Translations under genes and position numbers: made by a program
Assembly (NCBI GenBank): GCA_029939575.1
Contig: JAOZSR010000006.1
Coordinates: 4,037-68,036, forward strand
Length of the DNA stretch: 64,000 nucleotides
Reading direction: 5' to 3'
DNA from: Fidelibacterota bacterium
GTDB taxonomy: Bacteria; Fidelibacterota; UBA2242; JAOZSR01
The notes under the pieces: generated by a model
The model's database searches: none
Told to the model about the DNA's origin: nothing
The model's input: only the letters and a program-made list of their open reading frames with translations
Shown here: piece after piece, positions 1-64,000 of the stretch
How the letters are laid out: every line of letters starts with the position of its first letter
Numbering within the stretch: the stretch's first letter is position 1

Positions 1-614
<614 letters not shown>

Positions 615-689
615 TTAAGTATTAAATAGAGTTCCAGGTTAGTTTGGAGCTCTATCTCTATTATGTTAATATGTAAATTACATTTTTAA

Positions 690-1451
690 TTATTTTGATT
701 TTTTCTCAATATAAGATTTCATAAAAGGTTCAAGCAGATCTATAGGTACAGGGAATATTGTTGTGGAATTATTTTCTACAGCAATATCTTTTAGAGTTTG
801 TAAATATCGTAGTTGGATAGAGGCTGGTTGGGATGCTAATATTTTTGCAGCTTCAGTGAGTTTGTTTGAAGCCTGAAATTCCCCCTCTGCATCAATTATT
901 TTAGCCCTTCGTTCTCGCTCTGCTTCTGCTTGTTTCGCCATTGCCCGCTGCATAACCTGTGGAAGGTCGACATGCTTTATTTCAACTTGTGAAACTTTAA
1001 TTCCCCATGGGTCAGTGTGTTTATCCAGGATTGATTGTAATTCATCATTGATTCTTTCTCGTGATGATAACAACTCATCGAGTTCTGATTCACCTAAAAT
1101 GCTTCTCAGTGTGGTTTGGGCTAATTGAGATGTTGCAAAATTGTAATCTTCTACTTCAATTATTGCTTTTGCTGAGTCCAAAACTCTAAAATAAACAACT
1201 GCGTTAACTTTAATAGAAACATTGTCTTTTGTAATAATGTCCTGCGGTGGAACATCCATAACAACAGTTCTTAAGCTGACTTTTACCATTTTATCTACAA
1301 AGGGAATTAATAAAAACAAGCCCGGGCCTTTTGTTCCGGCTAATCTACCCAATCGAAAAATAACTCCACGTTCATATTCTCTTGTGATTCTGACTGCACT
1401 TACAAAAACGTATAATAATAATACAATAAATACAACAATTGGAATATCCAT
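690..1451 (-). CDS. SPFH/band-7 (stomatin/prohibitin-like) membrane protein
   Basis: N-terminal transmembrane segment followed by an SPFH core ([13 protein letters not shown]...VDLPQ...) and an Ala/Glu/Arg-rich coiled coil ([18 protein letters not shown]). Confidence 0.85.
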
Positions 1452-1460
1452 TTTTTCTCC

Positions 1461-2780
1461 TTAGTTTGATTTTTCTACATTTAATTTCATCTTATTTTTT
1501 ACCACAGAAATAACGGTTATTTCATCACCTTTATTAATATTTTGATTAGATGCTGCCAGCCATATTTCTCCGTGGACAAGCACCTTGCCGGTTTTTTCCG
1601 GAGAAATATCATGGATAACTTCACCAAATTCTCCAATTATTCCTTCTGCTCCGGTTGTGACTTTACTCTTATAAGTTTTTAGAGCCATTGTTAGAGCCAG
1701 TATTATGAACACTGCTGTAAATAGCACAAAGGGAATAATTACTTTTAATGAAATTGAAAAAAGTGCTTGCGGTGCTTCAGAATAGTCGATTAACATCATT
1801 GATCCAAATAGCATTGATATTATTCCTCCAATTGTTAATAATCCAAAACTGGTTATACTGACTTCTAAAATAAATAATATTATTCCTACAATTATTAAGG
1901 CCAGTCCGGCATAATTTATTGGTAAAACCTGGAATGAAAAAAATGCCAGGATCAGACAAATTCCGCCTACTATTCCCGGAACCATGGCACCAGGATTTTT
2001 AATTTCGAACAGAACTCCATAAAAACCAAGCATTAGCAGAATATATGATATATTCGGATCACTAATAATGTTTAATATTTTTCGGTGAACTCCGGGAGGT
2101 TTGTTAATAATTTTTTGGTTTTTAGTATTGATTGTTATTTCTTCGGAATTAATTATCACAGTTTTTCCGTCGAGATAATCGATTAATTCCTTTTGGTCTA
2201 CTACAATTGTATCAATAATATTTTTTTCCAAAGCTTCTGTTTCGGTAATTGATACAGATTTACGAACAGCTTGTTCAAGCCATTGCTCATTTCGGTTTCT
2301 CTCTTGTGCTATAGATCGAATATAAGCTACTGCATCATTTGTGACTTTTTCCATCATAGTTTTTGAGTTAGAAGAATCGGGCCGAGAGCCTCCGATTCCC
2401 CCTGAAAGATTGACCGGATGAGCCGCACCGATATTGGTTCCGGGAGCCATTGCAGCAATATGAGCCGATACAGTAATAAAAACTCCGGCCGAAGCTGATT
2501 GGGCACCACTGGGACTGACATATACTATAATAGGAATATTGGAATTTAATATCTCTTTAATAATTTCCCGCATCGAGGTCATTAATCCACCAGGTGTATC
2601 CAGATTAATAATGATGCATTCAATGTCTTTGTCTTGGGCTTTGGAAATATTTTGAGTGATATAGGAATTTGAGACGGGATTAATTACTCCCTCAACATCT
2701 AAAACCCAAATTTCTCCGGCGAATATTCCAGAGATAGAAAAAAGTATTGTTAATAATAAAATAGAAATTTGTTTTTTCAT
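1461..2780 (-). CDS. NfeD-family membrane-bound ClpP-class serine protease (stomatin operon partner)
   Basis: Signal peptide, then a ClpP/S49-like domain (GVINPVS...SPSGAQSASAGVFI...APGTNIGAAHP), multiple transmembrane helices and a C-terminal OB-fold-like tail. It sits 9 nt upstream of the SPFH gene, which is the classic nfeD-stomatin pairing. Confidence 0.8.
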   Translation of the reverse strand: MKKQISILLLTILFSISGIFAGEIWVLDVEGVINPVSNSYITQNISKAQDKDIECIIINLDTPGGLMTSMREIIKEILNSNIPIIVYVSPSGAQSASAGVFITVSAHIAAMAPGTNIGAAHPVNLSGGIGGSRPDSSNSKTMMEKVTNDAVAYIRSIAQERNRNEQWLEQAVRKSVSITETEALEKNIIDTIVVDQKELIDYLDGKTVIINSEEITINTKNQKIINKPPGVHRKILNIISDPNISYILLMLGFYGVLFEIKNPGAMVPGIVGGICLILAFFSFQVLPINYAGLALIIVGIILFILEVSITSFGLLTIGGIISMLFGSMMLIDYSEAPQALFSISLKVIIPFVLFTAVFIILALTMALKTYKSKVTTGAEGIIGEFGEVIHDISPEKTGKVLVHGEIWLAASNQNINKGDEITVISVVKNKMKLNVEKSN

Positions 2781-2847
2781 AAGTATATAAACCTTATTTA
2801 GTTTTTAAATATAAGTGTGTCTGACATAAAAAGCCATTATTTATTAG

Positions 2848-3288
2848 TTATTTTTGTATTAATATGAAATTTAATTCTACTGGATTTTTTTCAGGCGAAG
2901 TAGATGGATAAGCGATTGCCGCTGAGTTTTCCAACTCTGCAATAATAAAATAGTACAAATTGTCGCACTGTGTCATCTCGGGAATTAATAAAAAAATATA
3001 TTTACCATCCTGATATTTCATAGGAAATTCAGAAAAACTTTTGTCAGAACTGCTTTTGATAAAGATTTTAACAGAAATAATATTGTCATCCTGTGCATCT
3101 ACAACACATTCGATTAGAGAATATTTATTGTAATTTAATTTAGTTTTTGGTTCATGATAAATTTTTGGTTTTGATGAATATATCAGACTATCTTGTGCTG
3201 TTGCCGTACTGTCTCCTGGTGTGTTAGGCCAAAGAGTATTGAAAGAGAGTATTACGAATAGTATGGTTGGAATGTGGTTCATATTCAT
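2848..3288 (-). CDS. hypothetical small secreted protein
   Basis: 146 aa with an N-terminal signal peptide (MNMNHIPTILFVILSFNTLW). It lies 10 nt downstream of the barrel gene on the same strand. Confidence 0.4.
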   Translation of the reverse strand: MNMNHIPTILFVILSFNTLWPNTPGDSTATAQDSLIYSSKPKIYHEPKTKLNYNKYSLIECVVDAQDDNIISVKIFIKSSSDKSFSEFPMKYQDGKYIFLLIPEMTQCDNLYYFIIAELENSAAIAYPSTSPEKNPVELNFILIQK

Positions 3289-3298
3289 TTAATCTCTA

Positions 3299-4600
3299 TC
3301 AAAACATCAATGATGTTGAGATTGTAAACTGATGATCCTGATATTTTTGGGTTGTTGTAGTTTCAAAAAAACTGTTATAAATGGATTTTCTACCCAGTAA
3401 TAATTGGTATGCCAGGTTTATTTTTATCTGATTGTCAAGAAAAAATTCAGTACCAATTCCAAATAGATTGAGATTTTTTTCTTCTTTACCTAAATCGAAA
3501 AAGGGTCTGGGAATAATCCTATATCCCAATTGCAAATTAAAAGCATTAAAAACAGGAAAATATAATCCAAAACCAAACTCAATAGTATTTTTTAAATTAG
3601 TATGTATTTCATTATTAATGGCCGGATCAATGGAAATTGAATCAACAATATCAGAGGAAAACTCAAGACCATGCCAGTTTATTGTACTAAAATCCATGGT
3701 GATTTCCAGGTCGTCGTGAAGAAATGAAATTCCCGATGAGATCTTCCATGGTAACTTAATTTCATATTCAATAGGTCCATAGGCATTTGATTCTGATTCT
3801 TCGTACTGAGGTTCCCGATAAAACCAGGAAATATTTCCCTCCTCCCGAACTTTGAGTTTTAATGGCGTTGATGCTGAAAATCCCCACTTAAAATAGGAAA
3901 ATTTATATAAAGTGCCAAAGGTCATATTCCAGCCTCTAAAATTTGGCTCAAAAGTTTCGTAAGCCCCTAATTGAGAATTATCAGTAAAAAGTGTATCAAA
4001 CCCAATGAAGTTATACTCTCTAAAACCATTATAGCTATTAACAGAGAATCCAATAAATAGATTTTTCCTGTATTCTAAAGAAGTACCGAGTCGTAAAGCA
4101 TTTAGGGAGCCGGTTTCTTTTATTTCTTCTTTAAAATAATAATCTTCGTAATAATCATCATTTTTAAAGGAACCTGAATAATTTAATAGGGTATGGTATT
4201 GGGTCGAAGGTGCATAAGACAACCCAAAAACAAGACTTCCCCGGTAAACCGGAACAGAATAAAGAAACCCAAAACCATCAAATCGGAAATAATCATTTGA
4301 AGTGCTAGTATAATTATTATCAAATTTTAGTTTACTGTTTTGGTTAAAATATCCATTTTGAAAGGATAACAATATTTCATTTTGTTTACTAAGGCCCATG
4401 TTTGCCGGATTGGTGGCTAAAGCTGAAATACCGCTGGAAAAAGCAGTGGTGTTAAATGCCATAGCAGATGAGGATGCTCCAAAATCACGAATATACCAAA
4501 ATGGTTTATAAGCATCTTCAAAGGTCTGGGCAAAAATATTGATTGAGATTCCAAACAAAATGATGAAAAAAAGTATAGAGGGTTTAATTGTTTTAATCAT
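3299..4600 (-). CDS. putative outer-membrane beta-barrel transporter, FadL/OMPP1-like
   Basis: Signal peptide. The N-terminal hatch-like motif (GASSSAMAFNTTAFSSGISALATNPANMG) resembles the FadL GLGRAYSG...NPA motif. The protein is rich in aromatic and Gly/Asn/Ser residues and ends in -MF. Confidence 0.45.
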   Translation of the reverse strand: MIKTIKPSILFFIILFGISINIFAQTFEDAYKPFWYIRDFGASSSAMAFNTTAFSSGISALATNPANMGLSKQNEILLSFQNGYFNQNSKLKFDNNYTSTSNDYFRFDGFGFLYSVPVYRGSLVFGLSYAPSTQYHTLLNYSGSFKNDDYYEDYYFKEEIKETGSLNALRLGTSLEYRKNLFIGFSVNSYNGFREYNFIGFDTLFTDNSQLGAYETFEPNFRGWNMTFGTLYKFSYFKWGFSASTPLKLKVREEGNISWFYREPQYEESESNAYGPIEYEIKLPWKISSGISFLHDDLEITMDFSTINWHGLEFSSDIVDSISIDPAINNEIHTNLKNTIEFGFGLYFPVFNAFNLQLGYRIIPRPFFDLGKEEKNLNLFGIGTEFFLDNQIKINLAYQLLLGRKSIYNSFFETTTTQKYQDHQFTISTSLMF

Positions 4601-4609
4601 TTGGAATCC

Positions 4610-5563
4610 CTATTTTTTTTTGCGGGATCTTGATCTGGAAGAACTTTTTGATTTTGAACTGACTGTTCGATTTGATGATTTGGAATTTGATGATCTTTTG
4701 GATTTATATGATGATCTTGATGAACTGGAGGAGGTTCTGCTGGTTGTAGACTCGATAATGGATGAGGAACCTGATTTGCTATTTCTATTTTTTTTGGAAC
4801 TACCGGAATAAGAGGGACTACTTGAAGACGATGAGGAGTTTGAATCAGGGATTATCAGTCTATCGATTTTGTTTTTCTCTTTTTTAGAGTCGCTGGTTTC
4901 AAGTATTAGTTCTCCGGATTTAATGTTTTTTGTAAAATCCGAAACATTTGGTTGGTTTTGAGGGATTGAATATTTTGAACTTGAGTTATAAAAATTATAA
5001 GTATCATCTTGTTTTAATACTTTTCCATTAGTTGAATTTGTATAAAAGCTGTTCGACATATCGGATGAAGTTGTACGGTTATTATTTGAATTTGCTAAAC
5101 CATTAGTTTGGTTTGAGTTGTGTCTTCTACCTTCTGGTAGCTCCGGTCTTGGGGATTGGTTTTTTGAACCGGAGGAAGAACTTCCATATGAGGCAAATCC
5201 GGAATTATAATATCCTGCAATGTAATAATCGTTATAATATCCGTTATAATAACCAAAAGGATTGCTATATCCATAATAGGAATAAGGAGAGTAATAATTG
5301 TTATAGCCATAAACTCCCCGGTAAAAATTTCTGTTAACTTGGTATCCAGGGTAATAATTATCAATACCATGAGAAAAATACATTGGGTCTGCAAAGGAAT
5401 AACAGCTATAGGGATTGTAATATTCTTCAAAATACGGTTCATCCACGATGTTGGGATTTGTTTCTTCACTGGTAATTGGCGGGTGTATAATTGTATAGCA
5501 TCCATGTAAAAGAAAGATTAACATGAAAAGTAAGATTGTATTAGATTTTATTTTATTTAGCAT
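4610..5563 (-). CDS. secreted low-complexity Tyr/Asn/Gly-rich protein with a Ser/Arg/Lys-rich C-terminal tail
   Basis: Signal peptide (MLNKIKSNTILLFMLIFLLHGC), a long tract of YY/GY/NY repeats (YYSPYSYYGYSNPFGYYNGYYNDYYIAGYYNSGF) and a tail ending ...SSSSSRSSYKSKRSSNSKSSNRTVSSKSKSSSRSRSRKKK. No known domain recognised. Confidence 0.5.
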   Translation of the reverse strand: MLNKIKSNTILLFMLIFLLHGCYTIIHPPITSEETNPNIVDEPYFEEYYNPYSCYSFADPMYFSHGIDNYYPGYQVNRNFYRGVYGYNNYYSPYSYYGYSNPFGYYNGYYNDYYIAGYYNSGFASYGSSSSGSKNQSPRPELPEGRRHNSNQTNGLANSNNNRTTSSDMSNSFYTNSTNGKVLKQDDTYNFYNSSSKYSIPQNQPNVSDFTKNIKSGELILETSDSKKEKNKIDRLIIPDSNSSSSSSSPSYSGSSKKNRNSKSGSSSIIESTTSRTSSSSSRSSYKSKRSSNSKSSNRTVSSKSKSSSRSRSRKKK

Positions 5564-5616
5564 AATGATGCCTCCATTTTCAATTTAATTTATTAAACAA
5601 TTAATATTTAAGCAAG

Positions 5617-5647
5617 TTTCATTCAATCCAATAAAAATTGAATGAAA
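5617..5647. promoter_or_regulatory. perfect 10-bp inverted repeat (TTTCATTCAA-N11-TTGAATGAAA) in the promoter region of the minus-strand 5563..2848 operon
   Basis: Seen directly in the sequence, about 54 bp upstream of the start of the low-complexity gene. Candidate operator. Confidence 0.3.
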
Positions 5648-6018
5648 TCTAAAATGATATTTATCACATTGGAAAAAGTGAGCATTCTATCGAAAAATTC
5701 ATAGGTTTTAAATTTAGCTTCAGTTTAGTCATTAAATATTATTAATATTCTAAGAGCCATAGTGTTTTATTGGTAGAAATTTGTGGATAATACCGGCTAA
5801 ATAAATCGGCAAAGGATGTTGTCTGCTAAACTCGTTCGGTTATTGCCATTGAAATTGGTCCAATATTTCATACCCTTATTCTGTAAATTAACAAAAAAGA
5901 TTATTTGTTTTAAGAGTGAATTTTTTGCTCTTCATTTTAGTTGATTTTTTAAAGACGTTAATGTAAATTTTTAAGCTCTTCAGAGTTAACCTGAAGATGA
6001 AAAGTAAGTTGAAAAAAT

Positions 6019-6240
6019 ATGTCGCAAATTGGAAAAACAGTAATAATTTATGGAGTGCTGGTAATAATACTAGGACTGCTGGTCAGTTATGGCAGCATGA
6101 TACCATTTATCAGCAAGTTAGGTCATTTGCCAGGAGATTTTGTGATTAAAAAGGGTGGTTTTTCCTTATATGTTCCTGTTACTACTTGCTTGATAATTAG
6201 TTTGATTATTCATTTGATATTAAATATAGTACGCCGTTAG
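6019..6240 (+). CDS. DUF2905-family small membrane protein
   Basis: 73 aa with two transmembrane segments and a central LPGDFVIKKGGFSLYVP motif typical of DUF2905. Confidence 0.55.
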   Translation: MSQIGKTVIIYGVLVIILGLLVSYGSMIPFISKLGHLPGDFVIKKGGFSLYVPVTTCLIISLIIHLILNIVRR

Positions 6241-6251
6241 GAGGTATTTTA

Positions 6252-9200
6252 GTGATTAAAAAGGTTCAGCCAAATGTTGACTTTATTAAACTTGAACATG
6301 ATATGCTAGACTTCTGGGAAGAGTCTGATATTTTTAAAAAATTAATTGAGAAAAATAAAGATAATCCAAAATGGTCATTTCAGGATGGCCCTATCACAGC
6401 TAATAATCCAATGGGTGTTCATCATGCCTGGGGACGGAGTTATAAAGATATTTTTCAGCGTTATAAGGCCATGAACGGATTCATAACTCGTTATCAAAAC
6501 GGTTTTGATTGCCAGGGACTTTGGGTGGAAGTAGAAGTTGAAAAACAACTGGGTTTTAAATCAAAAACCGACATTGAAGAATATGGCATAGAAAATTTTG
6601 TAAATAAATGTAAAGAGAGAGTAATAAAATATTCAAAAATACAAACCGAACAGTCCAAAAGGCTTGGGTATTGGATGGATTGGGATAATTCATATTATAC
6701 TATGTCAGAGGAAAATAATTATACAATCTGGCTATTTTTGAAAAAATGTAATGAAAAAGGCTGGATTTATAAAGGCCATGATGTTATGCCATGGTGTACC
6801 AGGTGTGGAGCTGCTCTGTCAGAACATGAAATCGCGACAGAAGGTTACAAAGAAATGACCCATACCAGTGTGACTGTTAAATTTCCATTAATTGATAAAA
6901 AGAATGAGTTCCTGCTTGTATGGACAACAACTCCCTGGACGCTTACATCAAATACTGCTGCTGCTGTACATCCTGAAAAAACATATTTAAAGATAAAACA
7001 GGGTGAAGAAATTTTTTACATAATTGAAGGCAGAGAAGAAATTATTAAAGGTGAATATTCTATCGTTGGGTCTTTAATCGGAAAAGAAATGCTCAATTGG
7101 AAATACAATGGCCCCTTTGATGAATTGCCTATTCAAAAAGATGTAAAACATAAAGTTATTTTCTGGGAAGATATTACTGAAACCGAAGGTACAGGAATAG
7201 TACATATTGCGCCCGGCTGTGGACAGGAAGATCATCAGTTAAGCAAAGAATTTGATTTGTCAGTTATTGCACCTTTAGATCAATTTGGTAATTACCTGGA
7301 AGGCTTTGATTGGCTTACAGGGATGAATGTCGATGACGTGCTTAAACCAATTTTGAAAATTTTAGAAGAAAAATCTATAAAATATAGTTATGATCCTTAT
7401 ACTCACCGTTATCCGATTTGCTGGCGTCATGGAACTCCACTTGTATTTCGTCTGGTTGATGAATGGTTTATCAGTATGGACGAAGTTCGTCAGGATATGA
7501 TGGAGGTAACAAAACAAATTCGCTGGATTCCGGAATACGGTCTAAGTCGTGAATTGGATTGGCTAAAAAATATGCATGACTGGATGATCTCCAAAAAAAG
7601 ATATTGGGGTTTAGCATTACCAATTTATGAATGCCAGGACTGTGGAAAAATTACTGTATTAGGTAGCCGTGAGGAATTAAAAGAAAGAGCCGTTGAAGGC
7701 TGGGAAGAATTCGAAGGAAATACTCCTCATCGCCCCTGGATTGATAAAGTCAAAATCCGTTGCGAGTGTGGTAGCCTGGTGAATAGAGTTGAGGATGTTG
7801 GAAATCCATGGCTGGATGCCGGAATTGTTCCCTATTCTACCCTGCATTATACAACAGATCATGATTATTGGAAAGAATGGTTTCCGGCTGAATTTATTTG
7901 CGAATCTTTACCCGGTCAATTCCGAAATTGGTTTTATTCATTGCTGGCCATGAGTACTGTACTTGAGAAAAAACCGCCATTTTTGACTATTCTTGGTCAT
8001 GCCCTGGTAAAAGATGAAAAAGGCGATGATATGCACAAAAGTGCCGGAAACGCCATTTGGTTTGAAGAAGCTGCAGAAAAAATGGGCGTTGATGTAATGC
8101 GTTGGTTATATGCTTCACATAATCCTTTTAATAACCTAAATTTTGGCTATCATGTTGCTTCAGATGTACGAAAGCGTTTGATAACACTTTGGAATTCCTA
8201 TTCATTTTTTGCAACTTATGCTGAACTTGATAATTATTCAAAAGATAAACATAAAGTAGAATATAAAGATCTTTCTGAACTTGATTTGTGGCTTTTAGCC
8301 AGGTTAAATTTATTAATAAAGAAAAGCAGATATGATTATGATAATTATTCTGTTGTCAGTGTAATGAAGCAACTTAATATTTTTCTGGAAGATCTTTCCA
8401 ACTGGTACATAAGAAGAAGCAGGCGTAGATTTTGGAAATCTGAAGATGATAACGATAAATGGGGTGCTTACCAGACACTTTATGAAGCATTAAAAGGGAT
8501 AATTTTAGTCATGGCTCCGGTAACTCCCTTTATAACTGAAGCAATTTATCAGAATCTTGTTAGAAATCTTGATCCTGAGGCGCCGGAAAGTATTCATTTG
8601 CATGAATTTCCAAAAGTTGATGAATCATTGATTGATGAGAAATTAATCAGGAACATTAATAGTGTAATTAAAATTGTCAGTATGGGCAGAGCTGCCAGAA
8701 ATAAGGTTAATCTTAAAGTGAGACAACCGTTACAAAAACTGCTGATCAAACTACCACCCGAGATATCTGCAAAGGATTTTGAAATTTTTTCTACTCAGAT
8801 TATTGAGGAATTAAATGTTAAAAAAATTGAGATTATTGAGGATGATAGTCATTTGGCAAGTTATGTAATTAAACCGAATTTTGCAGTATTGGGGAATAAA
8901 TATAAAAAACAAGTAGGCCTGATTAGAGCCCAAATCAGTAAATTGAATCCAGCAGAAGTTGCCCCAAAAATTGAAAAAGGTGGAACTGTTGAGATACAGG
9001 TTGCAGAAGAAAAAATATTTTTAACTGCTGAAGACATTCTGGTAGAACGAAAAGACAAAGACGGTTTTTCTACAACTTTTGATTCTGATTATTCTGTAGC
9101 AATTGATACAATATTAACAGAAGAGTTAAAACGGGAAGGACTGGTAAGGGATTTTATCAGGCAAATACAGACAATGAGAAAAGAGGCTGATTTTCAGGTT

Positions 9201-9395
9201 GAAGATAGAATAAATATTACTTTTGATTCAATCAGTTTACTTGATGAAGCCCTCAAAGAAAACATTGAATATTTTAAAACTGAAACATTAGTGAATAATA
9301 TTGAACATTCATTTTCTCAGGGCGAATATGATAAAGATATTAAAGTTGGAAAAGAGAAATTTAAAGTCTCAATAAGCCGCATAATAAATATTTAG
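6252..9395 (+). CDS. ileS: isoleucine--tRNA ligase (type 2, 1047 aa)
   Basis: HIGH-type motif (PMGVHHAWG), a KMSKS-type motif (DDMHKSAGN) and a CP1 editing region. GTG start preceded by GGAGGT. Confidence 0.95.
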   Translation: MIKKVQPNVDFIKLEHDMLDFWEESDIFKKLIEKNKDNPKWSFQDGPITANNPMGVHHAWGRSYKDIFQRYKAMNGFITRYQNGFDCQGLWVEVEVEKQLGFKSKTDIEEYGIENFVNKCKERVIKYSKIQTEQSKRLGYWMDWDNSYYTMSEENNYTIWLFLKKCNEKGWIYKGHDVMPWCTRCGAALSEHEIATEGYKEMTHTSVTVKFPLIDKKNEFLLVWTTTPWTLTSNTAAAVHPEKTYLKIKQGEEIFYIIEGREEIIKGEYSIVGSLIGKEMLNWKYNGPFDELPIQKDVKHKVIFWEDITETEGTGIVHIAPGCGQEDHQLSKEFDLSVIAPLDQFGNYLEGFDWLTGMNVDDVLKPILKILEEKSIKYSYDPYTHRYPICWRHGTPLVFRLVDEWFISMDEVRQDMMEVTKQIRWIPEYGLSRELDWLKNMHDWMISKKRYWGLALPIYECQDCGKITVLGSREELKERAVEGWEEFEGNTPHRPWIDKVKIRCECGSLVNRVEDVGNPWLDAGIVPYSTLHYTTDHDYWKEWFPAEFICESLPGQFRNWFYSLLAMSTVLEKKPPFLTILGHALVKDEKGDDMHKSAGNAIWFEEAAEKMGVDVMRWLYASHNPFNNLNFGYHVASDVRKRLITLWNSYSFFATYAELDNYSKDKHKVEYKDLSELDLWLLARLNLLIKKSRYDYDNYSVVSVMKQLNIFLEDLSNWYIRRSRRRFWKSEDDNDKWGAYQTLYEALKGIILVMAPVTPFITEAIYQNLVRNLDPEAPESIHLHEFPKVDESLIDEKLIRNINSVIKIVSMGRAARNKVNLKVRQPLQKLLIKLPPEISAKDFEIFSTQIIEELNVKKIEIIEDDSHLASYVIKPNFAVLGNKYKKQVGLIRAQISKLNPAEVAPKIEKGGTVEIQVAEEKIFLTAEDILVERKDKDGFSTTFDSDYSVAIDTILTEELKREGLVRDFIRQIQTMRKEADFQVEDRINITFDSISLLDEALKENIEYFKTETLVNNIEHSFSQGEYDKDIKVGKEKFKVSISRIINI

Positions 9396-9403
9396 GAGAT
9401 GGC

Positions 9404-9799
9404 ATGGCGAACAAACAAAATGCAAAGAAGTGGAGTCAGAAAAATCTGGACTATTTCAAAGAATTAATGCTTAAAAAACGTAAAGAAACTATAAAAGAAA
9501 TCGAACGATTGGAAAGAGTGATCGGGCATGACAGGTCAGGCGAAAGCAAATCAAATGTTGAATCCAGTTATTCATATCACATGGCGGATGTAGGAACAGA
9601 TTCACAGGAACGTGAAAAAGCATTTCTTTGGCTCTCAAGAGAAAATAAATTCTTAGGGCATATTAGTAATGCTATTGATAGAATAAATAATGGCGTCTAT
9701 GGCATTTGTATTGAATGTGGTGATTTAATTCCAAAAGAACGGCTCGAGGAAGTACCACATACTCAACATTGTTTTGCCTGCAAAACAAAGCCAAAATAA
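9404..9799 (+). CDS. DksA/TraR-family C4 zinc-finger protein
   Basis: C-terminal CIECGDLIPKERL...HCFACK four-Cys finger with a coiled-coil N-terminal region. It follows ileS directly, as is common in Bacteroidota-like genomes. Confidence 0.7.
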   Translation: MANKQNAKKWSQKNLDYFKELMLKKRKETIKEIERLERVIGHDRSGESKSNVESSYSYHMADVGTDSQEREKAFLWLSRENKFLGHISNAIDRINNGVYGICIECGDLIPKERLEEVPHTQHCFACKTKPK

Positions 9800-9811
9800 A
9801 TTTTTAATTTT

Positions 9812-9847
9812 AAATAGATGTTATTAATAAAAAAGTGGCATCTATTT
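9812..9847. terminator. hairpin AAATAGATG-N18-CATCTATTT downstream of the DksA/TraR gene
   Basis: 9-bp perfect stem seen in the sequence. It is not followed by a clean T-tract, so terminator function is uncertain. Confidence 0.35.
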
Positions 9848-10007
9848 AAAATATTCAATATTTTTATATAGATAACAGAATTAATTCTGCTTTTTTAATT
9901 ATTCAATATGAGTTTAATATTTGAAAAATCAATTAATTCAAAATAATAATAAAAAATTACCTGTATCATAAAATATTATATTTAAACAAACTTTAAAAAC
10001 TGTTTAA

Positions 10008-10988
10008 ATGAATAAAAAAAATACAAAATTAAATTATACTGTAGATACTAATAATAATCAACGTTTGGATAAATTTTTATCCGAAAAAATTGACTATCTT
10101 TCACGATCAAAAATTCATGATTTGATTATTAATGAGCATGTTTTGGTAAATAATAAAAAATCAAAACCGTCATATAAAACAAATCCACCTGACATTATTG
10201 ATCTGATATTACCGGAATTTGAAGATGATAAGATAATACCGCAAGAGTTGGATTTAAATATTCTTTATGAAGATGAATACTATATTGCAATCAATAAACA
10301 GCCCGGAATAATAGTACATCCGGGAGCTGGAAATAGATCCGGTACCCTGGTAAACGGCTTAGCATTTTATACTGAAAAATTAAGTAGCGTCGGTGGTAAT
10401 CTTCGCCCTGGATTGGTACATCGTCTTGATAAAGACACTTCCGGTGTCATTGTTGCTGCCAAGACAGATGAAGCACATTGGAAACTAAGTACCCTGTTTT
10501 CTGACAGAAAGATTTACAAAGAATACCATACAATTTGTTGGGGAATTCCAAATAAACTTGAAGGTGAAATAGAATTTCCCATTGACAGAGATAAAAATGA
10601 CCGTAAGACTTTTTGCGTTTCTCCTCATGGAAAACCTGCATTAACATTATTTGAAGTTAAAAAGACCTATAATGTCTGCTCATTTCTTAAACTTGTATTA
10701 AAAACCGGCCGCACTCATCAGGCGAGAGTTCATTTAAAACATCTTGGTTATCCGGTAATTGGAGATTCGGTTTATGGAAAGAAGAAAATATTATTAGATG
10801 GCTTTTTAAAACAGGAAATTGATTTGATAAAACTTATCAGAGCCCGAGTAAAACGCCAGATGTTGCATGCTTATAAAATTTCTTTTTTACATCCATTCTT
10901 AGGAAAAAAAATCGAAATAATTGCACCATATACTAATGATATGAAAGAAATGTTTGATATTCTGGAGCAAAAATCATTTGAAGAATGA
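10008..10988 (+). CDS. rluD: RluA-family 23S rRNA pseudouridine synthase (RluD-like) with N-terminal S4 domain
   Basis: HRLDKDTSGVIVAAKT catalytic-Asp motif, plus an S4-like N-terminus. Confidence 0.85.
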   Translation: MNKKNTKLNYTVDTNNNQRLDKFLSEKIDYLSRSKIHDLIINEHVLVNNKKSKPSYKTNPPDIIDLILPEFEDDKIIPQELDLNILYEDEYYIAINKQPGIIVHPGAGNRSGTLVNGLAFYTEKLSSVGGNLRPGLVHRLDKDTSGVIVAAKTDEAHWKLSTLFSDRKIYKEYHTICWGIPNKLEGEIEFPIDRDKNDRKTFCVSPHGKPALTLFEVKKTYNVCSFLKLVLKTGRTHQARVHLKHLGYPVIGDSVYGKKKILLDGFLKQEIDLIKLIRARVKRQMLHAYKISFLHPFLGKKIEIIAPYTNDMKEMFDILEQKSFEE

Positions 10989-11883
10989 AAAGTATTTAGA
11001 CCAGTTTGTAAAATTTTTAAAACAGGAACGTGGATATTCCCCACATACAATTGAGGCTTACCAAAAAGATATAGAACAATTTTTTTCTTTTTATGGAGAA
11101 TACGCCAATGAAGTACCACTAAGAATGGAAACAGTGAATAAAATTGGCATCAGGCATTTTCTGGGAATGCTCCAGGAAATGGGGTTGGAGATATCTTCTA
11201 TTTCCAGAAAACTTGCATCTGTCAAAGCTTTTTTTAAATTTCTAATAAAGCAAGGAGTCATAATATTAAATCCGGCAGCCTTAGTAAAAACACCCAAAAA
11301 GCCCAAATATTTACCTGTTGTATTATCAGAAGAACAGATTACTCAGGTGATGGATTCATTTGAAGGGGATGATTTTTTAGGCGCCAGAAATCTTGCGATT
11401 TTGGAACTTTTTTATAGTACCGGGATTCGCTTAAGTGAACTAGTTTCTTTAAATATTGGAGATTTGAATTTTTCTCGTATGCTTATAAAAGTTTTTGGTA
11501 AAGGTTCAAAAGAGAGAATTGTACCTTTTAGTGAAATTGTTAAAAATAAAATAAAGAATTATCTTAATATCCGAAAGGAGGAATACTCTGATCTGAATTA
11601 TGAGGACCCCTTATTTATTAGTAAAAGAAAATCCAGGATTTCAAGGCAAATGGTACAACACATGATAAAAAAGGCATTGGAGAAAGTATCGGAGCAGGAA
11701 CATCTTAGTCCACATGTACTGCGACATTCTTTTGCTTCGCATTTACTGGATAATGGGGCCGATTTGAAAGCCGTAAAAGACCTATTGGGGCATAGTAGCT
11801 TGTCAACAACTCAATTGTATACTCATATTAGAATAGGGAAAATGAAAGAGATTTATAAGCAAGCACATCCTCATGGAGAATAA
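10954..11883 (+). CDS. xerD: tyrosine site-specific recombinase XerC/XerD
   Basis: C-terminal catalytic box HVLRHSFASHLLDNGADLKAVKDLLGHSSLSTTQLYTH (R..H..R..Y). Flanked by housekeeping genes. Confidence 0.85.
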   Translation: MIFWSKNHLKNEKYLDQFVKFLKQERGYSPHTIEAYQKDIEQFFSFYGEYANEVPLRMETVNKIGIRHFLGMLQEMGLEISSISRKLASVKAFFKFLIKQGVIILNPAALVKTPKKPKYLPVVLSEEQITQVMDSFEGDDFLGARNLAILELFYSTGIRLSELVSLNIGDLNFSRMLIKVFGKGSKERIVPFSEIVKNKIKNYLNIRKEEYSDLNYEDPLFISKRKSRISRQMVQHMIKKALEKVSEQEHLSPHVLRHSFASHLLDNGADLKAVKDLLGHSSLSTTQLYTHIRIGKMKEIYKQAHPHGE

Positions 11884-11902
11884 TAAAGGGAGAATGACAA
11901 TG

Positions 11903-12187
11903 AATACAGACATTACAATTAGACATTTTGAAGCTTCAGAAAGAATCAAAGAATATGCAATGGACGAAGTTAACAGGCTAATAAAATACCACGACAGGAT
12001 TGTAAGCTGTAAAATGATTTTAGACCGAACCAAAGAAGGTGAAATGGCGGAAATTAATATACATATTGCCGGGAAAGATTTTAATTCAACTCAGTTAACT
12101 AACGATATTTTTAAATCTATTGACGGTGCAGTAGATAAAATGGTTTCCCAACTAAAAAAATATGTTGATAGAAAGTTTAAAAGATAA
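11903..12187 (+). CDS. hpf: ribosome hibernation-promoting factor (short HPF/RaiA)
   Basis: MNTDITIRHFEASERIKEYAMDEV... matches the sigma-54-modulation/S30EA family. The start is chosen at the ATG 9 nt after GGGAGA; the track ORF begins at 11873. Confidence 0.8.
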   Translation, partial: NTDITIRHFEASERIKEYAMDEVNRLIKYHDRIVSCKMILDRTKEGEMAEINIHIAGKDFNSTQLTNDIFKSIDGAVDKMVSQLKKYVDRKFKR

Positions 12188-13152
12188 TGATTGAGCCACT
12201 GACAATAGAAAAGTTATTTAATGAGAATCATAAAAAATTTAAATTAATCCCAATCAATAAAGTTGCTTATGATAAACGAATTATTACATCAACGAAAATA
12301 AATCGTCCGGGTTTGGAATTAACCGGATTTTGGGAATATTTTCAAAAGGATCGGATTCAAATATTTGGGATGAAAGAAAATCATTATCTCAATACTATTT
12401 CAAACGAACATACCTATAAAGTTTTTGAAAAATTATTCAAAAAGGATATTCCGGCAGCAGTTTTCGCTCATAGAACATTACCACCTGAAGGAGTTGTTGA
12501 AATTGCGGATAAATATAAAATACCGCTTTTCAAGACCCAATTGCTGACAAGCACGTTAATAGGTCTGTTGATGGAATATCTTGACTGGAATCTGGCTCCA
12601 TCCTGCCTTATGCATGGTTCTTTGGTAGATGTGTATGGTGTTGGTTTGCTGATTACCGGCCGAAGTGGAATTGGGAAAAGTGAAGTTGCACTGGACCTTG
12701 TAGAGCGTGGTCATCGTTTGGTAGCCGATGATCTTGTCAAAGTAATCCGACGGGCAGATAACGTTATAATTGGGATGGGAACTTCACTGTTGGAGCATCA
12801 TATTGAAATTCGGGGATTAGGTATTATTGATGTTGGAACAATGTTTGGCGTTCGTGGAATCAGAAAACAAAAGAGAGTCGAAGTCCAGGTAGAACTTCAG
12901 GATTGGAGTAAACTCAAAAATTATGAAAGAATCGGATCTATGGAAAAATTCACCAAGATCATTGATGTTAAAACTCCGATAATCCAACTGCCAATATTTC
13001 CCGGGAAAAACGTAACTGTTATTGCTGAGACCGTTGCTTTAAATCATATGTTAAAGATGTATGGGCATAATGCTGCAAAAGAATTTGAAGATAAAATAAA
13101 AAACCAGATACAAATAAAAACATTAAATTATTTAAAAAAGGATTTTGAATAG
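12187..13152 (+). CDS. hprK: HPr kinase/phosphorylase
   Basis: Walker A motif GLLITGRSGIGKSEVALDLVERGHRLVADD. Its start overlaps the hpf stop as TAATG. Confidence 0.9.
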   Translation: MIEPLTIEKLFNENHKKFKLIPINKVAYDKRIITSTKINRPGLELTGFWEYFQKDRIQIFGMKENHYLNTISNEHTYKVFEKLFKKDIPAAVFAHRTLPPEGVVEIADKYKIPLFKTQLLTSTLIGLLMEYLDWNLAPSCLMHGSLVDVYGVGLLITGRSGIGKSEVALDLVERGHRLVADDLVKVIRRADNVIIGMGTSLLEHHIEIRGLGIIDVGTMFGVRGIRKQKRVEVQVELQDWSKLKNYERIGSMEKFTKIIDVKTPIIQLPIFPGKNVTVIAETVALNHMLKMYGHNAAKEFEDKIKNQIQIKTLNYLKKDFE

Positions 13153-13434
13153 GGATTATAGCTTATAAATAAGGTTCAGAAATATAAACAGAATAAATTT
13201 TTTTAATTATCCTTTTGAAAATAAAATAAAATTTATTGTTTGTGAAAATTTCAATATAATAATTTATATTTTTTCCCAACTTTATAAGAATTTGGTTTTT
13301 TACAAATTATGTTGATATTATCTGTTTTAAATTTTATCTTATAACTTGTTATTAAGAATTTTGAAAATATAGATTACAAAGTTCGCAAGCAATGTCTTTT
13401 GAATCGAGAGATTACTGTTTAGTAATGAGGGCAA

Positions 13435-15129
13435 ATGAAATTTCGATTTATATTATTAATAATTATTATAGTATTAGGTGGTACTCTTAGTTGTGAATTT
13501 GAAAAGCCAACATCTTTACAATTACCTGCAAGATGGAATTCACGATTAATTATTCCTCTGTTTGATCAAACTTATGAATTAGCAGATCTGATTTCGGATT
13601 CATCAGATGCTGAACAGAATCCATTATTTGCTGATTCCACAGGTAATATTCATTTTACTTTACAGGATTCACATCAGGCAACTCTTAATTTCAGCACCTC
13701 TGAATGGAATTTACCAGCACACAGTTTGTCTGCTGATACAAACTTTGCTAATATTACTGTTGATACAAGTGGGAATGTCAGCCCAATTCAATTTATAATA
13801 GCTGAAAAAACAAATTTTTTAAAACCACAACTCATTTCCGGTAAAATTGATATGTCACCAGCAAATCGGATAAACTTCCAGGTAGAATTAAGTGACACTC
13901 TAAGTAATCCTATCCAATTAACTATTACTTGTGAAAATTTTAAAGACAGAATTAGTGACACTTTAGAAATAGTGGAAATTTTGTTACCTGTAGGAAGTGA
14001 TTCGACTAATTTTAATTTGAGTGTCAGAGCTGATTCTCTTGTTAATGATGGAATAACTTTATTGGATTCACTTACATTTTCGATACTTTTGAATATTAAT
14101 GATTCCCTGGCAACTCCCGTTGAAGAATTAACCCAGGAGTTATCAATATCAATAGAAGTTAGTCCACTCACTCTCACTTCTTTTTTCGGAACAAGTTATT
14201 TGTCTGAGAAAATATCCGCCCGTAAATTTGAAAAAATTCCTCTTCTTGAAAATGGTGTAGATTTCGATTCCACAGAGATTATTATGGTCTTTAATAATTC
14301 TTCTCACCCTGATATTAAAAACCAGATAATCAGTATTGTTGGAAGGAAAGATGGATTCACCGACGTCCGGAAAGATACTACAGTAAGTTTGCTTATTGAT
14401 ACATTAAAAATGGATATTTCTAAAATTCTATCCCGTTTGCCAGATAGTTTGACAGTATTTTCCATTCCGATTTTAGAGCAAAAAGAATATATCTCCGGGG
14501 GAATAAACAGTATAGGGATTGATGCAAAATATGAAATTAGTGCCCCATTATCCTTTATGTTTTTTGATGAAATAAATATAATATCCGGTAATCCCAATGA
14601 GATTTTTATCAAAGATTCTTTAACCAGATCAAATTTATGCAAATCTCAAAATGGAGTTGCTTTTGATATGGAAGTAGAAAACAGTATGCGATTACCCGGA
14701 TATATTTATCTTATTGCCGGTAATTTCCCGTTGGTAAAATTTGATTCAGCATATATTTCAAATCGGGTTGATTTTTACTGGAATCCCACAATGGATTCTT
14801 TGTTTCATGTTAGTGATGAAACAACTCTTGTCAAATTTGATACGCTTGCGGAAATCGAATTACCTAAGGGTGAATGGGAGGATGTTCAGTTAATAAATCC
14901 GGGATATTCTCAACAAATGTTTTATTCTGATTCCAGTGTTGTTTCGCTATTATTAGATACAATGTATATCATGCCTGCTTTTAAATTATCCAATCCGGAC
15001 TCCATTCCGTTTTCCATAAATACGAATGAATTTTTTAGAATTAAATCCTATTTGAATGTACTCTTTGATCCAAAGGCCTTAACACCGGAATCTCCGGATA
15101 CTTCGGATACAACTTTAATTACAGGATAA
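13435..15129 (+). CDS. large surface lipoprotein, paralog A1 of the duplicated module
   Basis: Lipoprotein signal peptide (…VLGGTLSC). No known domain recognised. Its C-terminal half is similar to that of the protein at 16574..18847. Confidence 0.5.
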   Translation: MKFRFILLIIIIVLGGTLSCEFEKPTSLQLPARWNSRLIIPLFDQTYELADLISDSSDAEQNPLFADSTGNIHFTLQDSHQATLNFSTSEWNLPAHSLSADTNFANITVDTSGNVSPIQFIIAEKTNFLKPQLISGKIDMSPANRINFQVELSDTLSNPIQLTITCENFKDRISDTLEIVEILLPVGSDSTNFNLSVRADSLVNDGITLLDSLTFSILLNINDSLATPVEELTQELSISIEVSPLTLTSFFGTSYLSEKISARKFEKIPLLENGVDFDSTEIIMVFNNSSHPDIKNQIISIVGRKDGFTDVRKDTTVSLLIDTLKMDISKILSRLPDSLTVFSIPILEQKEYISGGINSIGIDAKYEISAPLSFMFFDEINIISGNPNEIFIKDSLTRSNLCKSQNGVAFDMEVENSMRLPGYIYLIAGNFPLVKFDSAYISNRVDFYWNPTMDSLFHVSDETTLVKFDTLAEIELPKGEWEDVQLINPGYSQQMFYSDSSVVSLLLDTMYIMPAFKLSNPDSIPFSINTNEFFRIKSYLNVLFDPKALTPESPDTSDTTLITG

Positions 15130-15134
15130 ATGTA

Positions 15135-16550
15135 TTGAGATCAATTATAAAAAATTTAAGAAATTATTTAAAAGCCTTTTTAATATTTGGTTTTTTCACA
15201 ATTTCTTATCTGTTTTCTCAATCTATCTATTATCCCAGAGCAAAGGGGCTTGGAGGGGCATATTCTACCATTGCAAAAGGCTATAAATGTGCGGCTTATA
15301 ACCCGGCTGGTTTAGCTTTCCCCGGCGAATATAGGAATTATTATGAGATTGGCGGTTGGTCAAAATTCGCTACCAATAATTTTTATTCACTGGCAATTAA
15401 TGGAAAATATGGTGGTAAGGATTTAACAGCGAATAATGGTGAATTACAATCGGAATTTATTGATGATTTGCCTTTAAAAGGCTGGCAAATAAACTTTGGA
15501 CAAAATTTCCCCTTACCATTATTGAATTTTTCAATTGGAAACAAAGCCTTTACAACAAACCTGCTCTATATTGGTGATTATTATGTTGATCGGCCTACTC
15601 TTGATTTGGTTTTTGGAAATTTCCAAAAAGGGAAAAAATACGACATCAATTTGCGTCTTGAATCAATGATGGCCGCCGAATATGGATTTTCCATGGGAAT
15701 TCCATATAACAATCTCGCTCTGGGATTTACTTTAAAATATATCCAGGGGTTGGGGTATTATGGGGTTGACCCAAGCCGGAGTGGTGGGTATATCATAGCA
15801 GATACAACAAATTTTGTGCTCGACGGTAGCGGGGATTTATATTTTCGTACTTCAAACCTTGGACGAGGATTTAGTGCCGATTTTGGATTCATGACAAAGG
15901 ATGTTTTTGGTACAGATATTTCTATAGCTATTAAAAATATTGGTGCGAAAATAGAATGGAATAAACAAAATCTTACACCTGGAAAAATGGGTGAAAGAGC
16001 TTTGGAATTTATGGGAAATCAGTTTAAAACCTGGAATACAGATGTTCAGTTACCTATGAGTGGTGAAATATTTAAATACTCATTTCATATGGATAATGTA
16101 AATGATGCTGAACAAAATGGCTTTTTTCAGGGAGATAGCAGTTATAAAGATTATTTTACAAGCAGTTCTGAAATTATCGACAGCAGTATTGCATTTACTA
16201 CAAAATTGCCAATAATTATTCAAATAGGATTTGCCCGAAATTTTAGTGATGATTTGTTAATAGTAATGGATTTTACAACTTCCTTTGAGGATAAACTAAA
16301 CTATTGGAAAGGATGGCGATCAGCCCTTGGAGCAGAATATTCCTATTTTCCTAAATTTCCATTAAGAATGGGCATGGCAGTTGGAGGACTTTCCGATTGG
16401 GAAATTGACCTGGGGAGTGGATTTCAATTTGGACCGGTTCAATTGGATTGGGCGGTTGGATTTTATGACGGAATATGGCTACATACATTAAAGGGTTATA
16501 GTTTTTCAATTGGTGCCAGCTTTTCATCAGGTAAGTTTAAAAATAAATAA
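15135..16550 (+). CDS. FadL/OMPP1-like outer-membrane beta-barrel, paralog B1
   Basis: Signal peptide. The KGLGGAYSTIAKGYKCAAYNPAGLAF motif resembles the FadL hatch motif GLGRAYSG...NPA. Clear paralog of the protein at 18844..20178. Confidence 0.5.
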   Translation: MRSIIKNLRNYLKAFLIFGFFTISYLFSQSIYYPRAKGLGGAYSTIAKGYKCAAYNPAGLAFPGEYRNYYEIGGWSKFATNNFYSLAINGKYGGKDLTANNGELQSEFIDDLPLKGWQINFGQNFPLPLLNFSIGNKAFTTNLLYIGDYYVDRPTLDLVFGNFQKGKKYDINLRLESMMAAEYGFSMGIPYNNLALGFTLKYIQGLGYYGVDPSRSGGYIIADTTNFVLDGSGDLYFRTSNLGRGFSADFGFMTKDVFGTDISIAIKNIGAKIEWNKQNLTPGKMGERALEFMGNQFKTWNTDVQLPMSGEIFKYSFHMDNVNDAEQNGFFQGDSSYKDYFTSSSEIIDSSIAFTTKLPIIIQIGFARNFSDDLLIVMDFTTSFEDKLNYWKGWRSALGAEYSYFPKFPLRMGMAVGGLSDWEIDLGSGFQFGPVQLDWAVGFYDGIWLHTLKGYSFSIGASFSSGKFKNK

Positions 16551-16573
16551 TTAGAAATTGATAAAAAAAATTT

Positions 16574-18847
16574 ATGAAGAATTTAGGACAAAGGTTATAT
16601 AAATGGATATTTCCATATATTTTGATTATTTCTGTTTTTCTTATTGGCAATTGTACAATTGATCCCATTAAACCCCCAACTTTACCAACATTTTACCAGA
16701 CGATAAACATTCCATTGGCCAATACCAATTTGCCATTGGCAAATTTACAGGATTCGCTTAATCACATTTTTGGTGATTCTTTGGCGGATTCACTCTGGTT
16801 TTTCTTTGAGGGTAGTCTTGATACAACAACTTTAACTAAGGATATTTTTGTTGTTCCAACGGCAATGGATATTGCATTTTCCCAGGAGTTTTCCGAAATA
16901 AGCGGCTCGGATATTTCTTTTGACACTACATTTAGTAAAATCATGAAATTGTCAGATCATATCCATGTGCCGGGAGTTTCTTTGCCCTTTGGTTTTGATG
17001 TTACCCTGGATTCTCTACAAAGAGAGCCTTTGATCAATGAAAATCATAAGATCAAAATTTTTGACAAATACAGTGTGCCATATTTTAAAAGAGTAGACTA
17101 CCTGACAATAGGCTCCGGTACTTTTAGCACGGAAATTACAAATGAACTACTTGTGGATATAGATTCAGTAAATATTGAATTATATAATATTGATGGAGAA
17201 TCAATTTCTAAATTATTTTTTGATAAGATACCGGCAGGAGAAAGCAGGTCAAAAGGTGAGGAAGGAAACCTGGCTGGAAAAAAAATGAGTGATTCGGTAG
17301 CCATTCAAATTAGTGCGATTTTTGCCGGAACAGATGGAGAGCCTTTATTAATTCCAGCCGAAACAGATCCTTTTGTAGATGTTGCTGTCAGGTTTGCTGT
17401 AGATAGTGTAGAAAGTTTTACCGGTATTCCCGAGCCTATAGAACTTTCCCAGTCAATACCAATACCAAGTTCAAATAATACAATTATAAGAGGAATTTAT
17501 TCCGATGTTCTTAGCGATTCACCGGATACAAACCAGATAACATTTCAGGTTCAGAATGATATGCAGGTAAATATTGATTTAGATATATCATTTTTGAATT
17601 TTTACGGTTCAAGCGGTATGTTGAATATTCATAACACATATTTTGCAGGTACTAGCGGTAGTGATATTTTACGCCTGGACAATGATACTTTAAGAAATTC
17701 TGATGCCAGTACTATTGTTGATTCAATAATTGTTCAGACTTTTGTAAACCTGGTTCCTGATGTTGGAGATACAGTGACTACAATACCCCTTTCTTCTCTC
17801 GATCAGAGTTTGGATATTAATATTAATGTGGCAATAATGCAATTTTCAGAAATTGTGGGATTTTTTAATGAATCTTTTGCAATTCCGCCGATAACAATTG
17901 AAGACATTCCCACTGGTTTTAGTGGCATTGATTTTGGAAATGTGTTCCTTAATTTGAAATTAAATAGTGAAATCCAGGCAAGTACTGATCTTAATCTTGA
18001 GATCGGTGGTTATCGCACTGGTTATGAGCCCGAAATTATTGAAATTATCCAAACAATTAATAAAGCCAGCGATACGAATCCGGTTGCAGAATCATCAGTA
18101 TCAATAGATATCGCTCCTGTATTCAACCTTATGCCGGATTCAATTATGGTAGATGGTGATGCATCGATACCTGCAAATGATACATCAAAATTACAAGTTG
18201 GAAAATCCTTTTGGGGGAATTATGAAATTACTGTACCTTTTAAATTAAAACTGGATCCACTTACTTTTATTCCTGTAAGTTCTACCACCTTTAATCCAAT
18301 CAGCAGCCAAATTGCTGAAAAACTTCGCTCCGGATTTATTGAAGCAAAAGTTATTAGTAAAGTAGAAAATAATTTTCCACTGGCCTGTATAATCGAGATT
18401 TTAATTTCAGATTTTGATTATTTTCCTATGGATAGCAGTACAGCTGATTCCGGGTATAATTGGATTGGAGATTCATTATTTGCAGATACTGATACCGGTC
18501 TGATACATATAAAAATTGACACTCTGGTTAGTATTGAATTGCCAAAACCCAATGAATTTAATCAGGATGGAAGTGTGAAAATTCCGTCAATATTGAATCA
18601 GCATAGCAATTTGGATTCTTTAACCTTTGAATCAATTTTAGAAGACAAAGTGCATTATATCAGGCCGAGAGTTTATTTAATTGGTACAGAAGATTATGTG
18701 ACAGTTAAACTCAGCGATGAAATAAAAATTCTTACTTTAATAAGTGTCACCATGGAAGCCGGAAAGTTTATTGGCCTTGACAATGACGAGTCTTCCGATA
18801 CTCTTGAAATTGATAATTTATCCAGAATAACCACAAATGGACATTGA
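16574..18847 (+). CDS. large surface lipoprotein, paralog A2
   Basis: Lipobox (…FLIGNC). Shares C-terminal blocks with A1 (NNFPL…, DTLxxIELPKxxE…). Confidence 0.5.
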   Translation: MKNLGQRLYKWIFPYILIISVFLIGNCTIDPIKPPTLPTFYQTINIPLANTNLPLANLQDSLNHIFGDSLADSLWFFFEGSLDTTTLTKDIFVVPTAMDIAFSQEFSEISGSDISFDTTFSKIMKLSDHIHVPGVSLPFGFDVTLDSLQREPLINENHKIKIFDKYSVPYFKRVDYLTIGSGTFSTEITNELLVDIDSVNIELYNIDGESISKLFFDKIPAGESRSKGEEGNLAGKKMSDSVAIQISAIFAGTDGEPLLIPAETDPFVDVAVRFAVDSVESFTGIPEPIELSQSIPIPSSNNTIIRGIYSDVLSDSPDTNQITFQVQNDMQVNIDLDISFLNFYGSSGMLNIHNTYFAGTSGSDILRLDNDTLRNSDASTIVDSIIVQTFVNLVPDVGDTVTTIPLSSLDQSLDININVAIMQFSEIVGFFNESFAIPPITIEDIPTGFSGIDFGNVFLNLKLNSEIQASTDLNLEIGGYRTGYEPEIIEIIQTINKASDTNPVAESSVSIDIAPVFNLMPDSIMVDGDASIPANDTSKLQVGKSFWGNYEITVPFKLKLDPLTFIPVSSTTFNPISSQIAEKLRSGFIEAKVISKVENNFPLACIIEILISDFDYFPMDSSTADSGYNWIGDSLFADTDTGLIHIKIDTLVSIELPKPNEFNQDGSVKIPSILNQHSNLDSLTFESILEDKVHYIRPRVYLIGTEDYVTVKLSDEIKILTLISVTMEAGKFIGLDNDESSDTLEIDNLSRITTNGH

Positions 18848-20178
18848 TCTTGATTAAATTTTTCCAATTTGTAATATTAATGACAGTTATATCTGTTGGA
18901 ATAAATGCGCAGACTCGTCGTGATCCCCGTGGAATGGCCTTGGCCGGGGCTTATGGATTGATGTCGCGTGGATATTTTTGTATAGATTATAATCCGGCAA
19001 ATCTGGCTATCCATGATCGTTATAAAAGTTATCGCTCTTTGGGCGGTTTGAATTTTGGATTTTCCAATAATTTTTTATCTTTATCTGAATATCAGAAATA
19101 TAACGGGAAAAATTTTGAAGCCGATAATGGGAAATTAAAAAACGAGTTTTTAACCAATTTGCCTAAAAATGGATGGCGGATTTTTTCAGATTTTCACTTT
19201 TCGCTTCCTCTGATTAATTATTCTTCAGTTAATAAAGCAATAACTTCAGATATAATTGTGATTGGAGATTTGGGATTGCCCAGAGGATTGATTTATTTTC
19301 TTTTTGATGGAAATCCATTAGATCGGGAATTGGATTTAGATTTTTCAGAAGAAACCCTGGCTATTGCACAGTGGGCATATTCTTTTGCGATTCCGGTTAA
19401 AAACTTTAATGTGGGTTTATCTCTGAAATATCTAATGGGAGGAGCATTTTTTGGTCTTGATCCGGATTCATCTTATGGCTCAATAACAACCAGTTTTGAA
19501 AGTGGGATAAATGGGAATGGCCATTATTTATTTGAGCAGAAAATTGGTGGACATGGTTTTGGAATTGATATCGGAGTTAATACTGAAAAAATTAATGGAT
19601 TCCGATTTGGCGTTTCAATAACCAACTTATTTGCAAATATAAATTTTGGCAAAGAAACGGTTATCACCAGAATGATTGATGCAGAAAAGATTCTTCCGTG
19701 GGATGGTAAGTTTTACCAGGTGGATTTTGAAATTGATAGCGCTAGTTTTGAAAAGTTTTTTGCCGGTGCCGGTTATGATGAGATCTTTAAAAGTGAGAAT
19801 ACAACAATAGAAAATCATAATAATATGAGTATCCGCTATCCATCTTTGGTACGATTTAGTGTTTCGAAAGATATTCAGGAAGAATCAGTATTAGCAATAG
19901 ATTTTGTGGCAGGCTTTGAAGATCGCTTATTTTCTTTTGGATCATGGAAATTCTGTGCCGGAGTCGAGACAACTCATTTTCCTCATACGCCATTACGGAT
20001 TGGAGTTGCATTTGGAGGAAAGGATCATCGATCTTTAAATTTCGGAAGCGGCTATCATCGTGGTTTTTTTCATTTTGATTGGGCTTTGGGATTCACTCAT
20101 TCTATATTTATCAAAAGTTCCAAAGGGTTGGAGTTTTCTGTAAATTTATTTACAACAAGATTGTGGAAAATAAAATAG
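18844..20178 (+). CDS. FadL/OMPP1-like outer-membrane beta-barrel, paralog B2
   Basis: Signal peptide. RGMALAGAYGLMSRGYFCIDYNPANLA motif. Collinear similarity to B1 (…NNGELQSEF/…DNGKLKNEF; LPLKGWQINF/LPKNGWRIFS). Confidence 0.5.
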   Translation: MILIKFFQFVILMTVISVGINAQTRRDPRGMALAGAYGLMSRGYFCIDYNPANLAIHDRYKSYRSLGGLNFGFSNNFLSLSEYQKYNGKNFEADNGKLKNEFLTNLPKNGWRIFSDFHFSLPLINYSSVNKAITSDIIVIGDLGLPRGLIYFLFDGNPLDRELDLDFSEETLAIAQWAYSFAIPVKNFNVGLSLKYLMGGAFFGLDPDSSYGSITTSFESGINGNGHYLFEQKIGGHGFGIDIGVNTEKINGFRFGVSITNLFANINFGKETVITRMIDAEKILPWDGKFYQVDFEIDSASFEKFFAGAGYDEIFKSENTTIENHNNMSIRYPSLVRFSVSKDIQEESVLAIDFVAGFEDRLFSFGSWKFCAGVETTHFPHTPLRIGVAFGGKDHRSLNFGSGYHRGFFHFDWALGFTHSIFIKSSKGLEFSVNLFTTRLWKIK

Positions 20179-20332
20179 CCTGAAATATTCATTACCACAA
20201 GGACATGAAAATATTCAGATAAAAAAATAAAGTCAACAAAACTATTAATCAAAATTTGTTTTTATGCCCGATTATTTTAAAAGGTTTTATTTTTGGAGTG
20301 ACGACATAGCAGTAATTTGTGAATAATTAAGA

Positions 20333-20959
20333 TTAAAATAGGTTAATTTCCATTCCAAATTTAACTGTTGACCATTGGATTGTGCTTTGAAATGGAGCAT
20401 TGTCACCCGGATACATTTCAACGGCTCTGAATGAGCAATACACAGAAAATAGGTTCATCAGGTTGATCCCTGTTTTATAACGCGCTGCAAATCCCATACT
20501 TGTGAAAGATTCCTTTTCATCTTGCAAATGGATCCCAAAATCCAATCCTCCATCCATTATAATAAATTTTGGCAAACGCCATATTCGCGCCAGGTCTAAT
20601 TCTGAATAGACAAAAATAGGAGTACCTACCAGATCTTTTAATTTTTCTTTGGCTTTAAATGTATAATGACCCGATTCAACTCCCAGATTCATCACGAAAT
20701 TATCATTATTAAAAATATTATTAATACCCAGGTAATATGAAACCGAGGAGCCGTTATTCCAAAAATGTTTCATATTATAACTGATAGCAGGAATAAATCC
20801 CGTATCAATACCGAGTGTTAATTTTTTAATTTTTACCTGTTTTTCAACAATTTTTAAGGAAGTTATAGCATCTTCCGGCAGACCAGTATTTATTTGAGCC
20901 TGGGTGTAATTAATGAAAAACAGCATAATTATTATAGAAAGGGGGAAATGTTTTTTCAT
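20333..20959 (-). CDS. small outer-membrane beta-barrel protein (OmpW/OmpA-membrane-like), putative
   Basis: Signal peptide MKKHFPLSIIIMLFFINYTQAQ. 208 aa with alternating aromatic and hydrophilic strands and a C-terminal aromatic residue. Confidence 0.35.
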   Translation of the reverse strand: MKKHFPLSIIIMLFFINYTQAQINTGLPEDAITSLKIVEKQVKIKKLTLGIDTGFIPAISYNMKHFWNNGSSVSYYLGINNIFNNDNFVMNLGVESGHYTFKAKEKLKDLVGTPIFVYSELDLARIWRLPKFIIMDGGLDFGIHLQDEKESFTSMGFAARYKTGINLMNLFSVYCSFRAVEMYPGDNAPFQSTIQWSTVKFGMEINLF

Positions 20960-21246
20960 AGACAGTCGCTTATTAATGAGGAGTTATTTTTTATTTCAAA
21001 TACTTTCAAAGAGTTAATTCAATATATTTATTCTTATTTAAACTGTCAACATAATATTGCTATAGAATATAAACCGCGAGTTTTGGAAATAATCCGGGTA
21101 ACGCCAGAGCATTAATTTCAAAAAGATTATACAGGCAGTTGATAGGTTTAGATAGTATGATTTAATAAAAAATAAAAATAAGGTTGAATTATTGATATGA
21201 ATGTAATAAAATCTACATGTAGTACAATATAAAGGAGATTTGTAAA

Positions 21247-21597
21247 ATGAAAAATAGCAAAAATGATATTTCTTTCGATAAATGGGATATTGTTCTCGTC
21301 ACTTTTCCTATGCCCGGCCAGATGAAAAAAAGACCGGCACTTATTATTTCCCCGGCTTCCTATAATCAAAATAATGACATTGTAATTGTAAATATTACAA
21401 GTAATCTTTCTGTTAATAAATTGTATGGAGATTATATGATTTGGGAATGGCAAAAAGCAAAATTACCTAAGCCTTCAATGATTAGAATGAATTTTGCTAC
21501 TGTTAATAGACGAAGGTTGGAACCTTTTGGAAAATTGAACGAAAAAGATGTTGAGGAATTTGGGAAGAACCTTAAACATTTTTTTAATTTAGATTAA
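21247..21597 (+). CDS. PemK/MazF-like type II toxin (copy 1)
   Basis: DKWDIVLVTFP…KKRPALIISP…VIVNITSN… matches the Kid/PemK/MazF fold pattern (GDIv.v.fp...krPalVls....N...vivvpiTs). Confidence 0.6.
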   Translation: MKNSKNDISFDKWDIVLVTFPMPGQMKKRPALIISPASYNQNNDIVIVNITSNLSVNKLYGDYMIWEWQKAKLPKPSMIRMNFATVNRRRLEPFGKLNEKDVEEFGKNLKHFFNLD

Positions 21598-21615
21598 AAA
21601 ATATTGGAGGATGGA

Positions 21616-21858
21616 ATGGGAGTAATGAGTATAAGACTTGATGACCAGAAGAAAAAATCTTTGAAAGTTATTGCATCAATAGAAGGTAAAACCATCGGAG
21701 GGTTAGTCGGTGAATTAATTGATGGATATATTGAAAAGAATAAAATTAAAATCAATAATATTGTCAAAAGTGATCATTTAGAGGATATAATCAAAATTTC
21801 AGAAGCATCATTTTTAGAATGGGATAATGAAGAAGATGAAATCTATAACGAATTATAA
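21616..21858 (+). CDS. ribbon-helix-helix (CopG/MazE-like) antitoxin
   Basis: MSIRLDDQKKKSLKVIASIEGKTIGGLVGELIDGYI forms a beta-strand plus two helices in the RHH pattern, followed by an acidic C-terminal tail (EWDNEEDEIYNEL). GGAGG lies 6 nt upstream; the track ORF begins at 21604. Its end overlaps the start of the second toxin. Confidence 0.55.
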   Translation: MGVMSIRLDDQKKKSLKVIASIEGKTIGGLVGELIDGYIEKNKIKINNIVKSDHLEDIIKISEASFLEWDNEEDEIYNEL

Positions 21859-22156
21859 AAAATGGGACATTGTTCTTGTAAATTTTCCATTTACAAAAAA
21901 TAATAGTCAAAGCAAAAGACCTGCTTTGATCATTTCACCTCAGGAATATAACCAGGCTGGGCAGGTAGTAATTTTATTTATTACCAGTAATATTAAAAAT
22001 GGCGGAGGAATTTCCATTAAGGAATGGAAAGAAGCCGGGTTGGCTAAACCCGCGATTATAAAGATGAAATTTGCTACAATTAATTTAGCAATAATACTTA
22101 AAAAATTAGGCAGACTTACCGATAATGATATTAATGAAATACAGCGAATACTGTAG
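21827..22156 (+). CDS. PemK/MazF-like type II toxin (copy 2)
   Basis: KKWDIVLVNFPF…SKRPALIISP…VVILFITSN… is a paralog of copy 1. Confidence 0.6.
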   Translation: MKKMKSITNYKKWDIVLVNFPFTKNNSQSKRPALIISPQEYNQAGQVVILFITSNIKNGGGISIKEWKEAGLAKPAIIKMKFATINLAIILKKLGRLTDNDINEIQRIL

Positions 22157-22201
22157 ATTAAAATATTTTATTATTTAGTTTGGAAGTAAAGGTGATGGAA
22201 C

Positions 22202-25200
22202 ATGAAGGCATATAACATTAAAAAAAACATAGTGTTATTTTTAATTTTATTTTTAATATCATTTGCAAACGGGCAATATGGAAAAAATAAAGTTTGCTAT
22301 GACGAATTTGACTGGAATTATATTCAAACAGAGCATCTGGATATATTTTTTTATGAAGGTGGTGAAGAGTTAGCAAAGTTTGCAGCACCAATTGCGGAAA
22401 GACAATTTAAACGGATTCAGAATGTTTTAAAATGGGAAGTAAATAAGCGAACAGCCTTATTGATTTACAATTCTCATAATGATTTTCAGCAGACTAATGT
22501 TACTTTGAGTTATATGACAGAGGGAATAGGTGGGTTTACAGAACTTTTTAAAAATAGAGCGGTAGTTGCTTTTGAGGGAGATTATCATGGCTTTTGGCAT
22601 GTAATAAAACATGAATTGGTACATGTTGTTGTAAATGATATGGTTTATGGTGGTAATATTCAAAGTGTTATTTCAGGGCGAGTGCAATTAAACATACCTT
22701 TATGGATGAATGAAGGTTTGGCTGAATATTTGTCATGGAATTGGGATACACATGCCGACCTTATGCTTCGTGATATAGCCATGAGCAATAATATTCCTGA
22801 TATCAAATATTTGGATTATTATATGGCATATAAAGGTGGTCAATCTGTTTACCAGTTTATTTCGCAGAAATATGGTGAAGAAAAAATTGGAGAAATATGG
22901 CGCACTATAAAAAGTAAAAAAAATGTTGATAAAGGTTTTGAAGCATGTATTGGTATGGATACTGAGGAATTATCAGAAGAATGGCATAAATGGCTAAGAC
23001 GTGAATATTGGCCGGAAGTTGCTGATAGGGATGAACTGGAAAGTATTGCCATTCGTATTACCGACCATAAAAAATTAAAAAATCATTTTAATACTGCTCC
23101 GGCTATTTCTCCAAACGGAGAAAAAATTGCATTTATTTCCGATAGGAATGGATATGCAGATATTTATCTTGCTTCAGCCCGAGATGGTGAAATTTTAAAA
23201 AGAGTTGTTCGTGGTCAAAAATCTCCTGATTTGGAAGAGATAAAATGGCTAAATCCAAGATTAAGTTGGTCTCCGGATGGGAAAGAACTTGTATTAGCGA
23301 CAAAAAGTGGAAATACAGATGCACTCATAATGGTTAATGTGGAAACAGGAGATATAAAGAAAAAAACATTTGATAATTTAGAAGAAATTTTTTCTGCAGC
23401 CTGGTCACCAGAGGGAGATAAAATAGCATTTATCGGATTGAAACAATATTATACAGATGTTTATTGTTATCATATTAAAGAAGATCGATTGGAACAATTT
23501 ACTGATGATATTTTTTCGGATTTTGAGCCTTCATGGTCACCTGACGGGTCAAAAATAATTTTTTCTTCTCAAAGAGGATGTGATGGTGAAATTAAAAAAT
23601 TTAAATTATCAAAAGATATTTCTAGGATTAACTATCATCAAAAGGATTTGTTTATTTTAGATTCAGAGTCAAAAGAAATCCATAGGGTAACAAATAGTCC
23701 TTACGAAGAAGATAGCCCGATCTGGATGAAACAAAAAAACGAAATATTATTTTGCTCTGATGAAAGCGGGATCACAAATTTTTATACATTAAACTTAGAA
23801 ACTAATAAACTTACAGCATTGTCAAATGTCCTTACTGGCGCATTTCAACCATCAATGAACTATGATGATACAAGGCTGGTTTTTGCCGGGTACTCAGATC
23901 AGGGATGGGATATTTATTCAATCAGTAATCCGATGGGTAGAAGCAGTGATTCTTTGATTATTGCCCCTACGGGATTTGTTTCCAAGCGGCCAAAAGTATG
24001 GGAACAGTGGGCAGAAAAAGGAGAATTAGAAATCAAGAAAGATGAAAAATTTTCTGTTACACGGAAAATTGAAGAGGAAAAATCCTATTCAAATTATATT
24101 TTTGCACCTGGATATGATGAATGGAAAGAGTCCAATGAAAGTCCCTATGATTCGGAAAAAGATTTAGTTGAAAAATTGGATTCTGTTAATTATCAAACAA
24201 AAGAGGGCGAATTTGTTGTAAATGAATATAAAACCAAGTTGTCTCTTGATTTGGTCGATAATCGGGCCGGATATAGTACTTTTTGGGGTTTTCAGGGAAC
24301 GACTGTTTTTTCTTTTAGTGATGTTTTAGGTAATCATCGTATTTTGTTTGGAACTGAAATGTATCTTGATTTGGAAAATAGTGACTATTATCTCAGTTAT
24401 CAATATTTAACAAATAAAACTAATATTTATTTTTCAGCTTTTCACTCTGCTAATTTTTATTCTTCTGGATATTATTCCATGTGGCGGTTAAGAAATTATG
24501 GAGCAAGTACATCATTTTCGCGACCTTTATCCAAATTTACAAGGCTGGAATATGGTTTAACTCTGTACAATGTTGAGCAAAATTTAATTGATATTTTAAC
24601 TAGTCAAACTCTTCAAGAGACCAAAATTCACACAATTTTGCCACAGGCTTCCTGGGTTTTTGATAACACTCTTTGGGCATATTTTTATCCTATTGATGGC
24701 TGGCGAGCCAGAGCTGATCTTACTGGTAGTCCAAGGTATAATAAAAACAGTCTGGAATTTGTATCATTAAATCTAGATTTTCGTCGCTATTTTAAACTAA
24801 ACAGGGAATATTCCTTTGCTTTACGTTTCAGTGGTGGAATAAGTGAAGGTAAGAATGCTCAGCGTTTTTTCCTGGGTGGAGAAACAAATTGGATAAATCA
24901 AAAATTTAAACATTATCATAATTTTAGTAATGCAGAAGATATTTATTTTTCTCGGTTTATAACCCCTTTGCGAGGAGCCAGGTATTATGAAAGAGAAGGA
25001 ACAAGGTATTTTCTGACTAACTTTGAATTCCGTTATCCCTTTATAAAATATCTCCAGTTGGGTTGGCCAATTCCACTTATAACCGGTGGAATTCAAGGAG
25101 TTACTTTCCTTGATATTGGTTCAGCCTGGCATGATAGTAATTTTCATCCTTTTACCAGAACAGCCGGTAATGATTTAATTATGGATGACCTGGTTGGAGG

Positions 25201-25324
25201 ATATGGATTCGGAACCAGACTATTTTTTGGATATTTTTTATTAAAAATAGATATTGCCTGGAGATTTGATCTGCATACAATACATGATCCGCAATATTAT
25301 TTTTCACTGGGTATGGATTTCTAG
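22202..25324 (+). CDS. three-module outer-membrane protein: N-terminal HExxH domain, TolB-like PD40 beta-propeller, C-terminal Omp85/BamA-type beta-barrel
   Basis: Signal peptide. HELVHVV motif in the N-terminal domain. PD40 repeats (ISPNGEKIAFISDRNG…, WSPDGKELVLAT…, AWSPEGDKIAFIG, SWSPDGSKIIFSS). C-terminal surface-antigen barrel (…GGIQGVTFLDIGSAW…GYGFGTRLFFGYFLLKIDIAWRFD). Confidence 0.6.
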   Translation: MKAYNIKKNIVLFLILFLISFANGQYGKNKVCYDEFDWNYIQTEHLDIFFYEGGEELAKFAAPIAERQFKRIQNVLKWEVNKRTALLIYNSHNDFQQTNVTLSYMTEGIGGFTELFKNRAVVAFEGDYHGFWHVIKHELVHVVVNDMVYGGNIQSVISGRVQLNIPLWMNEGLAEYLSWNWDTHADLMLRDIAMSNNIPDIKYLDYYMAYKGGQSVYQFISQKYGEEKIGEIWRTIKSKKNVDKGFEACIGMDTEELSEEWHKWLRREYWPEVADRDELESIAIRITDHKKLKNHFNTAPAISPNGEKIAFISDRNGYADIYLASARDGEILKRVVRGQKSPDLEEIKWLNPRLSWSPDGKELVLATKSGNTDALIMVNVETGDIKKKTFDNLEEIFSAAWSPEGDKIAFIGLKQYYTDVYCYHIKEDRLEQFTDDIFSDFEPSWSPDGSKIIFSSQRGCDGEIKKFKLSKDISRINYHQKDLFILDSESKEIHRVTNSPYEEDSPIWMKQKNEILFCSDESGITNFYTLNLETNKLTALSNVLTGAFQPSMNYDDTRLVFAGYSDQGWDIYSISNPMGRSSDSLIIAPTGFVSKRPKVWEQWAEKGELEIKKDEKFSVTRKIEEEKSYSNYIFAPGYDEWKESNESPYDSEKDLVEKLDSVNYQTKEGEFVVNEYKTKLSLDLVDNRAGYSTFWGFQGTTVFSFSDVLGNHRILFGTEMYLDLENSDYYLSYQYLTNKTNIYFSAFHSANFYSSGYYSMWRLRNYGASTSFSRPLSKFTRLEYGLTLYNVEQNLIDILTSQTLQETKIHTILPQASWVFDNTLWAYFYPIDGWRARADLTGSPRYNKNSLEFVSLNLDFRRYFKLNREYSFALRFSGGISEGKNAQRFFLGGETNWINQKFKHYHNFSNAEDIYFSRFITPLRGARYYEREGTRYFLTNFEFRYPFIKYLQLGWPIPLITGGIQGVTFLDIGSAWHDSNFHPFTRTAGNDLIMDDLVGGYGFGTRLFFGYFLLKIDIAWRFDLHTIHDPQYYFSLGMDF

Positions 25325-25370
25325 AAGATATGTTTTCTGATAATACATGAATGTAAATGATAAAAAAAAT

Positions 25371-25407
25371 GTTCCACATATGAGGGAACATTTTTTTTAA
25401 GTTTGTT
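25371..25407. terminator. bidirectional rho-independent terminator (A7-ATGTTCC-N9-GGAACAT-T7) between convergent genes
   Basis: Seen in the sequence: a 7-bp stem flanked by an A-run and a T-run. Confidence 0.6.
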
Positions 25408-25449
25408 TTGTTACCACATAAAATATCCCGTGGTCTGTTTAGACGTATT

Positions 25450-26046
25450 TTATTCCTGAATCAGAGTTTCGACTTCCTGGGCTTTTGAGCGTCTTCCGGC
25501 ACGGATATAGCGTCCGATTGATTCTTCGAAGTATTCATTAGCCTTTTCTATGTTTCCTTTAGTTCTTTGTTCAATACCGGCTTCTTTCAAATACATTGCT
25601 GATTCTTCCCACCGACCTTCTTTTTTAAGTGTTTCAGCCAAATTTTCCAGGTTTGGTTGTTCTTTTGAAACTTCCATTTTTTCACCAGACAGGGCATTTT
25701 TCAGGGTTGGAATGAGTTTTTCATAAATTGCTGATTTGGTATGGATATCATAGGCTCCGGCTGAAAGATAATCATCTCTGACCTGGATAGATAATTCTCC
25801 AGTCAAGCCTATTACGGGAACATTTGGTTTTAATTGTTTCATTAGTTTTAAAACTTTTAATCCATCCATACCTGGTAAATTGTGATCTAAAATAACGGCA
25901 TTATAATCATTTGTTTTGAATAATTCCAGAGCTTTTTCACCATCTACTGCTTCATCTGTTGAGAATTCTTCTGAACCCAGATATTCAATCAAAGCATCTC
26001 TTAACAGTGCTTTATCATCGACTAATAATATTTTCTGTTTTTCCAT
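25450..26046 (-). CDS. stand-alone response-regulator receiver (CheY-like) with helical C-terminal extension
   Basis: REC motifs LLVDD…ILDHNLPGMDG…GLTG…HTK. Confidence 0.75.
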   Translation of the reverse strand: MEKQKILLVDDKALLRDALIEYLGSEEFSTDEAVDGEKALELFKTNDYNAVILDHNLPGMDGLKVLKLMKQLKPNVPVIGLTGELSIQVRDDYLSAGAYDIHTKSAIYEKLIPTLKNALSGEKMEVSKEQPNLENLAETLKKEGRWEESAMYLKEAGIEQRTKGNIEKANEYFEESIGRYIRAGRRSKAQEVETLIQE

Positions 26047-26060
26047 AATTGTCCTTTCGC

Positions 26061-27266
26061 TTATAATTTAAATTTTATTTTAAAAGTTGTCCCTTTACCA
26101 ACCTTGCTTTCTGCTTTTATAGTACCCTCATGGTTTTCAATAACTTTTTTACAGATCATCAGACCCAGGCCGGTTCCCTGCTTTCCCTGCCATTTTGTAT
26201 AATCCGGCCGCCAAATTTTTTCAAGATTTTCAGGAGAAATACCACAACCTGAATCGCTAATTTCTAAATTGGCATATCCATTTTCATAATTTGTTACCGT
26301 AGATAGTGTTCCTTTTCCATCCATTGATTTATAGGCATTTTCAATAATATTGATAAAAACCCTGAAAAGATCTTCTTTGCTGGCAGACATTTTCAAAGAT
26401 GTTTCTGTATATTTTTCATTTATTATTACTTCTGGATTTTCCTGGACTCTTGAGTCCATATAAAGATGAATTGCGGTTTTAAGTAAATTATTTAAGTCTA
26501 CTTCTTCTTTATGTGTTTTTTCAAGGTCTATAGCAGATCCGAGTTCTTTTAGTTTTTTCCCTAATTCTTTAAAAAAATCCATTAGTGTTATTATACTTTT
26601 ACCTTTTTCAATTGTATCAGTAGCAAGATTCGAGATAAGTTTTTTGTTTTCTTCCAGTTCTTGTTTAATACTTTCAGATATACTTGCTTCTGGAATAATT
26701 GAATAAAGATTATCAGTTTCATTTTTTATTTTTTCGACTTTTTTATTTAGCATCTGGAGTCGAAGCATCAATGAAGCATAATAACTGCCAGACATGTCAT
26801 GACCAATACTCTTTACAATTAACTGGCTTTCCTGGATGGCTTGTTTTCTTTCTTCATTGAGTTTTTCATTTCTCAATCTCTCATTTTGCCATTCGAATCC
26901 TTTTTCAATTCTTTCGAAAAACAGATCAGTATATTCTACAACTACATGTTTTTGAATAAAATCTTTCGCACCAAGACGCAATGAATCTACAGCATTTTCT
27001 ATGGTAATTTCACCGGTTAATACTATAACATAATTTTTCCCCATCAGCTTTTGGGTTTCCATTTGTCGTAAAAAATCGAGGCCCGACATGTTCGGCATTT
27101 TCAAATCAAGAAGGATGACCCGGAAGTTTTTATCCTTAAGAGTATTCAGCCCCTCTGCTGGATCAGTAAAGTATTCTGAAGTCCAACCATTTTCATCGAG
27201 CATTTCCTGAATACTCATACAAAAAGGTTCACTGTCGTCAACTAATAAAAGGTCTTTGTAAAACAT
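26061..27266 (-). CDS. receiver-modulated histidine kinase (N-terminal REC plus HisKA/HATPase_c)
   Basis: REC (LLVDD…LLDLKMP…VLTGE…AKDF), H-box SIGHDMSGS, N-box NIIENAYKS, G-boxes ISDSGCGI and GTGLGLMICKKVI. Confidence 0.8.
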   Translation of the reverse strand: MFYKDLLLVDDSEPFCMSIQEMLDENGWTSEYFTDPAEGLNTLKDKNFRVILLDLKMPNMSGLDFLRQMETQKLMGKNYVIVLTGEITIENAVDSLRLGAKDFIQKHVVVEYTDLFFERIEKGFEWQNERLRNEKLNEERKQAIQESQLIVKSIGHDMSGSYYASLMLRLQMLNKKVEKIKNETDNLYSIIPEASISESIKQELEENKKLISNLATDTIEKGKSIITLMDFFKELGKKLKELGSAIDLEKTHKEEVDLNNLLKTAIHLYMDSRVQENPEVIINEKYTETSLKMSASKEDLFRVFINIIENAYKSMDGKGTLSTVTNYENGYANLEISDSGCGISPENLEKIWRPDYTKWQGKQGTGLGLMICKKVIENHEGTIKAESKVGKGTTFKIKFKL

Positions 27267-29072
27267 TTAATATCTTTCTAAAGGTAATTCCAGCACAACA
27301 CGAGAAAACGAATCGCTTTCATTAAATTTGATATCGCCCTGATAACTGGATGTGATTATTTCATTTATTACTTCTAAGGAAAATTGATTTGGACTATAGT
27401 CTTTACTATCCCCCAACATATTTTCCACAGATTTACTTGATATTTTTACTCCATCTTTATTATTTATACCAATGATATTGGTTACAAGCAATTTATCTGG
27501 AGTAATTCTGACATTAATTTGAATTGTGGAACCATAATGTTCGAATCTGGAAATTATCAAAGAAATTAAGGATATTAAAACTTCTATAATTTCATTTGGA
27601 TCTACTGAAATTTCCGGTAATTGATTTTCATTTTCTTTGTCCCTCTTGATATTTATTTTTTTTGCAGTAAAATCGCTGGTTAAAAATAGCATACTTTCAT
27701 CTAATAATTCCTTCCAGGTTCTTTTTACATGAATAAATCCAGCCCGGGTTGAGAATTCCTGTAATACACGCACTTCACCTGCTACTTGCTGGAGGTTTGT
27801 TTTAATCATTAAAAGACGCTCAATTAAATTTTCTTTTGGAATATCTTTATTTTTTTTACTTTTTTGAATAATGTTGTTTATCCCTAACTGTGCCTCTGTA
27901 AGAGGATTTACTACATCATTAGGTATTCTCATAGCAAGGGTACCAAGTGCTGTTAGCCGTTGTCTTTTCATGGTTTTAACAGCACTGAGTTTCATTGTGT
28001 CAACATAATCTACATTTTCTATTGCTACTGAAATCATATCAGATAATATTCTAAGGTAATGCTCGTCATTTTTGGTAAAATATTTTCCGGTATCAGTATT
28101 TGAAATTTTGTTGTATAGTTTGATTGCACCTACTGTAGTTTTTTTAATTTTTATCGGCATTCCCATAAATGTCAAACGGTCGCCAAATTTTAAATGGCTT
28201 TTAATAGCATTTCTGTATTTACCTTTATATTCCGGTAAAAGCAGAACGTTTTTTGAACGAATAGTTCTATTTTCTTTAACAATAGTTCCGGTAAGCCCTT
28301 CACCGACAGTATGGCTGGCGACATTAATTAATTCTTTCGGTATGCCGTAACCACCAATCAAAATCAAACTGTTTTTGTCCTCTTTTTTCCTGAGATAAAT
28401 TTCACAGGTTTCTGATGAAATGGTTTTGGCGGTATTTTCAGCAACAAAATCTAATAAGTCTTTTATATCTGTGAAAGATAGAATCTGAGTTCCAACATTC
28501 ATTAAAAGTTCAAGATAGTTGGTTTTTCTTTTTTCTTTTTTTAATAGTTCGGCATTTTCAATCGCCATAGCAACCAAACGGGAAATTAGGAGGAATACAT
28601 CTAAATCTGATTTGTTAAAATTATGTAAATCAGAAGCGCTTCTCATTAATCCAATAAATTTTCCGTTTTGAGATTTCATAGGTACTGCCATAAAGGATTT
28701 TGCTTTATTTTGGTTAGACTCGCTGAATTTGCCCTTCCACTCAAGCTGAACATCCAGACTTTTGAGATCTTCATTTGTTTTTTTATCCAGATCACGAATT
28801 AATAGAGGTTCCTGATTATTAAATACCCATCCGGTTAATCCCTCATTTCTTTTGTAGGTGACTTCCCGTGATTTGTTTGAAGATAATCCACTGGTTCTGG
28901 CTAATTTGAGAATATCATCTCCTTCATCATAAAGAAATACAGAACAGCCTTTCCAGTTAAAAACTGAAGGAATGATTTCTACGCTTTTTTCTAGAATACT
29001 ATCAAGAGAGCGGGCGCTGAAAACAGATAGTACTTCCAGAAGTTGTTCATTATTTAATGTGCTTAGTTTCAC
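27267..29072 (-). CDS. two-GAF-domain sensor with a degenerate histidine-kinase-like C-terminus (putative pseudokinase)
   Basis: Two GAF-like blocks (…GLTGWVF…, …GEGLTGTIV…). The H-box position reads AMRIPNDVVNPLT, with His replaced by Asn. The C-terminal region has no N, G1 or G2 ATP-binding motifs. Confidence 0.5.
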   Translation of the reverse strand: MKLSTLNNEQLLEVLSVFSARSLDSILEKSVEIIPSVFNWKGCSVFLYDEGDDILKLARTSGLSSNKSREVTYKRNEGLTGWVFNNQEPLLIRDLDKKTNEDLKSLDVQLEWKGKFSESNQNKAKSFMAVPMKSQNGKFIGLMRSASDLHNFNKSDLDVFLLISRLVAMAIENAELLKKEKRKTNYLELLMNVGTQILSFTDIKDLLDFVAENTAKTISSETCEIYLRKKEDKNSLILIGGYGIPKELINVASHTVGEGLTGTIVKENRTIRSKNVLLLPEYKGKYRNAIKSHLKFGDRLTFMGMPIKIKKTTVGAIKLYNKISNTDTGKYFTKNDEHYLRILSDMISVAIENVDYVDTMKLSAVKTMKRQRLTALGTLAMRIPNDVVNPLTEAQLGINNIIQKSKKNKDIPKENLIERLLMIKTNLQQVAGEVRVLQEFSTRAGFIHVKRTWKELLDESMLFLTSDFTAKKINIKRDKENENQLPEISVDPNEIIEVLISLISLIISRFEHYGSTIQINVRITPDKLLVTNIIGINNKDGVKISSKSVENMLGDSKDYSPNQFSLEVINEIITSSYQGDIKFNESDSFSRVVLELPLERY

Positions 29073-29354
29073 TCAGGGATCCTTTTTGTTTATTTTACTT
29101 GATTACATTTTTTTTCACCCTTTAAATATAATTAAAAACCAGTTAAGATTTCAAGAAGTGTTCTAAATATAATAAAAAAAAACAAATTAAAATAAAATAT
29201 TAATATTTACCTGAATTTTAGAGGAGAAGTATAAATATTGAGAAAAAAATATTTTATAACTACTTGATAATTATTAAATAAAAATTTACTTTACTATTGA
29301 CAGTGTAATAATAGATACTTAATTTTTATAGTCTGTGAAAATTGGAGTTAGTGA

Positions 29355-30233
29355 ATGATAAAAAGTATGACAGGGTTTGGGAAAAGCGAATTTCAGAATG
29401 GAGATGCAACTATTAGTGTTGAAATCCAAGCAGTAAATAATCGCTTTTTTGATACTTTATTAAGAATGCCGGATTTTTTTGAAAGTTATGGTACTGAATT
29501 AAAAAAAATATTAAAAACAGAATTAGTGCGTGGCAGAATTAGTGTTTTTATAAAATATTCTAAATCTGAAACAGAATCAGAACAGGTAGTAATTAATGAA
29601 TCTTTAGTAAAAGAATATTTGGATAAAATTGAAAATTTGAGGAGTAAATTAAATTTAGATCAAACTATTTCATTAGAACATTTATTAGAATTACCGGATG
29701 CTGTTAAAATTGAAATGTCTGAAACTAATATTAATAAAATTTTTATAGCAATTAAGAAAACAATGCTAAATGCTATTTTAGATTTACAAAAAATGAGACT
29801 GGAAGAGGGAAAACATCTTGCTAATGATATTATTGATCGGCTTGTTAAAATAGAAGATACTATCCAAGAAATTAATAATGAATCCAATCAGAATAAAAAT
29901 GAAAATTATCAGAAATATTGTAATTACCTGAAAGAAATTTGTGCTGATATTGATATTAATGAAGATAGAGTAATTCAGGAAGCAGCCATTATTTCAAAAA
30001 AAATGGATATCACTGAGGAATGCACTCGTCTTTTTAGTCATATCCAACAATTCAGAAAATATTTGGATAATTCCGATGATATTGGAAAAAAGATGACCTT
30101 CATTCTACAGGAAATGAATCGGGAAGTAACAACAATTGGCTCAAAGTGTGAAAGTGCAGAAATTTCACATAAAGTTGTTGATGTTAAAAATGAACTTGAA
30201 AAAATCAGAGAACAGGCGCAAAATATTTTATGA
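29355..30233 (+). CDS. yicC: YicC-family stress-induced protein
   Basis: MIKSMTGFGKSEF…NNRFFD… N-terminal YicC signature. Canonical yicC-gmk-rpoZ order. Confidence 0.85.
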   Translation: MIKSMTGFGKSEFQNGDATISVEIQAVNNRFFDTLLRMPDFFESYGTELKKILKTELVRGRISVFIKYSKSETESEQVVINESLVKEYLDKIENLRSKLNLDQTISLEHLLELPDAVKIEMSETNINKIFIAIKKTMLNAILDLQKMRLEEGKHLANDIIDRLVKIEDTIQEINNESNQNKNENYQKYCNYLKEICADIDINEDRVIQEAAIISKKMDITEECTRLFSHIQQFRKYLDNSDDIGKKMTFILQEMNREVTTIGSKCESAEISHKVVDVKNELEKIREQAQNIL

Positions 30234-30796
30234 TAGGAAATGGATTGCTATTACCGATTGCTGCACCATCAGGAACTGGGAAAACAACTGTTTGTGGCGA
30301 ATTATTGAAATCTGATATTTGTTTTGAGTTTTCAGTATCATGTACAACCAGGAAGCCACGGGGAGCAGAAATTGATGGTATTGAATACCATTTTGTGACC
30401 AAAGAAACATTTGAAAAATATATAATTGAAAATAAGTTAGTAGAATGGGAAATGGTTTTTGAAAATTATTATGGAACTTTAAAGTCTACTTTACAGGAAG
30501 CCATTGATTTGAAAAAAAATTTACTATTAGATATAGATGTAAAAGGTGCTTTAAATATAAAAAAAATGTTTCCGGACAATACAACAACTGTCTTTTTACT
30601 TCCACCGACAAATGAAGAATTAATTAAAAGGTTAAGAAAACGAGGTACTGAGGATGAAGAAACAATTCAAAAAAGATTGGCAAGACTTCCGGAGGAATTA
30701 CAAATAAGTGATCAATTCGATTATCGAATTATAAATAATAAATTAAATGAAACAACCGAAAAAATATTAAAAATAATTAAGGAAGGAAAAAAATGA
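30230..30796 (+). CDS. gmk: guanylate kinase
   Basis: P-loop APSGTGKTT; SVSCTTRKPRGAEIDGIEYHFV. Confidence 0.9.
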   Translation: MIGNGLLLPIAAPSGTGKTTVCGELLKSDICFEFSVSCTTRKPRGAEIDGIEYHFVTKETFEKYIIENKLVEWEMVFENYYGTLKSTLQEAIDLKKNLLLDIDVKGALNIKKMFPDNTTTVFLLPPTNEELIKRLRKRGTEDEETIQKRLARLPEELQISDQFDYRIINNKLNETTEKILKIIKEGKK

Positions 30797-31116
30797 TAGA
30801 TACAATAGATTTTTCAAAATTAAGAGATCAATCGGAAGATATTTTCGAATTAATTGTTGTCGCTTCAAAAAGAGCGAAACAGATTAATGCTCTTAGAGTT
30901 GCTCAAAATCCTTTACCATCTTTAGGAAAAAATGCTGAAGAAACTTTTGAGGAAACCCCCGATGAAGAAGAAATGATTAACTGGGATGAGATTGACAAAC
31001 CGGTTACTGTTGCAGTTGATGAGATGTTGAGCTCAAAAATTGACTATGGATATCCCGAAGATGAATCCGATGAAGTGGAAAAAGAAATAAAAACAGATAC
31101 TGACCAAAGTGAATAG
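30793..31116 (+). CDS. rpoZ: DNA-directed RNA polymerase subunit omega
   Basis: FELIVVASKRAKQINALR core, followed by an acidic tail. Confidence 0.8.
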   Translation: MIDTIDFSKLRDQSEDIFELIVVASKRAKQINALRVAQNPLPSLGKNAEETFEETPDEEEMINWDEIDKPVTVAVDEMLSSKIDYGYPEDESDEVEKEIKTDTDQSE

Positions 31117-32302
31117 TTTATTAGGTAAAAAAATAATCCTTGGATTGACAGGCGGAATTGCAATATATAAATCCGCTTATTTATTAAGGCGATTATGTAG
31201 TGATTATGGCGCTGATGTTCAGGTGGTAATGACAAAATCTGCTCTTGAATTCATGTCACCTGTGATCTTCGAGACATTTAGTGGGAAAAAAGTGATTAGT
31301 GAAATGTTCCCCAAAGAATTGTCAGGAACCCGACATGTGGATTTACCTGTAGAAGCCGATATGGTATTAGTAGCACCGGCAACTGCAAATATTCTGGCAA
31401 AAGCAGCTCATGGAATTTCTGATGATTTATTAAGTGCAATTATCCTGGTCGCCGGAAACAAAACAGTTTTCGCACCTGCTATGAATGTTAATATGCTGGA
31501 AAATCCCGCTACAATAGAAAATATCAGAATTCTAAAAGAACGCTCCTATGATTTTATTGATAGTGAAGAAGGAGAATTGGCTTGTAATACCAGTGGTAAA
31601 GGTAGATTGGCTGATGAGTATAAAATTCTGGAAATAGTCGAATCAAAATTAGCCGGTAATAAATTACTTGATGGAAAAAATGTGATTGTAACTGCCGGCC
31701 CGACACGTGAATATATTGACCCTGTTAGATTTATTTCAAACCGTTCATCCGGAAAAATGGGATATGCTGTTGCTGCAGAGGCAGTGAAGCAGGGAGCCAG
31801 AGTGACATTAATATCGGGACCAACAAACCTGGCAACGCCATTTGGAGTGGAAAAAATTTCTATTGAATCGGCTAATGATCTTCAAAAAACACTTTTGGAC
31901 AACAACGATAATGTTGATTATCTTTTTATGGTAGCAGCTGTGGAAGATTTGTGTCCACTTGAATTTTCTAAAGATAAAATTAAGAAGAATAATATACCTG
32001 AGAAAATTGATTTGAAATTAGCACCGGATATTGTTTCTGCCTTTAGGAAATTAAATCCACAAACCTGCATAATCGGATTTAGTGTGGAAATGGAAAATGG
32101 TAAAAGAAGATCTATAGAAAAAATGAAGTCTAAAAATCTTGATTATATTGTCTGGAATGATCCTTCCAAAAAGGGTGTTGCTTTTGAAACAGAAACCAAC
32201 GAGGTGACGGTTTTTTCTGCAAAGGGAATGGAAACTTTCCTGAAAAAAGATACCAAAAGAAATATTGCTCAGGGGATAATAAAACTAATAAAAAATAATT
32301 AA
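31109..32302 (+). CDS. coaBC: bifunctional phosphopantothenoylcysteine decarboxylase/phosphopantothenate-cysteine ligase
   Basis: Flavoprotein N-domain (ILGLTGGIAIYKS) and CoaB domain (VTAGPTREYIDPVRFISNRSSGKMG). Confidence 0.9.
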   Translation: MNSLLGKKIILGLTGGIAIYKSAYLLRRLCSDYGADVQVVMTKSALEFMSPVIFETFSGKKVISEMFPKELSGTRHVDLPVEADMVLVAPATANILAKAAHGISDDLLSAIILVAGNKTVFAPAMNVNMLENPATIENIRILKERSYDFIDSEEGELACNTSGKGRLADEYKILEIVESKLAGNKLLDGKNVIVTAGPTREYIDPVRFISNRSSGKMGYAVAAEAVKQGARVTLISGPTNLATPFGVEKISIESANDLQKTLLDNNDNVDYLFMVAAVEDLCPLEFSKDKIKKNNIPEKIDLKLAPDIVSAFRKLNPQTCIIGFSVEMENGKRRSIEKMKSKNLDYIVWNDPSKKGVAFETETNEVTVFSAKGMETFLKKDTKRNIAQGIIKLIKNN

Positions 32303-32309
32303 GCAATTA

Positions 32310-32987
32310 ATGATTGAAGTACAGGAAAAAATAAAACAATATTTTTCACAGCAACAGGAGTTGTATCCGGGAGATTACTATTTAACCAATGATAATCCGG
32401 CATTACATCCTGATATTGAATCCAAACAGTTAAGTTTGGCAACTTTGAAAAAGGATGTCGAATTTTGTCAAAAATGTGATTTGTGTAATGTACGTGAAAA
32501 TACTGTATTTGGTGAAGGAAATGAAAATGCCGATTTAATGCTAATCGGCGATTTGCCTTGTTCGGAAGATGATAAAGTAGGTAAACCATTCAATGGTGAA
32601 GCAGGAGAACTATTAGATAAAATTTTGAAAGCAATTAATCTGAACAGAAATCAATTGTATGTTACTAATGTATTAAAATGTAAAACTCCTGACAATAAAA
32701 ATCCCCATGTAGCTGAAAAAGATGCCTGTAAATTTTTTCTTGAGCAACAAATTGAATTAATTAAACCAAAATTAATTGTATGCCTGGGAAAAACAGCAGG
32801 ACAGATTTTGTTGAAAACTGAAGAAAAATTACAAAACATGCGGAAAAAAATATGGCAATACAAAGATATAGATGTTATAGTAACATATCATCCTGCAGCT
32901 TTGCTTCATAACCAAAGTTTTAAAAAGCCAACATGGGTAGATTTTCAAAAAATTGAAAAACTATATAAAGAAATAAGCGGAGAATAA
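32310..32987 (+). CDS. uracil-DNA glycosylase, family 4 (Fe-S type)
   Basis: GEGNENADLMLIGDLPCSEDDKVGKPFNGEAGELL…YVTNVLKCKTP family-4 motifs. Confidence 0.85.
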   Translation: MIEVQEKIKQYFSQQQELYPGDYYLTNDNPALHPDIESKQLSLATLKKDVEFCQKCDLCNVRENTVFGEGNENADLMLIGDLPCSEDDKVGKPFNGEAGELLDKILKAINLNRNQLYVTNVLKCKTPDNKNPHVAEKDACKFFLEQQIELIKPKLIVCLGKTAGQILLKTEEKLQNMRKKIWQYKDIDVIVTYHPAALLHNQSFKKPTWVDFQKIEKLYKEISGE

Positions 32988-32989
32988 AT

Positions 32990-34390
32990 TTGGCCAAAGA
33001 AAAAGTAAATAGCCAGATATTAAAAGTGCCACCACATGCAGATGAAGCTGAAGTTTCCGTTTTGGGAGCAATGATGTTGGATACCGAGGCAGTCAGTAAA
33101 GTATTCCAATATATCGATCATACTGCTTTTTATAAAAATGCACACCAATTAATATTTAAAACAATGGAGCACCTGTTTAATGAAAATTCTCCTATTGATC
33201 AGATTTCTGTTATTGAAGGTTTAAAGAAAAAGAAAAATTTGGAAGAAGTTGGTGGCGCATATTATATAACAGGTCTTGTAGAATCAACTCCTTCGGCTGC
33301 TAATGTTGAATATTATACAAAAATTGTAATGGAAAAATCCATTTTACGGAAATTGATATCTGTATCCAATGAGATCCAAACTGAAGCCTATGATGGAAAA
33401 AATGAATTACATGATATTATTGACAATGCTGAAACAAAAATATTTGCCCTTTCAGAATCGAGATCTAAAGAAGGATTTAAGAATTTTCTAAGCGTTTTAA
33501 ATACTACTTTTGAACATATTGACACTATGAGTAATTCTGAATACCATACAACTGGTATTCCTTCCGGATTTAATCGTCTTGATGATATGACATCTGGATT
33601 TCACGACGGTGATTTAGTTATTTTAGCTGGTCGGCCAAGTATGGGGAAAACTGCTTTAGCCTTAACAATTGCCAGGAATGCAGCAGTAGAATTTAATGTT
33701 CCGATCGGATTTTTTAGCCTTGAAATGCCTGATTATCAATTGGCTCTAAGGTTGCTATGCGCAGAAGCCGGTGTGGATAATCATCTTGTCAGAACCGGAA
33801 AATTACCAAAGGAACAATGGCGCAAGTTAACAGAAAAAACTTCAAAATTAACTGATGCACCTATATTTATTGATGATACACCGGCATTGTCCTTAACAGA
33901 AATCCGGGCAAAAGCCAGACGTTTAAAGGCAGAAAGTGATATAAAACTAATAGTGATAGATTACCTTCAGTTGATTAAGGGAAATGCAAGAATTGATAGC
34001 AGACAGCAACAGATAACTGAAATTTCTCAGGGATTGAAAGCTCTTGCAAAAGAAATAAAGGTTCCTGTACTTGCTCTATCTCAATTATCAAGAGCTGTAG
34101 AAAGCAGGACAGGTGATCACAGACCCCAATTATCTGATTTAAGAGAAAGCGGTGCTATTGAACAGGACGCAGATGTGGTGATGTTTGTATATAGGCCGAT
34201 AGTATATGCAAGAAAAGCTGGTGATGAAGAAAGAATGAATGATCCGGCTTTTCAACAAGAAGCCGAGATAATTATTGGAAAACAAAGAAATGGGCCGATT
34301 GGTATTGTAAATGTTGCTTTTATTGATAGATTTGCTCAATTTAAAAATTTAGACACTCATCATCATCATGATGAAGAAACGCCTTTTTAA
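32990..34390 (+). CDS. dnaB: replicative DNA helicase DnaB
   Basis: Walker A GRPSMGKTALAL; DnaB N-terminal domain. TTG start. Unusual C-terminal …DTHHHHDEETPF tail. Confidence 0.9.
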   Translation: MAKEKVNSQILKVPPHADEAEVSVLGAMMLDTEAVSKVFQYIDHTAFYKNAHQLIFKTMEHLFNENSPIDQISVIEGLKKKKNLEEVGGAYYITGLVESTPSAANVEYYTKIVMEKSILRKLISVSNEIQTEAYDGKNELHDIIDNAETKIFALSESRSKEGFKNFLSVLNTTFEHIDTMSNSEYHTTGIPSGFNRLDDMTSGFHDGDLVILAGRPSMGKTALALTIARNAAVEFNVPIGFFSLEMPDYQLALRLLCAEAGVDNHLVRTGKLPKEQWRKLTEKTSKLTDAPIFIDDTPALSLTEIRAKARRLKAESDIKLIVIDYLQLIKGNARIDSRQQQITEISQGLKALAKEIKVPVLALSQLSRAVESRTGDHRPQLSDLRESGAIEQDADVVMFVYRPIVYARKAGDEERMNDPAFQQEAEIIIGKQRNGPIGIVNVAFIDRFAQFKNLDTHHHHDEETPF

Positions 34391-34410
34391 ATTATTATTG
34401 TAAAGAGATA

Positions 34411-36567
34411 ATGCATAACAGATTAGAGAAAAAGCCACAAAAATTTTATAACTTAATTAATGCGAGTAGTATTAAGGAACGTATTAAAGATGAGGATATT
34501 GAATATTTATGGAATGTCTATAAATATGCGAGAGATGCACATCGGGGACAAAAGAGAAAATCAGGTGAACCCTATTTTGAGCATCCTTTCCAAACGGCAA
34601 AAATTCTTGCAGAAATGAATATGGATATTCGTACAGTTGCCGGTGGATTATTGCACGATGTTATTGAAGATACAGGAATTGTATTTAAGGATATTGAAAA
34701 AGAATTTGGTTATGATGTTGCTAAATTAGTTGAAGGTGTAACAAAAATCAGTGGTATTACATTTAAAAGCCGTCAACAGGAACAGGCTGATAATTTTAGA
34801 AAAATGTTATTAAGTGTTGCCGAGGATATTCGGGTAATTATTATTAAACTTGCAGATAGACTACATAATATGCAAACTCTTGCAGCCCTACCGAAAATAA
34901 AACGCCGGAGAATTGCCATAGAAACGCGGGATGTATATACTCCTTTGGCACATAGGTTGGGTATGTACAAATTGAAATCTGATTTGGAAGACCTTGTATT
35001 AAAAAATCTTGATCATGATTCATTTATGTTTCTGCAAAAAAAAGTCAGAGAAAAACGTAGTAAAAGACAAAAATATATCAAAATTTTTACCGAACCAATA
35101 AAAAAAGAATTAAAAACCCTGGGAATATCTGCCAGAGTTTTCGGTAGACCTAAGCATTTTTATTCAATTTATAGGAAAATGAAACTTCAAAATAAACCTT
35201 TTGAAGAAATTTATGATCTTTTAGCAATAAGAATCATTGTGGATTCAAAAGATCTTTGTTATGCTGTATTAGGAGTTGTACATCAATTGTTTACACCGCT
35301 TTCAGATCGATTCAAAGATTATATAGCAAACCACAAAGCAAATTATTACCAGTCGATTCATACAACTGTATATGGAGCTCGGGGAAGAGTTGTGGAAATT
35401 CAGATTCGAACCGAGGAGATGGAGGAGATTGCTGAAGAAGGAATTGCCGCTCATTGGAAATATAAAGAAGGTTTATCAAAGCCCGAAGAAGTGGATAAAT
35501 ATGTTGCCTGGTTAAGAGACCTTGTTGATGTACTTCAGACCGATGTATCAGACCCTAAAGATTTTATGGAAACACTAAAAATTGATCTTTTTAGTGATGA
35601 AATATTTGTTTTTACTCCCATGGGTGACCTTGTTCGACTTGCAAAAGGGGCATGTAGCATTGATTTTGCTTTTGAAGTACATACCCAGGTGGGATTTAAA
35701 TGTATCGGAGCAAAAGTTGACGGAAAAATTGTTCCGTTAAATAAAGAACTTAATAGTGGGCAAACTATTGAAATAATTACTTCAGAAACTCAAAAACCAA
35801 GTTTAGCCTGGTTGAAGTTTGTTAAAACCGGCAAAGCCCTCGCTGCAATCAAAAAATATTTTCGGCAAAGCAGATATGATGAAAGTGTTAAACTTGGGAA
35901 AGAAATGGTAGAAAAGGAAAATCGAAAAAACAAACATCGGGATATTTCCAACCTGGTTCAAAATTCATTTAAAGAACTTGGGTATGAAAATATGAATAAA
36001 ATTTATTCTGCCATTGGAAGTGGAGTACTGACAATTTCAACAATATATTCAAAATTGCTTAAAAATAACGCACCGGACATCATTTCAAAAGATCCGGATG
36101 AAATATTTATTGAAACAGCCAGGCAAAGTGTAAAAGGTGTTAAAGTGCAGGGTGTAGATAACCTGCTGGTAAACTTTGCAAATTGTTGCAAGCCTATTCC
36201 CGGAGATGAAATTATCGGCTTTGTTAGTCGGGGAAGAGGAATAATTATTCATAAAAATGATTGTTCCAACTTACCTGCACTTTTAGAAGAAAACGACAGG
36301 ATTATTGATGTATCCTGGGATGTTGGACATAATCAAGCCTTTTTAGCCCATGTAAAAGTTATGGGGCAGGAAAAGAAACATTTTTTAAAAGATGTAACCG
36401 AAATAATTTCAAATATGGAAACAAATATTGTTAGTATAGATGGAAATGTAGATGAAACAATTATTTATGTATCTTTAGTTTTAGAGGTTTCTAATTTAAG
36501 ACATCTGAATAAGATTATTACTAATCTAAGAAAGATACAGGGTATTATATCAATTGAACGTAAATAA
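34411..36567 (+). CDS. bifunctional (p)ppGpp synthetase/hydrolase (RelA/SpoT homolog)
   Basis: HD hydrolase motif (HDVIEDT), synthetase domain, TGS and C-terminal ACT-like regions. 718 aa. Confidence 0.9.
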   Translation: MHNRLEKKPQKFYNLINASSIKERIKDEDIEYLWNVYKYARDAHRGQKRKSGEPYFEHPFQTAKILAEMNMDIRTVAGGLLHDVIEDTGIVFKDIEKEFGYDVAKLVEGVTKISGITFKSRQQEQADNFRKMLLSVAEDIRVIIIKLADRLHNMQTLAALPKIKRRRIAIETRDVYTPLAHRLGMYKLKSDLEDLVLKNLDHDSFMFLQKKVREKRSKRQKYIKIFTEPIKKELKTLGISARVFGRPKHFYSIYRKMKLQNKPFEEIYDLLAIRIIVDSKDLCYAVLGVVHQLFTPLSDRFKDYIANHKANYYQSIHTTVYGARGRVVEIQIRTEEMEEIAEEGIAAHWKYKEGLSKPEEVDKYVAWLRDLVDVLQTDVSDPKDFMETLKIDLFSDEIFVFTPMGDLVRLAKGACSIDFAFEVHTQVGFKCIGAKVDGKIVPLNKELNSGQTIEIITSETQKPSLAWLKFVKTGKALAAIKKYFRQSRYDESVKLGKEMVEKENRKNKHRDISNLVQNSFKELGYENMNKIYSAIGSGVLTISTIYSKLLKNNAPDIISKDPDEIFIETARQSVKGVKVQGVDNLLVNFANCCKPIPGDEIIGFVSRGRGIIIHKNDCSNLPALLEENDRIIDVSWDVGHNQAFLAHVKVMGQEKKHFLKDVTEIISNMETNIVSIDGNVDETIIYVSLVLEVSNLRHLNKIITNLRKIQGIISIERK

Positions 36568-36579
36568 CAGGAGGTATTA

Positions 36580-36900
36580 ATGCGAGCAAAAACGTACACA
36601 AAAAAAGATGTTGTGAAAAGAACCGCCAAAAAACTGAACAAAAAAATCTACGAAACAGAAGATATCGTAGATGGTGTTTTTCAGATTCTGCGTGAAATGT
36701 TGATCGAAGACGACAAACAACTAAGAATTGAAATTCGCAATTTTGGAACTTTTGAAGTAAAACCTACAAAAGCAAAACCAAAAGCCAGAAATCCAAGGAC
36801 AAATGAAGAAGTTTATGTTGAACCAAGAAGAAAAACACACTTCAGCCCTGGAAAACTGATTAAAGAGGCTTTGAAAAAACCTCATTCAGAACTTAAATAA
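36580..36900 (+). CDS. hup: HU/IHF-family DNA-binding protein
   Basis: …RNFGTFEVKPTKAKPKARNPRTNEEVYVEPRRKTHFSPGKLIKEAL arm motif. AGGAGGT RBS. Confidence 0.8.
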   Translation: MRAKTYTKKDVVKRTAKKLNKKIYETEDIVDGVFQILREMLIEDDKQLRIEIRNFGTFEVKPTKAKPKARNPRTNEEVYVEPRRKTHFSPGKLIKEALKKPHSELK

Positions 36901-36920
36901 TAAGTTTTTCTTTTATAATA

Positions 36921-36966
36921 TTAACAGATAGAATCAAATTTGGTTCTATCTGTTAAATATTATTTT
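36921..36966. terminator. rho-independent terminator after hup (13-bp perfect stem TTAACAGATAGAA / TTCTATCTGTTAA plus T-rich tail)
   Basis: Seen in the sequence. Confidence 0.7.
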
Positions 36967-36985
36967 AAGTTTGGCATCTACGTGA

Positions 36986-37024
36986 TTTCAAATAGATAAT
37001 GATAGGTTTATTATCTATTTGAAA
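36986..37024. repeat. second perfect hairpin (15-bp stem TTTCAAATAGATAAT / ATTATCTATTTGAAA) immediately after the first
   Basis: Seen in the sequence. Shares the AAATAGAT/ATCTATTT core and a nearby TGGCATCTA with the hairpin at 9812-9847. Confidence 0.5.
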
Positions 37025-37366
37025 TTATTAGGTGATTTAAATTCTGTACAAATTATTTTATATTTTTTATTACTAAGAAAAATAATAAGAAATATTTTAA
37101 TTTATTTTAGGCAGAAAATGATAAACCTTTCAAAATAATATTTTTTTGATATTATTCAATAATCAGAAAAATTTACCTGCAATTAAGCAGTTAACCATAG
37201 AATAATCAAATATGATTTTTCCATGGATGATTGTTTAAAATATTGTAAACTTGCACTTCATAAATGTAGGGTAAATGATTATTTTTTGCTATACATTGCA
37301 ATTAGAGAGTTAAATTAGAAAATTGAGGAAAAAATCGGGGAAATAATAAAGAAAACGCCAAATTGG

Positions 37367-38902
37367 TTGTTTGCGGTTTTATCTGGAATATTAACAATTC
37401 TGGCTTTACCACCTTTTTCATTGGGATTTTTGGCTTATTTTTGCCTGATACCACTTTTTTATATTTTCATACGGGATGATTTTTATTATGGCTTTGAAAA
37501 GGGATTAATATTCGGTTTTGTTCTTAATTTGGGAGTTTTATATTGGTTGGCAGTAAACCAGGGTGCTAATTGGTATTGGGCTTTTCTTTCAATGATTATC
37601 GGAGTTTTATTTTTGTCTTTAGGATATGGGGTTGGAGGATTTTTTCTTGGGTATTTAGGTAGAAGATTTGGACGGAAATATTGGTTTTTTACTGTGCCCT
37701 TTATTTGGACATCAATGGAATTTCTCCGAACTTTTGGTGTATTGGGATTTAATTGGAATAATTTATGTTATACACAGGTTAAAGCAGTTCAATTAATTCA
37801 GCATGCTTCAATTTTTGGATCTCATGGAGTAAGCTACTGGATAGTACTTGTGAATATTGTTTTATTTCTGATAATCAGAAATCTCGGTAAAGGGGGAAAG
37901 GATTCTAGGAATTTAGTTATTGTGTTGGGTTTACTTTTTTTGATACCTGAAGTGTACGGACTTATAAAAATTAAAAGATATGAAAATAATGCCAATAAAA
38001 TGACAGAAGTGTCAATAGGTCTGATCCAACCAAATGTTGACCCAAATGAAAAATGGGTTAGAAGTGCTTTTAAAAAGAACATGCAGCTTTTATATGATTT
38101 GACAGATTCGATTTCAATAAAACCGTTGCATATTGTGGTTTGGCCGGAAACAGCTACTCCCACGTATCTGCGAAGAAATTATCGAAATACAATGACAAAA
38201 ATTTTTAGTTTTCTTGAAGAAAGAAATCTTTATCTTTTAACCGGAACTCCGGATTACGATATTGGTGATTCCAGTGAATATAAATTTTTTAATTCCACTT
38301 TTTTTGTTGATCCCTATAAAAAAGAATATGAAAAATATAGAAAAATAAAACTGGTACCTTTTGGTGAATATATTCCTCTATCTGAAGTTTTTCCTGACTT
38401 GAAAAAGTTAAATCTTGGACAAGGTAATTTCTTATCGGGAGATGAGATAAAAGTTTTTGAAATGCCCATAACAAACCATGAAAGTGTGACGGATACATTA
38501 CATTTTTCATCTGCAATATGTTATGAATCAACATTTCCTACTTTGATTTTGGATGGCTCCAGACTAGGCTCGGAAATGTTAATCATTGTTTCAAATGACG
38601 CCTGGTTTGGTAATACCTCGGCTCCATATTTACATGCAGAGATTGCCAGATTTCGCGCTATTGAAAATGGCTTTCCGGTAATTCGCTCTGCCAATACCGG
38701 AATTTCTGTTATTTATGATGCCATGGGGCAAGTGATTAAAAAACTTGATTTTGGGAAAAGGGGCTGGCTTGCTTCTAAAGTGAGAATAAGTAAAACAAAA
38801 ACTTTTTATCAAAAATATGGAAACTGGTTTAACTATCTGTGCGTTATAATAAGTATTGGTGTAGTGTTTTTAGGATTTTTTAGGAGAAAAATTAATGAGT
38901 AA
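37367..38902 (+). CDS. lnt: apolipoprotein N-acyltransferase
   Basis: N-terminal polytopic membrane domain plus a CN-hydrolase domain with VWPETATP (Glu) and ICYESTFP (Cys) catalytic motifs. Confidence 0.85.
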   Translation: MFAVLSGILTILALPPFSLGFLAYFCLIPLFYIFIRDDFYYGFEKGLIFGFVLNLGVLYWLAVNQGANWYWAFLSMIIGVLFLSLGYGVGGFFLGYLGRRFGRKYWFFTVPFIWTSMEFLRTFGVLGFNWNNLCYTQVKAVQLIQHASIFGSHGVSYWIVLVNIVLFLIIRNLGKGGKDSRNLVIVLGLLFLIPEVYGLIKIKRYENNANKMTEVSIGLIQPNVDPNEKWVRSAFKKNMQLLYDLTDSISIKPLHIVVWPETATPTYLRRNYRNTMTKIFSFLEERNLYLLTGTPDYDIGDSSEYKFFNSTFFVDPYKKEYEKYRKIKLVPFGEYIPLSEVFPDLKKLNLGQGNFLSGDEIKVFEMPITNHESVTDTLHFSSAICYESTFPTLILDGSRLGSEMLIIVSNDAWFGNTSAPYLHAEIARFRAIENGFPVIRSANTGISVIYDAMGQVIKKLDFGKRGWLASKVRISKTKTFYQKYGNWFNYLCVIISIGVVFLGFFRRKINE

Positions 38903-39578
38903 AATTAGATTTGCCTTTAAATTATTATTTTTAATAGTATTATTATTTTCATTATCCTATTCTGATGACAATAATGAAAATGAAATTAAAGAGATATCGG
39001 ATGAAATGTTATCAACCTCTCAGGCCAGGATAATATTATTTAAATCCCTGGTAGTTCCGGGATGGGGAGAACACAGTCTTGGAAATAGGAAAAGAGGCTA
39101 TGCCTTTAATTCATCGGATATTACTCTCTGGCTTTTATATGCGGCTTTAAAATATTATTCTGATGCGGAATATAGTAATATGGAAGCCTATGCTGCCACT
39201 CATGCTGGTATTAATCCATCTGATAAAGATAATATTTATTATACAGATATTGGAAATTATTTAAATATTTATGATTATAATAACCAAAAATTACGTTATA
39301 GACAAACGATGAAAATTTATCCCGAGAATGATAATTATTTTTGGAGTTGGGATAGCGATGAGTCAAGGAAGGAATTTGATAAAAAAAGATTGCGGACTTT
39401 GACTATCAGGCAAAATGCTTCATTTGTTTTAAGCGGGCTAATTGTGAATAGAATAATAAGTGCGATTGATATCATATCACTTACCAAAGATCGGGTTAAC
39501 AGACCAGATAGAGAATGGGCTGCAATAGTTTCTCCCGGACTTGATAGGATTTCACTTTCCTTAAACTTTTCCTTTTGA
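38895..39578 (+). CDS. hypothetical secreted protein
   Basis: Signal peptide. SLVVPGWGEHSLGNRKRGY motif. No confident family assignment. Confidence 0.4.
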   Translation: MSKIRFAFKLLFLIVLLFSLSYSDDNNENEIKEISDEMLSTSQARIILFKSLVVPGWGEHSLGNRKRGYAFNSSDITLWLLYAALKYYSDAEYSNMEAYAATHAGINPSDKDNIYYTDIGNYLNIYDYNNQKLRYRQTMKIYPENDNYFWSWDSDESRKEFDKKRLRTLTIRQNASFVLSGLIVNRIISAIDIISLTKDRVNRPDREWAAIVSPGLDRISLSLNFSF

Positions 39579-40321
39579 TGAATAATTTAGACCCACGAGT
39601 TAAAATTATCTGGGCTATTAGTTCCATTTTTTTAATATTTACTACCTATAATTTACCGGTTCAAATTGGAATGTGTTGTTGCATACTAATTTTGCCATTT
39701 TTATTTGGTTATTCAATTTCTGGTATGATTCAACCTGTAAAATATTTTTTGTTCTTTTTGCCATTCATTTTTTTTATTCATCTTATTTTTACTTCAGATT
39801 TTATAGCAAAGATATTTCAATCAAATCAAAACTGGCTTGTTGAGTTGACTCAGCCTTTAATATTTACATTTAGAATTGCTAATTTTATTTTGTTAAATAG
39901 TTTTTTATTTAAATGGATTGATAAAGTTTATTTTTTAGATGCTATATATATCCTCCTAAAACCTTTGAAAAAAATAAAAATACCGGTTGAAGACCTTTTC
40001 CAGGTTGTATTTATTGGTATTCGATTTTTTCCAATTATGTCAATAGAATATAAAAGAATTGACTCGGGCTGGAAAAATTTAATAAAAACAAAACAAAATA
40101 CAATAAAAGAACGAATTTTAAGAATCCGGGATTTAATAATTCCTCTGATGATATTTAGTTTTAGGAAAGCCGAAATTTTGGCAGAAGCAATGACAATCAG
40201 AGGTTATTCGGGGAATAACAGAACTTATTATCATTACTTAAAATTTTGTTTAAATGACTTTATTTTTGCAATTTTAGGGATTATTTTTTTTCTTTTGATA
40301 GTGATTAAGATTTTTATATGA
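39575..40321 (+). CDS. ecfT: energy-coupling-factor transporter transmembrane subunit (EcfT/CbiQ family), putative
   Basis: About 250 aa, polytopic. Conserved cytoplasmic motif …FRKAEILAEAMTIRGY (A-x3-A-x2-RG). Lies immediately upstream of truA, as in Firmicutes ecfAA'T-truA. Confidence 0.5.
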   Translation: MMNNLDPRVKIIWAISSIFLIFTTYNLPVQIGMCCCILILPFLFGYSISGMIQPVKYFLFFLPFIFFIHLIFTSDFIAKIFQSNQNWLVELTQPLIFTFRIANFILLNSFLFKWIDKVYFLDAIYILLKPLKKIKIPVEDLFQVVFIGIRFFPIMSIEYKRIDSGWKNLIKTKQNTIKERILRIRDLIIPLMIFSFRKAEILAEAMTIRGYSGNNRTYYHYLKFCLNDFIFAILGIIFFLLIVIKIFI

Positions 40322-41052
40322 AACGATACAGACTAGATATTGAATATGATGGAACTAATTATGTAGGTTGGCAGATTCAACCTAATGGAATTAGTATCCA
40401 GGGGGAAATTGAGCGCGGGCTAAAGGAATTGAACAAAGGAAAAAGAGTGTCCCTGGTAGGATCAGGAAGAACAGATAGCGGAGTTCATGCTTTAGGACAG
40501 GTCGCGCACTTTGATCTTACTACAAACCATTCACCCGGTGTAATAAAAAAAGCCATTAATGCCAAAACTTCACGTGATATTTTAATTCATAATTGTAGTA
40601 TTGTAGATGATGATTTTCATGCCAGGTTTCAGGCAAGGAGGAGAACCTACTGCTATAATATTATGCGAAAGCCTTCAGCAATTTTTCGTGATTTTGCCTG
40701 GCTACCGGAGTTAGAATTTGATGAAGAAATATTACATAAATGTGCCGAGTTGTTAATCGGAGTTCATGATTTTTCATCACTCTGTAAAAAATCAACAGAA
40801 GCAAAGTCAAAAATTTGTGAGATTTATAATTCTTCATGGAATAATAATGGAAAAATGTTAATTTATACTATCGTTGGGAATCGTTTTTTACATAGTATGG
40901 TTAGAATGATAGTTGGTTCAATGATGTTGGTAGCCCGAGGGAAAAAATATAAAATTGAAGATTTTAAAAATTTGATAAAAAATGAAAAGGTTGATTTTCT
41001 GGTTTTTACGGCTCCGGCTAAAGGTTTGTATTTGAATAAAGTTGAATATTAG
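40318..41052 (+). CDS. truA: tRNA pseudouridine(38-40) synthase
   Basis: RYRLDIEYDGTNYVGWQIQ…GSGRTDSGVHALGQVAHFD. Confidence 0.9.
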   Translation: MKRYRLDIEYDGTNYVGWQIQPNGISIQGEIERGLKELNKGKRVSLVGSGRTDSGVHALGQVAHFDLTTNHSPGVIKKAINAKTSRDILIHNCSIVDDDFHARFQARRRTYCYNIMRKPSAIFRDFAWLPELEFDEEILHKCAELLIGVHDFSSLCKKSTEAKSKICEIYNSSWNNNGKMLIYTIVGNRFLHSMVRMIVGSMMLVARGKKYKIEDFKNLIKNEKVDFLVFTAPAKGLYLNKVEY

Positions 41053-41060
41053 GAGATAAA

Positions 41061-42164
41061 ATGGATAAAAAAAATACAGTTGTTTTGTTAATAATTTTAA
41101 TATTTTCACTAAATCTGTGTGCAAATGAACAATCAAAAAATGAAAAATTAAATTCTACGCGCCATAATGCAATTACAAAGGCAATAGAAAAAGTAAGTCC
41201 GGCTGTTGCAAGTATAAACGTCACTGCGATTGAAGAGTATTATTCACGTTCCTTATTTAATGATCCACTATTTAATTTTCTGTTTCCTGATCAGATTAAT
41301 ACCAGGAAAGTAAAAAGTCTGGGATCCGGCGTTATTATCAGTAAAGAAGGTTATGTTGTTACCAATGCACATGTTGTACAAAATTCTCAGGAAATAATGG
41401 TTACACTTATTGGAGGAGAAAAACATACTGCAAAATTAATTGGAACAGATATTGCGACTGATATTGCTTTACTCAAAATGGATGGCGATGATTATGCATT
41501 TGCAGAATTAGGTTCTTCTGATGATATTATTATTGGGGAATGGGTTATTGCATTAGGGAATCCATTTGGGTTATTTAGTGTTGGCAATAAGCCTACAGCT
41601 ACAGCGGGTATTATTTCGGGGACAAATTTAAATTTTGGCAGACAGAGAGATGGGCGTGTTTATCAGGATATGATACAAACAGATGCTTCCATAAATACAG
41701 GGAATAGTGGAGGTCCATTAATTAATAGTAATGGTGATGTAATTGGTATAAACACATTTATTTTTACAGGTGGAAATTATAGTGAAGGTTCTATTGGGAT
41801 TGGTTTTGCGCTACCTATTAATCGTGTAAAATTAATAATTAACGAGTTGAAAAAATTTGGAAAGATAAACAGGGCTTTTAAAACTGGGCTCTCTGTTCAG
41901 AATGTTGATAAGTTTTTAGCCAAATACTTAGGATTATCATCAACATATGGTGTCATAGTCACTGATGTTGATAGAAATAGTTCTGGTGATAAGGCCGGAA
42001 TAAAAATAGGTGACGTAATTGTGAGGATTAACAAAAGAAATGTTCGTAATGATGATGATATAATTAGTGAAATTCAGGAGAATTATTTAAAAGTCGGTGA
42101 TACAATTTTACTTCAAATTTTAAGAGGTAAAAAGGAATTGAGAGTTAGCCTGGTTCTGGAATAA
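41061..42164 (+). CDS. HtrA/DegP-family periplasmic serine protease (trypsin domain plus one PDZ)
   Basis: Signal peptide. His …TNAHVV, Asp …DIALLK, Ser GNSGGPLIN. C-terminal PDZ (…GIKIGDVIVRINKRNV…). Confidence 0.85.
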   Translation: MDKKNTVVLLIILIFSLNLCANEQSKNEKLNSTRHNAITKAIEKVSPAVASINVTAIEEYYSRSLFNDPLFNFLFPDQINTRKVKSLGSGVIISKEGYVVTNAHVVQNSQEIMVTLIGGEKHTAKLIGTDIATDIALLKMDGDDYAFAELGSSDDIIIGEWVIALGNPFGLFSVGNKPTATAGIISGTNLNFGRQRDGRVYQDMIQTDASINTGNSGGPLINSNGDVIGINTFIFTGGNYSEGSIGIGFALPINRVKLIINELKKFGKINRAFKTGLSVQNVDKFLAKYLGLSSTYGVIVTDVDRNSSGDKAGIKIGDVIVRINKRNVRNDDDIISEIQENYLKVGDTILLQILRGKKELRVSLVLE

Positions 42165-42243
42165 AAAATAAAAAAAATATTTTTAAGGCAGGATTAACAT
42201 AATAATAATTAATTAAATCCTATTTGTGCAATAAAAAAGAGGA

Positions 42244-43545
42244 ATGAAAATGATTAATAGATATACACTACCTGAAATGGGGAAAATTTGGTCAGATCGA
42301 CATAAATTTGAAACCTGGTGGCAGGTAGAATGTGAAGTCTGCCGTGTCCAGGCAGAACGAGGTGAAATTCCTATAGAAGATTTTAAAATTATTGAAGATA
42401 AAGCAAATTTTAACGTTGAACGAATTTTGGAGATTGAAAAAGAAGTTAAGCACGATGTAATTGCATTTTTGACTAATGTGTCTGAATATGTTGGTGAACC
42501 GGCGCGACATATTCATAAAGGTATGACTTCTTCTGATCTTCTTGATTCTGCTTTGGCGCTTCAACTTGCAGATGCCGGTGAACTAATTTTAGATAAAATG
42601 AATAAAATTATAGGAGTGTTGGAATTAAAAGCAAGAGAGTATAAAGATATGCTTATGATTGGCAGAAGTCATGGAATTCATGCTGAGCCAATTACATTCG
42701 GCCTGAAATTTTTAATTTGGAAAGAGGAAATGCAGAGAAATCTGAAGCGATTTAAGTTGGCTTTGGAAGATGTTAAAGTAGGGAAAATTTCCGGAGCAGT
42801 TGGTACATATCAACATCTTGATATTGATGTAGAACAAAAGGTTTGTGAAAATCTTGGTTTAAAAGCCGCTCCTATTAGTAACCAGATTGTGCAACGTGAT
42901 AGACATGCATTTTTTGTTTCTACTCTTGCTGTTGTTGGTTCAACCTTAGAAAAAATAGCGGTTGAGATCAGGCACATGCAGCGAACTGAAGTTTTAGAAG
43001 CTGAAGAATTTTTTTCCAAGGGACAAAAGGGTTCCTCGGCAATGCCACATAAGAGAAATCCTATATTAACCGAGCGGATTTGTGGAATGGCAAGACTTAT
43101 CAAGGGTTATGCACAGACAGCTTTTGAAAATGTTGCCCTATGGCATGAACGAGATATTTCGCACTCATCAGCAGAAAGAGTTATTTTACCCGATACCTGT
43201 ATTACAATTGATTTTATTTTATATGAAACAACCCGGGTTTTGGAAAACCTTATGGTTTATCCGGAAAATATGATGAAAAATTTAAACCTGACCAGGGGCT
43301 TGATATTTTCTCAGGAAATTCTTCTTTTGTTAATAGAAAAAGGAGTTAGCCGTGAAAAAGCTTATCAGTTAGTTCAAAAAAATGCAATGCAGGTATGGCG
43401 AGAGGGTAAAGATTTTAAAGATCTATTATTGAACGATAATGAAATAAAGCAATTTTTAAAGGATTCTGAAATCAGATCAAAATTTAATTTGGATAAAATA
43501 TTAGCCAGGGTGGATTTGATTTACAAGAAATTAAATGTAAAATAG
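42244..43545 (+). CDS. purB: adenylosuccinate lyase
   Basis: Fumarate-lyase superfamily signature GSSAMPHKRNP; N-terminal YTLPEMGKIWSD. Confidence 0.9.
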   Translation: MKMINRYTLPEMGKIWSDRHKFETWWQVECEVCRVQAERGEIPIEDFKIIEDKANFNVERILEIEKEVKHDVIAFLTNVSEYVGEPARHIHKGMTSSDLLDSALALQLADAGELILDKMNKIIGVLELKAREYKDMLMIGRSHGIHAEPITFGLKFLIWKEEMQRNLKRFKLALEDVKVGKISGAVGTYQHLDIDVEQKVCENLGLKAAPISNQIVQRDRHAFFVSTLAVVGSTLEKIAVEIRHMQRTEVLEAEEFFSKGQKGSSAMPHKRNPILTERICGMARLIKGYAQTAFENVALWHERDISHSSAERVILPDTCITIDFILYETTRVLENLMVYPENMMKNLNLTRGLIFSQEILLLLIEKGVSREKAYQLVQKNAMQVWREGKDFKDLLLNDNEIKQFLKDSEIRSKFNLDKILARVDLIYKKLNVK

Positions 43546-43684
43546 AGATTAGTTGATTATTCTAATATTAATATTAGATTGTAATGCTAAAAAAACACCT
43601 TTGTAAAAAGACTATATAAATTTAAATTTAGCTATCTGAATATGATATTATTTGGTAAATAATTTTAGTTATTTTGGAGAAAAA

Positions 43685-44323
43685 ATGATAGCAAAAGAAG
43701 GTTTTAAAATAATATTACCAGCCTTGGCAGTTTCAATATTACTTAGTATCATGGCTATCTTATTTCCTTTATGGCCAATTAAAATTTTATTGTGGATCAG
43801 TTTATTATTTTTCCTTTTTTCTTTATATTTTTTTCGTGATCCGGAAAGACAAATTTCAAAAAAGGAAAAGATAATTGTTTCACCCGCTGATGGTAAAGTT
43901 GTTGGAGTTCAGGATATTCAACATGAAGAAATTGGAGAGGCAAAACTGATTGAAATTTTTATGTCGGTTTTTAATGTTCATATTAATCGGATGCCTTTCG
44001 ATGGTAAAGTCATATCAACAAAACATACTCCCGGAAAATTCTTGTCTGCTTTTAGTCCGGATGCCTCAGCGGTTAATGAGCAAAACTGTATAATTATAGA
44101 AAAAGATGGTTTTAAGATCAGCATTACCCAAATAGCAGGATTGATTGCTCGCAGAATTATCTCTTATTTATCAGTTGGTGATGAGGTGAAAAAAGGTGCA
44201 AAATTTGGACTGATAATGTTCGGATCAAAAGTTGATATAGTTGTACCGGCAAATGTAGAATTGTCTGTAAAAATTGGAGATAAAGTGTGCGGCGGCAGTT
44301 CAATTATTGGAGAAATTAAATGA
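43685..44323 (+). CDS. psd: phosphatidylserine decarboxylase proenzyme (short form)
   Basis: …VFNVHINRMPFDGKV… and a C-terminal self-cleavage-type motif LIMFGSKVDI. The track ORF begins at 43652. Confidence 0.75.
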   Translation: MIAKEGFKIILPALAVSILLSIMAILFPLWPIKILLWISLLFFLFSLYFFRDPERQISKKEKIIVSPADGKVVGVQDIQHEEIGEAKLIEIFMSVFNVHINRMPFDGKVISTKHTPGKFLSAFSPDASAVNEQNCIIIEKDGFKISITQIAGLIARRIISYLSVGDEVKKGAKFGLIMFGSKVDIVVPANVELSVKIGDKVCGGSSIIGEIK

Positions 44324-45054
44324 TAAAATTTCAAAGAAAATATATTCCCAGTTTGTTTACAATCTTAAATCTTTTTTCAGGCTTTCTGGCAATTTTACAA
44401 ATTATGGAGCATCATTATATAACAGCAGTTATGTTGATAATGCTGGCATCGGTATTTGATTTTGTAGATGGCAAAGTTGCCCGATGGATGAATCAGGAAT
44501 CGCAATTTGGAATTGAAATAGATTCTCTGTCCGATATAGTTTCCTTTTGCGTTGTTCCTGCCTTAATGATTAATAATATTTATGTTGCTGATCTTGGAAT
44601 AAAAAGTGGAATTATTAGTTTTTTTCCATTATTATTTGGAGCCATCAGATTAGCCAGGTTTAATACTTTTGCAACTGAAGGGAAGAAAAGTTACTTTATT
44701 GGATTACCGGTTCCTGCAAACGCCTTGATTATCGGTTCTTATGTTTGGTTTCAAAAGACATTAACCAGTGAGTTTGGTGATGCAAAAATAATTTTACCTA
44801 TGGTAATTGTTTTATCATTTTTAATGGTAAGTAATATTCATTTTGACTCAATGCCTCGTTTGACATTTAAAAATGGATTAATATCTACAATAAAAACAAT
44901 ATTGGTTGTTGCCGGAGTTGTCCTTGTTATTATTTTTAAAGGTTATATATTATTTCCAATTGCTATGGTTTATATTATAACTCATATTTTACTGTGGATA
45001 GTAGGAAATGAAGATCATCATCTTAAAGCAATAATTAAAAAGAAGGGTATATAA
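44320..45054 (+). CDS. pssA: CDP-diacylglycerol--serine O-phosphatidyltransferase
   Basis: CDP-alcohol phosphatidyltransferase motif DFVDGKVARW…GIEIDSLSDIVSF. Confidence 0.85.
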   Translation: MIKFQRKYIPSLFTILNLFSGFLAILQIMEHHYITAVMLIMLASVFDFVDGKVARWMNQESQFGIEIDSLSDIVSFCVVPALMINNIYVADLGIKSGIISFFPLLFGAIRLARFNTFATEGKKSYFIGLPVPANALIIGSYVWFQKTLTSEFGDAKIILPMVIVLSFLMVSNIHFDSMPRLTFKNGLISTIKTILVVAGVVLVIIFKGYILFPIAMVYIITHILLWIVGNEDHHLKAIIKKKGI

Positions 45055-45057
45055 ATT

Positions 45058-45315
45058 ATGTGGCTAGCTGAAGTAATTGTAAATTATAAAATCGGGATTT
45101 TAGATCCGGAAGCTAAAGCAATCCAAAATGCCCTATCTTCCATGGGCTATGAAGATGTTGAGCAAGTAGTTACGGGGAAATATTTTCAACTTACTTTTGG
45201 TCCTAAGGTAAATAAAGAAACAGCAGAAAATTTGACAAAGGAAAGTTGTGATAAATTACTCTCAAATCCTGTGATCCAGGATTATTCCTTTCAATTAAAA
45301 GAGGTTAAAGAATGA
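45058..45315 (+). CDS. purS: phosphoribosylformylglycinamidine synthase subunit PurS
   Basis: 85 aa; …[21 protein letters not shown]… PurS fold. Confidence 0.8.
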
Positions 45316-45992
45316 AATTTGGAGTAGTTGTTTTTCCTGGTTCAAATTGTGATTATGATGCCTATTATGTGTTGAAAAAGGTGTTCAATGTACAGGTTGA
45401 ATATATTTGGCACAAAGAAACCAAATTACGCCGTTTTGATGTTATTATTCTTCCTGGTGGATTTTCCTATGGTGATTATTTGCGAGCCGGAGCTGTAGCG
45501 AAATTTTCTCCGGTAATGAAAGAGGTAATACAATTTGCAAAAAATGGAGGCTCTGTATTAGGTATATGCAATGGCTTTCAAATTCTTGTTGAAGCGGACT
45601 TATTACCAGGAGCTTTAATTACTAATAACCATTTGCAGTTTCGTTGTCAGGATGTTTTTTTAAAAGTAAAAAATACTGAATCCCGCTTCACAAAAAATTA
45701 TAACAAAGAAGATGTTTTAAAAATTCCAATTGCTCATCACAGTGGTAATTATTTTGCAGAAGAACATATTTTGAAAGAGCTTGAAGATGAAGATAGAATT
45801 GCATTTCAATATTGTAACTCTAAAGGTGAAGTTTGTGATGAAGCAAATCCAAATGGATCTAAGTTAAATATTGCCGGTATATTAAATAAAGAAAAAAATG
45901 TATTGGGAATGATGCCACATCCTGAAAGGGCTGCTGAAGAGCTTTTAGGATCAGAACATGGATTAGAACTTTTTAAATCTTTAATTGGGTAA
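45312..45992 (+). CDS. purQ: phosphoribosylformylglycinamidine synthase glutamine amidotransferase subunit PurQ
   Basis: Class-I GATase: GICNGFQIL (Cys), …HHSGNY…, MMPHPER (His). Confidence 0.9.
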
Positions 45993-45995
45993 AAA

Positions 45996-46268
45996 ATGGA
46001 AAAAAATGTAAAGTTTTCAATGATTTTTATTGTAGGTATGTTATTTATTGGTGCTATGTTTGGCTCTCTTTTGGGTGAATTGATGAAAATGGGAATCCCT
46101 GATGGTGTTGTTAAAGAGGTATTCCTAAGATCAATTGACATGAATTTTGGTCCTGCTGTAATTGATTTAATAATGTTTTCGATAACACTTGGATTTACAT
46201 TGAAGTTAAATTTAATTGGAATCGTTGGTATGGCAGTAGCGTATTACCTATTAAGGTATTGGAGATAA
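45996..46268 (+). CDS. hypothetical small membrane protein
   Basis: 90 aa with two hydrophobic helices. No family recognised. Confidence 0.35.
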   Translation: MEKNVKFSMIFIVGMLFIGAMFGSLLGELMKMGIPDGVVKEVFLRSIDMNFGPAVIDLIMFSITLGFTLKLNLIGIVGMAVAYYLLRYWR

Positions 46269-46283
46269 AGGAAGGAGTAGAAA

Positions 46284-46508
46284 ATGGGCGGTTTAGGCGC
46301 ATGGGAAGTTATATTAATTTTTTTGGTTTTATTATTATTGTTTGGAGCAAAACGGTTACCGGAATTAGCTAAAGGTCTCGGAAAAAGTTTAAAAGAATTT
46401 AAAAAAGCTACCAGTGATATTCAGGAAGAAATTGAAACAGCAATGGATGATACTAATCAAATTGATTCTTCGAAAAAAAATGATAAATCCAATAAAGATA
46501 AAGAATAA
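46284..46508 (+). CDS. tatA: twin-arginine translocase subunit TatA/E
   Basis: [42 protein letters not shown]; GGAGT RBS. Confidence 0.9.
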
Positions 46509-46598
46509 AATAACATATTATTGTATTCATCATTAATTCTGTAAAACAAATTTAAAAGTTGATTATTGTAATGGATTGACTTTTTTGAACATTTAAAA

Positions 46599-46629
46599 AT
46601 ATTCCTGAATTTTTAGGAATATTTTTTTT
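46599..46629. terminator. rho-independent terminator after tatA (ATATTCCT-N8-AGGAATAT followed by T7)
   Basis: Seen in the sequence. Confidence 0.6.
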
Positions 46630-46791
46630 AGGAACAATAAGCCAAAAAAGTTGTAAAAATGGTACCAGGATGAAAAACTTGAAATATTTAGATATTTTAA
46701 AAACTAAACAATTGAGGAATGATAGGAAAAGAGTTAATTTACAGTGTTGGGACTAGATGTTAAAATGATTTTAAAAGAGAAATAAAGAATT

Positions 46792-47784
46792 ATGATATAT
46801 TTTGCTGATTGGGGATATCTGTTTTTTTTGTTGATTATACCAGTACTGGTTTTTTGGTATTTTAGGAAAGGTCAAAAAGCAGAATCCAGTTTTAAATATT
46901 CATCAATAAATAATTTGACCGAGTTAGTAGGAAATGGGCAAAAGTGGAAAATATATACCCTGCATAGTTTAAAATTATTAGCGATTATTTTATTTATTTT
47001 AGCATTGGGCAGACCACAAAAAGGAAATACTGTAAAAGAATTTACCAGTGAAGGAATTGATATTTTGTTGGTATTGGACATTTCCAGTTCGATGAAAGCT
47101 GTTGATTTTCAGCCAAACAGGCTTGAAGCAGCAAAAAATGTAGCAAGAAAGTTTATCGAAGGAAGACGTGACGATAGGATTGGCTTGGTGGTTTTTGGTG
47201 GAGAAAGCTTCCTGCAATGCCCCCTAACAATTGATTATGATGTTTTGAAAATGTTGTTGCAACAGGTGGAGATTATTGAGCAAAAATTTGATGGAACTGC
47301 CATAGGACTGGCCATTGCAAGTGGAATAAACAGGTTAAGAGAGAGTGCCGCGGAAAGTAAAGTTATGATTTTACTTTCAGATGGACGAAATAATGCCGGT
47401 GAATTAGATCCCCTGACTACCGCTGATATGGCAAAGGCATTTGGTATCAAAATTTATACGATTGGAGCCGGAAGACGAGGACGTGCACCATATCCCTATG
47501 TTGATCCATTTGGACAAAAAAAACATCAGCTCGTGGATGTTGAAATTGATGAACAGGTTTTACAAAGTATCGCCCAAAATACCGGTGGAAAATATTTTCG
47601 TGCAACAGATGAAAAAAGCCTTTTTTCTATTTATAAAGAAATAAGTGAAATGGAAAAAACTGAAATCAAAGTCAAGGAATTTACAAATTATACAGAACTT
47701 TATCATTATTTCTTACTTCCAGGTATCTTAATTTTATTAATTAGTACTTTGTTGGGTTTTACTTTATGGAGGAAGACTCCATAA
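46792..47784 (+). CDS. batA: aerotolerance-operon protein BatA (N-terminal TM plus vWA domain)
   Basis: Two N-terminal transmembrane helices, then a vWFA MIDAS motif DILLVLDISSSM. First gene of the batABCDE series. Confidence 0.8.
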   Translation: MIYFADWGYLFFLLIIPVLVFWYFRKGQKAESSFKYSSINNLTELVGNGQKWKIYTLHSLKLLAIILFILALGRPQKGNTVKEFTSEGIDILLVLDISSSMKAVDFQPNRLEAAKNVARKFIEGRRDDRIGLVVFGGESFLQCPLTIDYDVLKMLLQQVEIIEQKFDGTAIGLAIASGINRLRESAAESKVMILLSDGRNNAGELDPLTTADMAKAFGIKIYTIGAGRRGRAPYPYVDPFGQKKHQLVDVEIDEQVLQSIAQNTGGKYFRATDEKSLFSIYKEISEMEKTEIKVKEFTNYTELYHYFLLPGILILLISTLLGFTLWRKTP

Positions 47785-48806
47785 TGGTTAGATTTTCAAA
47801 TATAGAATTTTTTTGGTTTTTCGCCGGGTTCGTTTTAGTAGTGTTCTTCTTTATTTCTGCAAGTAGAAAAAGGAAAAAAGATATTTTAGCTTTTGGTGGA
47901 GCAAATCTTGCCGAAAAAATGTTAATCGGATATGTGCCACGTATTAGAAAATTAAAGGAAGTTCTGTTATTATCAGCATTATTTGTTTTACTTTTGGCTT
48001 TGACTGGTCCTCAGGTTGGAACAAAAATTACAGAAGTAAAGAGAAAAGGTATTGATATCATGATTGCAATTGATGTCTCTACGAGTATGAATGCCGAAGA
48101 TATTTCACCAAGCAGGTTAGGTAGAGCTAAATATGAGGCTAGCAAATTTATTGAAAGATTAAAAGGTGATCGGGTTGGTTTGGTAGCTTTTGCCGGAATT
48201 AGTTATCTCCATTGTCCTTTAACTTTAGATTACAGCGCTTCGAAATTATTCCTGGATGCTATTGATACCGGTATAATCGGAACCCAGGGAACTGCAATTG
48301 CCGACGCTATACTTTTATGTTTGAAATCATTTAAGAGTGATGTTAAAAAACACAAGGTTATAATTGTAATTTCTGATGGCGAAGACCATGAAGGTGATCT
48401 ATCAAAAGCGATAGATAAAGCAATAGAAGATGGTGTCATTATTTATTCAGTTGGTGTAGGTACTTTGTCGGGCTCACCAATACCTGTAATTAATAAAAAA
48501 ACCGGAGTAGTAGAGTTTAAAAGAGATCGCGGGAATCGTGTAGTAACTTCATCATTAGAAGAGGAATCACTTCAAAAAATTGCCGCAATGACCGGTGGTG
48601 AATATTATAGTATGGAAATGATTCCAGACGTATTTCCCAGAATTTATAAGTCAATAACCGGTTTGGAAGAAAAAGAATTTAGCACTCATGAATATAGTGA
48701 TTATAGAGAACAATTCCAGATTTTTCTTGTTATTGGATTAATATTATTACTCTTAGAAATATTATTACCTGAAAAAATATATAAAAAAAATGGTGAAAAT
48801 GGTTAA
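47784..48806 (+). CDS. batB: BatB (TM plus vWA domain)
   Basis: MIDAS motif DIMIAIDVSTSM. Start taken at the ATG overlapping the batA stop (TAATG), after GGAGGAAG; the track ORF begins at 47766. Confidence 0.8.
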   Translation: MVRFSNIEFFWFFAGFVLVVFFFISASRKRKKDILAFGGANLAEKMLIGYVPRIRKLKEVLLLSALFVLLLALTGPQVGTKITEVKRKGIDIMIAIDVSTSMNAEDISPSRLGRAKYEASKFIERLKGDRVGLVAFAGISYLHCPLTLDYSASKLFLDAIDTGIIGTQGTAIADAILLCLKSFKSDVKKHKVIIVISDGEDHEGDLSKAIDKAIEDGVIIYSVGVGTLSGSPIPVINKKTGVVEFKRDRGNRVVTSSLEEESLQKIAAMTGGEYYSMEMIPDVFPRIYKSITGLEEKEFSTHEYSDYREQFQIFLVIGLILLLLEILLPEKIYKKNGENG

Positions 48807-49557
48807 CAATAATATTAAAGAATTTATATTTCGAATTTTAATGTTTATGATTATTTTGTCTATTTCAGCTGTTGTTTATGGTAAAGATAAAGCCAGTGAA
48901 TTATTCAAGTCAGGAAAATACCAGGAAGCGTTAAAATACTATGAAATGATTTTGAAGGAACATCCCGAATGGGAAGAGGCTCATTTTGGTAAAGGCGCTT
49001 CTCTATATAAATCAGAGAAAATAGAAGAAGCATTGAAGGAGTTTGAAAGATCAATTTCTTCAGATGATCCGGAATTGAAAGCAGCAGCTTATTATAATAT
49101 TGGTAATGCTTTGTTGAAGGCTAAAAAGTTAGAAGAGAGTCTAAAGTTTTTTCAAAAATCAATGGAATTAAACCCCAATGATTTGGATTCAAAATATAAT
49201 CATGAGTTGGTTCGCAGAATGATGCAACAGCAGCAACAACAGGAAAAGCAGCAACAAAAAAATAAAGATCAGGACAAAAACAAGAAGCAGGATAAAGAAC
49301 AGCAAAGAAACCAAGATAATAAGAATCAGGGCCAGGAAAAAGAGCAAAAACAACAGCAACAACAGCAACAGCAGGAAAAAAATAAAGAAAAAAAAGAACA
49401 AGAAAAACAGCAACAAAAAAATAAACAGGATTTGCAAAAAAAAGAAAAACAAAACGCTGCCCAACTACTTGATGCTTTAAAAGAAGATGAAAAAGAATTA
49501 ATGAAAAAGCGGCTAAAAACCAAATATTCCGGAGTAAAAAAAGAAAAAGATTGGTAA
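48790..49557 (+). CDS. batC: BatC-like TPR protein with a Gln/Lys/Glu-rich low-complexity region
   Basis: N-terminal TM, TPR repeats (…YQEALKYYEMIL…AYYNIGNALLKAKK…), then about 90 aa of Q/K/E/N low-complexity sequence. Confidence 0.65.
   Translation: MVKMVNNNIKEFIFRILMFMIILSISAVVYGKDKASELFKSGKYQEALKYYEMILKEHPEWEEAHFGKGASLYKSEKIEEALKEFERSISSDDPELKAAAYYNIGNALLKAKKLEESLKFFQKSMELNPNDLDSKYNHELVRRMMQQQQQQEKQQQKNKDQDKNKKQDKEQQRNQDNKNQGQEKEQKQQQQQQQQEKNKEKKEQEKQQQKNKQDLQKKEKQNAAQLLDALKEDEKELMKKRLKTKYSGVKKEKDW
49219..49440. repeat. CAG/CAA/AAA-rich low-complexity DNA encoding the poly-Q/K tract of batC
   Basis: Runs such as cagcagcaacaacaggaaaagcagcaacaaaaa and caacagcaacaacagcaacagcag seen in the sequence. 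Confidence 0.6.
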
Positions 49558-49558
49558 A

Positions 49559-51403
49559 ATGAATAATACTTTTTTAAATAATATACTAAATCACAAATTG
49601 TGGATTTTCAAATCAATTATTTTTATAATTCTTTTATTTTCTATATCTTTCGCTGAAAAAATAAATTTCTCCGCTTCAGTTGATAAAAATCATATCACAT
49701 CCCAGGATATTATTACATATTCTGTAGTTATTGAGGGTGCCAAGGATTTTCCAAATATCACAAAGCCGAATATTAAGGATTTTGTAATAATTAGTGGCCC
49801 ATCACTTTCCAGTAATTTTAGTATGATTAATGGGAGTGTTAGTGTCTCAAAAACATTTAGTTGGCGACTAGCACCTGTTAAAAGTGGTGACTTGGTAATA
49901 GAGCCAATTAAAGTGAAGTATAAGAGACGAACATATACCACTGAAAAAATAATTGTTAGCGTAATTGAAAATAAACAAGTTCCAAATAACAGGCTTAGTT
50001 CCAAAAAAAGCCCGCAAACAAATAATACTAAAGAAATTTTATTCCTAAAGGCAACACCATCTAAATCTACAGTTTATAAAGGTGAGGAAATAATAGTAAC
50101 TTATGATCTCTATTATTTGCTGAAAGTACAGACCTTTAATACAGATAAACTACCTGACGCAAAGAATTTTTGGGTTGAACAATTTCCATCAAATAATCGA
50201 CCAAAAATAACACGGGAAATAGTAGAGGGTAAAGCATTTAATAAAGCCACTTTAATGAAAGTCGCTTATTTCCCTACAAATACAGGTAAATTACAAATCG
50301 ATCCTATGCACATTAGTTGTGAGATTCAGGTAGCCAGCAAACGATCGAATTCATTTTTTGATGATCCTTTTTTCTCAGATTCATTTTTTGGGAATACCGA
50401 GGAACGAAAGATCAAATCGAATAGCATTGATATTACTGTATTACCATTTCCAGAGAAAAATCAGCCTCAGAATTTTAACGGATTAACCGGAGGGTTTGCT
50501 GTTCAATCAACAATTGATACTTTAAAGATTAAACAGGATGAGGCAATTACTTTAAAATATAAAATTTCCTGCCGTGGCAATGTTAGTGCTGTCAAAATTC
50601 CATCTCCTGATTTTCCGGAAAATGTTGAAGTCTTTGATCCTAAGATTTCAAAAAAAATAAATAATAAGGGGAATAATATCCGAGGTTCGCTAATCTATGA
50701 ATATATTTTAATTCCGAGAGAACCTGGTACATTACGAATACCTGCCTTGGAATTTTCTTACTTTGATCCGGAAAGAAAAAAATATTCACAGGTAGTTTCA
50801 GAAAAGTATACTGTAGAAGTATTACCGAAAGAAAGAAAATATTTGTCTTCAAATATAGGCTTAAGAAAAGAAGAAGTCTCATTATTAGGCAAAGATATAC
50901 GATTCATTGATCGAAAAATTTCAAAATGGTATAAAAAAGATGATAGTGTTTTTTTAGAATTTTGGTTTTTGGCAGCCAATATTTTTTCTCTTTTAATTAT
51001 CCTTGTTTCCTTTGGATATAAATTCTGGGCAGAAAAGATGGGCACAAATGTTCTTTTTGCCAGAAAACGTAGAGCCTGGGGAAAGGCTAATGAAAGATTA
51101 AAAAATGCGGAAAAAGCATTTTCGGATAAAAATTTTGATGCAATGCTGACAAACCTTGATCATGCTGTAACCGGATTTATTTCAGACAAACTTGAGATGG
51201 CTGAGGCGGGTATAGGTACTGAGGAAATTTGTCAAAAATTATCTCAAAATAATATAGATAGTGAATTAATTAATAAAGTTAAAATTAATCAGCAGAATTT
51301 AGAGTTGATCAGGTTTACTCCCGGGCAAATCAAAGAAAATGAAATTATTGAATTTATTAATAGTTGTAGAAATCTACTTCAGGAACTTAACAGGGTAATT
51401 TAA
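49559..51403 (+). CDS. batD: BatD-like oxygen-tolerance protein
   Basis: Signal peptide, a large extracytoplasmic domain and a late transmembrane helix (FLEFWFLAANIFSLLIILVSFGY). Operon position matches BatD. Confidence 0.6.
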   Translation: MNNTFLNNILNHKLWIFKSIIFIILLFSISFAEKINFSASVDKNHITSQDIITYSVVIEGAKDFPNITKPNIKDFVIISGPSLSSNFSMINGSVSVSKTFSWRLAPVKSGDLVIEPIKVKYKRRTYTTEKIIVSVIENKQVPNNRLSSKKSPQTNNTKEILFLKATPSKSTVYKGEEIIVTYDLYYLLKVQTFNTDKLPDAKNFWVEQFPSNNRPKITREIVEGKAFNKATLMKVAYFPTNTGKLQIDPMHISCEIQVASKRSNSFFDDPFFSDSFFGNTEERKIKSNSIDITVLPFPEKNQPQNFNGLTGGFAVQSTIDTLKIKQDEAITLKYKISCRGNVSAVKIPSPDFPENVEVFDPKISKKINNKGNNIRGSLIYEYILIPREPGTLRIPALEFSYFDPERKKYSQVVSEKYTVEVLPKERKYLSSNIGLRKEEVSLLGKDIRFIDRKISKWYKKDDSVFLEFWFLAANIFSLLIILVSFGYKFWAEKMGTNVLFARKRRAWGKANERLKNAEKAFSDKNFDAMLTNLDHAVTGFISDKLEMAEAGIGTEEICQKLSQNNIDSELINKVKINQQNLELIRFTPGQIKENEIIEFINSCRNLLQELNRVI

Positions 51404-51404
51404 T

Positions 51405-52172
51405 ATGAGAACAATGCAAAAATATCTAATATTCTGTTTGATTTTTTTCTCGCAAATATTTGCTATGGAAGAGAGTGATATTAACCATTTTTTTGAAAAA
51501 GGAAACCAGGCTTATTTGCAGGAAAATTATTCTGAAGCAATAAAAAATTATGAAATGATCATAGCAAACGGATTTGAAAACGGTACATTATATTTCAATC
51601 TTGGCAATGCATATCACAAAATAGGTAATATTGGTCTGTCGATCTTAAATTACGAGCGCGCCATGAAATGGCGACCGAATGATGAAAATTTATTATTTAA
51701 TTTGAAACTGGTTAATTTGAAAGTGAAAGACAGGATTGACCTTCCGAAGGAATTTTTCCTTTTTAAATGGCATAGAAACTATATAACTTATTTTTTATCA
51801 AATCAGTGGGCGCTTTTTTTAACCCTTTTTGCCTTTGTAATAGCGATTCTTTCGGGATTAATTTTGAATTTTAAGCATCTTAGAATATCTAAAATATTTA
51901 AACCAGCACTTTCATTTTTTATTGTATTGTTTTTCCTCTGTCTCTATCCCTTAATCCAAAAAGATAAATTGGAAAATAATCATAATACAGGTATAATTAT
52001 TAAGAAAGAAGTCAAAAGTTTATCTGCACCTCAGGATGGAACAACCCAGTTATTTGTTGTACATGAAGGAACTAAGGTTAATATTCTGGATCAGGACAAC
52101 GACTGGATAAAGGTAGAATTAATTGATGGAAAACAGGGTTGGATCAAAATTGGTCAAGTCGGCATTATTTGA
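51405..52172 (+). CDS. batE: BatE-like protein (TPR plus TM plus C-terminal SH3b-like domain)
   Basis: TPR repeats (AIKNYEMII…YFNLGNAYHKIGN…), transmembrane helices and a C-terminal …KVELIDGKQGWIKIGQVG SH3-like domain. Confidence 0.55.
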   Translation: MRTMQKYLIFCLIFFSQIFAMEESDINHFFEKGNQAYLQENYSEAIKNYEMIIANGFENGTLYFNLGNAYHKIGNIGLSILNYERAMKWRPNDENLLFNLKLVNLKVKDRIDLPKEFFLFKWHRNYITYFLSNQWALFLTLFAFVIAILSGLILNFKHLRISKIFKPALSFFIVLFFLCLYPLIQKDKLENNHNTGIIIKKEVKSLSAPQDGTTQLFVVHEGTKVNILDQDNDWIKVELIDGKQGWIKIGQVGII

Positions 52173-52310
52173 AAAAATCTTAAAATTTGTTTATTAAATT
52201 ATTATGATTTAAATATGGCACCAATAGAAAATATTATAATTTTTTAGGTGTCTTTATTTTTTTATTTAATGATATATTTTTGTATATTATAGGAACAGAA
52301 TGAGAAAAAA

Positions 52311-52778
52311 ATGAAAAAAATACTATTTATCTTCATTATTATAAATTTATCAATTTTTGCACAAAATAAAATTCAGGATGAGAGTTTTAATCCTTCGGAA
52401 TTAAATGAACCGGTAATACCATTTTTTGATGGAACATCAATTTATGAAGTAATCACTGATATTAATCAAAATAAATATAAATATATTACTGAAACAGATT
52501 CATTTAAAGTAGTTGAACGAAAAGGTTGGAAAGTTCAGATATTTTCTTCTGAGGATTATTTTTTTTCTGATAGCATCCACACCCAGGCTCTTACCGTCTT
52601 TAAAGATGAGGATGTTGTTAAAATTTTTAACTCACCATATTACAAAATTCGTATTGGTAATTGTGTATCCAGGGAAGAAGCTGAAAAATTATTAGAAAAA
52701 GCACAGAAAAAAGGTTATCGGGATTCCTGGATAATTTCAACTAGAGTAAAGGTTATGGAAAAAGTTTTTTCCTATTAA
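52311..52778 (+). CDS. SPOR-domain (septal peptidoglycan-binding) secreted protein
   Basis: Signal peptide. C-terminal WKVQIFSSED…YKIRIGNCVSREEAEKLLEKAQKKGYRDSWII matches the SPOR fold pattern. Confidence 0.5.
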   Translation: MKKILFIFIIINLSIFAQNKIQDESFNPSELNEPVIPFFDGTSIYEVITDINQNKYKYITETDSFKVVERKGWKVQIFSSEDYFFSDSIHTQALTVFKDEDVVKIFNSPYYKIRIGNCVSREEAEKLLEKAQKKGYRDSWIISTRVKVMEKVFSY

Positions 52779-52799
52779 TAATTAATAATAGAGGTAAAT

Positions 52800-53543
52800 A
52801 TGTCCGGACATTCAAAATGGAGCACAATAAAAAGAAAAAAAGCCGCTGCTGATTCAAAAAGAGGGAAAATTTTTACTAAATTAATTAAAGAAATTCAGGT
52901 TGCTGCTAAGATGGGTGGTGGTGATCAGGATTCAAATTCAAGACTAAGGAATGCTATTGATGCTGCCAAATCTGCTAATATGCCGCTTGCAAATGTAGAA
53001 AAAGCAATTAAAAAAGGTACCGGTGATCTGGAAGGTGTTAATTACGAAGAGCATGTTTATGAAGCCTATGGACCTGGTGGAGTTGCTATTTTACTCGAAA
53101 CCATGACAGATAATAAAAACAGGACAGTTTCTGAACTAAGACATGAAATATCAAAACATGGCGGAAATCTGGCAACCAACGGAAGTGTTGCCTGGATGTT
53201 TGAGCAAAAAGGCAAGATTGTTGTAAAAACTGATACTTGTTCCGAAGATGATCTTTTTTTATTGGTTTCTGATGGTGGAGCAGAAGACCTTACGTCTGAT
53301 AAAGAATTTTTTGAAGTAACTACAAATGTATCTTCTTTCCAGGATGTTAAAAATATTCTTGAAGAAAATAATATCAAAATTGAAGAGGCAAATCTTGAAA
53401 TGATACCCAAAAATATGGTAAAAGTTGATGAAGATAACGCCACGAAAATTCTTAAGTTAATGGAAATTCTTGAGGAACATGAGGATGTACAAAAAGTTTT
53501 TTCAAATTTTGATATTGATGAAGAAATAATTGAGAAATTATAG
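52800..53543 (+). CDS. yebC: YebC/PmpR-family transcriptional regulator
   Basis: MSGHSKWSTIKRKKAAADSKRGKIFTKL… hallmark N-terminus. Confidence 0.9.
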   Translation: MSGHSKWSTIKRKKAAADSKRGKIFTKLIKEIQVAAKMGGGDQDSNSRLRNAIDAAKSANMPLANVEKAIKKGTGDLEGVNYEEHVYEAYGPGGVAILLETMTDNKNRTVSELRHEISKHGGNLATNGSVAWMFEQKGKIVVKTDTCSEDDLFLLVSDGGAEDLTSDKEFFEVTTNVSSFQDVKNILEENNIKIEEANLEMIPKNMVKVDEDNATKILKLMEILEEHEDVQKVFSNFDIDEEIIEKL

Positions 53544-53575
53544 GGATAAAATTTATCAGTCAACAAATCAGAGTA

Positions 53576-54046
53576 TTGGGAATTGATCCTGGTTTAAATC
53601 ATACCGGGTTTGGTATAATTGAGGAAAAAAATAAACAGCAGGTTTATTTGGATAGCGGAGTAATAAGTACTTCTGTTAAAACAGATTTTGCTCTGAGGTT
53701 AAAAAAAATATTTTTTGGTGTTGAAGATCTCATAAAACTTTGGCAACCTGATGTAATATCTATTGAAGAAGTGATATATGCCCAAAATGTAAAAACAGCC
53801 TTAAAACTCGGACATGCCAGAGGAGTGGTTTTACTTGCCGGCGCAAAAGCGAATATAGATTTATATGAATATTCACCTCGGAAAATAAAATCTTCTGTTA
53901 CCGGCAATGGAGCAGCTGGTAAAGACCAGGTGAAATTTATGGTTACCAGGTTACTAAAATTAAAACAGCAATCACTAAATTTGGATGCTTCAGATGCACT
54001 TGCAATTGCACTATGTTTTCTTTTTCAAAATAAATTACTGAGGTAA
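53576..54046 (+). CDS. ruvC: crossover junction endodeoxyribonuclease RuvC
   Basis: TTG start; (M)GIDPGLNHTGFGII… with catalytic Asp/Glu positions. Order yebC-ruvC-ruvA. Confidence 0.8.
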   Translation: MGIDPGLNHTGFGIIEEKNKQQVYLDSGVISTSVKTDFALRLKKIFFGVEDLIKLWQPDVISIEEVIYAQNVKTALKLGHARGVVLLAGAKANIDLYEYSPRKIKSSVTGNGAAGKDQVKFMVTRLLKLKQQSLNLDASDALAIALCFLFQNKLLR

Positions 54047-54052
54047 TTATTT

Positions 54053-54646
54053 ATGTTTTCTTATATTAAAGGGATACTAACTTACAAAGAACCAACTAAT
54101 TGTACACTCGATGTTCATGGTATTGGTTTTGAAATACACATTACACTGTCAACCTATGAAAATTTACCAATAATTGGAAAAGAAGTAAAGTTGCTTATTC
54201 ATCATTATGTAAGAGAAGATGCACAAAGATTATATGGATTTTTTACCTTTGAAGAAAAGGAATTGTTCCTGTTATTGATAAGTATTTCCGGGATTGGTGC
54301 AAAAATGGCTCTTACAATATTATCAGGCGCAACGCCGGATCAATTTAAAAATAGAATAATATCCGAAGATGTGAAATCTTTGACTCTAATTCCAGGTATC
54401 GGAAAAAAAACTGCTCAGCGCATAATTATTGAATTGGGTGAAAAACTAACTCAATTATCTGGTACTTCATCCGATGAAATGTCTATTACAGCCAAATATC
54501 CGAATACAGAAGAAGCTTTGCGGGCTTTAATTTCATTAGGATATAATCGGGCAGAATCTACTAAAGCCATAAATAAAGCGTTGAAAGAAATTGGAAATAA
54601 TGGATCACTTGAACAATATATCAAAATCGCCTTAAACAAAATGTAA
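54053..54646 (+). CDS. ruvA: Holliday junction DNA helicase subunit RuvA
   Basis: MFSYIKGILTYKEPTNCTLDVHGIGFEIHI…; HhH motifs (ISGIGAKMAL, IPGIGKKTAQRI). Confidence 0.85.
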   Translation: MFSYIKGILTYKEPTNCTLDVHGIGFEIHITLSTYENLPIIGKEVKLLIHHYVREDAQRLYGFFTFEEKELFLLLISISGIGAKMALTILSGATPDQFKNRIISEDVKSLTLIPGIGKKTAQRIIIELGEKLTQLSGTSSDEMSITAKYPNTEEALRALISLGYNRAESTKAINKALKEIGNNGSLEQYIKIALNKM

Positions 54647-54658
54647 AGGAGGGTTATT

Positions 54659-55750
54659 ATGGTAGCAAAAAAAACATCATTTTATAATAAACATGTTGAA
54701 TATGGAGCTAAAATTGTGCCATTTGCAGGATATTTGATGCCAATACAATATACAGGAATTATTGATGAACATCTGACTGTCCGTAATAATGTCGGAGTAT
54801 TTGATGTAAGTCATATGGGTGAGTTCTTAGTTACAGGGGAAAATGCAGAAAATTTTTTGAATAATCTTACAGTTAATAATGTTGAAAAATTGGAAGTTGG
54901 ACAGATTCAATATTCTGCAATGTGTTATCCTGATGGTGGCATTGTTGATGATTTGTTAGTTTACAAGTTTAAAGATTACTATTTGATGGTTGTAAATGCC
55001 TCGAATATTGAGAAAGATTATGCCTGGGCATTAGAAAATTTAATGGATAATGTCGAGTTGAAAAATATTTCTGAAAATACTGCTTTATTGGCAGTTCAAG
55101 GTCCGCAGTCTTTTAAAACACTTCAGAAATTAACTGAGGTTAATTTATCTGAAATTCCTTTTTATCATTTTAAAGAAGATAAATTAGCTGGTGAAAAATT
55201 AATTATTTCCAGGACCGGATATACGGGTGAGATGGGATTTGAATTATACCATAACCCAAAAGATAGTGAAAAATTGTGGAATGAAATTTTTAAAGCAGGA
55301 GAAGAGTTTGGAATAAAACCTGTAGGTCTGGGCTGTAGAGATACTTTGCGTTTAGAAATGAAATACGCTCTTTATGGAAATGACATTGACAAGACGACCA
55401 ACCCTCTGGAAGCAGGTTTGGGATGGATCACTAAACTGAAAAAAAATGGTTTTATCGGGCAAGAAGCCTTGCAGCAAATTAAAGAGCAAGGTTTGAAAAG
55501 AAGAAATGTTGCCTTTGAACTAACTGAACGAGGAATTCCTCGTCAGGGTTACAAAATTTTTAAAGATGGTGAAGAGATTGGAAATGTTACAAGTGGAACA
55601 ATGTCTCCGTCATTAAAAAAAGGAATCGGAACCGGTTATGTTGCTAAGGCATTTCAGAAGTCGGGAACAGAAATAGAAATTGAAATGAGAGGAAAATTTG
55701 TCAAAGCAGTAATAGTGAAACCACCATTTGTACCATCGAGAACATCATGA
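54659..55750 (+). CDS. gcvT: glycine cleavage system aminomethyltransferase T
   Basis: …LTVRNNVGVFDVSHMGEF…SRTGYTGEMGFE… GcvT signatures. Confidence 0.85.
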   Translation: MVAKKTSFYNKHVEYGAKIVPFAGYLMPIQYTGIIDEHLTVRNNVGVFDVSHMGEFLVTGENAENFLNNLTVNNVEKLEVGQIQYSAMCYPDGGIVDDLLVYKFKDYYLMVVNASNIEKDYAWALENLMDNVELKNISENTALLAVQGPQSFKTLQKLTEVNLSEIPFYHFKEDKLAGEKLIISRTGYTGEMGFELYHNPKDSEKLWNEIFKAGEEFGIKPVGLGCRDTLRLEMKYALYGNDIDKTTNPLEAGLGWITKLKKNGFIGQEALQQIKEQGLKRRNVAFELTERGIPRQGYKIFKDGEEIGNVTSGTMSPSLKKGIGTGYVAKAFQKSGTEIEIEMRGKFVKAVIVKPPFVPSRTS

Positions 55751-58014
55751 GCAAAAAGCGCCTCGAAATAATAGGAATGTTACTCATAACTCTGGGAGTA
55801 TTAATGCTCTTGAGTTTGATTTCCTATAATCCACAGGAAGAGCCAACAATTTCACAAAATGTAATTATTAAAAACTGGATGGGAATTGCCGGAATATTTA
55901 TTTCACATTTGTTAATGAAATATACAATCGGTGTAGCTTCATTTGTATTTCCAATATTAATATTATTATGGGGGTGGTGGCTTTTTGCAAAAAGAGACAA
56001 GAAAGTATTATTAAGATTTTCAATTTATTTAGTTATTATGTCAATAATTGTTTCTATTGCTTTAGCGATACCAACAGTCAGTCAAAATATTACAGTATCT
56101 TATGGTTTTCGATATAGTGGATTTATTGGAGGGGTAATTGCAAAAACCCTGTTTGATTTTCTTGGATTGACAGGTATTATTATATTTATTTCCGGAATTG
56201 CTTTGGTAACTATTAGAGGTTATTTTTCCTGGAATTTTTATGGTCCTTTTGAATGGATTTTTGCTAAGAAAAATCAAAAGCAAAAGAAGATTCCGTCAGA
56301 AGATAAGAAAAAGTCAATTTTTCAAAAGCTGTTTGAGAGAAAAGATAAAGAATCTAAAGAAGTAACTCCGGCAGTAAAAGATCTGACTCCTAAAGAATTA
56401 TTGATAAATAAGGATGATAGACCTGAGAACCCCCCAATTCCATTAAAGAAAAAGTTAAAGAAGCAAAATAAGGAGACGGATTTAAAATTTTCTGTTGATG
56501 AAGAAATAACTGAGGAAGTTAATGATTCCGATAAAAGTCCTAAACAAAGAAATACCAGACAAAAATTTCAACTACCAGATGTAAATTTATTGGCTGAAAT
56601 ACCTGATCAGTCTGACAATGTTGATGAAGATGAAATGAGAGAAAATGCCAGACTTCTTGAAGAATCTCTTGCAACATTCAAAGTTGATGGACGGGTTGTT
56701 CATGTTTCACCGGGACCGGTAGTTACTCAATATGAAGTGGAACCTGGTAAGGGAGTAAGGATCAGTAAAATAGCAGCTCTTGCTGATGATCTGGCTCGCA
56801 TTCTAAAAGCAAAAAGAATCCGTATTGTAGCCCCAATTCCAGGTAAATCTGTTGTTGGAATTGAAATTCCAAATCGTAAACAAGCAATGATTTATCTGAA
56901 AAGCATTATTGCTTGCAAAAAATATAAAAAAGTTGAATCCAAACTAACACTTGCTTTGGGAAAAACAATTTCAGGTGAAGTATTTATGACTGATTTAGCA
57001 AAAATGCCGCATCTGTTAATTGCCGGAGCAACAGGTGCAGGAAAAAGTGTCTGTTTAAATACAATTATTACAAGTATTCTTTACAAAGCAAAACCAGATG
57101 AAGTAAAATTTATGATGATAGATCCAAAAAAATTGGAACTTTCAGCCTATAAAGCTTTAATTGGTTTCCATTTAATTCAATGTGAAGACCTAGATGAATA
57201 TGTAGTGACCAAGCCTGATAATGCTATAGTTGCCCTGAAATCGATAGAACTTGAAATGGAGCGACGTTATGATATTCTTGCTGGTGCAACAGTGAGAAAT
57301 TTGACAGAATATAATACCAAAATTGTTGATGGGGTTCTGGATCAGGAGCATTTACCATATATTGTTGTAGTTATTGACGAATTAGCAGACTTGATGCTCA
57401 CTTCAGCCAAAGAGGTTGAAGAACCAATTACCCGATTAGCTCAAATGGCGCGTGCTGTTGGGATTCATTTGGTAATTGCAACTCAAAGACCTTCAGTCAA
57501 TGTTATTACAGGTGTGATTAAGGCGAATTTTCCGGCAAGAATTGCATTTCAGGTAGCATCAAAAATTGATTCACGAACTATTTTGGATTTCAATGGCGCA
57601 GAAAAATTGCTCGGGAGAGGAGATATGTTAATCACAACTCCACAACATCCGGAACCGCAAAGATTGCATGGAGCATTTATCTCGCTTGATGAAATTGAGA
57701 GGATTCTGGGGCATATTTCCAGCCAGGCCAAGCCTGATGAAATTGCACTACCATCTGTACAAGAGGATCTGGTTGATGAATTTGGAGAAGTGAGCGACGA
57801 TGATCGTGATGAGCTTTATTATGATGCTCTAAAACTTGTTGTAATTCATCAGCAGGGTTCAATTTCTTTGGTTCAAAGGCGGTTAAAGGTTGGATACTCC
57901 AGGGCAGCCAGAATAATTGATCAGTTAGAGCATGGTGGGATTGTCGGGCCATTTACCGGCAGTAAAGCGCGTGAAGTTTTGGTTGATGAAAATTATCTTG
58001 AAGATATAGATTAA
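55747..58014 (+). CDS. ftsK: DNA translocase FtsK/SpoIIIE
   Basis: N-terminal 4-TM domain, a linker, a motor domain with Walker A AGATGAGKSV, and a C-terminal gamma winged helix (…ISLVQRRLKVGYSRAARIIDQLE…). Confidence 0.9.
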   Translation: MSKKRLEIIGMLLITLGVLMLLSLISYNPQEEPTISQNVIIKNWMGIAGIFISHLLMKYTIGVASFVFPILILLWGWWLFAKRDKKVLLRFSIYLVIMSIIVSIALAIPTVSQNITVSYGFRYSGFIGGVIAKTLFDFLGLTGIIIFISGIALVTIRGYFSWNFYGPFEWIFAKKNQKQKKIPSEDKKKSIFQKLFERKDKESKEVTPAVKDLTPKELLINKDDRPENPPIPLKKKLKKQNKETDLKFSVDEEITEEVNDSDKSPKQRNTRQKFQLPDVNLLAEIPDQSDNVDEDEMRENARLLEESLATFKVDGRVVHVSPGPVVTQYEVEPGKGVRISKIAALADDLARILKAKRIRIVAPIPGKSVVGIEIPNRKQAMIYLKSIIACKKYKKVESKLTLALGKTISGEVFMTDLAKMPHLLIAGATGAGKSVCLNTIITSILYKAKPDEVKFMMIDPKKLELSAYKALIGFHLIQCEDLDEYVVTKPDNAIVALKSIELEMERRYDILAGATVRNLTEYNTKIVDGVLDQEHLPYIVVVIDELADLMLTSAKEVEEPITRLAQMARAVGIHLVIATQRPSVNVITGVIKANFPARIAFQVASKIDSRTILDFNGAEKLLGRGDMLITTPQHPEPQRLHGAFISLDEIERILGHISSQAKPDEIALPSVQEDLVDEFGEVSDDDRDELYYDALKLVVIHQQGSISLVQRRLKVGYSRAARIIDQLEHGGIVGPFTGSKAREVLVDENYLEDID

Positions 58015-58089
58015 TTATTAAGTATTTTCATTTTAAATGATGTGAGTATAATCACCTTGTAAATAAATATTTATTGTTATAATTCGAGG

Positions 58090-58746
58090 TTGTTTGATAG
58101 GATTGTATTATTGATGAAAGTTTGCATTAACATATTAATTTTCTTTATATTAACCGCTTTCCCGGTGTTTTCAAAAAATGGAGTTGGAGATTCTTTACTT
58201 CAGCAATTAACAGATAATTATTTATTAAAAACACCATTCCAGATAAGTTTTGATATTGAGCAGCAACTTGTTGGGGAGGAAAATAAGTTGGAATATTCTG
58301 GGGAATTTTATCTTCATTCTAAAAATTGTTTCCTGATGAATTTTTCTAATCAGGAAATTTTGTATGATGGAGAATGGCTCTGGAGTTATGAAAAATTACG
58401 GGACGAGGTGATTGTAGAAGAATTTGATCCTAGTTCCAGTTTAAAATTAATATATGATATTTTCCATGGAAATTGGACTGATTTTTCAGTAATTAATGTG
58501 GAGCACAAATGTGATTCGATTGCCCGGATATTATTAAAAAGTACAGATAATTACAGTTTTTTTAAATCAATAGAATTAAATGTAAATACTCAAAAAAGTG
58601 AAGTTTTAGAAGCGAGTTATATAGATTTTCAGGACAATAGTACAGACATTATTTTTAATCAAAATATTCAAATTAGTAAAAATGATTCTGTATTATTCAA
58701 GATAAAAGAAATTAATAAAGATAAATTGATTGATCTCAGACCATGA
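58090..58746 (+). CDS. lolA: LolA-like outer-membrane lipoprotein carrier protein
   Basis: Signal peptide. …ILYDGEWLWSYEKLRDEVIVEEFDP… resembles the LolA core motif. ftsK-lolA synteny as in Proteobacteria. Confidence 0.5.
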   Translation: MFDRIVLLMKVCINILIFFILTAFPVFSKNGVGDSLLQQLTDNYLLKTPFQISFDIEQQLVGEENKLEYSGEFYLHSKNCFLMNFSNQEILYDGEWLWSYEKLRDEVIVEEFDPSSSLKLIYDIFHGNWTDFSVINVEHKCDSIARILLKSTDNYSFFKSIELNVNTQKSEVLEASYIDFQDNSTDIIFNQNIQISKNDSVLFKIKEINKDKLIDLRP

Positions 58747-59765
58747 TAGGAAAAAAGAGAGAAAAAAGTAGTCGGTTTTTTAATTTTAAAACTCTACTTA
58801 GTGTTTTATTAAGTATTCTCGGATTATACCTTGGATTTAGGAAATTCGATGGACAGGAATTTATTGATTCCTTACTTATGACAAATTTAACTTTATTTTT
58901 TTTATCAATGGTAATTTTAGTTTTTACAGTAGTATTAAGAGCCATTCGATGGAAGTATATTTTGCAACCAATTAAAGAAGAGCCGGTAAAGCAACTGTTT
59001 GCCACCCAGATGATTGGATATTTTGGAAATAATGTATTTCCAATGAGGTTTGGAGAATTCTTGAGAGCCTTTTCCTTAAGTAAAATCACTAAGGTTCCAG
59101 GTTCTACTGTGTTTGGAACGATTGTTGTCGAGAGAGTAATTGATACATTGACAGTATTTGTTTTGTTGGTAATTTCACTTCTTTTTTTTCCAACCCTGCC
59201 AAAAGAATTGAAAATGGCTGTTTGGCTGTTCTTAATAGTATTTGGTCTTTTTGTTTTTTTAGTATATATTTTGTTTCGGAAAGAAGGAACAGTAAAGAGA
59301 TTTTTAAAAAAGATGAAAACAAATAGAATTATAGTTAGAATTCTGGAGATTTTTAGAAATTTTTATAAAGGAATAAAATCTTTACAAAAGACTTCCCATC
59401 CAATCCGGATTATTGTGCTTTCTATAATAATCTGGGTTCTTTGTATTTTTAATGTTTGGATAATTGGTGTGGCTCTGAATGTTTTTTTTACTATTAAAAA
59501 TACATTATTAATATTTTTTATCACATCTGCTGTAATAGCTATACCATCTGCTCCCGGATATGTGGGAACTTATCATTATGGAGCAATAAAAGTATTGGAA
59601 TTAATTGGAATAGGCCATACAAAATCACAGGCTATTGCTGTGATTATGCATGGTGTCGGTTTTTTATCATTAACATTGATTGGGCTGATATATTTTTTAA
59701 AATATCATATTAGCATAAAAGATACTGATGGTTTAAAAGAATATAATGAAAATTTAGAAACTTGA
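58743..59765 (+). CDS. lysylphosphatidylglycerol-synthase-TM-like / flippase-like (UPF0104) membrane protein
   Basis: Polytopic, with an N-terminal …VLRAIRWKYILQPIK… motif typical of the UPF0104 family. Confidence 0.5.
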   Translation: MIGKKREKSSRFFNFKTLLSVLLSILGLYLGFRKFDGQEFIDSLLMTNLTLFFLSMVILVFTVVLRAIRWKYILQPIKEEPVKQLFATQMIGYFGNNVFPMRFGEFLRAFSLSKITKVPGSTVFGTIVVERVIDTLTVFVLLVISLLFFPTLPKELKMAVWLFLIVFGLFVFLVYILFRKEGTVKRFLKKMKTNRIIVRILEIFRNFYKGIKSLQKTSHPIRIIVLSIIIWVLCIFNVWIIGVALNVFFTIKNTLLIFFITSAVIAIPSAPGYVGTYHYGAIKVLELIGIGHTKSQAIAVIMHGVGFLSLTLIGLIYFLKYHISIKDTDGLKEYNENLET

Positions 59766-62700
59766 TTTTAAGAAGGAAAATTTTAATGAAAATGTTTGGA
59801 AAGAATATTCTATTTAGCCTTTTGGTTTTATTTCTTTTTAGTACAATATCTGCACAAGAAGGTGGAGATGTACCACAAAAAGTACAGCAGGAAGTTAAAG
59901 CCCACGGAATGACTGTTGACCAGGCAAAAAGCGAAGCGAAAAAAATGGGTGTTGATTTATCTAACCCACAACAAGCTGCACAAAAAGCAAGACAAATGGG
60001 AATACCGGAATCTAAAATCCAGGAAATGCTTCTAAGTACTGAAAAGCAACAGACTTCATTTGATCAGACATCTGAAGTACAATCAACCGATCAAGTTCAG
60101 GATATCATTCCTGAAACAGAAGTGTCGGTAGATAAGGGTGATATTGAAATAAAGGATGGTGAAGATCAGGAAGTTACAGAAGAAAACCTTGAGAAGGTTG
60201 ATGAAACAGAAGAAACAGAATCGACTACCTTAGCAGGTTTATCATATTTTGGTTATAGCACTTTTCAAAATATTCCCGATGCATTTCAACCTACTGAGAC
60301 AGGACCTGTAGATGATGGATATTTAATTGGGCCTGGAGATGAATTGCGACTTATTGTTTGGGGAAGTGCTGAATTTCAATATAACCTTAAAGTTGATAAA
60401 GAGGGTCGAATATATATACCAAATGTTGGTCAGTTAACAATTGCAAATAAAAGTCTGGAAAGATGTAGAGAAGAAATGAAAACCTGGTTGTCAAGAAGAT
60501 ATAACGGATTAGTATCTTCTCCTCCTACTATTTCTATGGACCTTTCTATTACCCGAATTAGACCGATTCGGGTTTTTGTGTTAGGTGAAGTTGCTCGTCC
60601 TGGTGGCTATAGCGTAAGTAGTTATTCAACAATATTTAATGTGCTTTATAGCGTTGGTGGACCTTTAACAAGAGGTTCTTTAAGAAATGTCCAGTTGATC
60701 AGAAAAGGGAATGTTATCGCAACAGTAGATTTTTATAATTATTTATTAAAAGGCTATGAAGATTCAAACATAAGATTACAAAATAATGATCATATTTTTA
60801 TACCATTACGAGGTAAAACTGTATCAATTTCAGGACAAGTGAATCGTCCTGCAATATTTGAGTTGAAAAAAAATGAAGATTTGCATGATTTACTCTATTT
60901 TGCCGGAGATTTAAAACCAGAAGCTTATATAAAGAGATTTCAATTAGAACGAATTATTCCATTCGCAGAAAGATCTGATCCGTCAATTGCCCGGGAAATT
61001 ATTGATGAGGAACTTGATAAAGTATTATCGGGAAAGAAAAAAATTAAACTTTCTGATGGTGATCGATTGAATATTTTTTCCATTCTTGATATTTTGGAAA
61101 ATATTGTAAAAATTTCAGGTGCAGTATATCAACCTGGTACCTATGAGTTAAATGATTCTATCAAATATGTAAAAGATCTTATCAAACAAGCAGATGGATT
61201 AACTGGTGATGCTTATTTGCATAAAGCAGAATTATACAGATTGAATCTTGATGGTACACAAAAAATGGTCTCGCTGGATCTTGATGAAGTTTTTAATAAT
61301 CAAAAAGATCAAAACCTATTATTACAGCCTGAAGATAGTCTAAAAATCTTTTCTGTTCTTGATCTGAAATTTGAAAATATGGTCAAAATATCAGGAAGAG
61401 TTCGAATTCCCGGTACTGTTGCCTTGGTAGATAGTATGACAGTTTATGACCTGTTATTTCATGGAGGTGGTTTACAAGATGACGAATATCTAAAAACTGT
61501 CTATCTTGAACGTGCAGACCTGGTTAGAAAAGATGAAAATGGTTTAACCAGGCGTATTATCCAGTTTGATTTGGAAAAAGCTTTACAAAAAAAAGGATTA
61601 GCCGGCGAATTGTTGCAAGCTGATGATGAAATTATAGTCTATCCTAAAAATATCGAACAGGTAGATTCCAGGATAGTGACTATTACCGGTAAAATTAAAA
61701 ATCCTGGGCCGCGTCCCTGGCGTAGCAATATGAGACTTAAAGATCTTTTGTTTTCTGCCGAAGGTCTAATGGATCAGGAATATTTGAAAAATGTTTATCT
61801 TGAGCGTGCAGATATTATTAGAAAAATTAATAGTGGAATAGACGAAATAATTATTCCTTTTAATCTGTCAGATGCTTTAAGTGGAAATGTACAAGCACAA
61901 AAATACATCCTACCAGATGATGTTGTTAAAATTTATCCAATAGATGTTGAAAAATTCAGAAATAAATATGTAACAATTAAAGGAGCAGTAAAAAATCCCG
62001 GTCAGTTTACTTTTAAAGAAAATATGAATTTGGTTGATTTATTAATTGAAGCAGGTGGCTTCAATAAGAATGCCTATATTAACAGTATTGAAATCAGTCG
62101 CCTTGTTCAAAGTTCAAGGATTAATTCAGCAGAGCAATTTGAAAAACTATCAGTTGATTTTACCCAATTAGATAATGTTGAAAGTGTTGATTTTGGTCTG
62201 GATGATTCTTTAAATCTTTTAAAGGAAGCACATGAGTTTAAATTAAAACACAGGGATATAGTTTTTGTCAGGGTTCATCCTTTATATATTGAGGATGAAT
62301 TAATAACCTTAGAGGGTGAAGTAATGTTTCCCGGGGAATATACTTTGTTATATGAAGGTGAAAAATTATCGGAAGTTCTAAAACGAGCCGGCGGATTAAC
62401 TGATCGTGCTTATCCGGAGGGAGGACGTTTTTATCGTAATGGACAGCGGTTAGTCACAAAATTGGAAGACGTGTTACATAGTGGGAAAAAAGATGATCTG
62501 GTTCTGTTGCCAGGTGACCGCGTTTTTATTCCACCCAAGCCAAATGTTGTAGCTGTTTCAGGGAATGTTTCTCTTGAAGGATTTATGAAATATCAAAAAG
62601 GAAAACGGGTATTTGATTATATTGATTTTGCCGGTGGGCTGGGAGAGGAAACAGAAAGAATTCTAGTAACATTTCCTTCAGGTGAAACAATAAGGATGAA

Positions 62701-62878
62701 AAAAATATTTGGTAAATATATCTCTAATCCTAAAGTTGAGGATGGTACTAACATTGTAGTTACTAAGAAACCTCAGGAAAAACAAAAAGAAGATGTTGAT
62801 ATTAAACAGGTAGTTGTGGAGTCAATGGCCTTACTGTCGAGTGCTTTAACAATAATTGTACTCGCAAATAGACTTTAG
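59762..62878 (+). CDS. polysaccharide export protein, Wza/KpsD family, with about 8 SLBB repeats
   Basis: Signal peptide. Poly_export motif LIGPGDELRLIVWGSAEFQYNLKVDKEGRIYIPNVGQLTIAN. Repeated SLBB units (VxIxGxVxxPGxY…DLLxxAGG) eight times. C-terminal hydrophobic helix. Confidence 0.8.
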   Translation: MILRRKILMKMFGKNILFSLLVLFLFSTISAQEGGDVPQKVQQEVKAHGMTVDQAKSEAKKMGVDLSNPQQAAQKARQMGIPESKIQEMLLSTEKQQTSFDQTSEVQSTDQVQDIIPETEVSVDKGDIEIKDGEDQEVTEENLEKVDETEETESTTLAGLSYFGYSTFQNIPDAFQPTETGPVDDGYLIGPGDELRLIVWGSAEFQYNLKVDKEGRIYIPNVGQLTIANKSLERCREEMKTWLSRRYNGLVSSPPTISMDLSITRIRPIRVFVLGEVARPGGYSVSSYSTIFNVLYSVGGPLTRGSLRNVQLIRKGNVIATVDFYNYLLKGYEDSNIRLQNNDHIFIPLRGKTVSISGQVNRPAIFELKKNEDLHDLLYFAGDLKPEAYIKRFQLERIIPFAERSDPSIAREIIDEELDKVLSGKKKIKLSDGDRLNIFSILDILENIVKISGAVYQPGTYELNDSIKYVKDLIKQADGLTGDAYLHKAELYRLNLDGTQKMVSLDLDEVFNNQKDQNLLLQPEDSLKIFSVLDLKFENMVKISGRVRIPGTVALVDSMTVYDLLFHGGGLQDDEYLKTVYLERADLVRKDENGLTRRIIQFDLEKALQKKGLAGELLQADDEIIVYPKNIEQVDSRIVTITGKIKNPGPRPWRSNMRLKDLLFSAEGLMDQEYLKNVYLERADIIRKINSGIDEIIIPFNLSDALSGNVQAQKYILPDDVVKIYPIDVEKFRNKYVTIKGAVKNPGQFTFKENMNLVDLLIEAGGFNKNAYINSIEISRLVQSSRINSAEQFEKLSVDFTQLDNVESVDFGLDDSLNLLKEAHEFKLKHRDIVFVRVHPLYIEDELITLEGEVMFPGEYTLLYEGEKLSEVLKRAGGLTDRAYPEGGRFYRNGQRLVTKLEDVLHSGKKDDLVLLPGDRVFIPPKPNVVAVSGNVSLEGFMKYQKGKRVFDYIDFAGGLGEETERILVTFPSGETIRMKKIFGKYISNPKVEDGTNIVVTKKPQEKQKEDVDIKQVVVESMALLSSALTIIVLANRL

Positions 62879-62908
62879 ATTAATAAATAATAAATTAAGA
62901 GAAGATAT

Positions 62909-64000
62909 ATGGATCAGGATATAAATAAAATTAATATAGATGCCTGGGAGCAGGAAGAAGAAATTTCATTATTGGATTATCTTGTTGTAATTGTATCAAA
63001 TTTGAAATTAATAATAAGTATTACTGTAATTTTTACTTTGGTTGGATTATTTATTGCCCTAACAGGAAGTAAAACCTATACTGCTTCAGCTCAGGTAATA
63101 AGAGAAATACCAAGTGAGGGTGGAACATCAGCCTCATTGGCGGCTTTAAGAGGGTTTGGTCTAAATCTTGGAGGTGGTTCTACAGGATTAAATCCTGAAA
63201 CCTTTCCCGATATTCTTAAAAGCCGTGAAGTGTGCCTGACTGTTTCCTATGAAAAATATTTTTTCAGAGATATTGATTCGGTTATGAGTTTAATAGATTA
63301 TTATAATTTAAAACCTGGACTTGTTAAATCAATTACCGGGTTTATCAAAAAATATACAATTGGTTTACCGGGGACTATAATTAGTTTATTTAAGAAAAGT
63401 CCGGAAATATTGGTTCCCGATATAAGAACCAATAATTTAAGAATATTGACCGAAGATGAAGAAAATGCAATAGAAAGTGTCCGAGATATGGTGTCTGTTA
63501 ATATTGATCAAACATCAGGAATTATGTCTATTTCTGTTGTTACCCAGGATGCTTTTTTATCTGCAAGTATTATTAAAAGCTTCATTTTACATTCAACAGA
63601 GAGAGTTAGAGAAATATATACCAAAAAAGCCCGTGAAAATGTTCAGTTTATTAAAGATAGATTTGATGAAACAGAAGTTCAGTTAATTCATGAAGAAGAA
63701 GTTCTGGCAAAATTCTTGGATAGTAACAGAAGTCCCCAGGAAGCCAGGCTTCAGGTGGAAATTGATCGTTTAAAACGTAACGTGGCTTTTAAATCTCAAT
63801 TATACCAGGAGTTGCAATCACAATTAACCCAGGCAGAGATTGAATTACAGAGAACAGACCCTGTACTAACTGTTTTGGATCAACCTGTTCCACCTTTGGA
63901 AAAGACCGGACCAAAAAGAAAATTAATTTTATTATTATCAATATTCCTCGGTGGAGGCTTTGCTCTTGGATTAGTATTTATTAAAGAATATATAATTAAT
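62909..64000 (+). CDS. polysaccharide co-polymerase (Wzz/Wzc chain-length determinant) protein, 3'-partial
   Basis: N-terminal TM1 (…LIISITVIFTLVGLFIAL), a periplasmic coiled-coil region, a Pro-rich segment and TM2 (…LDQPVPPLEKTGPKRKLILLLSIFLGGGFALGLVF). Runs to the window end. Confidence 0.7.
   Translation, partial: MDQDINKINIDAWEQEEEISLLDYLVVIVSNLKLIISITVIFTLVGLFIALTGSKTYTASAQVIREIPSEGGTSASLAALRGFGLNLGGGSTGLNPETFPDILKSREVCLTVSYEKYFFRDIDSVMSLIDYYNLKPGLVKSITGFIKKYTIGLPGTIISLFKKSPEILVPDIRTNNLRILTEDEENAIESVRDMVSVNIDQTSGIMSISVVTQDAFLSASIIKSFILHSTERVREIYTKKARENVQFIKDRFDETEVQLIHEEEVLAKFLDSNRSPQEARLQVEIDRLKRNVAFKSQLYQELQSQLTQAEIELQRTDPVLTVLDQPVPPLEKTGPKRKLILLLSIFLGGGFALGLVFIKEYIIN

What the first reader, a model, noticed from the sequence alone, without database searches (positions are those of the whole stretch)
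2848..5563. Operon of a Tyr/Asn/Gly-rich secreted low-complexity protein (Ser/Arg/Lys tail), a FadL-like barrel and a small secreted protein
The three minus-strand genes are separated by only 9-10 nt. The first encodes a signal-peptide protein dominated by YY/GY/NY repeats (YYSPYSYYGYSNPFGYYNGYYNDYY…) and ending in a roughly 80-aa Ser/Arg/Lys-rich, strongly basic tail. That composition recalls adhesive or self-assembling matrix proteins and eukaryotic SR tails, not any bacterial family I recognise. The second encodes a third FadL-like OM barrel. The third encodes a 146-aa secreted protein. The arrangement of a dedicated OM channel next to an aggregation-prone secreted substrate echoes functional-amyloid systems such as Fap or curli. 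A perfect 10-bp palindrome sits in the promoter at 5617-5647.
Basis: partly seen in the sequence, partly recalled or inferred. Interest (0 to 1): 0.6.

Follow-up and report, generated by a model that had tools for sequence, protein, structure and literature searches.

The report
Disordered tyrosine-rich lipoprotein paired with FadL-like barrel
The three genes are real, and the first two form a previously undescribed, widely conserved outer-membrane pair: a fully disordered, tyrosine-rich, positively tailed lipoprotein that always sits next to its own FadL-type barrel, which looks like a docking complex and not like an amyloid secretion system.

Summary
Three minus-strand genes lie 9 and 10 nt apart. 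They encode a 317-aa Tyr-rich protein with a 75-aa Ser/Lys/Arg tail, a 433-aa barrel and a 146-aa secreted protein. An 11-bp palindrome lies upstream.

New findings:
- The first protein is a lipoprotein (lipobox LHGC). AlphaFold predicts its mature chain to be entirely disordered.
- It founds a family with no Pfam or NCBIfam model. All 78 members checked carry an invariant lipidated N-terminus, C-Y-T-x-(L/I/V/F)-x-x-P. An aromatic block with a Y(Y/F)DP motif follows, then a polar spacer and a basic C-terminal tip.
- In all 14 barrel lineages examined (20-44% identity to the window barrel), the lipoprotein gene lies beside the barrel gene. Named members are Marinimicrobia and Latescibacteria. 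Searches started from the barrel, the lipoprotein and the small protein all found the same arrangement.
- The barrel has a FadL/TodX fold with an invariant NPA hatch motif. Its best structural match is BamG of the Bacteroidota BAM complex.
- An ECF-sigma-type -35 motif (GGAACTT) recurs upstream.

Best reading: a BamG-BamH-like docked barrel-lipoprotein complex tied to the cell envelope. The Fap/curli-type amyloid export reading is not supported. Function and orientation in the membrane remain unproven.

The parts
4610..5563 (-). Gene for the 317-aa CYT lipoprotein, an intrinsically disordered Tyr-rich, cationic-tailed protein
   Evidence: ORF. Lipobox LHG-C22 and family-wide invariant C-Y-T. 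AF2 pLDDT 45.9, with only the signal helix structured. No Pfam or NCBIfam model.
5501..5563 (-). Signal peptide, residues 1-21, ending in the lipobox L-H-G before Cys22
   Evidence: Sequence. AF2 helix at residues 2-21.
5441..5500 (-). Lipidated N-terminal tail, residues 22-41 (CYTIIHPPITSEETNPNIVD). Holds the invariant C-Y-T-x-hydrophobic-x-x-P motif, then an acidic patch. Proposed barrel-docking peptide.
   Evidence: Alignments A3, A4 and A7. Position statistics: C, Y, T in 78/78 members, hydrophobic residue at +5 in 78/78, Pro at +8 in 64/78.
5168..5440 (-). Aromatic core, residues 42-132 (Y 30%), with the family Y(Y/F)(D/S/N)P(F/Y/W) motif
   Evidence: Composition. Motif nearly invariant in A3.
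4838..5167 (-). Polar Asn/Ser/Thr-rich linker, residues 133-242, opening with a basic motif (PEGRRH)
4613..4837 (-). Ser/Lys/Arg tail, residues 243-317, net +18, ending SRSRSRKKK
   Evidence: A basic C-terminal tip is conserved across the family: the last 12 residues have median net charge +5, and 65 of 78 members reach +3 or more.
3299..4600 (-). Gene for the 433-aa FadL-fold outer-membrane barrel. Signal peptide is residues 1-24.
   Evidence: AF2 pLDDT 86.7 and pTM 0.82, about 14 strands plus an N-terminal hatch. Foldseek top hit BtBamG 9hiv_F at 1e-17, then TodX and FadL. Family profile versus PDB: TbuX at 1e-9.
4493..4528 (-). Conserved N-terminal extension of the mature barrel, residues 25-36 (QTFEDAYKPFWY)
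   Evidence: Invariant Q25, E28, D29, A30, P33, F34 in A1. The [ED]D[AV]LR motif precedes the canonical G.GAR..GMG segment in 10 of 14 lineages. The mature N-terminus is about 6-10 residues longer than in TbuX.
4403..4411 (-). NPA hatch motif (N64-P65-A66), a FadL-family hallmark
   Evidence: Invariant in A1 and A2. Aligns to the NPA of TbuX, TodX and CymD.
2848..3288 (-). Gene for the 146-aa secreted small protein. Probably an Ig-like beta-sandwich domain at residues ~38-142. Accessory gene found only in a sub-lineage.
   Evidence: 35 relatives among 1.84 billion representative proteins. Conserved motifs in A8. The domain repeats in large multi-Ig proteins. Same position in L005, L009 and L041; absent in L001, L006, L008 and L037.
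5593..5620 (-). Putative ECF-sigma-type promoter: -35 GAAACTT (5620-5614), 16-nt spacer, TTTAA (5597-5593), 57 nt upstream of the ATG
   Evidence: G[GA]AACTT lies 57-111 nt upstream of the lipoprotein gene in 7 of about 14 lineages. Background density is 20 per 128 kb, giving P about 4e-11. L006, L008 and L009 read G[GA]AACTT-N16-TCAAA.
5617..5647 (.). Perfect 11-nt inverted repeat with a 9-nt spacer, overlapping the -35 element
   Evidence: Not conserved in related loci, so its significance is uncertain.
690..2780 (-). Downstream co-directional nfeD (1461-2780) and SPFH/Band-7 (690-1451) genes. These are syntenic context, not part of the core.
   Evidence: Pfam. Conserved downstream only in the Marinimicrobia-like lineages. 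Absent in other phyla.

Best explanation
The locus encodes a conserved two-protein outer-membrane complex plus a lineage-specific accessory protein. It is built like the BamG-BamH pair of the Bacteroidota BAM machine.

The FadL-fold barrel is not a protein-secretion pore. It is the membrane dock for its cognate lipoprotein. The lipoprotein's invariant lipidated N-terminus (Cys-Tyr-Thr-x-hydrophobic-x-x-Pro) binds the barrel, probably together with the barrel's own conserved N-terminal extension ([E/D]-D-A-L-R-P-F). The remaining ~290 residues are disordered and stay tethered at the outer membrane as a flexible chain: an aromatic (Tyr/Trp/Phe) block, then a polar spacer, then a cationic tip.

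The pair is transcribed from an ECF-sigma-type promoter, which suggests it belongs to an envelope stress or biogenesis programme. My committed guess for the role is envelope maintenance. The aromatic block would make weak multivalent contacts with aromatic-rich unfolded outer-membrane proteins, much as the disordered Tyr/Gly/Asn-rich loop EL3 of Bacteroidota BamA may do. The cationic tip would bind anionic envelope polymers such as LPS, phospholipid or peptidoglycan.

Shown: gene linkage, lipobox, family signature, predicted disorder, FadL fold and the promoter motif. Inferred: physical docking, BAM-like or envelope role, and orientation (surface or periplasm).
For: Linkage. All 14 barrel lineages (<50% mutual identity; 20-44% to the window barrel) have a CYT lipoprotein gene adjacent, with gaps of -4 to +114 nt. 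The order is flipped once, and there are tandem duplicates in three lineages. Searching from the lipoprotein gave 4 of 4 contexts with a FadL-like barrel just downstream. Searching from the small protein gave the same three genes.

Docking element. C-Y-T is invariant in 78/78 members, +5 is hydrophobic in 78/78 and Pro is at +8 in 64/78. Other lipoproteins in the same window lack this motif. The barrel N-terminus is invariant-rich.

Precedent. In BtBAM and FjBAM, the conserved lipidated N-terminus of BamH is wedged into BamG and contacts BamG's conserved, extended N-terminus. The paralogous bamG2-bamH2 genes form an operon. BamG and BamH occur in 6 of 7 FCB phyla. BamA EL3 is a disordered Tyr/Gly/Asn-rich loop.

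Fold. BtBamG is the top Foldseek hit (1e-17, TM 0.63-0.67), ahead of TodX and FadL. PorV is far weaker at 2e-7.

Disorder. The mature lipoprotein has pLDDT below 50 and no secondary structure.

Promoter. The GGAACTT -35 motif is enriched upstream, P about 4e-11. An ECF sigma gene lies upstream on the same strand in L039.

Genomic setting. The pair sits among housekeeping genes (ileS, ligA, lptFG), not in a mobile island.
Against: - No direct evidence of binding.
- BamG leads TodX and FadL only marginally in Foldseek. At the sequence level the nearest solved relatives are the transporters TbuX and TodX, not BamG. The NPA transport motif is retained.
- The partner lipoprotein is nothing like BamH, which is a folded CBM-like scaffold.
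- CYT lipoproteins fail the Bacteroidota surface-export rule of at least 2 acidic residues within 6 residues of the Cys. A surface location like BamH's is therefore not supported.
- Latescibacteria-type barrels lack the N-terminal extension yet keep CYT partners.
- The ECF promoter is a motif inference, and its -10 region varies.
- The window holds two other lipoprotein-barrel pairs that could be the true BamG/BamH orthologues.
Confidence: 0.4

Rival explanations
1. Surface adhesive or phase-separating brush. The barrel helps display or anchor the lipoprotein on the cell surface. There its Tyr-rich block and Arg/Lys-rich tail act as a wet adhesive or a self-associating, condensate-like layer, through cation-pi and Tyr-Arg 'sticker' contacts. 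This could serve particle attachment or a matrix.
For: Composition. The aromatic content is 23% in the N-terminal half and 2% in the C-terminal half; the C-terminal half has median net charge +11. The window core is Y 30%, G 12%, N 11%, S 13%. From my own knowledge, this resembles mussel foot proteins Mfp-3/5 and the Tyr-domain plus Arg-domain grammar of FUS-family proteins. The chain is fully disordered. Members come from particle-associated marine or sediment lineages (Marinimicrobia, Latescibacteria). SLP-barrel complexes are a hallmark of FCB bacteria.
Against: The Bacteroidota-type lipoprotein export signal is absent in 78/78 members. FadL-fold barrels are not known to export lipoproteins. 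Latescibacteria-type cores are W/R/P-rich and look less prion-like. There are no expression or localisation data.
Confidence: 0.2
2. Hydrophobic-substrate uptake unit. The barrel is a working FadL/TodX-type channel for fatty acids or aromatic compounds. The tethered aromatic-rich lipoprotein captures or concentrates such ligands for it, as SusD does for SusC.
For: The sequence profile hits the hydrocarbon channels TbuX (1e-9), TodX and CymD. The NPA hatch motif is invariant. One distant family member passes Pfam Toluene_X (45.5 bits).
Against: The barrel carries a conserved N-terminal extension. In BamG such an extension occupies the lateral transport opening. No fatty-acid or aromatic catabolic genes are linked in any locus. 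An ECF-type promoter and housekeeping synteny are atypical for a catabolic uptake system. A 75-aa polycationic tail has no obvious role in lipid capture.
Confidence: 0.15
3. Periplasmic tether or sensor. The lipoprotein is anchored in the inner leaflet of the outer membrane. Its long disordered chain spans the periplasm, and its cationic tip contacts peptidoglycan or anionic inner-membrane lipids. It would report or set envelope spacing, in the manner of RcsF or Lpp. The barrel would be its anchoring partner, as OmpA/C/F are for RcsF.
For: No surface-export signal is present. A basic C-terminal tip is conserved even where the rest of the tail differs. An ECF/envelope-stress-type promoter motif lies upstream. 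The disordered chain of 150-380 residues is long enough to cross a periplasm.
Against: The tip is Arg, Lys or mixed, and sometimes ends in Leu or Asn, so covalent Lpp-like attachment is unlikely. This reading does not explain the conserved aromatic block. No inner-membrane partner gene is conserved; NfeD/SPFH are linked only in one clade.
Confidence: 0.15
4. One reading: a Fap/curli-like system in which the barrel secretes the Tyr-rich protein, which then forms a functional amyloid or matrix.
For: Gene adjacency and operon structure. The composition is aggregation-prone. The small third protein is probably an Ig-like beta-sandwich. From my own knowledge, this is superficially like the curli chaperone CsgC.
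Against: The protein is lipid-anchored. The barrel is a plugged 14-strand FadL fold, not a CsgG- or FapF-type pore. There are no amyloid-type repeats and no predicted beta structure. The third gene is missing from most lineages. No nucleator or other accessory genes are conserved.
Confidence: 0.03

Closest known systems
BamG-BamH (and the paralogous BamG2-BamH2 operon) of the Bacteroidota/FCB BAM complex (PMC12578637, PMC12611786; PDB 9hiv, 9n2d, 9hjm)
   Same: A FadL-fold 14-strand barrel with a conserved, extended N-terminus is paired with a lipoprotein that has a highly conserved lipidated N-terminus. The paralogue genes are adjacent in an operon. The distribution is across the FCB superphylum. 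BtBamG is the best structural hit. A disordered Tyr-rich element also exists in that machine (BamA EL3).
   Different: There is no sequence-level similarity to BamG. The partner is entirely disordered, where BamH is a folded CBM-like scaffold. The partner lacks the acidic surface-export signal. Association with BamA is untested.
FadL/TodX/TbuX/CymD hydrophobic-compound channels (Pfam PF03349)
   Same: The fold, the N-terminal hatch and the invariant NPA motif match. The family profile hits TbuX at 1e-9.
   Different: The window protein is below the Pfam threshold. It has an added conserved N-terminal extension and an obligate lipoprotein partner gene. No catabolic genes are linked.
RcsF threaded through OmpA/OmpC/OmpF (enterobacterial envelope-stress sensor)
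   Same: An outer-membrane lipoprotein with a disordered, basic segment works in complex with a beta-barrel and is tied to envelope stress signalling. This comparison rests on my own knowledge.
   Different: RcsF has a folded C-terminal domain, uses general porins and is not genetically linked to them. There is no homology.
Curli (CsgA/B/G/E/F/C) and Fap (FapA-F) functional-amyloid systems
   Same: An operon combines an outer-membrane barrel with an aggregation-prone low-complexity protein.
   Different: Those substrates are soluble repeat proteins, not lipoproteins. Their channels are CsgG nonamers or FapF trimers, not FadL-fold barrels. None of the accessory genes are present here.
Slam-dependent surface lipoproteins of Neisseria (a barrel gene next to its cognate lipoprotein gene)
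   Same: A dedicated outer-membrane barrel is encoded beside the lipoprotein it serves. This comparison rests on my own knowledge.
   Different: Slam is a DUF560 barrel with a TPR domain, and its substrates are folded. There is no homology.
Tyr-rich/cationic disordered proteins: mussel foot proteins Mfp-3/5, FUS-type Tyr plus Arg domains, plant extensins, Bacillus spore-coat CotG/CotB Ser-Arg-Lys regions
   Same: The composition is shared: Tyr/Gly/Asn/Ser-rich blocks combined with Arg/Lys-rich Ser tracts, in disordered and self-associating or adhesive proteins. This comparison rests on my own knowledge.
   Different: The resemblance is compositional only. None of these is a lipoprotein or is linked to a barrel.

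Membership tests
Bacterial lipoprotein (SPase II substrate) | N-terminal signal peptide ending in a lipobox [LVI][ASTVI][GAS]-C | tested here: met
   The window has L-H-G-C22. His at -2 is atypical, but -3 Leu and -1 Gly fit. Homologues have LSSC, LSGC, LGGC, ITGC, FAGC and LTGC.
FadL/TodX outer-membrane transporter family (PF03349) | 14-stranded beta-barrel with an N-terminal hatch domain | tested here: met
   AF2 model: pLDDT 86.7, about 14 strands, helical N-terminal segment at residues 25-74. Foldseek E 1e-17 to 1e-11 against BamG, TodX and FadL.
FadL/TodX outer-membrane transporter family (PF03349) | Conserved NPA motif in the hatch | tested here: met
   N64-P65-A66 is invariant in A1 and A2 and aligns with the NPA of TbuX, TodX and CymD.
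FadL/TodX outer-membrane transporter family (PF03349) | Pfam Toluene_X score above the gathering threshold | tested here: not met
   The window protein scores 19.7 bits against a 29.7 cut-off. The distant family member in L029 passes at 45.5 bits. The family profile hits TbuX at E 1e-9.
FadL/TodX outer-membrane transporter family (PF03349) | [quoted passage not shown] | not testable with these tools
BamG (FCB-type BAM subunit) | FadL fold with a conserved N-terminal extension of about 10-12 residues | tested here: inconclusive
   A conserved extension, QTFEDAYKPFWY, is present. It is about 6-10 residues longer than the TbuX N-terminus. It occurs in 10 of 14 lineages. Whether it threads the lateral opening could not be checked.
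BamG (FCB-type BAM subunit) | Detectable sequence homology to BtBamG, FjBamG or PgBamG | tested here: not met
   No BamG chain appears in HMMER searches of the PDB, even at E<=10. Similarity is structural only.
BamG (FCB-type BAM subunit) | Stable association with BamA, and essentiality | not testable with these tools
   This needs biochemistry or genetics.
BamH (FCB-type BAM surface lipoprotein) | Folded two-domain scaffold (CBM-like) with a conserved lipidated N-terminus bound to BamG | tested here: not met
   A conserved lipidated N-terminus is present. However, the mature chain is predicted to be fully disordered, with no Pfam hit.
Bacteroidota surface-exposed lipoprotein (LES rule) | At least 2 acidic residues within the six residues after the lipidated Cys (PMC12578637) | tested here: not met
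   All 78 members have 0 or 1 acidic residue there. The window has YTIIHP. The window's 564-aa lipoprotein (C-EFEKPT) does meet the rule.
Curli/Fap functional amyloid systems | Soluble repeat-containing amyloid subunit, a dedicated CsgG- or FapF-type secretion channel, and nucleator/chaperone genes | tested here: not met
   The subunit is lipidated. The barrel has a FadL fold. No Pfam hits to Csg or Fap families were found. No beta structure is predicted.

The most novel reading that the evidence does not exclude
CYT lipoproteins are a new class of lipid-anchored, fully disordered 'sticker' polymers, with a Tyr/Trp block and an Arg/Lys tail. Their placement, possibly surface display, depends on a dedicated FadL-fold barrel that recognises the invariant Cys-Tyr-Thr N-terminus. 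They would form an adhesive or condensate-like layer on the outer membrane of Marinimicrobia, Latescibacteria and related FCB bacteria. That would mean both a new lipoprotein sorting or anchoring signal and a new kind of bacterial surface material.
Probability: 0.15. Interest if true: 0.85.

Novelty: new variant of a known kind. Interest (0 to 1): 0.62.

Why it matters
Stable barrel-lipoprotein complexes define the FCB outer membrane, and a FadL-like barrel (BamG) was only recently found at the core of its BAM machine.

This locus shows a second FadL-barrel/lipoprotein module. It is phylogenetically broad and strictly gene-linked, and its lipoprotein is wholly disordered. The lipoprotein carries an invariant N-terminal tripeptide that looks like a recognition signal.

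The family has no Pfam or NCBIfam model. It is partly missing from the large protein collection searched here, and in one locus (L036) the gene caller mis-called the opposite strand. That probably explains why it has gone unnoticed.

If the docking model holds, it gives a simple, testable system for two questions: how FadL-fold barrels bind lipoprotein N-termini, and what tethered Tyr-rich disordered chains do at the outer membrane. The second question also applies to the unexplained Tyr-rich loop of Bacteroidota BamA.

Tried and rejected
- A direct phmmer-type search with the 317-aa protein found nothing. The exact sequence is not in the collection, and composition filters suppress hits to those relatives that are. 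A trimmed family profile (A4) was needed.
- Single-sequence HMMER searches of all three window barrels and both large lipoproteins against the PDB gave only noise. A search with the N-terminal fragment of a distant barrel gave only a weak PorV hit.
- I tried to model the complex as a natural read-through fusion, since the two genes share a frame. The stop codon was rejected. A MAFFT co-alignment misplaced the lipoprotein homologues onto the barrel.
- Rfam found nothing credible in the locus.
- The palindrome as a conserved operator is rejected, because it is absent upstream of homologues.
- NfeD/SPFH as part of the system is rejected, because linkage is confined to one clade.
- PorV/T9SS shuttle identity is rejected (Foldseek 2e-7 versus 1e-17 for BamG).
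The nearest named genome is a Candidatus Marinimicrobia MAG with the same synteny.
- Literature searches found no description of the family.

Full report
**Observation.** They are separated by 9 and 10 nt. nfeD (1461-2780) and an SPFH/Band-7 gene (690-1451) follow on the same strand, 67 nt further on. No terminator-like site separates the genes.

The region is not an assembly artefact. Contigs from three other samples match it with at most 4 mismatches. The Ser-rich tail is encoded by six different Ser codons.

**The first protein.** Its signal peptide ends in a lipobox (L-H-G-C22), so it is a lipoprotein. Its mature chain has four segments:
- An N-terminal tail, residues 22-41 (CYTIIHPPITSEETNPNIVD).
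- An aromatic core, residues 42-132 (Y 30%, S 13%, G 12%, N 11%).
- A polar Asn/Ser linker, residues 133-242.
- A 75-aa tail, residues 243-317 (S 52%, K 15%, R 11%, net +18), ending SRSRSRKKK.

Pfam and NCBIfam find nothing. AlphaFold2, run with a 16-sequence family alignment, gives mean pLDDT 45.9. Only the signal-peptide helix is confident, and the mature chain has no secondary structure. It is therefore predicted to be an intrinsically disordered protein, not a beta-solenoid or other repeat fold.

**The barrel.** Pfam Toluene_X is sub-threshold at 19.7 bits against a 29.7 cut-off. An AF2 model (pLDDT 86.7, pTM 0.82) shows about 14 strands behind a helical N-terminal hatch.

Foldseek against the PDB ranks the hits as follows:
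- Bacteroides thetaiotaomicron BamG (9hiv_F): E 1e-17, TM 0.63-0.67.
- TodX and FadL: E 1e-15 to 1e-14.
- F. johnsoniae and P. gingivalis BamG: also among the top hits.
- PorV: only 2e-7.

At the sequence level, a 14-member profile hits TbuX (1e-9), TodX and CymD, but no BamG. The FadL hallmark NPA motif (N64-P65-A66) is invariant.

The mature N-terminus, QTFEDAYKPFWY, is the most conserved stretch of the protein. It extends about 6-10 residues beyond the TbuX N-terminus.

**The third protein.** It has a plain signal peptide. Its ~100-residue domain has 35 relatives among 1.84 billion representative proteins and strongly conserved motifs. The domain also occurs as repeats in large multi-Ig-domain proteins. 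It is most likely an Ig-like beta-sandwich.

It occupies the same position in L005, L009 and L041/42. It is absent from L001, L006, L008, L037 and all distant lineages. It is therefore an accessory gene of one sub-lineage.

**Conservation and linkage.** This is the key result.
- A direct search with the lipoprotein found nothing. The protein is not in the collection.
- Starting from the barrel, genome and metagenome scans and contig look-ups gave about 35 loci.
- In every locus with enough flanking sequence, the barrel gene is adjacent to a lipoprotein gene of the same architecture. In L036 the gene caller had missed it and called a spurious ORF on the opposite strand.
- The barrels fall into 14 lineages at less than 50% mutual identity, and 20-44% identity to the window barrel. 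All 14 have the partner, with gaps of -4 to +114 nt. The order is flipped in L029. Three lineages carry two tandem copies.
- A profile of the trimmed lipoprotein alignment then retrieved 61 database proteins. None has a Pfam domain. The only organism names are Candidatus Latescibacteria and Candidatus Marinimicrobia.
- Four contexts looked up from these lipoproteins all show a 424-478-aa FadL-like barrel just downstream.
- Starting from a homologue of the third gene led again to the same three genes.

The closest named genome is a Marinimicrobia MAG (GCA_017656425.1). It shares the synteny lptFG / pair / nfeD / SPFH / ligA, and its barrel is 33% identical to the window's.

**Family signature.** In 78 of 78 members with the motif in register:
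- The mature protein starts C-Y-T.
- Position +5 is L, I, V or F.
- Position +8 is Pro in 64 members.

Two other lipoproteins in the same window start CEFEKP and CTIDPI, so C-Y-T is not a general feature of this organism.

Further shared features are:
- A Y(Y/F)DP(F/W/Y) motif in the aromatic block.
- Aromatic content of 23% in the N-terminal half against 2% in the C-terminal half.
- A C-terminal half with median net charge +11.
- A basic tip: the last 12 residues have median net charge +5.

Tail chemistry varies between lineages: poly-Ser/Arg/Lys, Asn/Gly/Arg, SYSPPxR heptads or Lys/Glu mixtures. The cationic tip persists throughout.

**Upstream region.** The palindrome is real, with 11-nt arms at 5617-5627 and 5637-5647. 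It is mildly unlikely by chance in its own intergenic region, about 0.03, and it is not conserved in related loci.

More telling is the heptamer G[GA]AACTT. It lies 57-111 nt upstream of the lipoprotein start codon in the window (5620-5614, overlapping one palindrome arm) and in L001, L005, L006/L008, L009, L013 and L024. Near variants occur in L015, L022 and L036. Its background density in the window is 20 per 128 kb of strand, and only one other copy precedes a gene. Finding it in at least 7 of about 14 lineages has P about 4e-11 if lineages are treated as independent.

L006, L008 and L009 read G[GA]AACTT-N16-TCAAA. From my own knowledge, this matches the E. coli sigma-E consensus. In L039 an ECF sigma gene lies three genes upstream on the same strand. 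I infer ECF-sigma-dependent transcription. This is a motif-based inference only.

**Comparison with what is known.** Two 2025 papers describe the Bacteroidota BAM complex:
- BamG is a FadL-fold barrel whose conserved N-terminus is extended by about 10-12 residues and threads the lateral opening.
- The highly conserved lipidated N-terminus of the surface lipoprotein BamH is wedged into BamG and touches that extension.
- The paralogues bamG2 and bamH2 form an operon.
- BamG and BamH occur in six of seven FCB phyla.
- BamA carries an unexplained disordered Tyr/Gly/Asn-rich loop.

The present pair shares the logic: a FadL barrel with a conserved extended N-terminus, a partner lipoprotein with an invariant lipidated N-terminus, operon linkage and FCB-type hosts.

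It is not BamG/BamH, for four reasons:
- There is no sequence similarity to BamG.
- The partner is disordered rather than a folded scaffold.
- The partner fails the Bacteroidota surface-export rule.
- The barrels of the two Latescibacteria-type loci (L028, L038), and of L029 and L039, lack the extension.

The Fap/curli analogy fails on every defining feature. The substrate is lipid-anchored, the barrel has a plugged FadL fold, there are no amyloid repeats, and no accessory genes are conserved.

**Mechanism.** Best-supported, at about 0.4: a docked barrel-lipoprotein complex in which C-Y-T-x-hydrophobic-x-x-P is the docking peptide. The disordered aromatic-then-cationic chain stays tethered at the outer membrane, as part of an ECF-controlled envelope programme.

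The rivals are:
- A surface adhesive or condensate-like brush (0.2).
- A FadL-type uptake unit with a ligand-capturing lipoprotein (0.15).
- A periplasm-spanning tether or sensor (0.15).
- Amyloid export (0.03).

Orientation (surface or periplasm), physical binding and function are all inferred, not shown.

**Limits.**
- No complex model could be made.
- The lineages are not statistically independent.
- The database sample of the lipoprotein family is dominated by Latescibacteria-type sequences.

Noticed in passing
window 13435-16550 (+) and 16574-20178 (+): Two further lipoprotein-plus-FadL-like-barrel gene pairs. The first is a 564-aa lipoprotein (starts C-EFEKPT, so it passes the Bacteroidota surface-export rule) with a 471-aa barrel (weak Toluene_X hit). 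The second is a 757-aa lipoprotein with a 444-aa barrel (weak DUF5723/TraF_2 hits). Neither lipoprotein has a Pfam or PDB sequence hit. They are candidates for the organism's true BamH/BamG-like units.
   Followed up: partly
window 5593-5620 (-); also L001, L005, L006, L008, L009, L013, L015, L022, L024, L036, upstream of the lipoprotein genes: A conserved ECF-sigma-type -35 motif, G[GA]AACTT. In three loci it forms the full GGAACTT-N16-TCAAA pattern. Enrichment is P about 4e-11. The cognate sigma factor and the rest of its regulon were not identified.
   Followed up: partly
L032 963-4001, L034 897-4001, L040 4063-6688: In three distant lineages the barrel is preceded by two tandem CYT lipoproteins. 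One of them has SYSPPxR heptad repeats reminiscent of the RNA polymerase II CTD. Further upstream are a ~257-aa protein with a faint YjbH (exopolysaccharide-associated barrel) hit and, in L032 and L034, a ~140-aa membrane-anchored Ig-like protein.
   Followed up: no
L036 166-1086 (+) versus called gene 605-1117 (-); window 5095-5505 (-): Gene callers mis-handle these low-complexity genes. In L036 a spurious opposite-strand ORF was called in place of the 306-aa CYT lipoprotein. In the window, a 136-aa alternative-frame ORF overlaps the Tyr-rich region. Several family members, including the window protein, are missing from the 15-billion-protein collection. This hides the family from routine homology searches.
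   Followed up: partly
window 690-2780 (-); L005, L006, L008, L009, L037, L041: An NfeD-SPFH/Band-7 pair followed by ligA lies immediately downstream and co-directional in all Marinimicrobia-like lineages, but not in other phyla. This may be co-transcription or only inherited synteny.
   Followed up: partly
window 3302-5563 (-): The lipoprotein and barrel genes are in the same reading frame, separated only by a TAG stop codon and three codons. Stop-codon read-through would fuse them. There is no evidence that this happens.
   Followed up: no
L003 and L004, contig ends ~300 nt upstream of the barrel gene: Two independent Logan assemblies break inside the Ser-rich tail coding region. This suggests the low-complexity stretch hampers short-read assembly, even though the shared sequence matches the window.
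   Followed up: no
window 22202-25324 (+) and 59762-62878 (+): Two large envelope proteins elsewhere in the window. One is a 1040-aa Peptidase_MA plus PD40 beta-propeller protein. The other is a 1038-aa polysaccharide-export protein with six SLBB domains (Wza-like).
   Followed up: no

Follow-up and report, generated by a model that had tools for sequence, protein, structure and literature searches.

How bacteria of the FCB group assemble a cell surface rich in lipoproteins has yet to be explained, and BAM structures published in 2025 revealed that a FadL-fold barrel can dock surface lipoproteins. The window analysed here, a 64,000-nucleotide (64-kb) stretch of DNA, carries two consecutive pairs of a lipoprotein gene and a barrel gene, LipA-BarA and LipB-BarB. 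Are these pairs substrate-specific importers or constitutive components of the envelope? The duplicated pair is found in Marinimicrobia, which rank among the most abundant of the uncultured groups in the dark ocean.

A first-pass annotation of this DNA had described four co-directional, tightly packed genes directly downstream of hpf and hprK. All four open reading frames were confirmed on the plus strand, with gaps of 5 nt between LipA and BarA and 23 nt between BarA and LipB (Table 1), and both hpf (Ribosomal_S30AE) and hprK were found directly upstream of the module. The 4-nt overlap described for LipB and BarB depends on the TTG codon at 18844 being the start of BarB; in public gene calls BarB starts two codons later and encodes 442 aa, which turns the overlap into a 2-nt gap. 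In relatives, an NTP-transferase gene, metK and ahcY occupy the position between hprK and LipA. A promoter and terminator scan of the locus gave results no better than those for shuffled sequence.

Table 1 Features of the duplicated lipoprotein-barrel module, in positions of the window.
Feature	Position	Strand	Remarks
AT-rich intergenic region 5' of the module	13153..13434	+	282 nt, hprK stop to LipA start; promoter presumed
LipA, predicted lipoprotein	13435..15129	+	564 aa, ATG start
LipA Cys20 and N-terminal family motif (C-EFEKPTSLQLPARWNSRLIIPLFDQTY)	13492..13569	+	lipid-anchor Cys
LipA part equivalent to the LipB DUF4621-like module	~14242-14844	+	
BarA, FadL-fold outer-membrane barrel, PorV/DUF5723-like	15135..16550	+	471 aa, TTG start
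BarA hatch motif G38-A61 (GLGGAYS...YNPAGLA)	15246..15317	+	aligns to hatch of TbuX/TodX and PorV
LipB, predicted lipoprotein, full-length Lip-family member	16574..18847	+	757 aa, ATG start
LipB Cys27 and N-terminal motif (C-TIDPIKPPTLPTFYQTINIPLANTNLPLANL)	16652..16747	+	invariant residues in 22 orthologs
LipB DUF4621-like module, approximate	17921..18523	+	residues ~450-650
BarB, barrel paralogous to BarA	18844..20178	+	444 aa, TTG start; alternative start 18850
BarB hatch motif A32-A55 (ALAGAYG...YNPANLA)	18937..19008	+	

A lipobox of the PROSITE PS51257 type consists of a hydrophobic h-region followed by [AGS] at position -1 and Cys at +1. Lipoboxes had been assigned to both lipoproteins, and for LipA this assignment stands, its GTLS/C site (VLGGTLS/C) being of the standard form. 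LipB is atypical in having Asn at -1 (LIGN/C), yet Cys27 is retained in every one of 22 orthologs, whose consensus reads LSC. P35, P38, N45, P47 and L48 of LipB are likewise invariant in this set, and [FY]YQT[IL]N[LI]PL is one of the two stretches with the highest conservation. Altogether 36 LipB orthologs were found at 42-53% identity, and all taxon-named ones belong to Marinimicrobia.

The C-terminal blocks reported to be common to both lipoproteins were recovered as an alignment of LipA 139-478 with LipB 315-658 (26% identity over 365 aa, E 3e-10). A family HMM covers residues 2-744 of LipB and residues 4-115 and 133-561 of LipA, which is a short member of the Lip family without profile positions ~112-281. 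Pfam and NCBIfam searches up to E = 1 gave no significant match on either protein, in line with the earlier statement that they lack a recognisable known domain; the sole match in this range was a sub-threshold hit of Rtt106_N on LipA (E 0.035). The predicted structure of LipB is all-beta and multi-domain (pLDDT 84.2), and a Foldseek search of the PDB retrieved nothing specific beyond 4h3w, a DUF4621 (PF15414) structure of the Parabacteroides distasonis protein BDI_1231 from structural genomics. DUF4621 has no direct Pfam match on LipA or LipB, and as proteins of this family comprise ~330 aa, they span no more than a portion of a Lip protein.

Beyond this locus, the Lip family comprises at least 489 clusters (251 with E<=1e-10), with lengths of 560-1000 aa, and thus far exists without a Pfam or NCBIfam model. 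Conservation in the family is highest at the Cys together with the N-terminal motif C..PxW...x(I/V)PL...Y..EL, even where the protein bodies no longer align by BLAST. Of 128 near-full-length representatives of the family, 98 carry the motif, and the A3/A4 consensus has it too. A hydrophobic stretch precedes the Cys in 93 of the 98 motif-bearing members, and only 28 of the 98 carry at least two acidic residues among the six that follow the Cys. Some family members have Gln at -1, which, like the Asn of LipB, does not make a canonical lipobox.

BarA and BarB are clear paralogs, as had been noted, with 32% identity in an alignment of 434 aa (E 7e-78). They adopt the FadL fold with 14 strands and an N-terminal hatch, for which PorV and BamG score nearly as high as FadL itself. 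The hatch-type motifs singled out previously are present in both, and G41, G49 and N56-P57-A58 of BarA are invariant among 25 relatives. The extracellular loop L1 (BarA residues ~82-118) is a further conserved part of the barrel. The description of the barrels as FadL-like therefore holds for the fold, the hatch and the NPA motif; it does not extend to sequence affinity, which places them nearest to PorV/PorQ and DUF5723 rather than to the FadL transporters. Toluene_X/FadL (PF03349) scores 15.9 bits on BarA against a gathering score of 29.7 and has no match on BarB. The PorV/PorQ model NF033709 of NCBIfam, with a cut-off of 90 bits, reaches 28 bits on BarA, 34-39 bits on relatives, and does not match BarB. 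DUF5723 (PF18990, gathering score 26.8) scores 24.9 bits on BarB and has no match on BarA, and precomputed PF18990 matches exist on 40+ orthologs; the majority of the Marinimicrobia orthologs have this domain. A broad barrel profile searched against PDB sequences retrieved PorV (E 2e-5) and TodX (~4e-3), and neither FadL nor BamG. PorV-like instead of FadL-like barrels had been named in the first-pass annotation as an outcome that would count against its own proposal, and the sequence affinity goes in this direction.

Related loci were collected by a genome scan with the LipB alignment as query and by a metagenome scan with P0166 as query. Twenty-six Marinimicrobia species representatives retain the gene order LipA-BarA-LipB-BarB. 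In each of the 25 loci from related species that continue beyond LipB, BarB comes after it, and BarA precedes LipB in 23 of 24, an adjacency far beyond chance. Caldithrix/KSB1-like contigs carry a single pair at the same locus, in the order metK-ahcY-lip-bar followed by convergent lptG-lptF, and the core locus of Marinimicrobia reads xerC-hpf-hprK-...-metK-ahcY-[pairs], again followed by convergent lptG. The genes lptFG are absent from the window; in relatives they are convergent to the pairs and not co-transcribed with them. Pairing is kept even in the very divergent lineages L010, L012 and L042, with start/stop overlaps of 4-20 nt, and a type III R-M system was found inserted between the two pairs, never inside a pair. 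Conservation of adjacency in relatives, which had been put forward as a check, is thus strict and includes other phyla: the pairing of a Lip lipoprotein with a PorV/DUF5723-type barrel is obligatory, and at least three phyla keep the pair at a single syntenic housekeeping locus. No catabolic, regulatory or TonB/ABC partner genes are attached to the locus in the related loci compared. The order kept in 26 Marinimicrobia, together with the single pair at the same Caldithrix/KSB1-like locus, points to an ancient, vertically inherited envelope unit and not to a nutrient-specific locus.

Lipoprotein and barrel were duplicated together, as had been supposed. Bit scores of pair A are lower in both parts (LipA 73 vs LipB 541-568; BarA 206-211 vs BarB 414-418). 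Judged from these scores, the rates of the partners covary, pair A being the faster-evolving in both components. Pair B is closer to the L012 outgroup, again in both components; in comparison with the Caldithrix-like pair, LipB is nearer than LipA and the barrels give mixed scores.

The combination of a FadL-type barrel and a lipoprotein partner of its own had been regarded as an uncharacterised arrangement. This is outdated, because BamG-BamH of the Bacteroidota BAM complex (PDB 9N2D, 9HJ3, 9HJM) is exactly such an arrangement, a FadL-fold barrel and a dedicated surface lipoprotein encoded adjacently, with BamG2-BamH2 as a paralog operon (PMC12611786, PMC12578637). BamH wedges its conserved lipidated N-tail into BamG, and complexes of a surface lipoprotein with a barrel have been called a hallmark of the FCB outer membrane (PMC12578637). 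The conserved Cys and N-terminal motif of the Lip family parallel this N-tail. Overall, the pair resembles the docking pairs BamH-BamG and PorU/PorZ-PorV/PorQ more than a nutrient importer.

In the reading that we prefer, each pair would encode a two-protein outer-membrane complex. The 14-stranded FadL-fold barrel of the PorV/DUF5723 branch would serve as the membrane-embedded dock and, as in BamG-BamH or PorV-PorU/PorQ-PorZ, act as an anchor. The lipoprotein would be held via the conserved segment right after its lipidated Cys (C..PxW...IPL...Y..EL), and its multi-jelly-roll body, including the DUF4621-like module, would probably project from the cell surface. Physical binding of the lipoprotein to the barrel is suggested by the genetics of the pair; surface exposure of the lipoprotein and an envelope or housekeeping role are likewise what we infer. 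The pair may be an ancient, vertically inherited, constitutive component common to Marinimicrobia, Calditrichota and KSB1, which presumably underwent tandem duplication in an ancestor of this Marinimicrobia clade. Taken as a whole, the proposal of a barrel that docks a lipoprotein as a constitutive envelope component, rather than as a substrate-specific importer, is one on which our confidence is evenly balanced. Should the pair turn out to be only a structural surface complex, the outcome would be a useful annotation and no surprise.

The function originally proposed was that of a FadL-type passive channel for hydrophobic substrates, with a surface lipoprotein that captures and delivers them and a duplication that provides two specificities. 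The barrels do have the invariant hatch Gly and NPA residues, and since they lack an N-terminal extension blocking the lateral opening, which may thus be free, a FadL-like channel function is possible; the strong divergence of the two pairs is also what different ligands would lead one to expect. However, the hatch motif is common to PorV, TodX/TbuX, BamG and these barrels, including the non-transporters PorV and BamG, and is therefore no indicator of transport. FadL, TodX and TbuX channels (PF03349; PDB 1T16, 3BRZ, 3BRY) have the same fold and hatch, but the module barrels stay below the threshold of their family and, as described above, the broad barrel profile retrieves no FadL. Classical FadL channels are not known to have a dedicated lipoprotein partner. 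On the lipoprotein side, lipid-binding folds had been suggested as something to look for, and the top structural matches of LipB include no lipocalin-, START- or other lipid-binding-like fold.

The module had also been likened to SusC-SusD, and in both systems a barrel has a surface lipoprotein of its own, the two genes lie side by side, and duplication has multiplied the pair. In contrast, SusC is a 22-stranded TonB-dependent transporter and SusD an alpha-helical TPR-like protein, where the present pairs combine a FadL-type barrel with an all-beta lipoprotein; here the lipoprotein gene comes first and there is no PUL context. TonB_dep_Rec and SusD have no Pfam matches on the module proteins. 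For a universal, syntenic core locus beside metK/ahcY and lptFG, devoid of catabolic genes, a constitutive role in the envelope is a better fit than nutrient capture of the SusCD kind, and we consider uptake unlikely.

A closer variant of the docking model would make the pairs the Marinimicrobia and Calditrichota counterparts of BamH-BamG, that is, BamA-bound accessory subunits forming an extracellular canopy for the assembly of outer-membrane and surface proteins. The bamH gene lies next to bamG in the majority of non-Bacteroidia FCB genomes, among them that of Caldithrix abyssi (Cabys_4206/4207), and BamG/H also occur as paralog pairs (BT_1785/86, Fjoh_1685/86). BamG/H have been reported in six of seven other FCB phyla, Marinimicrobia not being among the species of Supplementary Table 1. 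Core-genome status and the lptFG neighbourhood would suit a role in outer-membrane biogenesis, and the lipoprotein N-terminus is conserved, as it is in BamH. Orthology was nevertheless rejected by Pfam, NCBIfam, hhalign and tblastn alike, with the F. johnsoniae proteins as reference, their sequences coming from SEQRES entries of a published hybrid model. NF053685 (BamG), NF053686 (BamH) and Pfam DUF4270 are strong on the F. johnsoniae proteins (FjBamG 461 bits with NF053685) and match none of LipA, LipB, BarA, BarB or the Caldithrix-like pair; NF053685 also has no match on a third barrel of the window or on the barrels of relatives. The hhalign probabilities against BamG/BamH were below 2% (1.8% for the BamG comparison).

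The proteins differ in build as well. The N-terminal tail of BamG is extended by ~10 residues and threads the lateral opening (PMC12578637). BarA and BarB lack this defining extension, with ~8-9 residues between predicted signal cleavage site and hatch compared to 25 in FjBamG; a longer N-tail belongs to a different barrel in the window (3299-4600). The Lip lipoproteins are larger than BamH and have a different fold set, and BamH is absent among their structural matches. That the pairs are BamH-BamG counterparts is thus distinctly improbable, and Lip constitutes a second lipoprotein family that is sequence-unrelated to BamH. The sole tblastn match of BamH in the window, at 51480-52013 (E 0.002), is spurious and lies inside a TPR/SH3 protein encoded in a Bat operon.

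A bolder version, which we regard as speculative and would not expect to hold, is that the Lip/DUF5723-barrel pair represents an unrecognised, phylum-spanning outer-membrane core machine of Marinimicrobia, Calditrichota, KSB1 and relatives. Non-homologous to BamH, it would do an equivalent job, or offer a route that places lipoproteins on the surface via the lateral opening of the barrel, and would replace BamGH beside the LPS exporter genes. The module provides a concrete test here: is the BamGH assigned to non-Bacteroidota FCB phyla in fact a Lip-barrel pair?

It is very unlikely that the barrels are PorV/PorQ-type parts of a type IX secretion or attachment system, with the lipoproteins as anchored partners or cargo. 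At the sequence level, every barrel of the clade matches PorV/PorQ best, and in L012 the genes after the pair include one with a PorZ_N propeller match and one with a GWxTD domain. That propeller match is only faint, however, and the barrel scores are far under the PorV family cut-off. The partners of PorV/PorQ in the T9SS attachment complex are PorU/PorZ (PDB 6H3I), whereas those of the module have lipoprotein signal peptides, and a Pfam search of 67 Lip-family members detected no T9SS C-terminal domain. No T9SS gene lies within the window, and a literature search on T9SS in Marinimicrobia found nothing. That the genes are merely neighbours, with functionally independent lipoproteins and barrels, can practically be dismissed given an adjacency, order and overlap conserved across 26 species and across phyla, co-duplicated components with covarying rates, and an R-M insertion that respects the pair boundaries.

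A literature search for functional studies of DUF5723 and DUF4621 found none, and the module provides a first context for both. DUF5723 comprises uncharacterised barrels of Bacteroidota and Spirochaetota, and BarA and BarB lie at or below its gathering score. In the UniProt accession list, a P. gingivalis DUF5723 protein adjoins a T9SS surface protein.

The four genes of the module are tightly packed on the plus strand, with gaps of 5 nt and 23 nt and, given a TTG start of BarB at 18844, a 4-nt overlap; public gene calls start BarB two codons downstream, and the overlap depends on the TTG choice. As described in the first-pass annotation, hpf and hprK lie directly 5' of the module, and the two barrels are paralogs (32% identity over 434 aa, E 7e-78). 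LipA and LipB share 26% identity over 365 aa (E 3e-10). Both barrels carry the hatch motif (G-x-G...NPA), of which G41, G49 and N56-P57-A58 are invariant among 25 relatives. A lipobox had been assigned to both lipoproteins; that of LipA is standard, whereas LipB has an atypical Asn at -1, although the Cys is invariant in 22 orthologs (consensus LSC). The two lipoproteins were said to lack a recognizable known domain, and neither shows a significant match in Pfam or NCBIfam, the sole match up to E = 1 being a sub-threshold Rtt106_N on LipA. The observation itself is thus confirmed, while its interpretation is supported in part.

Coordinates of the module and of further features in the window (locus coordinates for the restriction-modification insertion)
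Feature	Coordinates	Strand	Description
LipA	13435-15129	+	564 aa
BarA	15135-16550	+	471 aa
LipB	16574-18847	+	757 aa
BarB	18844-20178	+	444 aa
Lipoprotein of third pair	4610-5563	-	317 aa; LLHG/C lipobox (cleavage at the slash); Tyr/Ser-rich low-complexity body
Barrel of third pair	3299-4600	-	433 aa; FadL-like; Toluene_X 19.7 bits, full-length alignment
208-aa protein	20333-20959	-	signal peptide; no family match; convergent with BarB
Two PemK-family toxin genes	21247-22156	+	116 aa and 109 aa; small 84-aa ORF between
Protease-propeller-barrel fusion	22202-25324	+	1040 aa; Peptidase_MA_2 domain and PD40/Tricorn-type beta-propellers
Bat/aerotolerance-type operon	46792-52172	+	two VWA proteins, TPR, BatD, TPR-SH3
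Type III restriction-modification insertion (related loci L001-L003)	3420-8004 (L001/L002)		methylase and Res helicase

All taxon-named homologs belong to Marinimicrobia (Neomarinimicrobiota; one record labelled 'Fidelibacterota'). The order LipA-BarA-LipB-BarB recurs in 26 species-representative Marinimicrobia loci, and the adjacency of lipoprotein and barrel is kept, with BarB 3' of LipB in 25/25 loci reaching that far and BarA 5' of LipB in 23 of 24. In one Marinimicrobia lineage, a type III restriction-modification system sits exactly between pairs A and B, leaving each pair intact. More distant lineages hold a single pair in which start and stop codons overlap (695 aa + 463 aa in locus L010, 971 aa + 482 aa in L012); their lipoproteins show similarity in the N-terminal motif alone or weakly in other parts. 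At L012 (5195-8011), the genes after the pair encode a 545-aa protein that matches the PorZ_N beta-propeller faintly and a GWxTD-domain protein.

Caldithrix/KSB1-like contigs have one pair in the order metK-ahcY-lip-bar, then convergent lptG-lptF, and most Marinimicrobia show the same flanks (xerC-hpf-hprK-...-metK-ahcY, the four genes, then lptG). Shared flanks and pair across these lineages indicate that the pair is an old core locus, passed on by vertical descent, and that it underwent tandem duplication in Marinimicrobia. The window lacks metK, ahcY and lptG at these positions: no NTP-transferase, metK or ahcY lies between hprK and LipA (13153-13434), and no convergent lptG follows BarB (20179-20332). 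As more than 20 related genomes (L004 and L016-L041 compared) keep all four genes in place, the surroundings of a conserved module have been locally rearranged here. Of the two pairs, A evolves faster in lipoprotein and barrel alike, and both components of pair B are nearer to the L012 outgroup; compared with the Caldithrix-like pair, the pair B lipoprotein is nearer and barrel scores are mixed. Lipoprotein and barrel co-evolve.

The LipB profile, run as an exhaustive HMM search, retrieved 489 clusters (50% identity), of which 251 reach E<=1e-10. Lengths cluster near 560, 690 and 970 aa, and the members with a name are from Marinimicrobia, candidate division KSB1 and Caldithrix. Most full-length members (98/128 near-full-length representatives) begin, in this order, with a signal peptide, the Cys and C..PxW...x(I/V)PL...Y..EL. 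None of 67 members checked has a Pfam match; the broad family profile matches PDB 4h3w (E 4e-4), a member of Pfam DUF4621, for which our literature search found no functional study. A single family HMM spans LipB end to end and covers LipA except for profile positions ~112-281, and LipA, having no counterpart to these, is a shortened member. The LipB model is all-beta (pLDDT 84.2), and its pTM of 0.54 may reflect uncertain relative domain placement. In a subgroup of the ~690-aa members (P0154, P0164, P0208, P0240 and others), the N-terminus is long and basic, and Gln occupies -1 (LVQ or LTQ before the conserved Cys); since this is not a canonical lipobox, these proteins may be anchored differently.

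Assignment of the barrels to the FadL type was right as to fold. Structural comparison gave 25.7 for FadL, 25.3 for its P. aeruginosa homologue, 25.1 for both PorV and TodX and 21.9-22.7 for BamG subunits of three Bacteroidota BAM complexes, with the next fold class below 17. Because PorV and BamG come so close to FadL and TodX, the fold fails to tell transporters from docking barrels. The barrels also miss every curated sequence threshold: Toluene_X (15.9 bits, cut-off 29.7), DUF5723 (24.9 for BarB, cut-off 26.8) and PorV_fam (28, cut-off 90). A precomputed match to DUF5723 exists for most orthologs. Searched against the PDB, a broad clade barrel profile found PorV (E 2e-5) and TodX/TbuX (about 4e-3) and retrieved neither FadL nor BamG. 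The hatch motif aligns as well to PorV as to TbuX, and BamG has it too; it is therefore a superfamily feature and no evidence for transport.

The pairing of a barrel on a FadL scaffold with its own lipoprotein partner had been considered uncharacterized, but two 2025 papers already describe this arrangement in BamG and BamH of the Bacteroidota BAM complex (PMC12611786, PMC12578637). The N-tail of BamG, a FadL-fold barrel, is extended and passes through the lateral opening; BamH is a lipoprotein on the cell surface, and its conserved, lipidated N-terminus wedges into BamG (PMC12611786, PMC12578637). In B. thetaiotaomicron, BamG2-BamH2 make up a putative operon, and the listed BamG and BamH have adjacent locus tags in Chitinophaga, Ignavibacterium, Salinibacter, Fibrobacter, Gemmatimonas and Caldithrix; Marinimicrobia are absent from the species listed (PMC12611786, PMC12578637). 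When the F. johnsoniae proteins of the deposited model were taken as references, FjBamH fell into DUF4270/NF053686 and FjBamG into NF053685. Neither these family models nor hhalign detected LipA, LipB, BarA, BarB or the Caldithrix-like counterparts, BamH is missing from the LipB structural match lists, and neither BarA nor BarB has the N-terminal extension of BamG. The module resembles BamGH and PorV/PorQ complexes in genetic logic and fold and is not a demonstrable member of either family; that the pairs are BAM accessory subunits seems improbable.

The best-supported reading is a docking pair, to which we give an even chance. We infer binding, surface exposure and role alike: the barrel would be the membrane anchor, the conserved N-terminal segment of the lipoprotein the docking element, and its multi-jelly-roll body would be displayed outside, in a constitutive, envelope-related role. 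Uptake through a FadL-type channel with a capture lipoprotein, as first proposed, is compatible with the intact hatch motif and the short N-tail of the barrels, but finds no contextual support and is unlikely. A T9SS link, suggested by weak similarity to the PorV family and by a single neighbouring gene faintly resembling PorZ, is very improbable.

The pairs belong among the surface-lipoprotein/FadL-fold-barrel complexes of the FCB group, a concept known since BamGH. Undescribed so far are the unannotated, widespread Lip family, its strict pairing, the cross-phylum synteny beside lptFG and the Marinimicrobia duplication; Caldithrix and Fidelibacter are cultured relatives in which these can be tested directly.

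The window holds a third lipoprotein-then-barrel pair (3299-5563, minus strand). Its barrel has an N-tail of ~18 residues before the hatch motif versus ~9 in BarA and BarB, and is the best, though weak, tblastn match to F. johnsoniae BamG in the window, with no match to the NCBIfam BamG model. A weak BamH tblastn match is spurious, as it falls in the Bat/aerotolerance-type operon. The 208-aa protein is probably a small outer-membrane barrel. The PemK-family genes lie between the module and the 1040-aa gene, whose product shows a weak BamA-like barrel match in its C-terminal region (residues 815-982), an unusual fusion.

Follow-up and report, generated by a model that had tools for sequence, protein, structure and literature searches.

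The gene at 22202..25324 of the window (the whole 64-kb stretch of Fidelibacterota DNA that was analysed; all features below are on the plus strand unless stated) encodes a 1040-aa Omp85-family protein in which a zinc peptidase, with a site (H-E-x-x-H...E) that is complete at the sequence level, and a TolB-like beta-propeller precede a 16-strand outer-membrane barrel. The domain profiles and fold matches of the protein match those of the POTRA-less ‘WD40-like’ Omp85 subfamily, and the architecture is real but was previously catalogued (Heinz and Lithgow, 2014). Taken as a whole, the protein is best explained as a barrel-anchored, periplasm-facing peptidase whose propeller captures or filters unfolded polypeptides and which is encoded by an autonomous housekeeping gene, a reading that we favor with moderate confidence. 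Omp85 proteins form the core of outer-membrane biogenesis and, to our knowledge, nearly all that is known about them comes from the POTRA-bearing BamA, TamA, and TpsB. In this family, which spans hundreds of species across an entire superphylum, including abundant ocean bacteria (Marinimicrobia/SAR406), the Omp85 barrel forms a stable combination with a TolB-type propeller and an intact zinc peptidase. Once worked out, its function may present Omp85 barrels as platforms for periplasmic enzymes, as is now argued for PlpD, or reveal a fused assembly and quality-control device.

Gene and Domain Architecture

The ORF (22202..25324, stop codon included) starts with ATG, 6 nt after a Shine-Dalgarno-like AGGTGA read from the sequence (22190..22195), and the strand opposite to it is full of stops. 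An ORF of 3.1 kb at 32.5% GC far exceeds chance occurrence. The GC content of the gene (33.3%) is near that of the window (32.5%), and the gene is therefore considered native. No paralogue was found elsewhere in the 64-kb window, and the identical protein is present in public collections (P0001). Residues 1–24 (22202..22273) form a Sec signal peptide with a probable cleavage site between MKAYNIKKNIVLFLILFLISFANG and QYGKNKV and without a lipobox Cys. Q25, the first residue of the predicted mature protein, is retained by at least 90% of homologues, and homologue N-termini align. An AlphaFold2 model of the full protein has a mean pLDDT of 83.9 and a pTM of 0.82. The original prediction of a single ORF for a three-part outer-membrane protein, with a signal peptide, an HELVH zinc-metalloprotease-type domain, a PD40 TolB-like propeller, and a 16-strand Omp85/BamA/TamA-type barrel, agrees with these observations, and all three of its domain calls are correct.

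Zinc-Peptidase Domain

Residues 26–285 (22277..23056) are assigned to the gluzincin (clan MA) zinc peptidases by the profile Peptidase_MA_2 (PF13485), which matches residues 80–266 at 50–54 bits (cut-off 32.4), and by a fold model with a pLDDT of 85.5. Foldseek matches of this model are M9 collagenase peptidase domains and M1 aminopeptidases (TM 0.5–0.6, E ~1e-4, probability 1.0), including 1z1w, 3qnf, and 4ar1, and these matches identify a thermolysin-like catalytic fold. Single-sequence and profile searches of the domain against PDB sequences gave nothing significant, and a homologue search with the domain alone recovered no distinct stand-alone relatives and yielded mostly truncated metagenomic sequences from this family itself. 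An M48 or basic secretory protein-like fold had been suggested for this domain at the outset; neither an M48/BepA-like nor a basic-secretory-protein-like fold was recovered by domain scans or Foldseek, and the fold found instead is an M1/M9-like gluzincin.

The zinc-binding and catalytic motif HELVH (H137, E138, and H141; residues 137–141, 22610..22624) lies in this domain, and a helix with the sequence W168-M-N-E171-G-L-A-E175 (22703..22726) carries the third zinc ligand, E171, as judged by alignment and hhalign. H137, E138, H141, and E171 are invariant in 90/90 homologues (43–63% identity), which supplies the downstream zinc-completing residue that the original prediction had proposed to look for; W168, G172, and E175 are likewise invariant among the 90. 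Of 82 distant full-length proteins with the same barrel type, 81 carry the zinc motif, and distant family members retain both Peptidase_MA_2 and PD40. By domain, mean identity is highest in the peptidase (59%), followed by the barrel (52%) and the propeller (48%).

An hhalign comparison with LTA4H, of low probability and covering the two zinc-binding helices only, pairs HELVH with HEISH and the W-x-N-E-G helix with WLNEG, the Glu of which we take to be the LTA4H zinc ligand E318. Relative to LTA4H, there is an 11-residue insertion between the zinc helices. The segment G111-F-T-E114 presumably resembles the GxMEN exopeptidase motif and lies outside the LTA4H alignment. M1 aminopeptidases (LTA4H, PepN, and tricorn-interacting factor F3) and M9 collagenase peptidase domains have the thermolysin-like gluzincin fold in common with this protein, but the latter lacks the N-terminal beta domain and the C-terminal ERAP1_C domain of M1 enzymes. 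Membership of the M1 aminopeptidase family was rejected because the spacing from HExxH to Glu is 29 residues rather than the 18 of LTA4H and because domain scans gave no match to Peptidase_M1 or ERAP1_C.

Propeller and Tether

Residues ~290–580 (23069..23941) form a six-bladed TolB-like PD40 beta-propeller, as supported by PD40, TIGR02800, and TolB profiles and by the model. The PD40 repeats score 68 bits (cut-off 20.9), and the AlphaFold2 model has ~23 strands and six PD40-type blade motifs in this region. TolB is the best match in both sequence and fold, with a profile search against solved structures reaching E 2e-21 and Foldseek ranking TolB structures (including 2w8b and 2ivz) first; S9 and tricorn peptidase structures are also among the profile and Foldseek matches. 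Orthology to TolB was rejected because the TIGR02800 (TolB) score, which derives from the propeller blades alone, is 130 bits against a cut-off of 343 and because the N-terminal TolA-binding domain is missing. The S9 family and tricorn share the logic of a propeller coupled to a peptidase, but they are serine peptidases and are not membrane-anchored.

The propeller is followed by a flexible tether (residues 583–672, 23948..24217), which consists in the model and alignment of a helix (591–606) and a disordered E/S/D/K-rich segment, with pLDDT < 50 at residues 605–612 and 619–661. Homologous tethers are 73–99 residues long, with a mean identity of 24%. There is no Pfam match to POTRA and no beta-alpha-alpha-beta-beta pattern in the propeller-to-barrel stretch of the model, in keeping with the earlier view that POTRA domains are replaced by the propeller and the protease. 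Within the tether, alignment revealed an aromatic motif, Y-S-N-Y-I-F-A-P-G-Y (residues 629–638, 24086..24115), in which all 90 close homologues have F634 and the aromatic residues on either side of it are conserved; a strict regex finds the motif in only 9 of 80 distant relatives.

Omp85 Barrel

Residues 675–1040 (24224..25321) form a 16-strand Omp85 beta-barrel that ends in a C-terminal Phe, as identified by PF01103, the model, and Foldseek. PF01103 scores 44.6 bits (cut-off 24) when residues 651–1040 are scanned alone and is not reported in a scan of the full-length protein, while several homologues have a precomputed PF01103 match. The model places 16 transmembrane strands between residues 680 and 1037, with pLDDT mostly 80–97, and Foldseek matches the region to BamA barrels (E 1e-9 to 1e-10). 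Neither a single-sequence nor a profile search with the barrel had significant matches among PDB sequences. The models for BamA (TIGR03303; 34.5 bits, cut-off 297) and TamL (27.1 bits, cut-off 400) were both rejected on score and on the absence of POTRA, and a type Vd autotransporter (PlpD-like) was rejected as there is no patatin or POTRA match.

Two Omp85 motifs are retained in the barrel, for which we assume the definitions (V/I)RG(F/Y) in loop 6 and (F/G)xDxG in strand 13, after BamA and FhaC. Loop 6 (residues 883–934, 24848..25003; 52 residues between strands 11 and 12 in the model) contains the invariant motif P922-[VL]-R924-G925 with the Omp85 ‘RG’ pair, followed by A/S/T rather than an aromatic residue. 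The strand-13 motif F969-L-D971-I-G973 (25106..25120) is also well conserved by alignment (F in 88/90, D in 90/90, and G in 86/90 homologues). Conservation among the strands is highest in those of the seam, 1, 2, and 16 (0.71–0.78), and the C-terminal end has a (near-)invariant Gly at position -3. Turns assigned to the periplasmic side are conserved and do not vary in length, whereas L3, L4, L7, and L8 vary in sequence and length. The protein thus resembles BamA and TamA in its 16-strand barrel, the R-G of loop 6, the F-x-D-x-G of strand 13, and an aromatic C-terminus, but differs from them in lacking POTRA domains, in its short extracellular loops L3 and L4, and in carrying an enzyme.

Family Distribution and Earlier Record

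At least 592 species genomes of the FCB group share this architecture (Marinimicrobia, Calditrichota, KSB1, Ignavibacteria, and Bacteroidota), in which the family is a widespread single gene. The protein had been singled out as a chimera; as a novelty this does not hold, since the family is old, widespread, vertically conserved, and was catalogued in 2014. In that survey, which recognizes Omp85 subfamilies without POTRA sequences, the ‘WD40-like’ subfamily was defined (Heinz and Lithgow, 2014; Front Microbiol 5:370, PMC4104836) by the domain profiles PF01103 and multiple PF07676 (Table S2 therein). As in this protein, the PF01103 barrel follows PD40 repeats (PF07676) with no POTRA. The Phyre2 results in Table S3 of the survey give TolB (2w8b and 2ivz) as the best propeller match, the M1/M9 peptidases 1z5h, 4kxd, 3qnf, and 4ar1 as the ‘best aminopeptidase hit’, and BamA/TamA (4k3b and 4c00) for the barrel, and the same kinds of structures were recovered by Foldseek for the protein described here. 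The propeller alone is treated in the main text of the survey, and the peptidase appears solely in the supplement. The subfamily list includes Caldithrix, and Caldithrix MAGs hold full-length homologues with 42–43% identity to the protein. For at least one listed protein, D0MCT8, the best match is tricorn protease (PMC4104836), and the subfamily may therefore include more than one protease type. Later papers repeatedly cite the subfamily as uncharacterised, and no functional study of any of its members was found in literature searches.

Gene Neighborhood

Across the 81 loci examined, synteny around the gene is lineage-specific only. The neighboring genes (EamA, TGT, metallophosphoesterase, HEAT-repeat protein, NUDIX, RNase R, and amino-acid permease) are unrelated housekeeping genes, with EamA/TGT adjoining in many Marinimicrobia loci and RNase R in Chitinophagaceae. 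Genes for MlaE and MlaF, components of Mla-family ABC transporters, follow the family gene in Calditrichota only (8 and 6 loci, respectively). No tolQRA or pal genes were present in any locus examined, and the neighborhood analysis revealed no conserved BAM or chaperone genes nearby. Gene neighborhood was therefore rejected as functional evidence, as the synteny is lineage-specific and the genes are unrelated; that the neighbors differ between phyla nonetheless fits an autonomous housekeeping protein.

Proposed Function

After export, the barrel would insert in the outer membrane. In BamA, loop 6 lies between strands 11 and 12, and the equivalent placement of the 52-residue R-G loop in this protein suggests that strand 1 starts in the periplasm, so that the peptidase-propeller module would hang there on its tether. 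Disordered colicin peptides are bound by the propeller of TolB, and in S9 and tricorn peptidases a propeller controls access; the propeller here may bind or filter extended, unfolded polypeptide, which the M1/M9-like zinc site would then cut. Such a protein could be the product of a stand-alone housekeeping gene and, at the inner face of the outer membrane, turn over imported peptides or envelope proteins that are unfolded. We infer that the original prediction, of a machine distinct from BamA that binds and processes peptides in the periplasm or at the surface, is the most likely reading. PlpD, a patatin-like member of the Omp85 family in Pseudomonas aeruginosa, similarly joins an Omp85 barrel to an N-terminal hydrolase domain, but it lacks a propeller, contains a single POTRA domain, and has a lipase in place of the peptidase. 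It is the only studied Omp85 protein with such an N-terminal enzyme domain, which was located experimentally in the periplasm (PMC11116518).

A simple anchor would need no 16-strand Omp85 barrel, and strands 1, 2, and 16 are well conserved, as are the strand-13 motif and loop 6; this hints that the barrel does more than anchor. The protein might alternatively be an Omp85 machine active in quality control, with BamA, BamB, and BepA in effect combined in one polypeptide, in which the seam between strands 1 and 16 would engage nascent or stalled outer-membrane proteins as BamA does, the tethered propeller would hold these clients, and the peptidase would degrade them. We regard this as unlikely. 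The conserved seam and the (near-)invariant R-G, F-x-D-x-G, and Gly -3 are consistent with it, as are the almost obligate linkage of the barrel and the zinc motif (81/82), the MlaE/MlaF genes in Calditrichota, and the likening of the WD40-like subfamily to a BamA-BamB fusion (Heinz and Lithgow, 2014). A precedent for a zinc protease at BAM is BepA, with which the protein would share the functional logic of a zinc protease at the site of outer-membrane assembly; however, BepA is soluble, belongs to another peptidase family (M48 rather than M1/M9-like), and has TPR repeats. The lack of POTRA domains, the low score of the BamA model, and the lack of conserved BAM or chaperone genes nearby also argue against this role, and the conserved motifs of the barrel may do no more than stabilize the fold.

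A fuller version of this coupling, which we consider rather improbable, is a self-contained machine of the FCB group for the surveillance and degradation of outer-membrane proteins, in which the seam would engage, the propeller would hold, and the zinc site would cut. The tether motif at residues 629–638 could then serve in regulation, as a strand docking on either the seam or the active site, and be likened to the segment of PlpD that swaps strands.

Still less probable is a surface-displayed peptidase, with the N-terminal module passing through the barrel or alongside it in a type V-like manner and digesting external proteins or peptides as nutrients. In principle, the lumen of a barrel could be spanned by the long flexible tether with its helix (591–606), and translocation was raised for enzyme-bearing Omp85 proteins after the original model of PlpD (Heinz and Lithgow, 2014). 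However, the enzyme domain of PlpD has since been found in the periplasm (PMC11116518), and the conservation of the turns relative to the loops fits the standard topology. A folded module of 550 residues would need to cross unfolded and with neither POTRA nor a partner. Moreover, loop 6 fills the lumen in solved Omp85 structures, and this loop is retained here with its R-G.

A role in Tol-Pal, with a TolB orthologue fused to an anchor, is suggested by the database name ‘biopolymer transporter Tol’ and by the best propeller matches in sequence and fold, but is highly improbable given the sub-equivalog TIGR02800 score (130 vs 343 bits, propeller blades only), the peptidase in place of the TolB N-terminal domain, and loci devoid of tolQRA and pal. 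An equally implausible catalytically dead scaffold, in which the HExxH domain would be a binding-only pseudo-enzyme, has nothing specific in its favor and conflicts with the invariance of the three zinc ligands and the catalytic Glu in what is the most conserved domain.

Downstream Region

Genes for a response regulator, a hybrid histidine kinase, and a GAF protein are located at 25450–29072 on the minus strand. The gene is thus convergent with a sensor-kinase operon, as first described, although this operon lies downstream of it and not upstream. Between the convergent genes is a bidirectional intrinsic-terminator-like hairpin (A8 - stem - T8; 25361..25399), which was missed by a simple terminator scan. 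Its folding energy (dG -15.5 kcal/mol, z -4.7; 0 of 200 shuffles equally stable) supports the bidirectional terminator noted at the end of the gene.

Architecture and placement of the protein

The ORF at 22202..25324 (+) comprises 1040 codons with an ATG start, and AGGTGA lies 6 nt upstream of the start codon. The GC content is 33.3% for the gene vs 32.5% for the window, so the uninterrupted 3.1-kb frame cannot be due to chance and the composition of the gene is native. The ORF is real; stop codons occur throughout its reverse strand, and public assemblies include an identical protein, encoded on a metagenomic scaffold of 83 kb where its neighbours are also the same. The predicted mature N-terminus is a glutamine (Q25) shared by at least 90% of the 90 aligned full-length homologues (43–63% identity), followed by a conserved FG(K/Q)NKVQY (residues 25–33, window 22274–22300). 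Such a predicted start fits the N-terminal-Gln/pyroglutamate habit reportedly found in signal-peptidase-I substrates of Bacteroidetes.

Pfam scans of the protein identify Peptidase_MA_2 (PF13485) at residues 80–266 (50–54 bits vs a cut-off of 32.4) and PD40 repeats, and the NCBIfam TolB model matches the propeller only, below threshold (130 bits vs 343). The Omp85 family PF01103 was not reported in the Pfam scan of the full-length protein but scores 44.6 bits (cut-off 24) when residues 651–1040 are scanned alone, and many homologues carry a precomputed PF01103 match. A full-length AlphaFold2 model built from the 90-sequence alignment (mean pLDDT 83.9, pTM 0.82) contains an alpha/beta peptidase domain to about residue 285, a propeller of about 23 strands (residues 297–575; six PD40-type blade motifs are discernible in the sequence), and a tether with one helix (residues 591–606) followed by disorder (pLDDT < 50 at 605–612 and 619–661). 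The model ends in 16 long barrel strands (residues 680–1037), strands 11 and 12 being joined by a loop of 52 residues, and it contains no POTRA-like beta-alpha-alpha-beta-beta unit. Foldseek searches with the whole model rank TolB first (including 2w8b and 2ivz), followed by BamA barrels (E 1e-9 to 1e-10).

This arrangement resembles one of the ten subfamilies into which the Omp85/TpsB superfamily has been split, termed “WD40-like”, in which PD40 repeats replace the POTRA domains before the barrel (Heinz and Lithgow, 2014; PMC4104836). The authors found TolB to be its closest structure, compared it to a BamA-BamB fusion, and listed for it PF01103 and PF07676 profiles (Table S2) and a “best aminopeptidase hit” (Table S3: 1z5h, 4kxd, 3qnf, 4ar1, and 4fgm), the same kinds of fold as those recovered here (PMC4104836). 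A later summary mentions subfamilies with “divergent WD40 and peptidase domains” (PMC11358297), and enzyme-bearing Omp85 subfamilies have been called “intriguing targets” that are highly conserved and poorly characterised (PMC11116518). Literature searches found no functional study of a WD40-like member. We assign the protein to this subfamily on its architecture, its fold matches, and its full-length Caldithrix homologues. The original prediction was an accurate finding, and its subject is a new member of an Omp85 subfamily that is already catalogued and experimentally untouched.

Peptidase domain and zinc site

The peptidase is the best-conserved part of the protein, with a mean identity of 59% across the 90 homologues, followed by the barrel (52%), propeller (48%), and tether (24%). 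In a separate model of residues 26–285 (pLDDT 85.5), Foldseek matches at TM 0.5–0.6 include the peptidase domains of M9 collagenases (4ar9, 4ar1, and 7zbv) and the catalytic domains of M1 aminopeptidases (IRAP, tricorn-interacting factor F3, PepN, ERAP1, and LTA4H). Neither single-sequence nor profile searches with this domain found a peptidase among PDB sequences, which makes it a remote gluzincin outside the characterised peptidase families.

The zinc-metalloprotease motif proposed for the N-terminal domain is borne out by the recovery of an HExxH fold and by the invariance of H137, E138, L139, and H141 in the 90 homologues. W168, E171, G172, and E175 are also invariant and belong to a downstream helix, W-M-N-E-G-L-A-E, so that a Glu able to complete the site is present as E171. 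An LTA4H segment, identical to PDB LTA4H chains residue for residue except at the first residue, was aligned to the family profile by hhalign. At low probability and with the motifs in register, HELVH pairs with HEISH and WMNEG with WLNEG, with an 11-residue insertion in the family relative to LTA4H. The Glu of WLNEG is zinc ligand E318 of LTA4H. The most conserved patch, G111-F-T-E114-L-F-K-N-R, falls outside the hhalign alignment and is a candidate counterpart of the M1 exopeptidase motif GxMEN, which it resembles both in sequence and in its spacing from HExxH.

The Omp85 barrel

The C-terminus had been predicted to be an Omp85-type barrel of 16 strands, and this stands. The loop 6 “RG” motif (P922-x-R924-G925) is located in the long loop and is invariant in the 90 homologues, F969-x-D971-x-G973 is on strand 13, and the C-terminus carries an invariant glycine at position –3 (G1037) and closes with an aromatic or hydrophobic residue. 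The assigned periplasmic turns have fixed lengths and conservation of 0.57–0.83, whereas the outer loops L3, L4, L7, and L8 vary in length with conservation of only 0.30–0.47; the best-conserved strands are 1, 2, and 16. Scores against the BamA and TamL models fall far short of the respective cut-offs. Together, the strand count, motifs, turn/loop pattern, and these scores identify an Omp85 barrel that is neither BamA nor TamA.

Two local features stand out. Periplasmic turn T6 (residues 947–964, window 25040–25093) is unusually long at 18 residues, nearly constant in length (17–18) and conserved in the alignment, with P956 invariant, and is a possible docking surface. The otherwise unconserved, disordered tether contains the motif Y-S-N-Y-I-F-A-P-G-Y (residues 629–638, window 24086–24115), in which F634 is invariant in the 90 homologues; the strict pattern occurs in 9 of 80 distant relatives.

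Distribution of the architecture

When one genome was scanned for each species, at least 592 genomes proved to carry a relative. The top 80 matches span the full length at 40–63% identity; where a record title gives a taxon, it is mostly one of Marinimicrobia/Fidelibacterota, Calditrichota, KSB1, Ignavibacteria, and Bacteroidota. With the barrel as sole query, an exhaustive search recovered 1548 clusters (50% identity) at E ≤ 1e-3, of which 222 reach E ≤ 1e-30. The inspected sequences of 330–560 aa among the best 150 barrel matches all begin inside the propeller, tether, or barrel, with the lone exception of an N-terminal fragment (P0374); this marks them as truncations, not as a shorter variant of the protein. 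The pattern HExxH...W..E[GA] is present in the N-terminal part of 81 of the 82 barrel-search sequences of at least 930 aa, and Peptidase_MA_2 and PD40 persist in distant members with barrel identities of 29–35%. On these sequence comparisons, the three-part architecture is old and essentially obligate and did not arise as a recent chimera.

One Marinimicrobia MAG (NP55) has two full-length paralogues, L019 and L050 (PBTS01000024 and PBTS01000029), with 45% and 41% identity to the protein. In the 2014 accession list, shared prefixes suggest that some organisms are likewise represented by several proteins from one genome.

Possible function

With loop 6 positioned between strands 11 and 12, and with a standard pattern of conserved turns and variable loops, strand 1 would start at the periplasmic face; the N-terminal module would thus be periplasmic unless actively exported. 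The tether, 73–99 residues long among homologues, would let the peptidase-propeller module sample the space beneath the outer membrane. Extended peptides are known ligands of TolB-type propellers, and a TolB-colicin E9 peptide complex (2ivz) is among the whole-model Foldseek matches; propellers also gate S9 and tricorn peptidases, both of which are among the profile and Foldseek matches. The likeliest role of the propeller is to capture unfolded polypeptide, or to filter it, for the zinc site, and a periplasmic module working in this way is the reading that we favour with some reserve.

The main rival, which is unlikely, has an active barrel working at its own seam, so that the protein would be a fused BamA/BamB/BepA-like quality-control device; the conservation of the seam and lumen motifs and the near-obligate barrel-peptidase linkage speak for it, and the absence of POTRA domains and of any BAM-related gene context speaks against it. 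An autonomous surveillance machine for outer-membrane proteins with a regulatory tether strand is rather improbable. Surface display of the module is more doubtful still, given the retention of loop 6, the size of the folded module, and the precedent of PlpD, the only studied Omp85 protein with an N-terminal enzyme, which was long assumed to export its passenger until the enzyme domain proved exclusively periplasmic (PMC11116518). TolB orthology and a dead-enzyme scaffold were both rejected as very improbable.

Gene neighbourhood and other features of the window

Directly upstream of the gene are two PemK/MazF-like toxin ORFs (21247–21597 and 21827–22156, both +), separated by an ORF of 84 aa that faintly matches the antitoxin-like DUF6290 (21604–21858, +). 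The response regulator, hybrid histidine kinase, and GAF protein genes, originally placed upstream, are instead downstream and convergent. The predicted bidirectional terminator between the convergent genes is supported by an A8-stem-T8 hairpin at 25361–25399 (–15.5 kcal/mol, z –4.7). Across 81 surveyed loci, neighbours are lineage-specific and functionally unrelated: EamA (44/81) and TGT (36/81) genes downstream, including at annotated Marinimicrobia loci; divergent metallophosphoesterase and HEAT-repeat protein genes upstream; RNase R upstream in Chitinophagaceae; and MlaE/MlaF downstream only in Calditrichota. We take it to be a monocistronic housekeeping gene whose surroundings encode no dedicated partner. 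In Calditrichota (L030, 8044–9644, and seven other loci), same-strand genes for MlaE-like and ABC-ATPase (MlaF-like) proteins, components of Mla-family ABC transporters, immediately follow the gene, an arrangement unseen in other phyla.

Elsewhere in the window, four consecutive large ORFs (564, 471, 757, and 444 aa; 13435–20178, +) form an uncharacterised block in which no Pfam family was found except a sub-threshold DUF5723 match on the last ORF. A BatD-domain protein (49559–51403, +) lies in a co-oriented ORF run (46792–52172) that is possibly a Bat-type operon, of which only BatD was scanned. A 1038-aa polysaccharide export protein (Poly_export; 59762–62878, +) has an unusually long SLBB run, with six stretches matching PF10531 and three matching PF22461, which may overlap.

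Follow-up and report, generated by a model that had tools for sequence, protein, structure and literature searches.

The locus under study lies in a window of 64,000 nucleotides (the whole stretch of DNA analysed) from a Fidelibacterota bacterium, and it is a cassette of three contiguous genes, all on the minus strand, as are the features located within them below. Gene 1 (27267..29072) has a GTG start, which agrees with the N-termini of its orthologs, and encodes a 601-aa protein with two GAF domains, hereafter the GAF protein. Gene 2 (26061..27266), whose ATG comes immediately after the stop codon of gene 1, encodes a histidine kinase of 401 aa with a receiver domain (REC-HK), and gene 3 (25450..26046), which follows after a spacer of 14 nt, encodes a receiver of 198 aa with a TPR-like tail (REC-TPR). 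The open reading frames and the Pfam domains agree with the initial annotation, which had described three contiguous minus-strand signalling genes led by a protein with two GAF domains. The upstream intergenic region (29073..29354) is common to the cassette and a divergent yicC-like gene and is the presumed promoter site; a single consensus promoter match on the minus strand (TTGAAA-18-TATATT, 29154-29125) gives weak evidence in this respect. When the cassette was scanned for promoters and terminators, the counts came out near the shuffled expectation, and the Rfam scan of the whole window gave no matches.

In the GAF protein, Pfam recognises the two GAF domains and no other domain, and a recognised sensor domain for small ligands occurs nowhere else in the cassette. 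A full-length AF2 model was obtained with a pLDDT of 79.7. GAF-A (aa 8-153, 28614..29051) is matched by Pfam GAF_2, GAF and GAF_3 and by the Nlh1 GAF domain in the PDB (4g3k), in agreement with the AF2 secondary structure, and a long linker helix in the AF2 model (aa 154-197, 28482..28613) leads from it to GAF-B (aa 203-333, 28074..28466). GAF-B, also found by Pfam, is the most conserved domain of the protein, with a conservation of 0.73 and 52 invariant columns. It holds a motif of NKFDE type, N321 K322 x9 F332 x3 D336 E337, which is completed by the helix after the domain; its residues are invariant or near-invariant in the orthologs, and it occurs as well in P0183, a protein of the clade that keeps His at the phospho-acceptor position. 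NKFDE (N-K-xn-F-x3-D-E) is the signature of cyclic-nucleotide GAF domains (PMC11977230). Read from its residues, GAF-B thus bears a cyclic-nucleotide-type signature, the motif alone being no proof of ligand binding.

The question of a kinase core concerns the C-terminal 250 aa. Whole-protein scans could not settle it: HATPase_c and HisKA of Pfam gave no match at E<=1 on the full 601 aa, and the whole-length NCBIfam and Pfam scans returned the GAF domains together with a weak LIC_11548 kinase match. For this reason, profiles of the C-terminus alone were used. The profile of 18 orthologous C-termini matches the DHp+CA region of ZraS end to end over 246 positions (9jfj, E 3e-8) and likewise that of ThkA (3a0r, E 2e-7); the AF2 model of the same region consists of two long helices and an a/b domain, and the top Foldseek matches are all histidine-kinase cores, with E about 1e-11. 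By profile and fold comparison, the region is a true DHp+CA kinase core. The DHp-like helical hairpin takes up aa 356-444 (27741..28007) according to the ZraS/ThkA profile alignment, Foldseek and the AF2 helices 334-406 and 413-444, and in the AF2 model its helix a1 runs on unbroken from the exit helix of GAF-B. Pfam HisKA matched 0 of the 18 orthologs in the C-terminus-alone searches.

The remnant of the H-box, recognised from sequence and ortholog conservation, is QRLTALGTLAMRIPNDVVNPLT (aa 371-392, 27897..27962). In the profile alignment 'RlPNEitNPL' falls on 'GVAHEIRNPL', which places Asn385 (codon AAT, 27918-27920) at the position of the phospho-acceptor His of both ZraS and ThkA (position 0 in the following). 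The replacement of this His by Asn, read from the letters in the initial annotation, is therefore borne out by alignment and orthologs, and as to whether it is sporadic or conserved, the change is fixed, the window sharing it with each of the 37 orthologous loci of Fidelibacterota and Cloacimonadota. Within the box, Q371, R372, G377 and R382 are invariant across all clades, and P384 and N385 are invariant inside the Asn clade. The Asn at H+4, N389, is nearly invariant family-wide and invariant in alignments A1 and A6, an exception being the paralog P0180 with Gly; the loci of the Asn clade all read 'N[DE]xxN', so that the Thr/Asn at H+4 of the E/DxxT/N motif is present. The residues before position 0 include an uncommon Pro (H-1) and an uncommon Arg (H-3), which weigh against the phosphatase reading given below. 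The ortholog alignments contain no conserved His elsewhere in the DHp helices, which the initial annotation had named as a mark of an ordinary kinase. Conservation of helix a1 is 0.72, against 0.73 in GAF-B and 0.52 in the CA remnant, a pattern that speaks for purifying selection on the DHp helix.

The CA (Bergerat-fold) domain, at aa 449-597 (27282..27728) by profile, AF2 and Foldseek, is degenerate and has neither the N-box Asn nor G1 and G2. In the profile alignment to ZraS and ThkA the two Asn positions of the N-box align to Thr and Ile, G2 'GTGLGL' aligns to 'tPqqFsl' in the GAF protein family, and most orthologs retain the Asp of G1 as 'DN', with Asn in its place in the window protein ('GINNKDG'); in the AF2 model, the lid (aa 547-558) shows disorder. 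The C-terminus of the window protein alone aligns with HATPase_c over profile positions 2-110 of 111 at E 0.011, with 16.6 bits against a cut-off of 26.4. The loss of the N, G1 and G2 motifs described from the sequence thus holds, but the domain itself is degenerate rather than absent, as this sub-threshold end-to-end match indicates. Judged by its sequence and predicted fold, the gene 1 protein descends from a HisKA histidine kinase of the NtrB/ZraS type and is kinase-dead, and the proposal that it is not a kinase gains support from the DHp+CA fold, the Asn at the acceptor site and the loss of the N-box and G2. Autophosphorylation would be impossible, and position 0 would carry no phosphoryl group. 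Since both the phospho-His and the ATP site are lost, control of the neighbouring kinase and receiver would be exerted by docking or dephosphorylation, not by phosphorylation.

About 48 orthologs of the gene 1 protein were found, at 42-66% identity. The Asn form comprises the window and 37 loci in Fidelibacterota (Marinimicrobia) and Cloacimonadota, which all read 'R.PN[DE]..N.L', and the sister clade in Anaerolineae, reading 'QRI[RLP]HE..NPL', keeps the His on a CA domain that is already degenerate. The residue at position 0 differs between clades (H, N, S or G), while the cassette, helix a1 and N389 stay conserved, which implies a function independent of the His. The three genes are kept together in about 70 loci of three phyla among unrelated flanking genes, and this common travel agrees with the functional link of the GAF protein to the adjacent REC-HK and receiver that had been suggested. 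The carriers of the cassette belong to abundant but uncultured marine and anaerobic-digester lineages.

Regarding the partners, REC-HK (Response_reg and HATPase_c in Pfam) has its receiver Asp54, intact N, G1 and G2 boxes, and no sensor domain other than its own receiver. The presumed phospho-acceptor His156 (codon at 26799..26801) is invariant, is conserved in all clades and falls, on alignment with canonical REC-HisKA-HATPase relatives, on the His of their 'AHEINNPL'. The H-box 'GHDMSGSYY' is nevertheless atypical and is missed by Pfam HisKA, and in all clades H+4 is Gly and the following Pro is lost; of the intact H, N, G1 and G2 boxes attributed to this protein, the last three and the His itself are in place, but the H-box is not an ordinary one. 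REC-TPR, with Response_reg in Pfam, has the receiver residues Asp54, Thr82 and Lys104. It was taken for a stand-alone receiver, yet it is no bare single domain, for the receiver continues into a TPR-like C-terminal tail (aa 130-198, about 70 aa) that is conserved; one ortholog gives a weak SNAP/TPR match.

As the best explanation, to which we assign a probability of roughly 40%, the GAF protein would dock a receiver as a kinase-dead subunit gated by a ligand, most likely acting as a dedicated phosphatase. The two GAF domains feed through the continuous signalling helix into the DHp hairpin, whose conserved helix a1, the receiver-docking surface of kinases, may in this scheme bind the REC of REC-HK, REC-TPR or both; under GAF control, hydrolysis of the receiver phospho-Asp would most likely be accelerated by the conserved H+4 Asn. 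This would make the cassette a bifunctional kinase split in parts, with the kinase activity in REC-HK, the regulated phosphatase in the GAF protein and the output in REC-TPR. In HisKA kinases the Thr or Asn at H+4 is needed exclusively for phosphatase activity: CrdA~P has a half-life of 0.7 min with wild-type CrdS, 2.6 min with the His-to-Ala form, whose phosphatase activity is lowered just modestly, and 47.6 min with N375A (PMC3510030). Phosphatase activity does not depend on the His to the same degree everywhere, as PleC H610A loses both activities (PMC3510030). The complementarity by which the H+4 phosphatase Asn is present on the GAF protein and lost from its partner REC-HK would favour a receiver-directed role at least as strongly as a DivL-like one, and the sister clade, which resembles the phosphotransferases ChpT and Spo0B in pairing a His with a degenerate CA domain, may by analogy be read in the same direction with at least equal strength. 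The conservation of Asn-Pro-Leu at H+4 could also be structural.

A close rival, which we hold to be possible though on balance unlikely, is reverse signalling in the manner of DivL, where the non-catalytic DHp domain binds a receiver, phosphorylated or not, integrates this with whether the GAF domains have ligand and sets REC-HK by allostery to kinase-on or kinase-off, or serves as a scaffold for REC-HK and REC-TPR. It draws on the same structural evidence as the phosphatase reading, with DivL (4q20) among the Foldseek matches, and the strict linkage of the cassette and a REC-HK whose only sensor content is its receiver fit it; the precedent is DivL itself, in which a DHp/CA output domain has been repurposed to sense whether a response regulator is phosphorylated (PMC4211667). 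DivL, however, has an ordinary CA domain and contacts CckA via PAS domains, whereas the CA motifs are gone here, and the rival leaves unexplained both a near-invariant H+4 Asn beside a drifting position 0 and the canonical 'HE..NPL' box of the sister clade.

Two further readings bring the DHp domain into a different kind of contact. DHp heterodimers of the pseudo-kinase and REC-HK could block or redirect the autophosphorylation of REC-HK, as for RetS and ChrS, which finds some backing in RetS (6dk8) among the Foldseek matches, in the heterodimerisation of the ChrS pseudokinase with HrrS (PMC9491836) and in the adjoining genes, gene 2 starting directly after the stop of gene 1. Such pairing looks improbable in view of the strong differences between the two DHp domains in sequence ('RIPNDVVNPLT' versus 'GHDMSGSYYAS') and in length, the hairpin of REC-HK being tens of residues longer, and both proteins look adapted to homodimers. 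The specificity positions of helix a1, compared by eye, likewise showed no more than a dissimilarity of the two proteins. A phosphorelay component like Spo0B, ChpT or PhyT, shuttling the phosphoryl group between the REC of REC-HK and REC-TPR via a residue other than position 0, would suit the H1-D1-(H2)-D2 composition of the cassette, the His kept by the Anaerolineae orthologs and the architecture of a DHp hairpin with a non-ATP-binding Bergerat domain known from ChpT (PMC3433190) and PhyT (PMC5898713); with Asn at position 0 in every sequence of the window clade and DHp helices devoid of any other conserved His, we consider it very unlikely. That an ordinary GAF kinase was misread by eye, or that the gene is decaying, is scarcely credible. 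The former could appeal to the weak end-to-end HATPase_c alignment, but the profile alignment gives Asn, not His, at the acceptor site and no ortholog has the ATP motifs, by which this candidate was ruled out; a decaying pseudogene was ruled out by the intact open reading frame and purifying selection in more than 40 genomes.

Taking up the phosphatase reading again, we may speculate, with considerable doubt, that the family forms a natural series, from a bona fide HisKA kinase through the Anaerolineae form, a His phosphotransferase that is gated by GAF and has a dead CA domain, to the Asn form of Fidelibacterota and Cloacimonadota, in which the intermediate of the phosphorelay would have turned into a ligand-gated dedicated phosphatase or phosphate sink. 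The hydrolytic water might there be positioned by the amide of position 0, of H+4 or of both, the signal would enter via the phosphatase arm only, and the input-less REC-HK would supply a constitutive kinase flux. To our knowledge, pseudo-histidine kinases are represented by very few cases, namely DivL, PsmA, the laboratory-evolved ChrS and the HK-like domains of plant phytochromes and ethylene receptors. The present family would offer a phylum-wide natural example of the origin of a pseudo-histidine kinase with clear intermediates and the same two partners throughout, and it makes approachable three questions: whether a His-less DHp domain serves as a dedicated phosphatase or a receiver sensor, whether a two-component pathway can take its sensor input solely on a catalytically dead subunit, and how a phosphorelay can be rewired by a single His-to-Asn transversion. 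It also corrects the database annotation, in which orthologs of gene 1 are labelled just 'GAF domain-containing protein' or 'GAF and PtsI domain' while they carry a pseudo-histidine-kinase core.

Among known systems, the ZraS/ThkA/NtrB-type HisKA kinases are the nearest catalytic relatives, with the best DHp+CA sequence matches and an almost identical H-box, 'LG.LA..[VI].[HN]E[IV].NPL'; they differ in being active kinases that possess the His as well as the N, G1 and G2 boxes. In the HKRD of plant phytochromes a GAF-containing sensor is likewise joined via helices to a His-less DHp/CA module (PMC4525182, PMC5712524), and phyA is among the Foldseek matches of the GAF protein core, but this bilin photoreceptor is eukaryotic, senses through PAS-GAF-PHY domains and lacks receiver-domain partners. 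PsmA of Streptomyces, reported in 2026, is a conserved hybrid HK-like protein without the catalytic His (PMC12963549); it is associated with the polarisome, interacts with DivIVA and is unrelated in architecture and phylum. CheA3 and CheA4 of Rhodobacter sphaeroides split the kinase and the phosphatase or phosphotransfer activities of a single two-component sensor over two proteins (PMC3591291), as proposed here, although they are of the CheA class rather than HisKA, CheA3 keeps a phosphorylatable His domain, and there is no GAF sensor. In ChpT, Spo0B and PhyT, as in the GAF protein, a hairpin forming a four-helix bundle is followed by a Bergerat domain unable to bind ATP (PMC3433190, PMC5898713), and these proteins link a receiver to the terminal response regulator of the pathway; PhyT in addition sequesters its regulator and had initially been taken for a phosphatase. 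They have an essential His and no cytoplasmic GAF sensors, unlike the GAF protein with its Asn and a His in the Anaerolineae orthologs only, and the top 50 Foldseek matches included neither ChpT nor Spo0B. DivL of Caulobacter, finally, shares with the GAF protein an HK DHp+CA fold without a phosphorylatable His, and its partners are a hybrid kinase and a single-domain receiver; the DHp domain of DivL is considered to dock a receiver (PMC4211667). It is confined to alphaproteobacteria and has Tyr at the His position, PAS sensors and ordinary CA motifs, whereas the GAF protein has Asn, a degenerate ATP site, an H-box of the NtrB/ZraS-like family and GAF sensors.

Three minus-strand genes make up the cassette: a GTG-started open reading frame of 601 aa at 27267..29072 (GAF protein), one of 401 aa at 26061..27266 whose ATG comes immediately after the GAF-gene stop codon (REC-HK), and, after a 14-nt spacer, one of 198 aa at 25450..26046 (REC-TPR), exactly as placed in the initial annotation. 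By Pfam, the first has two GAF domains and no other match, the second Response_reg and HATPase_c without HisKA, and the third Response_reg with weak TPR matches. The cassette stands isolated between a convergent 1040-aa Peptidase_MA/PD40 protein on one side and a divergent yicC-gmk-rpoZ-coaBC block on the other, and it is among the few minus-strand blocks of the window, where genes are mostly on the plus strand and GC skew is positive almost throughout. The convergent protein (22202-25324, plus strand) has a Peptidase_MA_2 domain at its N-terminus, followed by PD40 beta-propeller repeats and by a long C-terminal part, about 400 aa, that carries no annotation. At 16574-20959, three sizeable open reading frames of 757 aa (plus), 444 aa (plus) and 208 aa (minus) are unmatched in Pfam at E<=1e-5, and an Rfam scan of the whole window (1-64000) gave no family at the gathering score, hence neither a tRNA nor a riboswitch nor any other known RNA.

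The GAF protein of the window qualifies as a pseudo-histidine kinase, in which the fold is present and the phospho-acceptor His is conservatively absent. A profile of the last 250 residues of 18 orthologs covers the complete DHp and CA halves of the kinase cores of ZraS (9jfj, E 3e-8) and ThkA (3a0r, E 2e-7), and aligns the H-box GVAHEIRNPL of ZraS with RlPNEitNPL of the family, which puts Asn at the acceptor site (position 0, Asn385 in the window). In the same alignment the two N-box Asn of ZraS are replaced by Thr and Ile, the G2 motif GTGLGL reads tPqqFsl, and at G1, where ZraS has Asp, the family keeps a residual 'DN', the Asp itself being replaced by Asn in the window protein. HATPase_c aligns with the window C-terminus alone from end to end at a sub-threshold 16.6 bits (cut-off 26.4), and HisKA was detected in 0/18 of the ortholog C-termini. 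AF2 folds the C-terminus (pLDDT 75.6) into two long helices and an a/b domain, and the top Foldseek matches of this model are all histidine-kinase cores (E about 1e-11), including LvrB, HK853, ZraS, DivL, RetS and the histidine-kinase-related domain of plant phyA. In the full-length AF2 model (pLDDT 79.7), GAF-A (aa 8-153), a long helix between the GAFs (aa 154-197) and GAF-B (aa 203-333) are followed by a single continuous helix from GAF-B through Asn385 (aa 334-406), helix a2 (aa 413-444) and a CA-like domain with a disordered lid (aa 449-597).

About 48 orthologs with 42-66% identity occur in metagenome-assembled genomes of Marinimicrobia (Fidelibacterota), annotated only as 'GAF domain-containing protein'. 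Their alignment shows an almost invariant QRLTALGT.A.R.PN[DE]..N.L, with P384, N385 and N389 (H+4) fully invariant; the Asn385 codon AAT (27918-27920) is one transversion away from CAT. Since neither this alignment nor the C-terminal profile contains another conserved His in the DHp helices, the degenerate core with His replaced by Asn, as read in the initial annotation, is confirmed, against the alternative of an ordinary GAF histidine kinase with its His elsewhere in the DHp. Conservation of DHp helix a1 (0.72) equals nearly that of the best GAF domain (0.73), and that of the CA remnant is lower (0.52).

The family was extended by a library-wide profile search and by scanning a single genome for each species, and the loci were analysed by scripts. 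The His-to-Asn replacement, which might have been sporadic, proves conserved: position 0 is Asn in the window and in 37 loci, which belong to Fidelibacterota and Cloacimonadota apart from a few contigs whose MAG labels differ. It is Ser, Gly or Asn in a small intermediate clade (four proteins on two contigs, L007/L009 and L008), and His, in a canonical 'QRI[RLP]HE[AT][AS]NPL' box, in about 38 loci of Anaerolineae (Chloroflexota), whose GAF proteins are 25-28% identical over full length. Thus position 0 varies among H, N, S and G; the H+4 Asn is invariant in the sampled clades bar one paralog. The N-box Asn, G1 and G2 are missing in every clade, the His clade included, where the G2 position reads 'LSPLHFEWALA', and in a neighbour-joining tree built on the C-terminal region the His clade stands apart from the non-His clade. 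These two observations place the degeneration of the CA domain before the loss of the His; the tree is consistent with a single loss. Contigs labelled Spirochaetaceae or Acidobacteriota (L011, L028, L032) carry cassettes 44-65% identical to Marinimicrobia ones; faulty binning or labelling is a more probable source of these than a genuine presence in those phyla.

Whatever the clade, nearly all loci have, after the GAF gene, genes for a REC-HK (365-415 aa) and for a REC protein of roughly 200 aa bearing the same tail, and the flanking genes are unrelated. At L007:2595-10597, on the same contig as L009, the whole cassette is tandemly duplicated: after the GAF paralogs of 793 aa (three GAFs, Asn at position 0) and 617 aa (Ser) come one REC, two REC-HKs and a REC whose tail is SNAP/TPR-like. 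An ECF sigma factor and a fusion of a zf-HC2 anti-sigma-like protein with a receiver are encoded upstream. REC-HK keeps its receiver residues (DD, D54, T/S, K) and intact N, G1 and G2 boxes, its nearest solved CA domain being that of ZraS; His156 is invariant and corresponds in alignment to the 'AHEINNPL' His of canonical REC-HisKA-HATPase relatives. Its H-box, missed by Pfam HisKA, is atypical and strongly conserved in all clades ('VGHD[IM].G[ST].[YF]', also given as 'VGHD[IM]SGSY[YF]'); H+4 is occupied by Gly and the Pro at H+5 is absent. The DHp hairpin of REC-HK is longer by tens of residues than in the nearest of those relatives. REC-TPR retains the receiver active-site residues and has a helical, conserved tail some 70 aa long (25453-25659, minus strand; 'RWEES..YLKEAG...RAGR..KA.EVE', in the family 'G[KR]WE..A..L[KE][EQ]A...RAG') with sub-threshold TPR matches only, through which the pathway presumably gives its output by protein interaction. 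REC-HK carries no sensor domain aside from its own receiver, and the GAF protein holds the sole recognised small-ligand sensor domains of the cassette. Because GAF-B bears the complete NKFDE signature (N321 K322 x9 F332 x3 D336 E337), kept in the His clade too and a mark of cyclic-nucleotide-type GAFs (PMC11977230), a cyclic nucleotide is a reasonable candidate ligand.

In HisKA kinases, the Thr/Asn at H+4 is needed for the phosphatase activity alone and the acidic H+1 residue only for kinase activity; His-to-Ala substitution lowers the phosphatase only modestly in CrdS and EnvZ, and PleC H610A loses it (PMC3510030). From this comparison of sequence and fold, the most likely role of the GAF protein is that of a putative GAF-gated dedicated phosphatase, whose conserved His-independent function would be to dock a receiver domain on DHp a1 and which would counteract a kinase-only REC-HK, where the H+4 Asn is lost. 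The main and close rival is the DivL-like role suggested in the initial annotation, in which the GAF protein would bind a receiver and allosterically control REC-HK without catalysis (PMC4211667). The great dissimilarity of the two DHp domains makes heterodimerisation with REC-HK, as in RetS and in ChrS/HrrS (PMC9491836), less likely, and the Asn clade, with no alternative conserved His, is unlikely to keep a residual phosphotransferase role. For the Anaerolineae orthologs (L006 and L046-L082, e.g. L006:910-2787), likewise GAF-GAF proteins, with their 'HE..NPL' H-box, no N/G1/G2 and the same three-gene cassette, here of composition H1-D1-H2-D2, a phosphotransferase role would be the obvious reading, because a His hairpin with a dead Bergerat domain is the architecture of ChpT, Spo0B and PhyT (PMC3433190; PMC5898713); they may represent an undescribed sensor-gated His phosphotransferase.

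The His that defines Spo0B/ChpT-type phosphotransferases and functional kinases is missing in the window GAF protein. DivL is likewise a pseudo-histidine kinase with the fold kept and the His absent; however, its sensors and H-box family are different and its CA domain is ordinary, whereas that of the GAF protein is degenerate, and the latter falls outside the DivL lineage. Pseudo-histidine kinases are already known as a kind, and the family is not categorically new; what is new here is best described as an unannotated, multi-phylum GAF-GAF pseudo-kinase family embedded in a cassette of fixed make-up, whose sister clade in Anaerolineae still bears the His and documents the route of degeneration. 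As a split bifunctional sensor, the cassette would follow a logic similar to that of the CheA3/CheA4 split kinase (PMC3591291).
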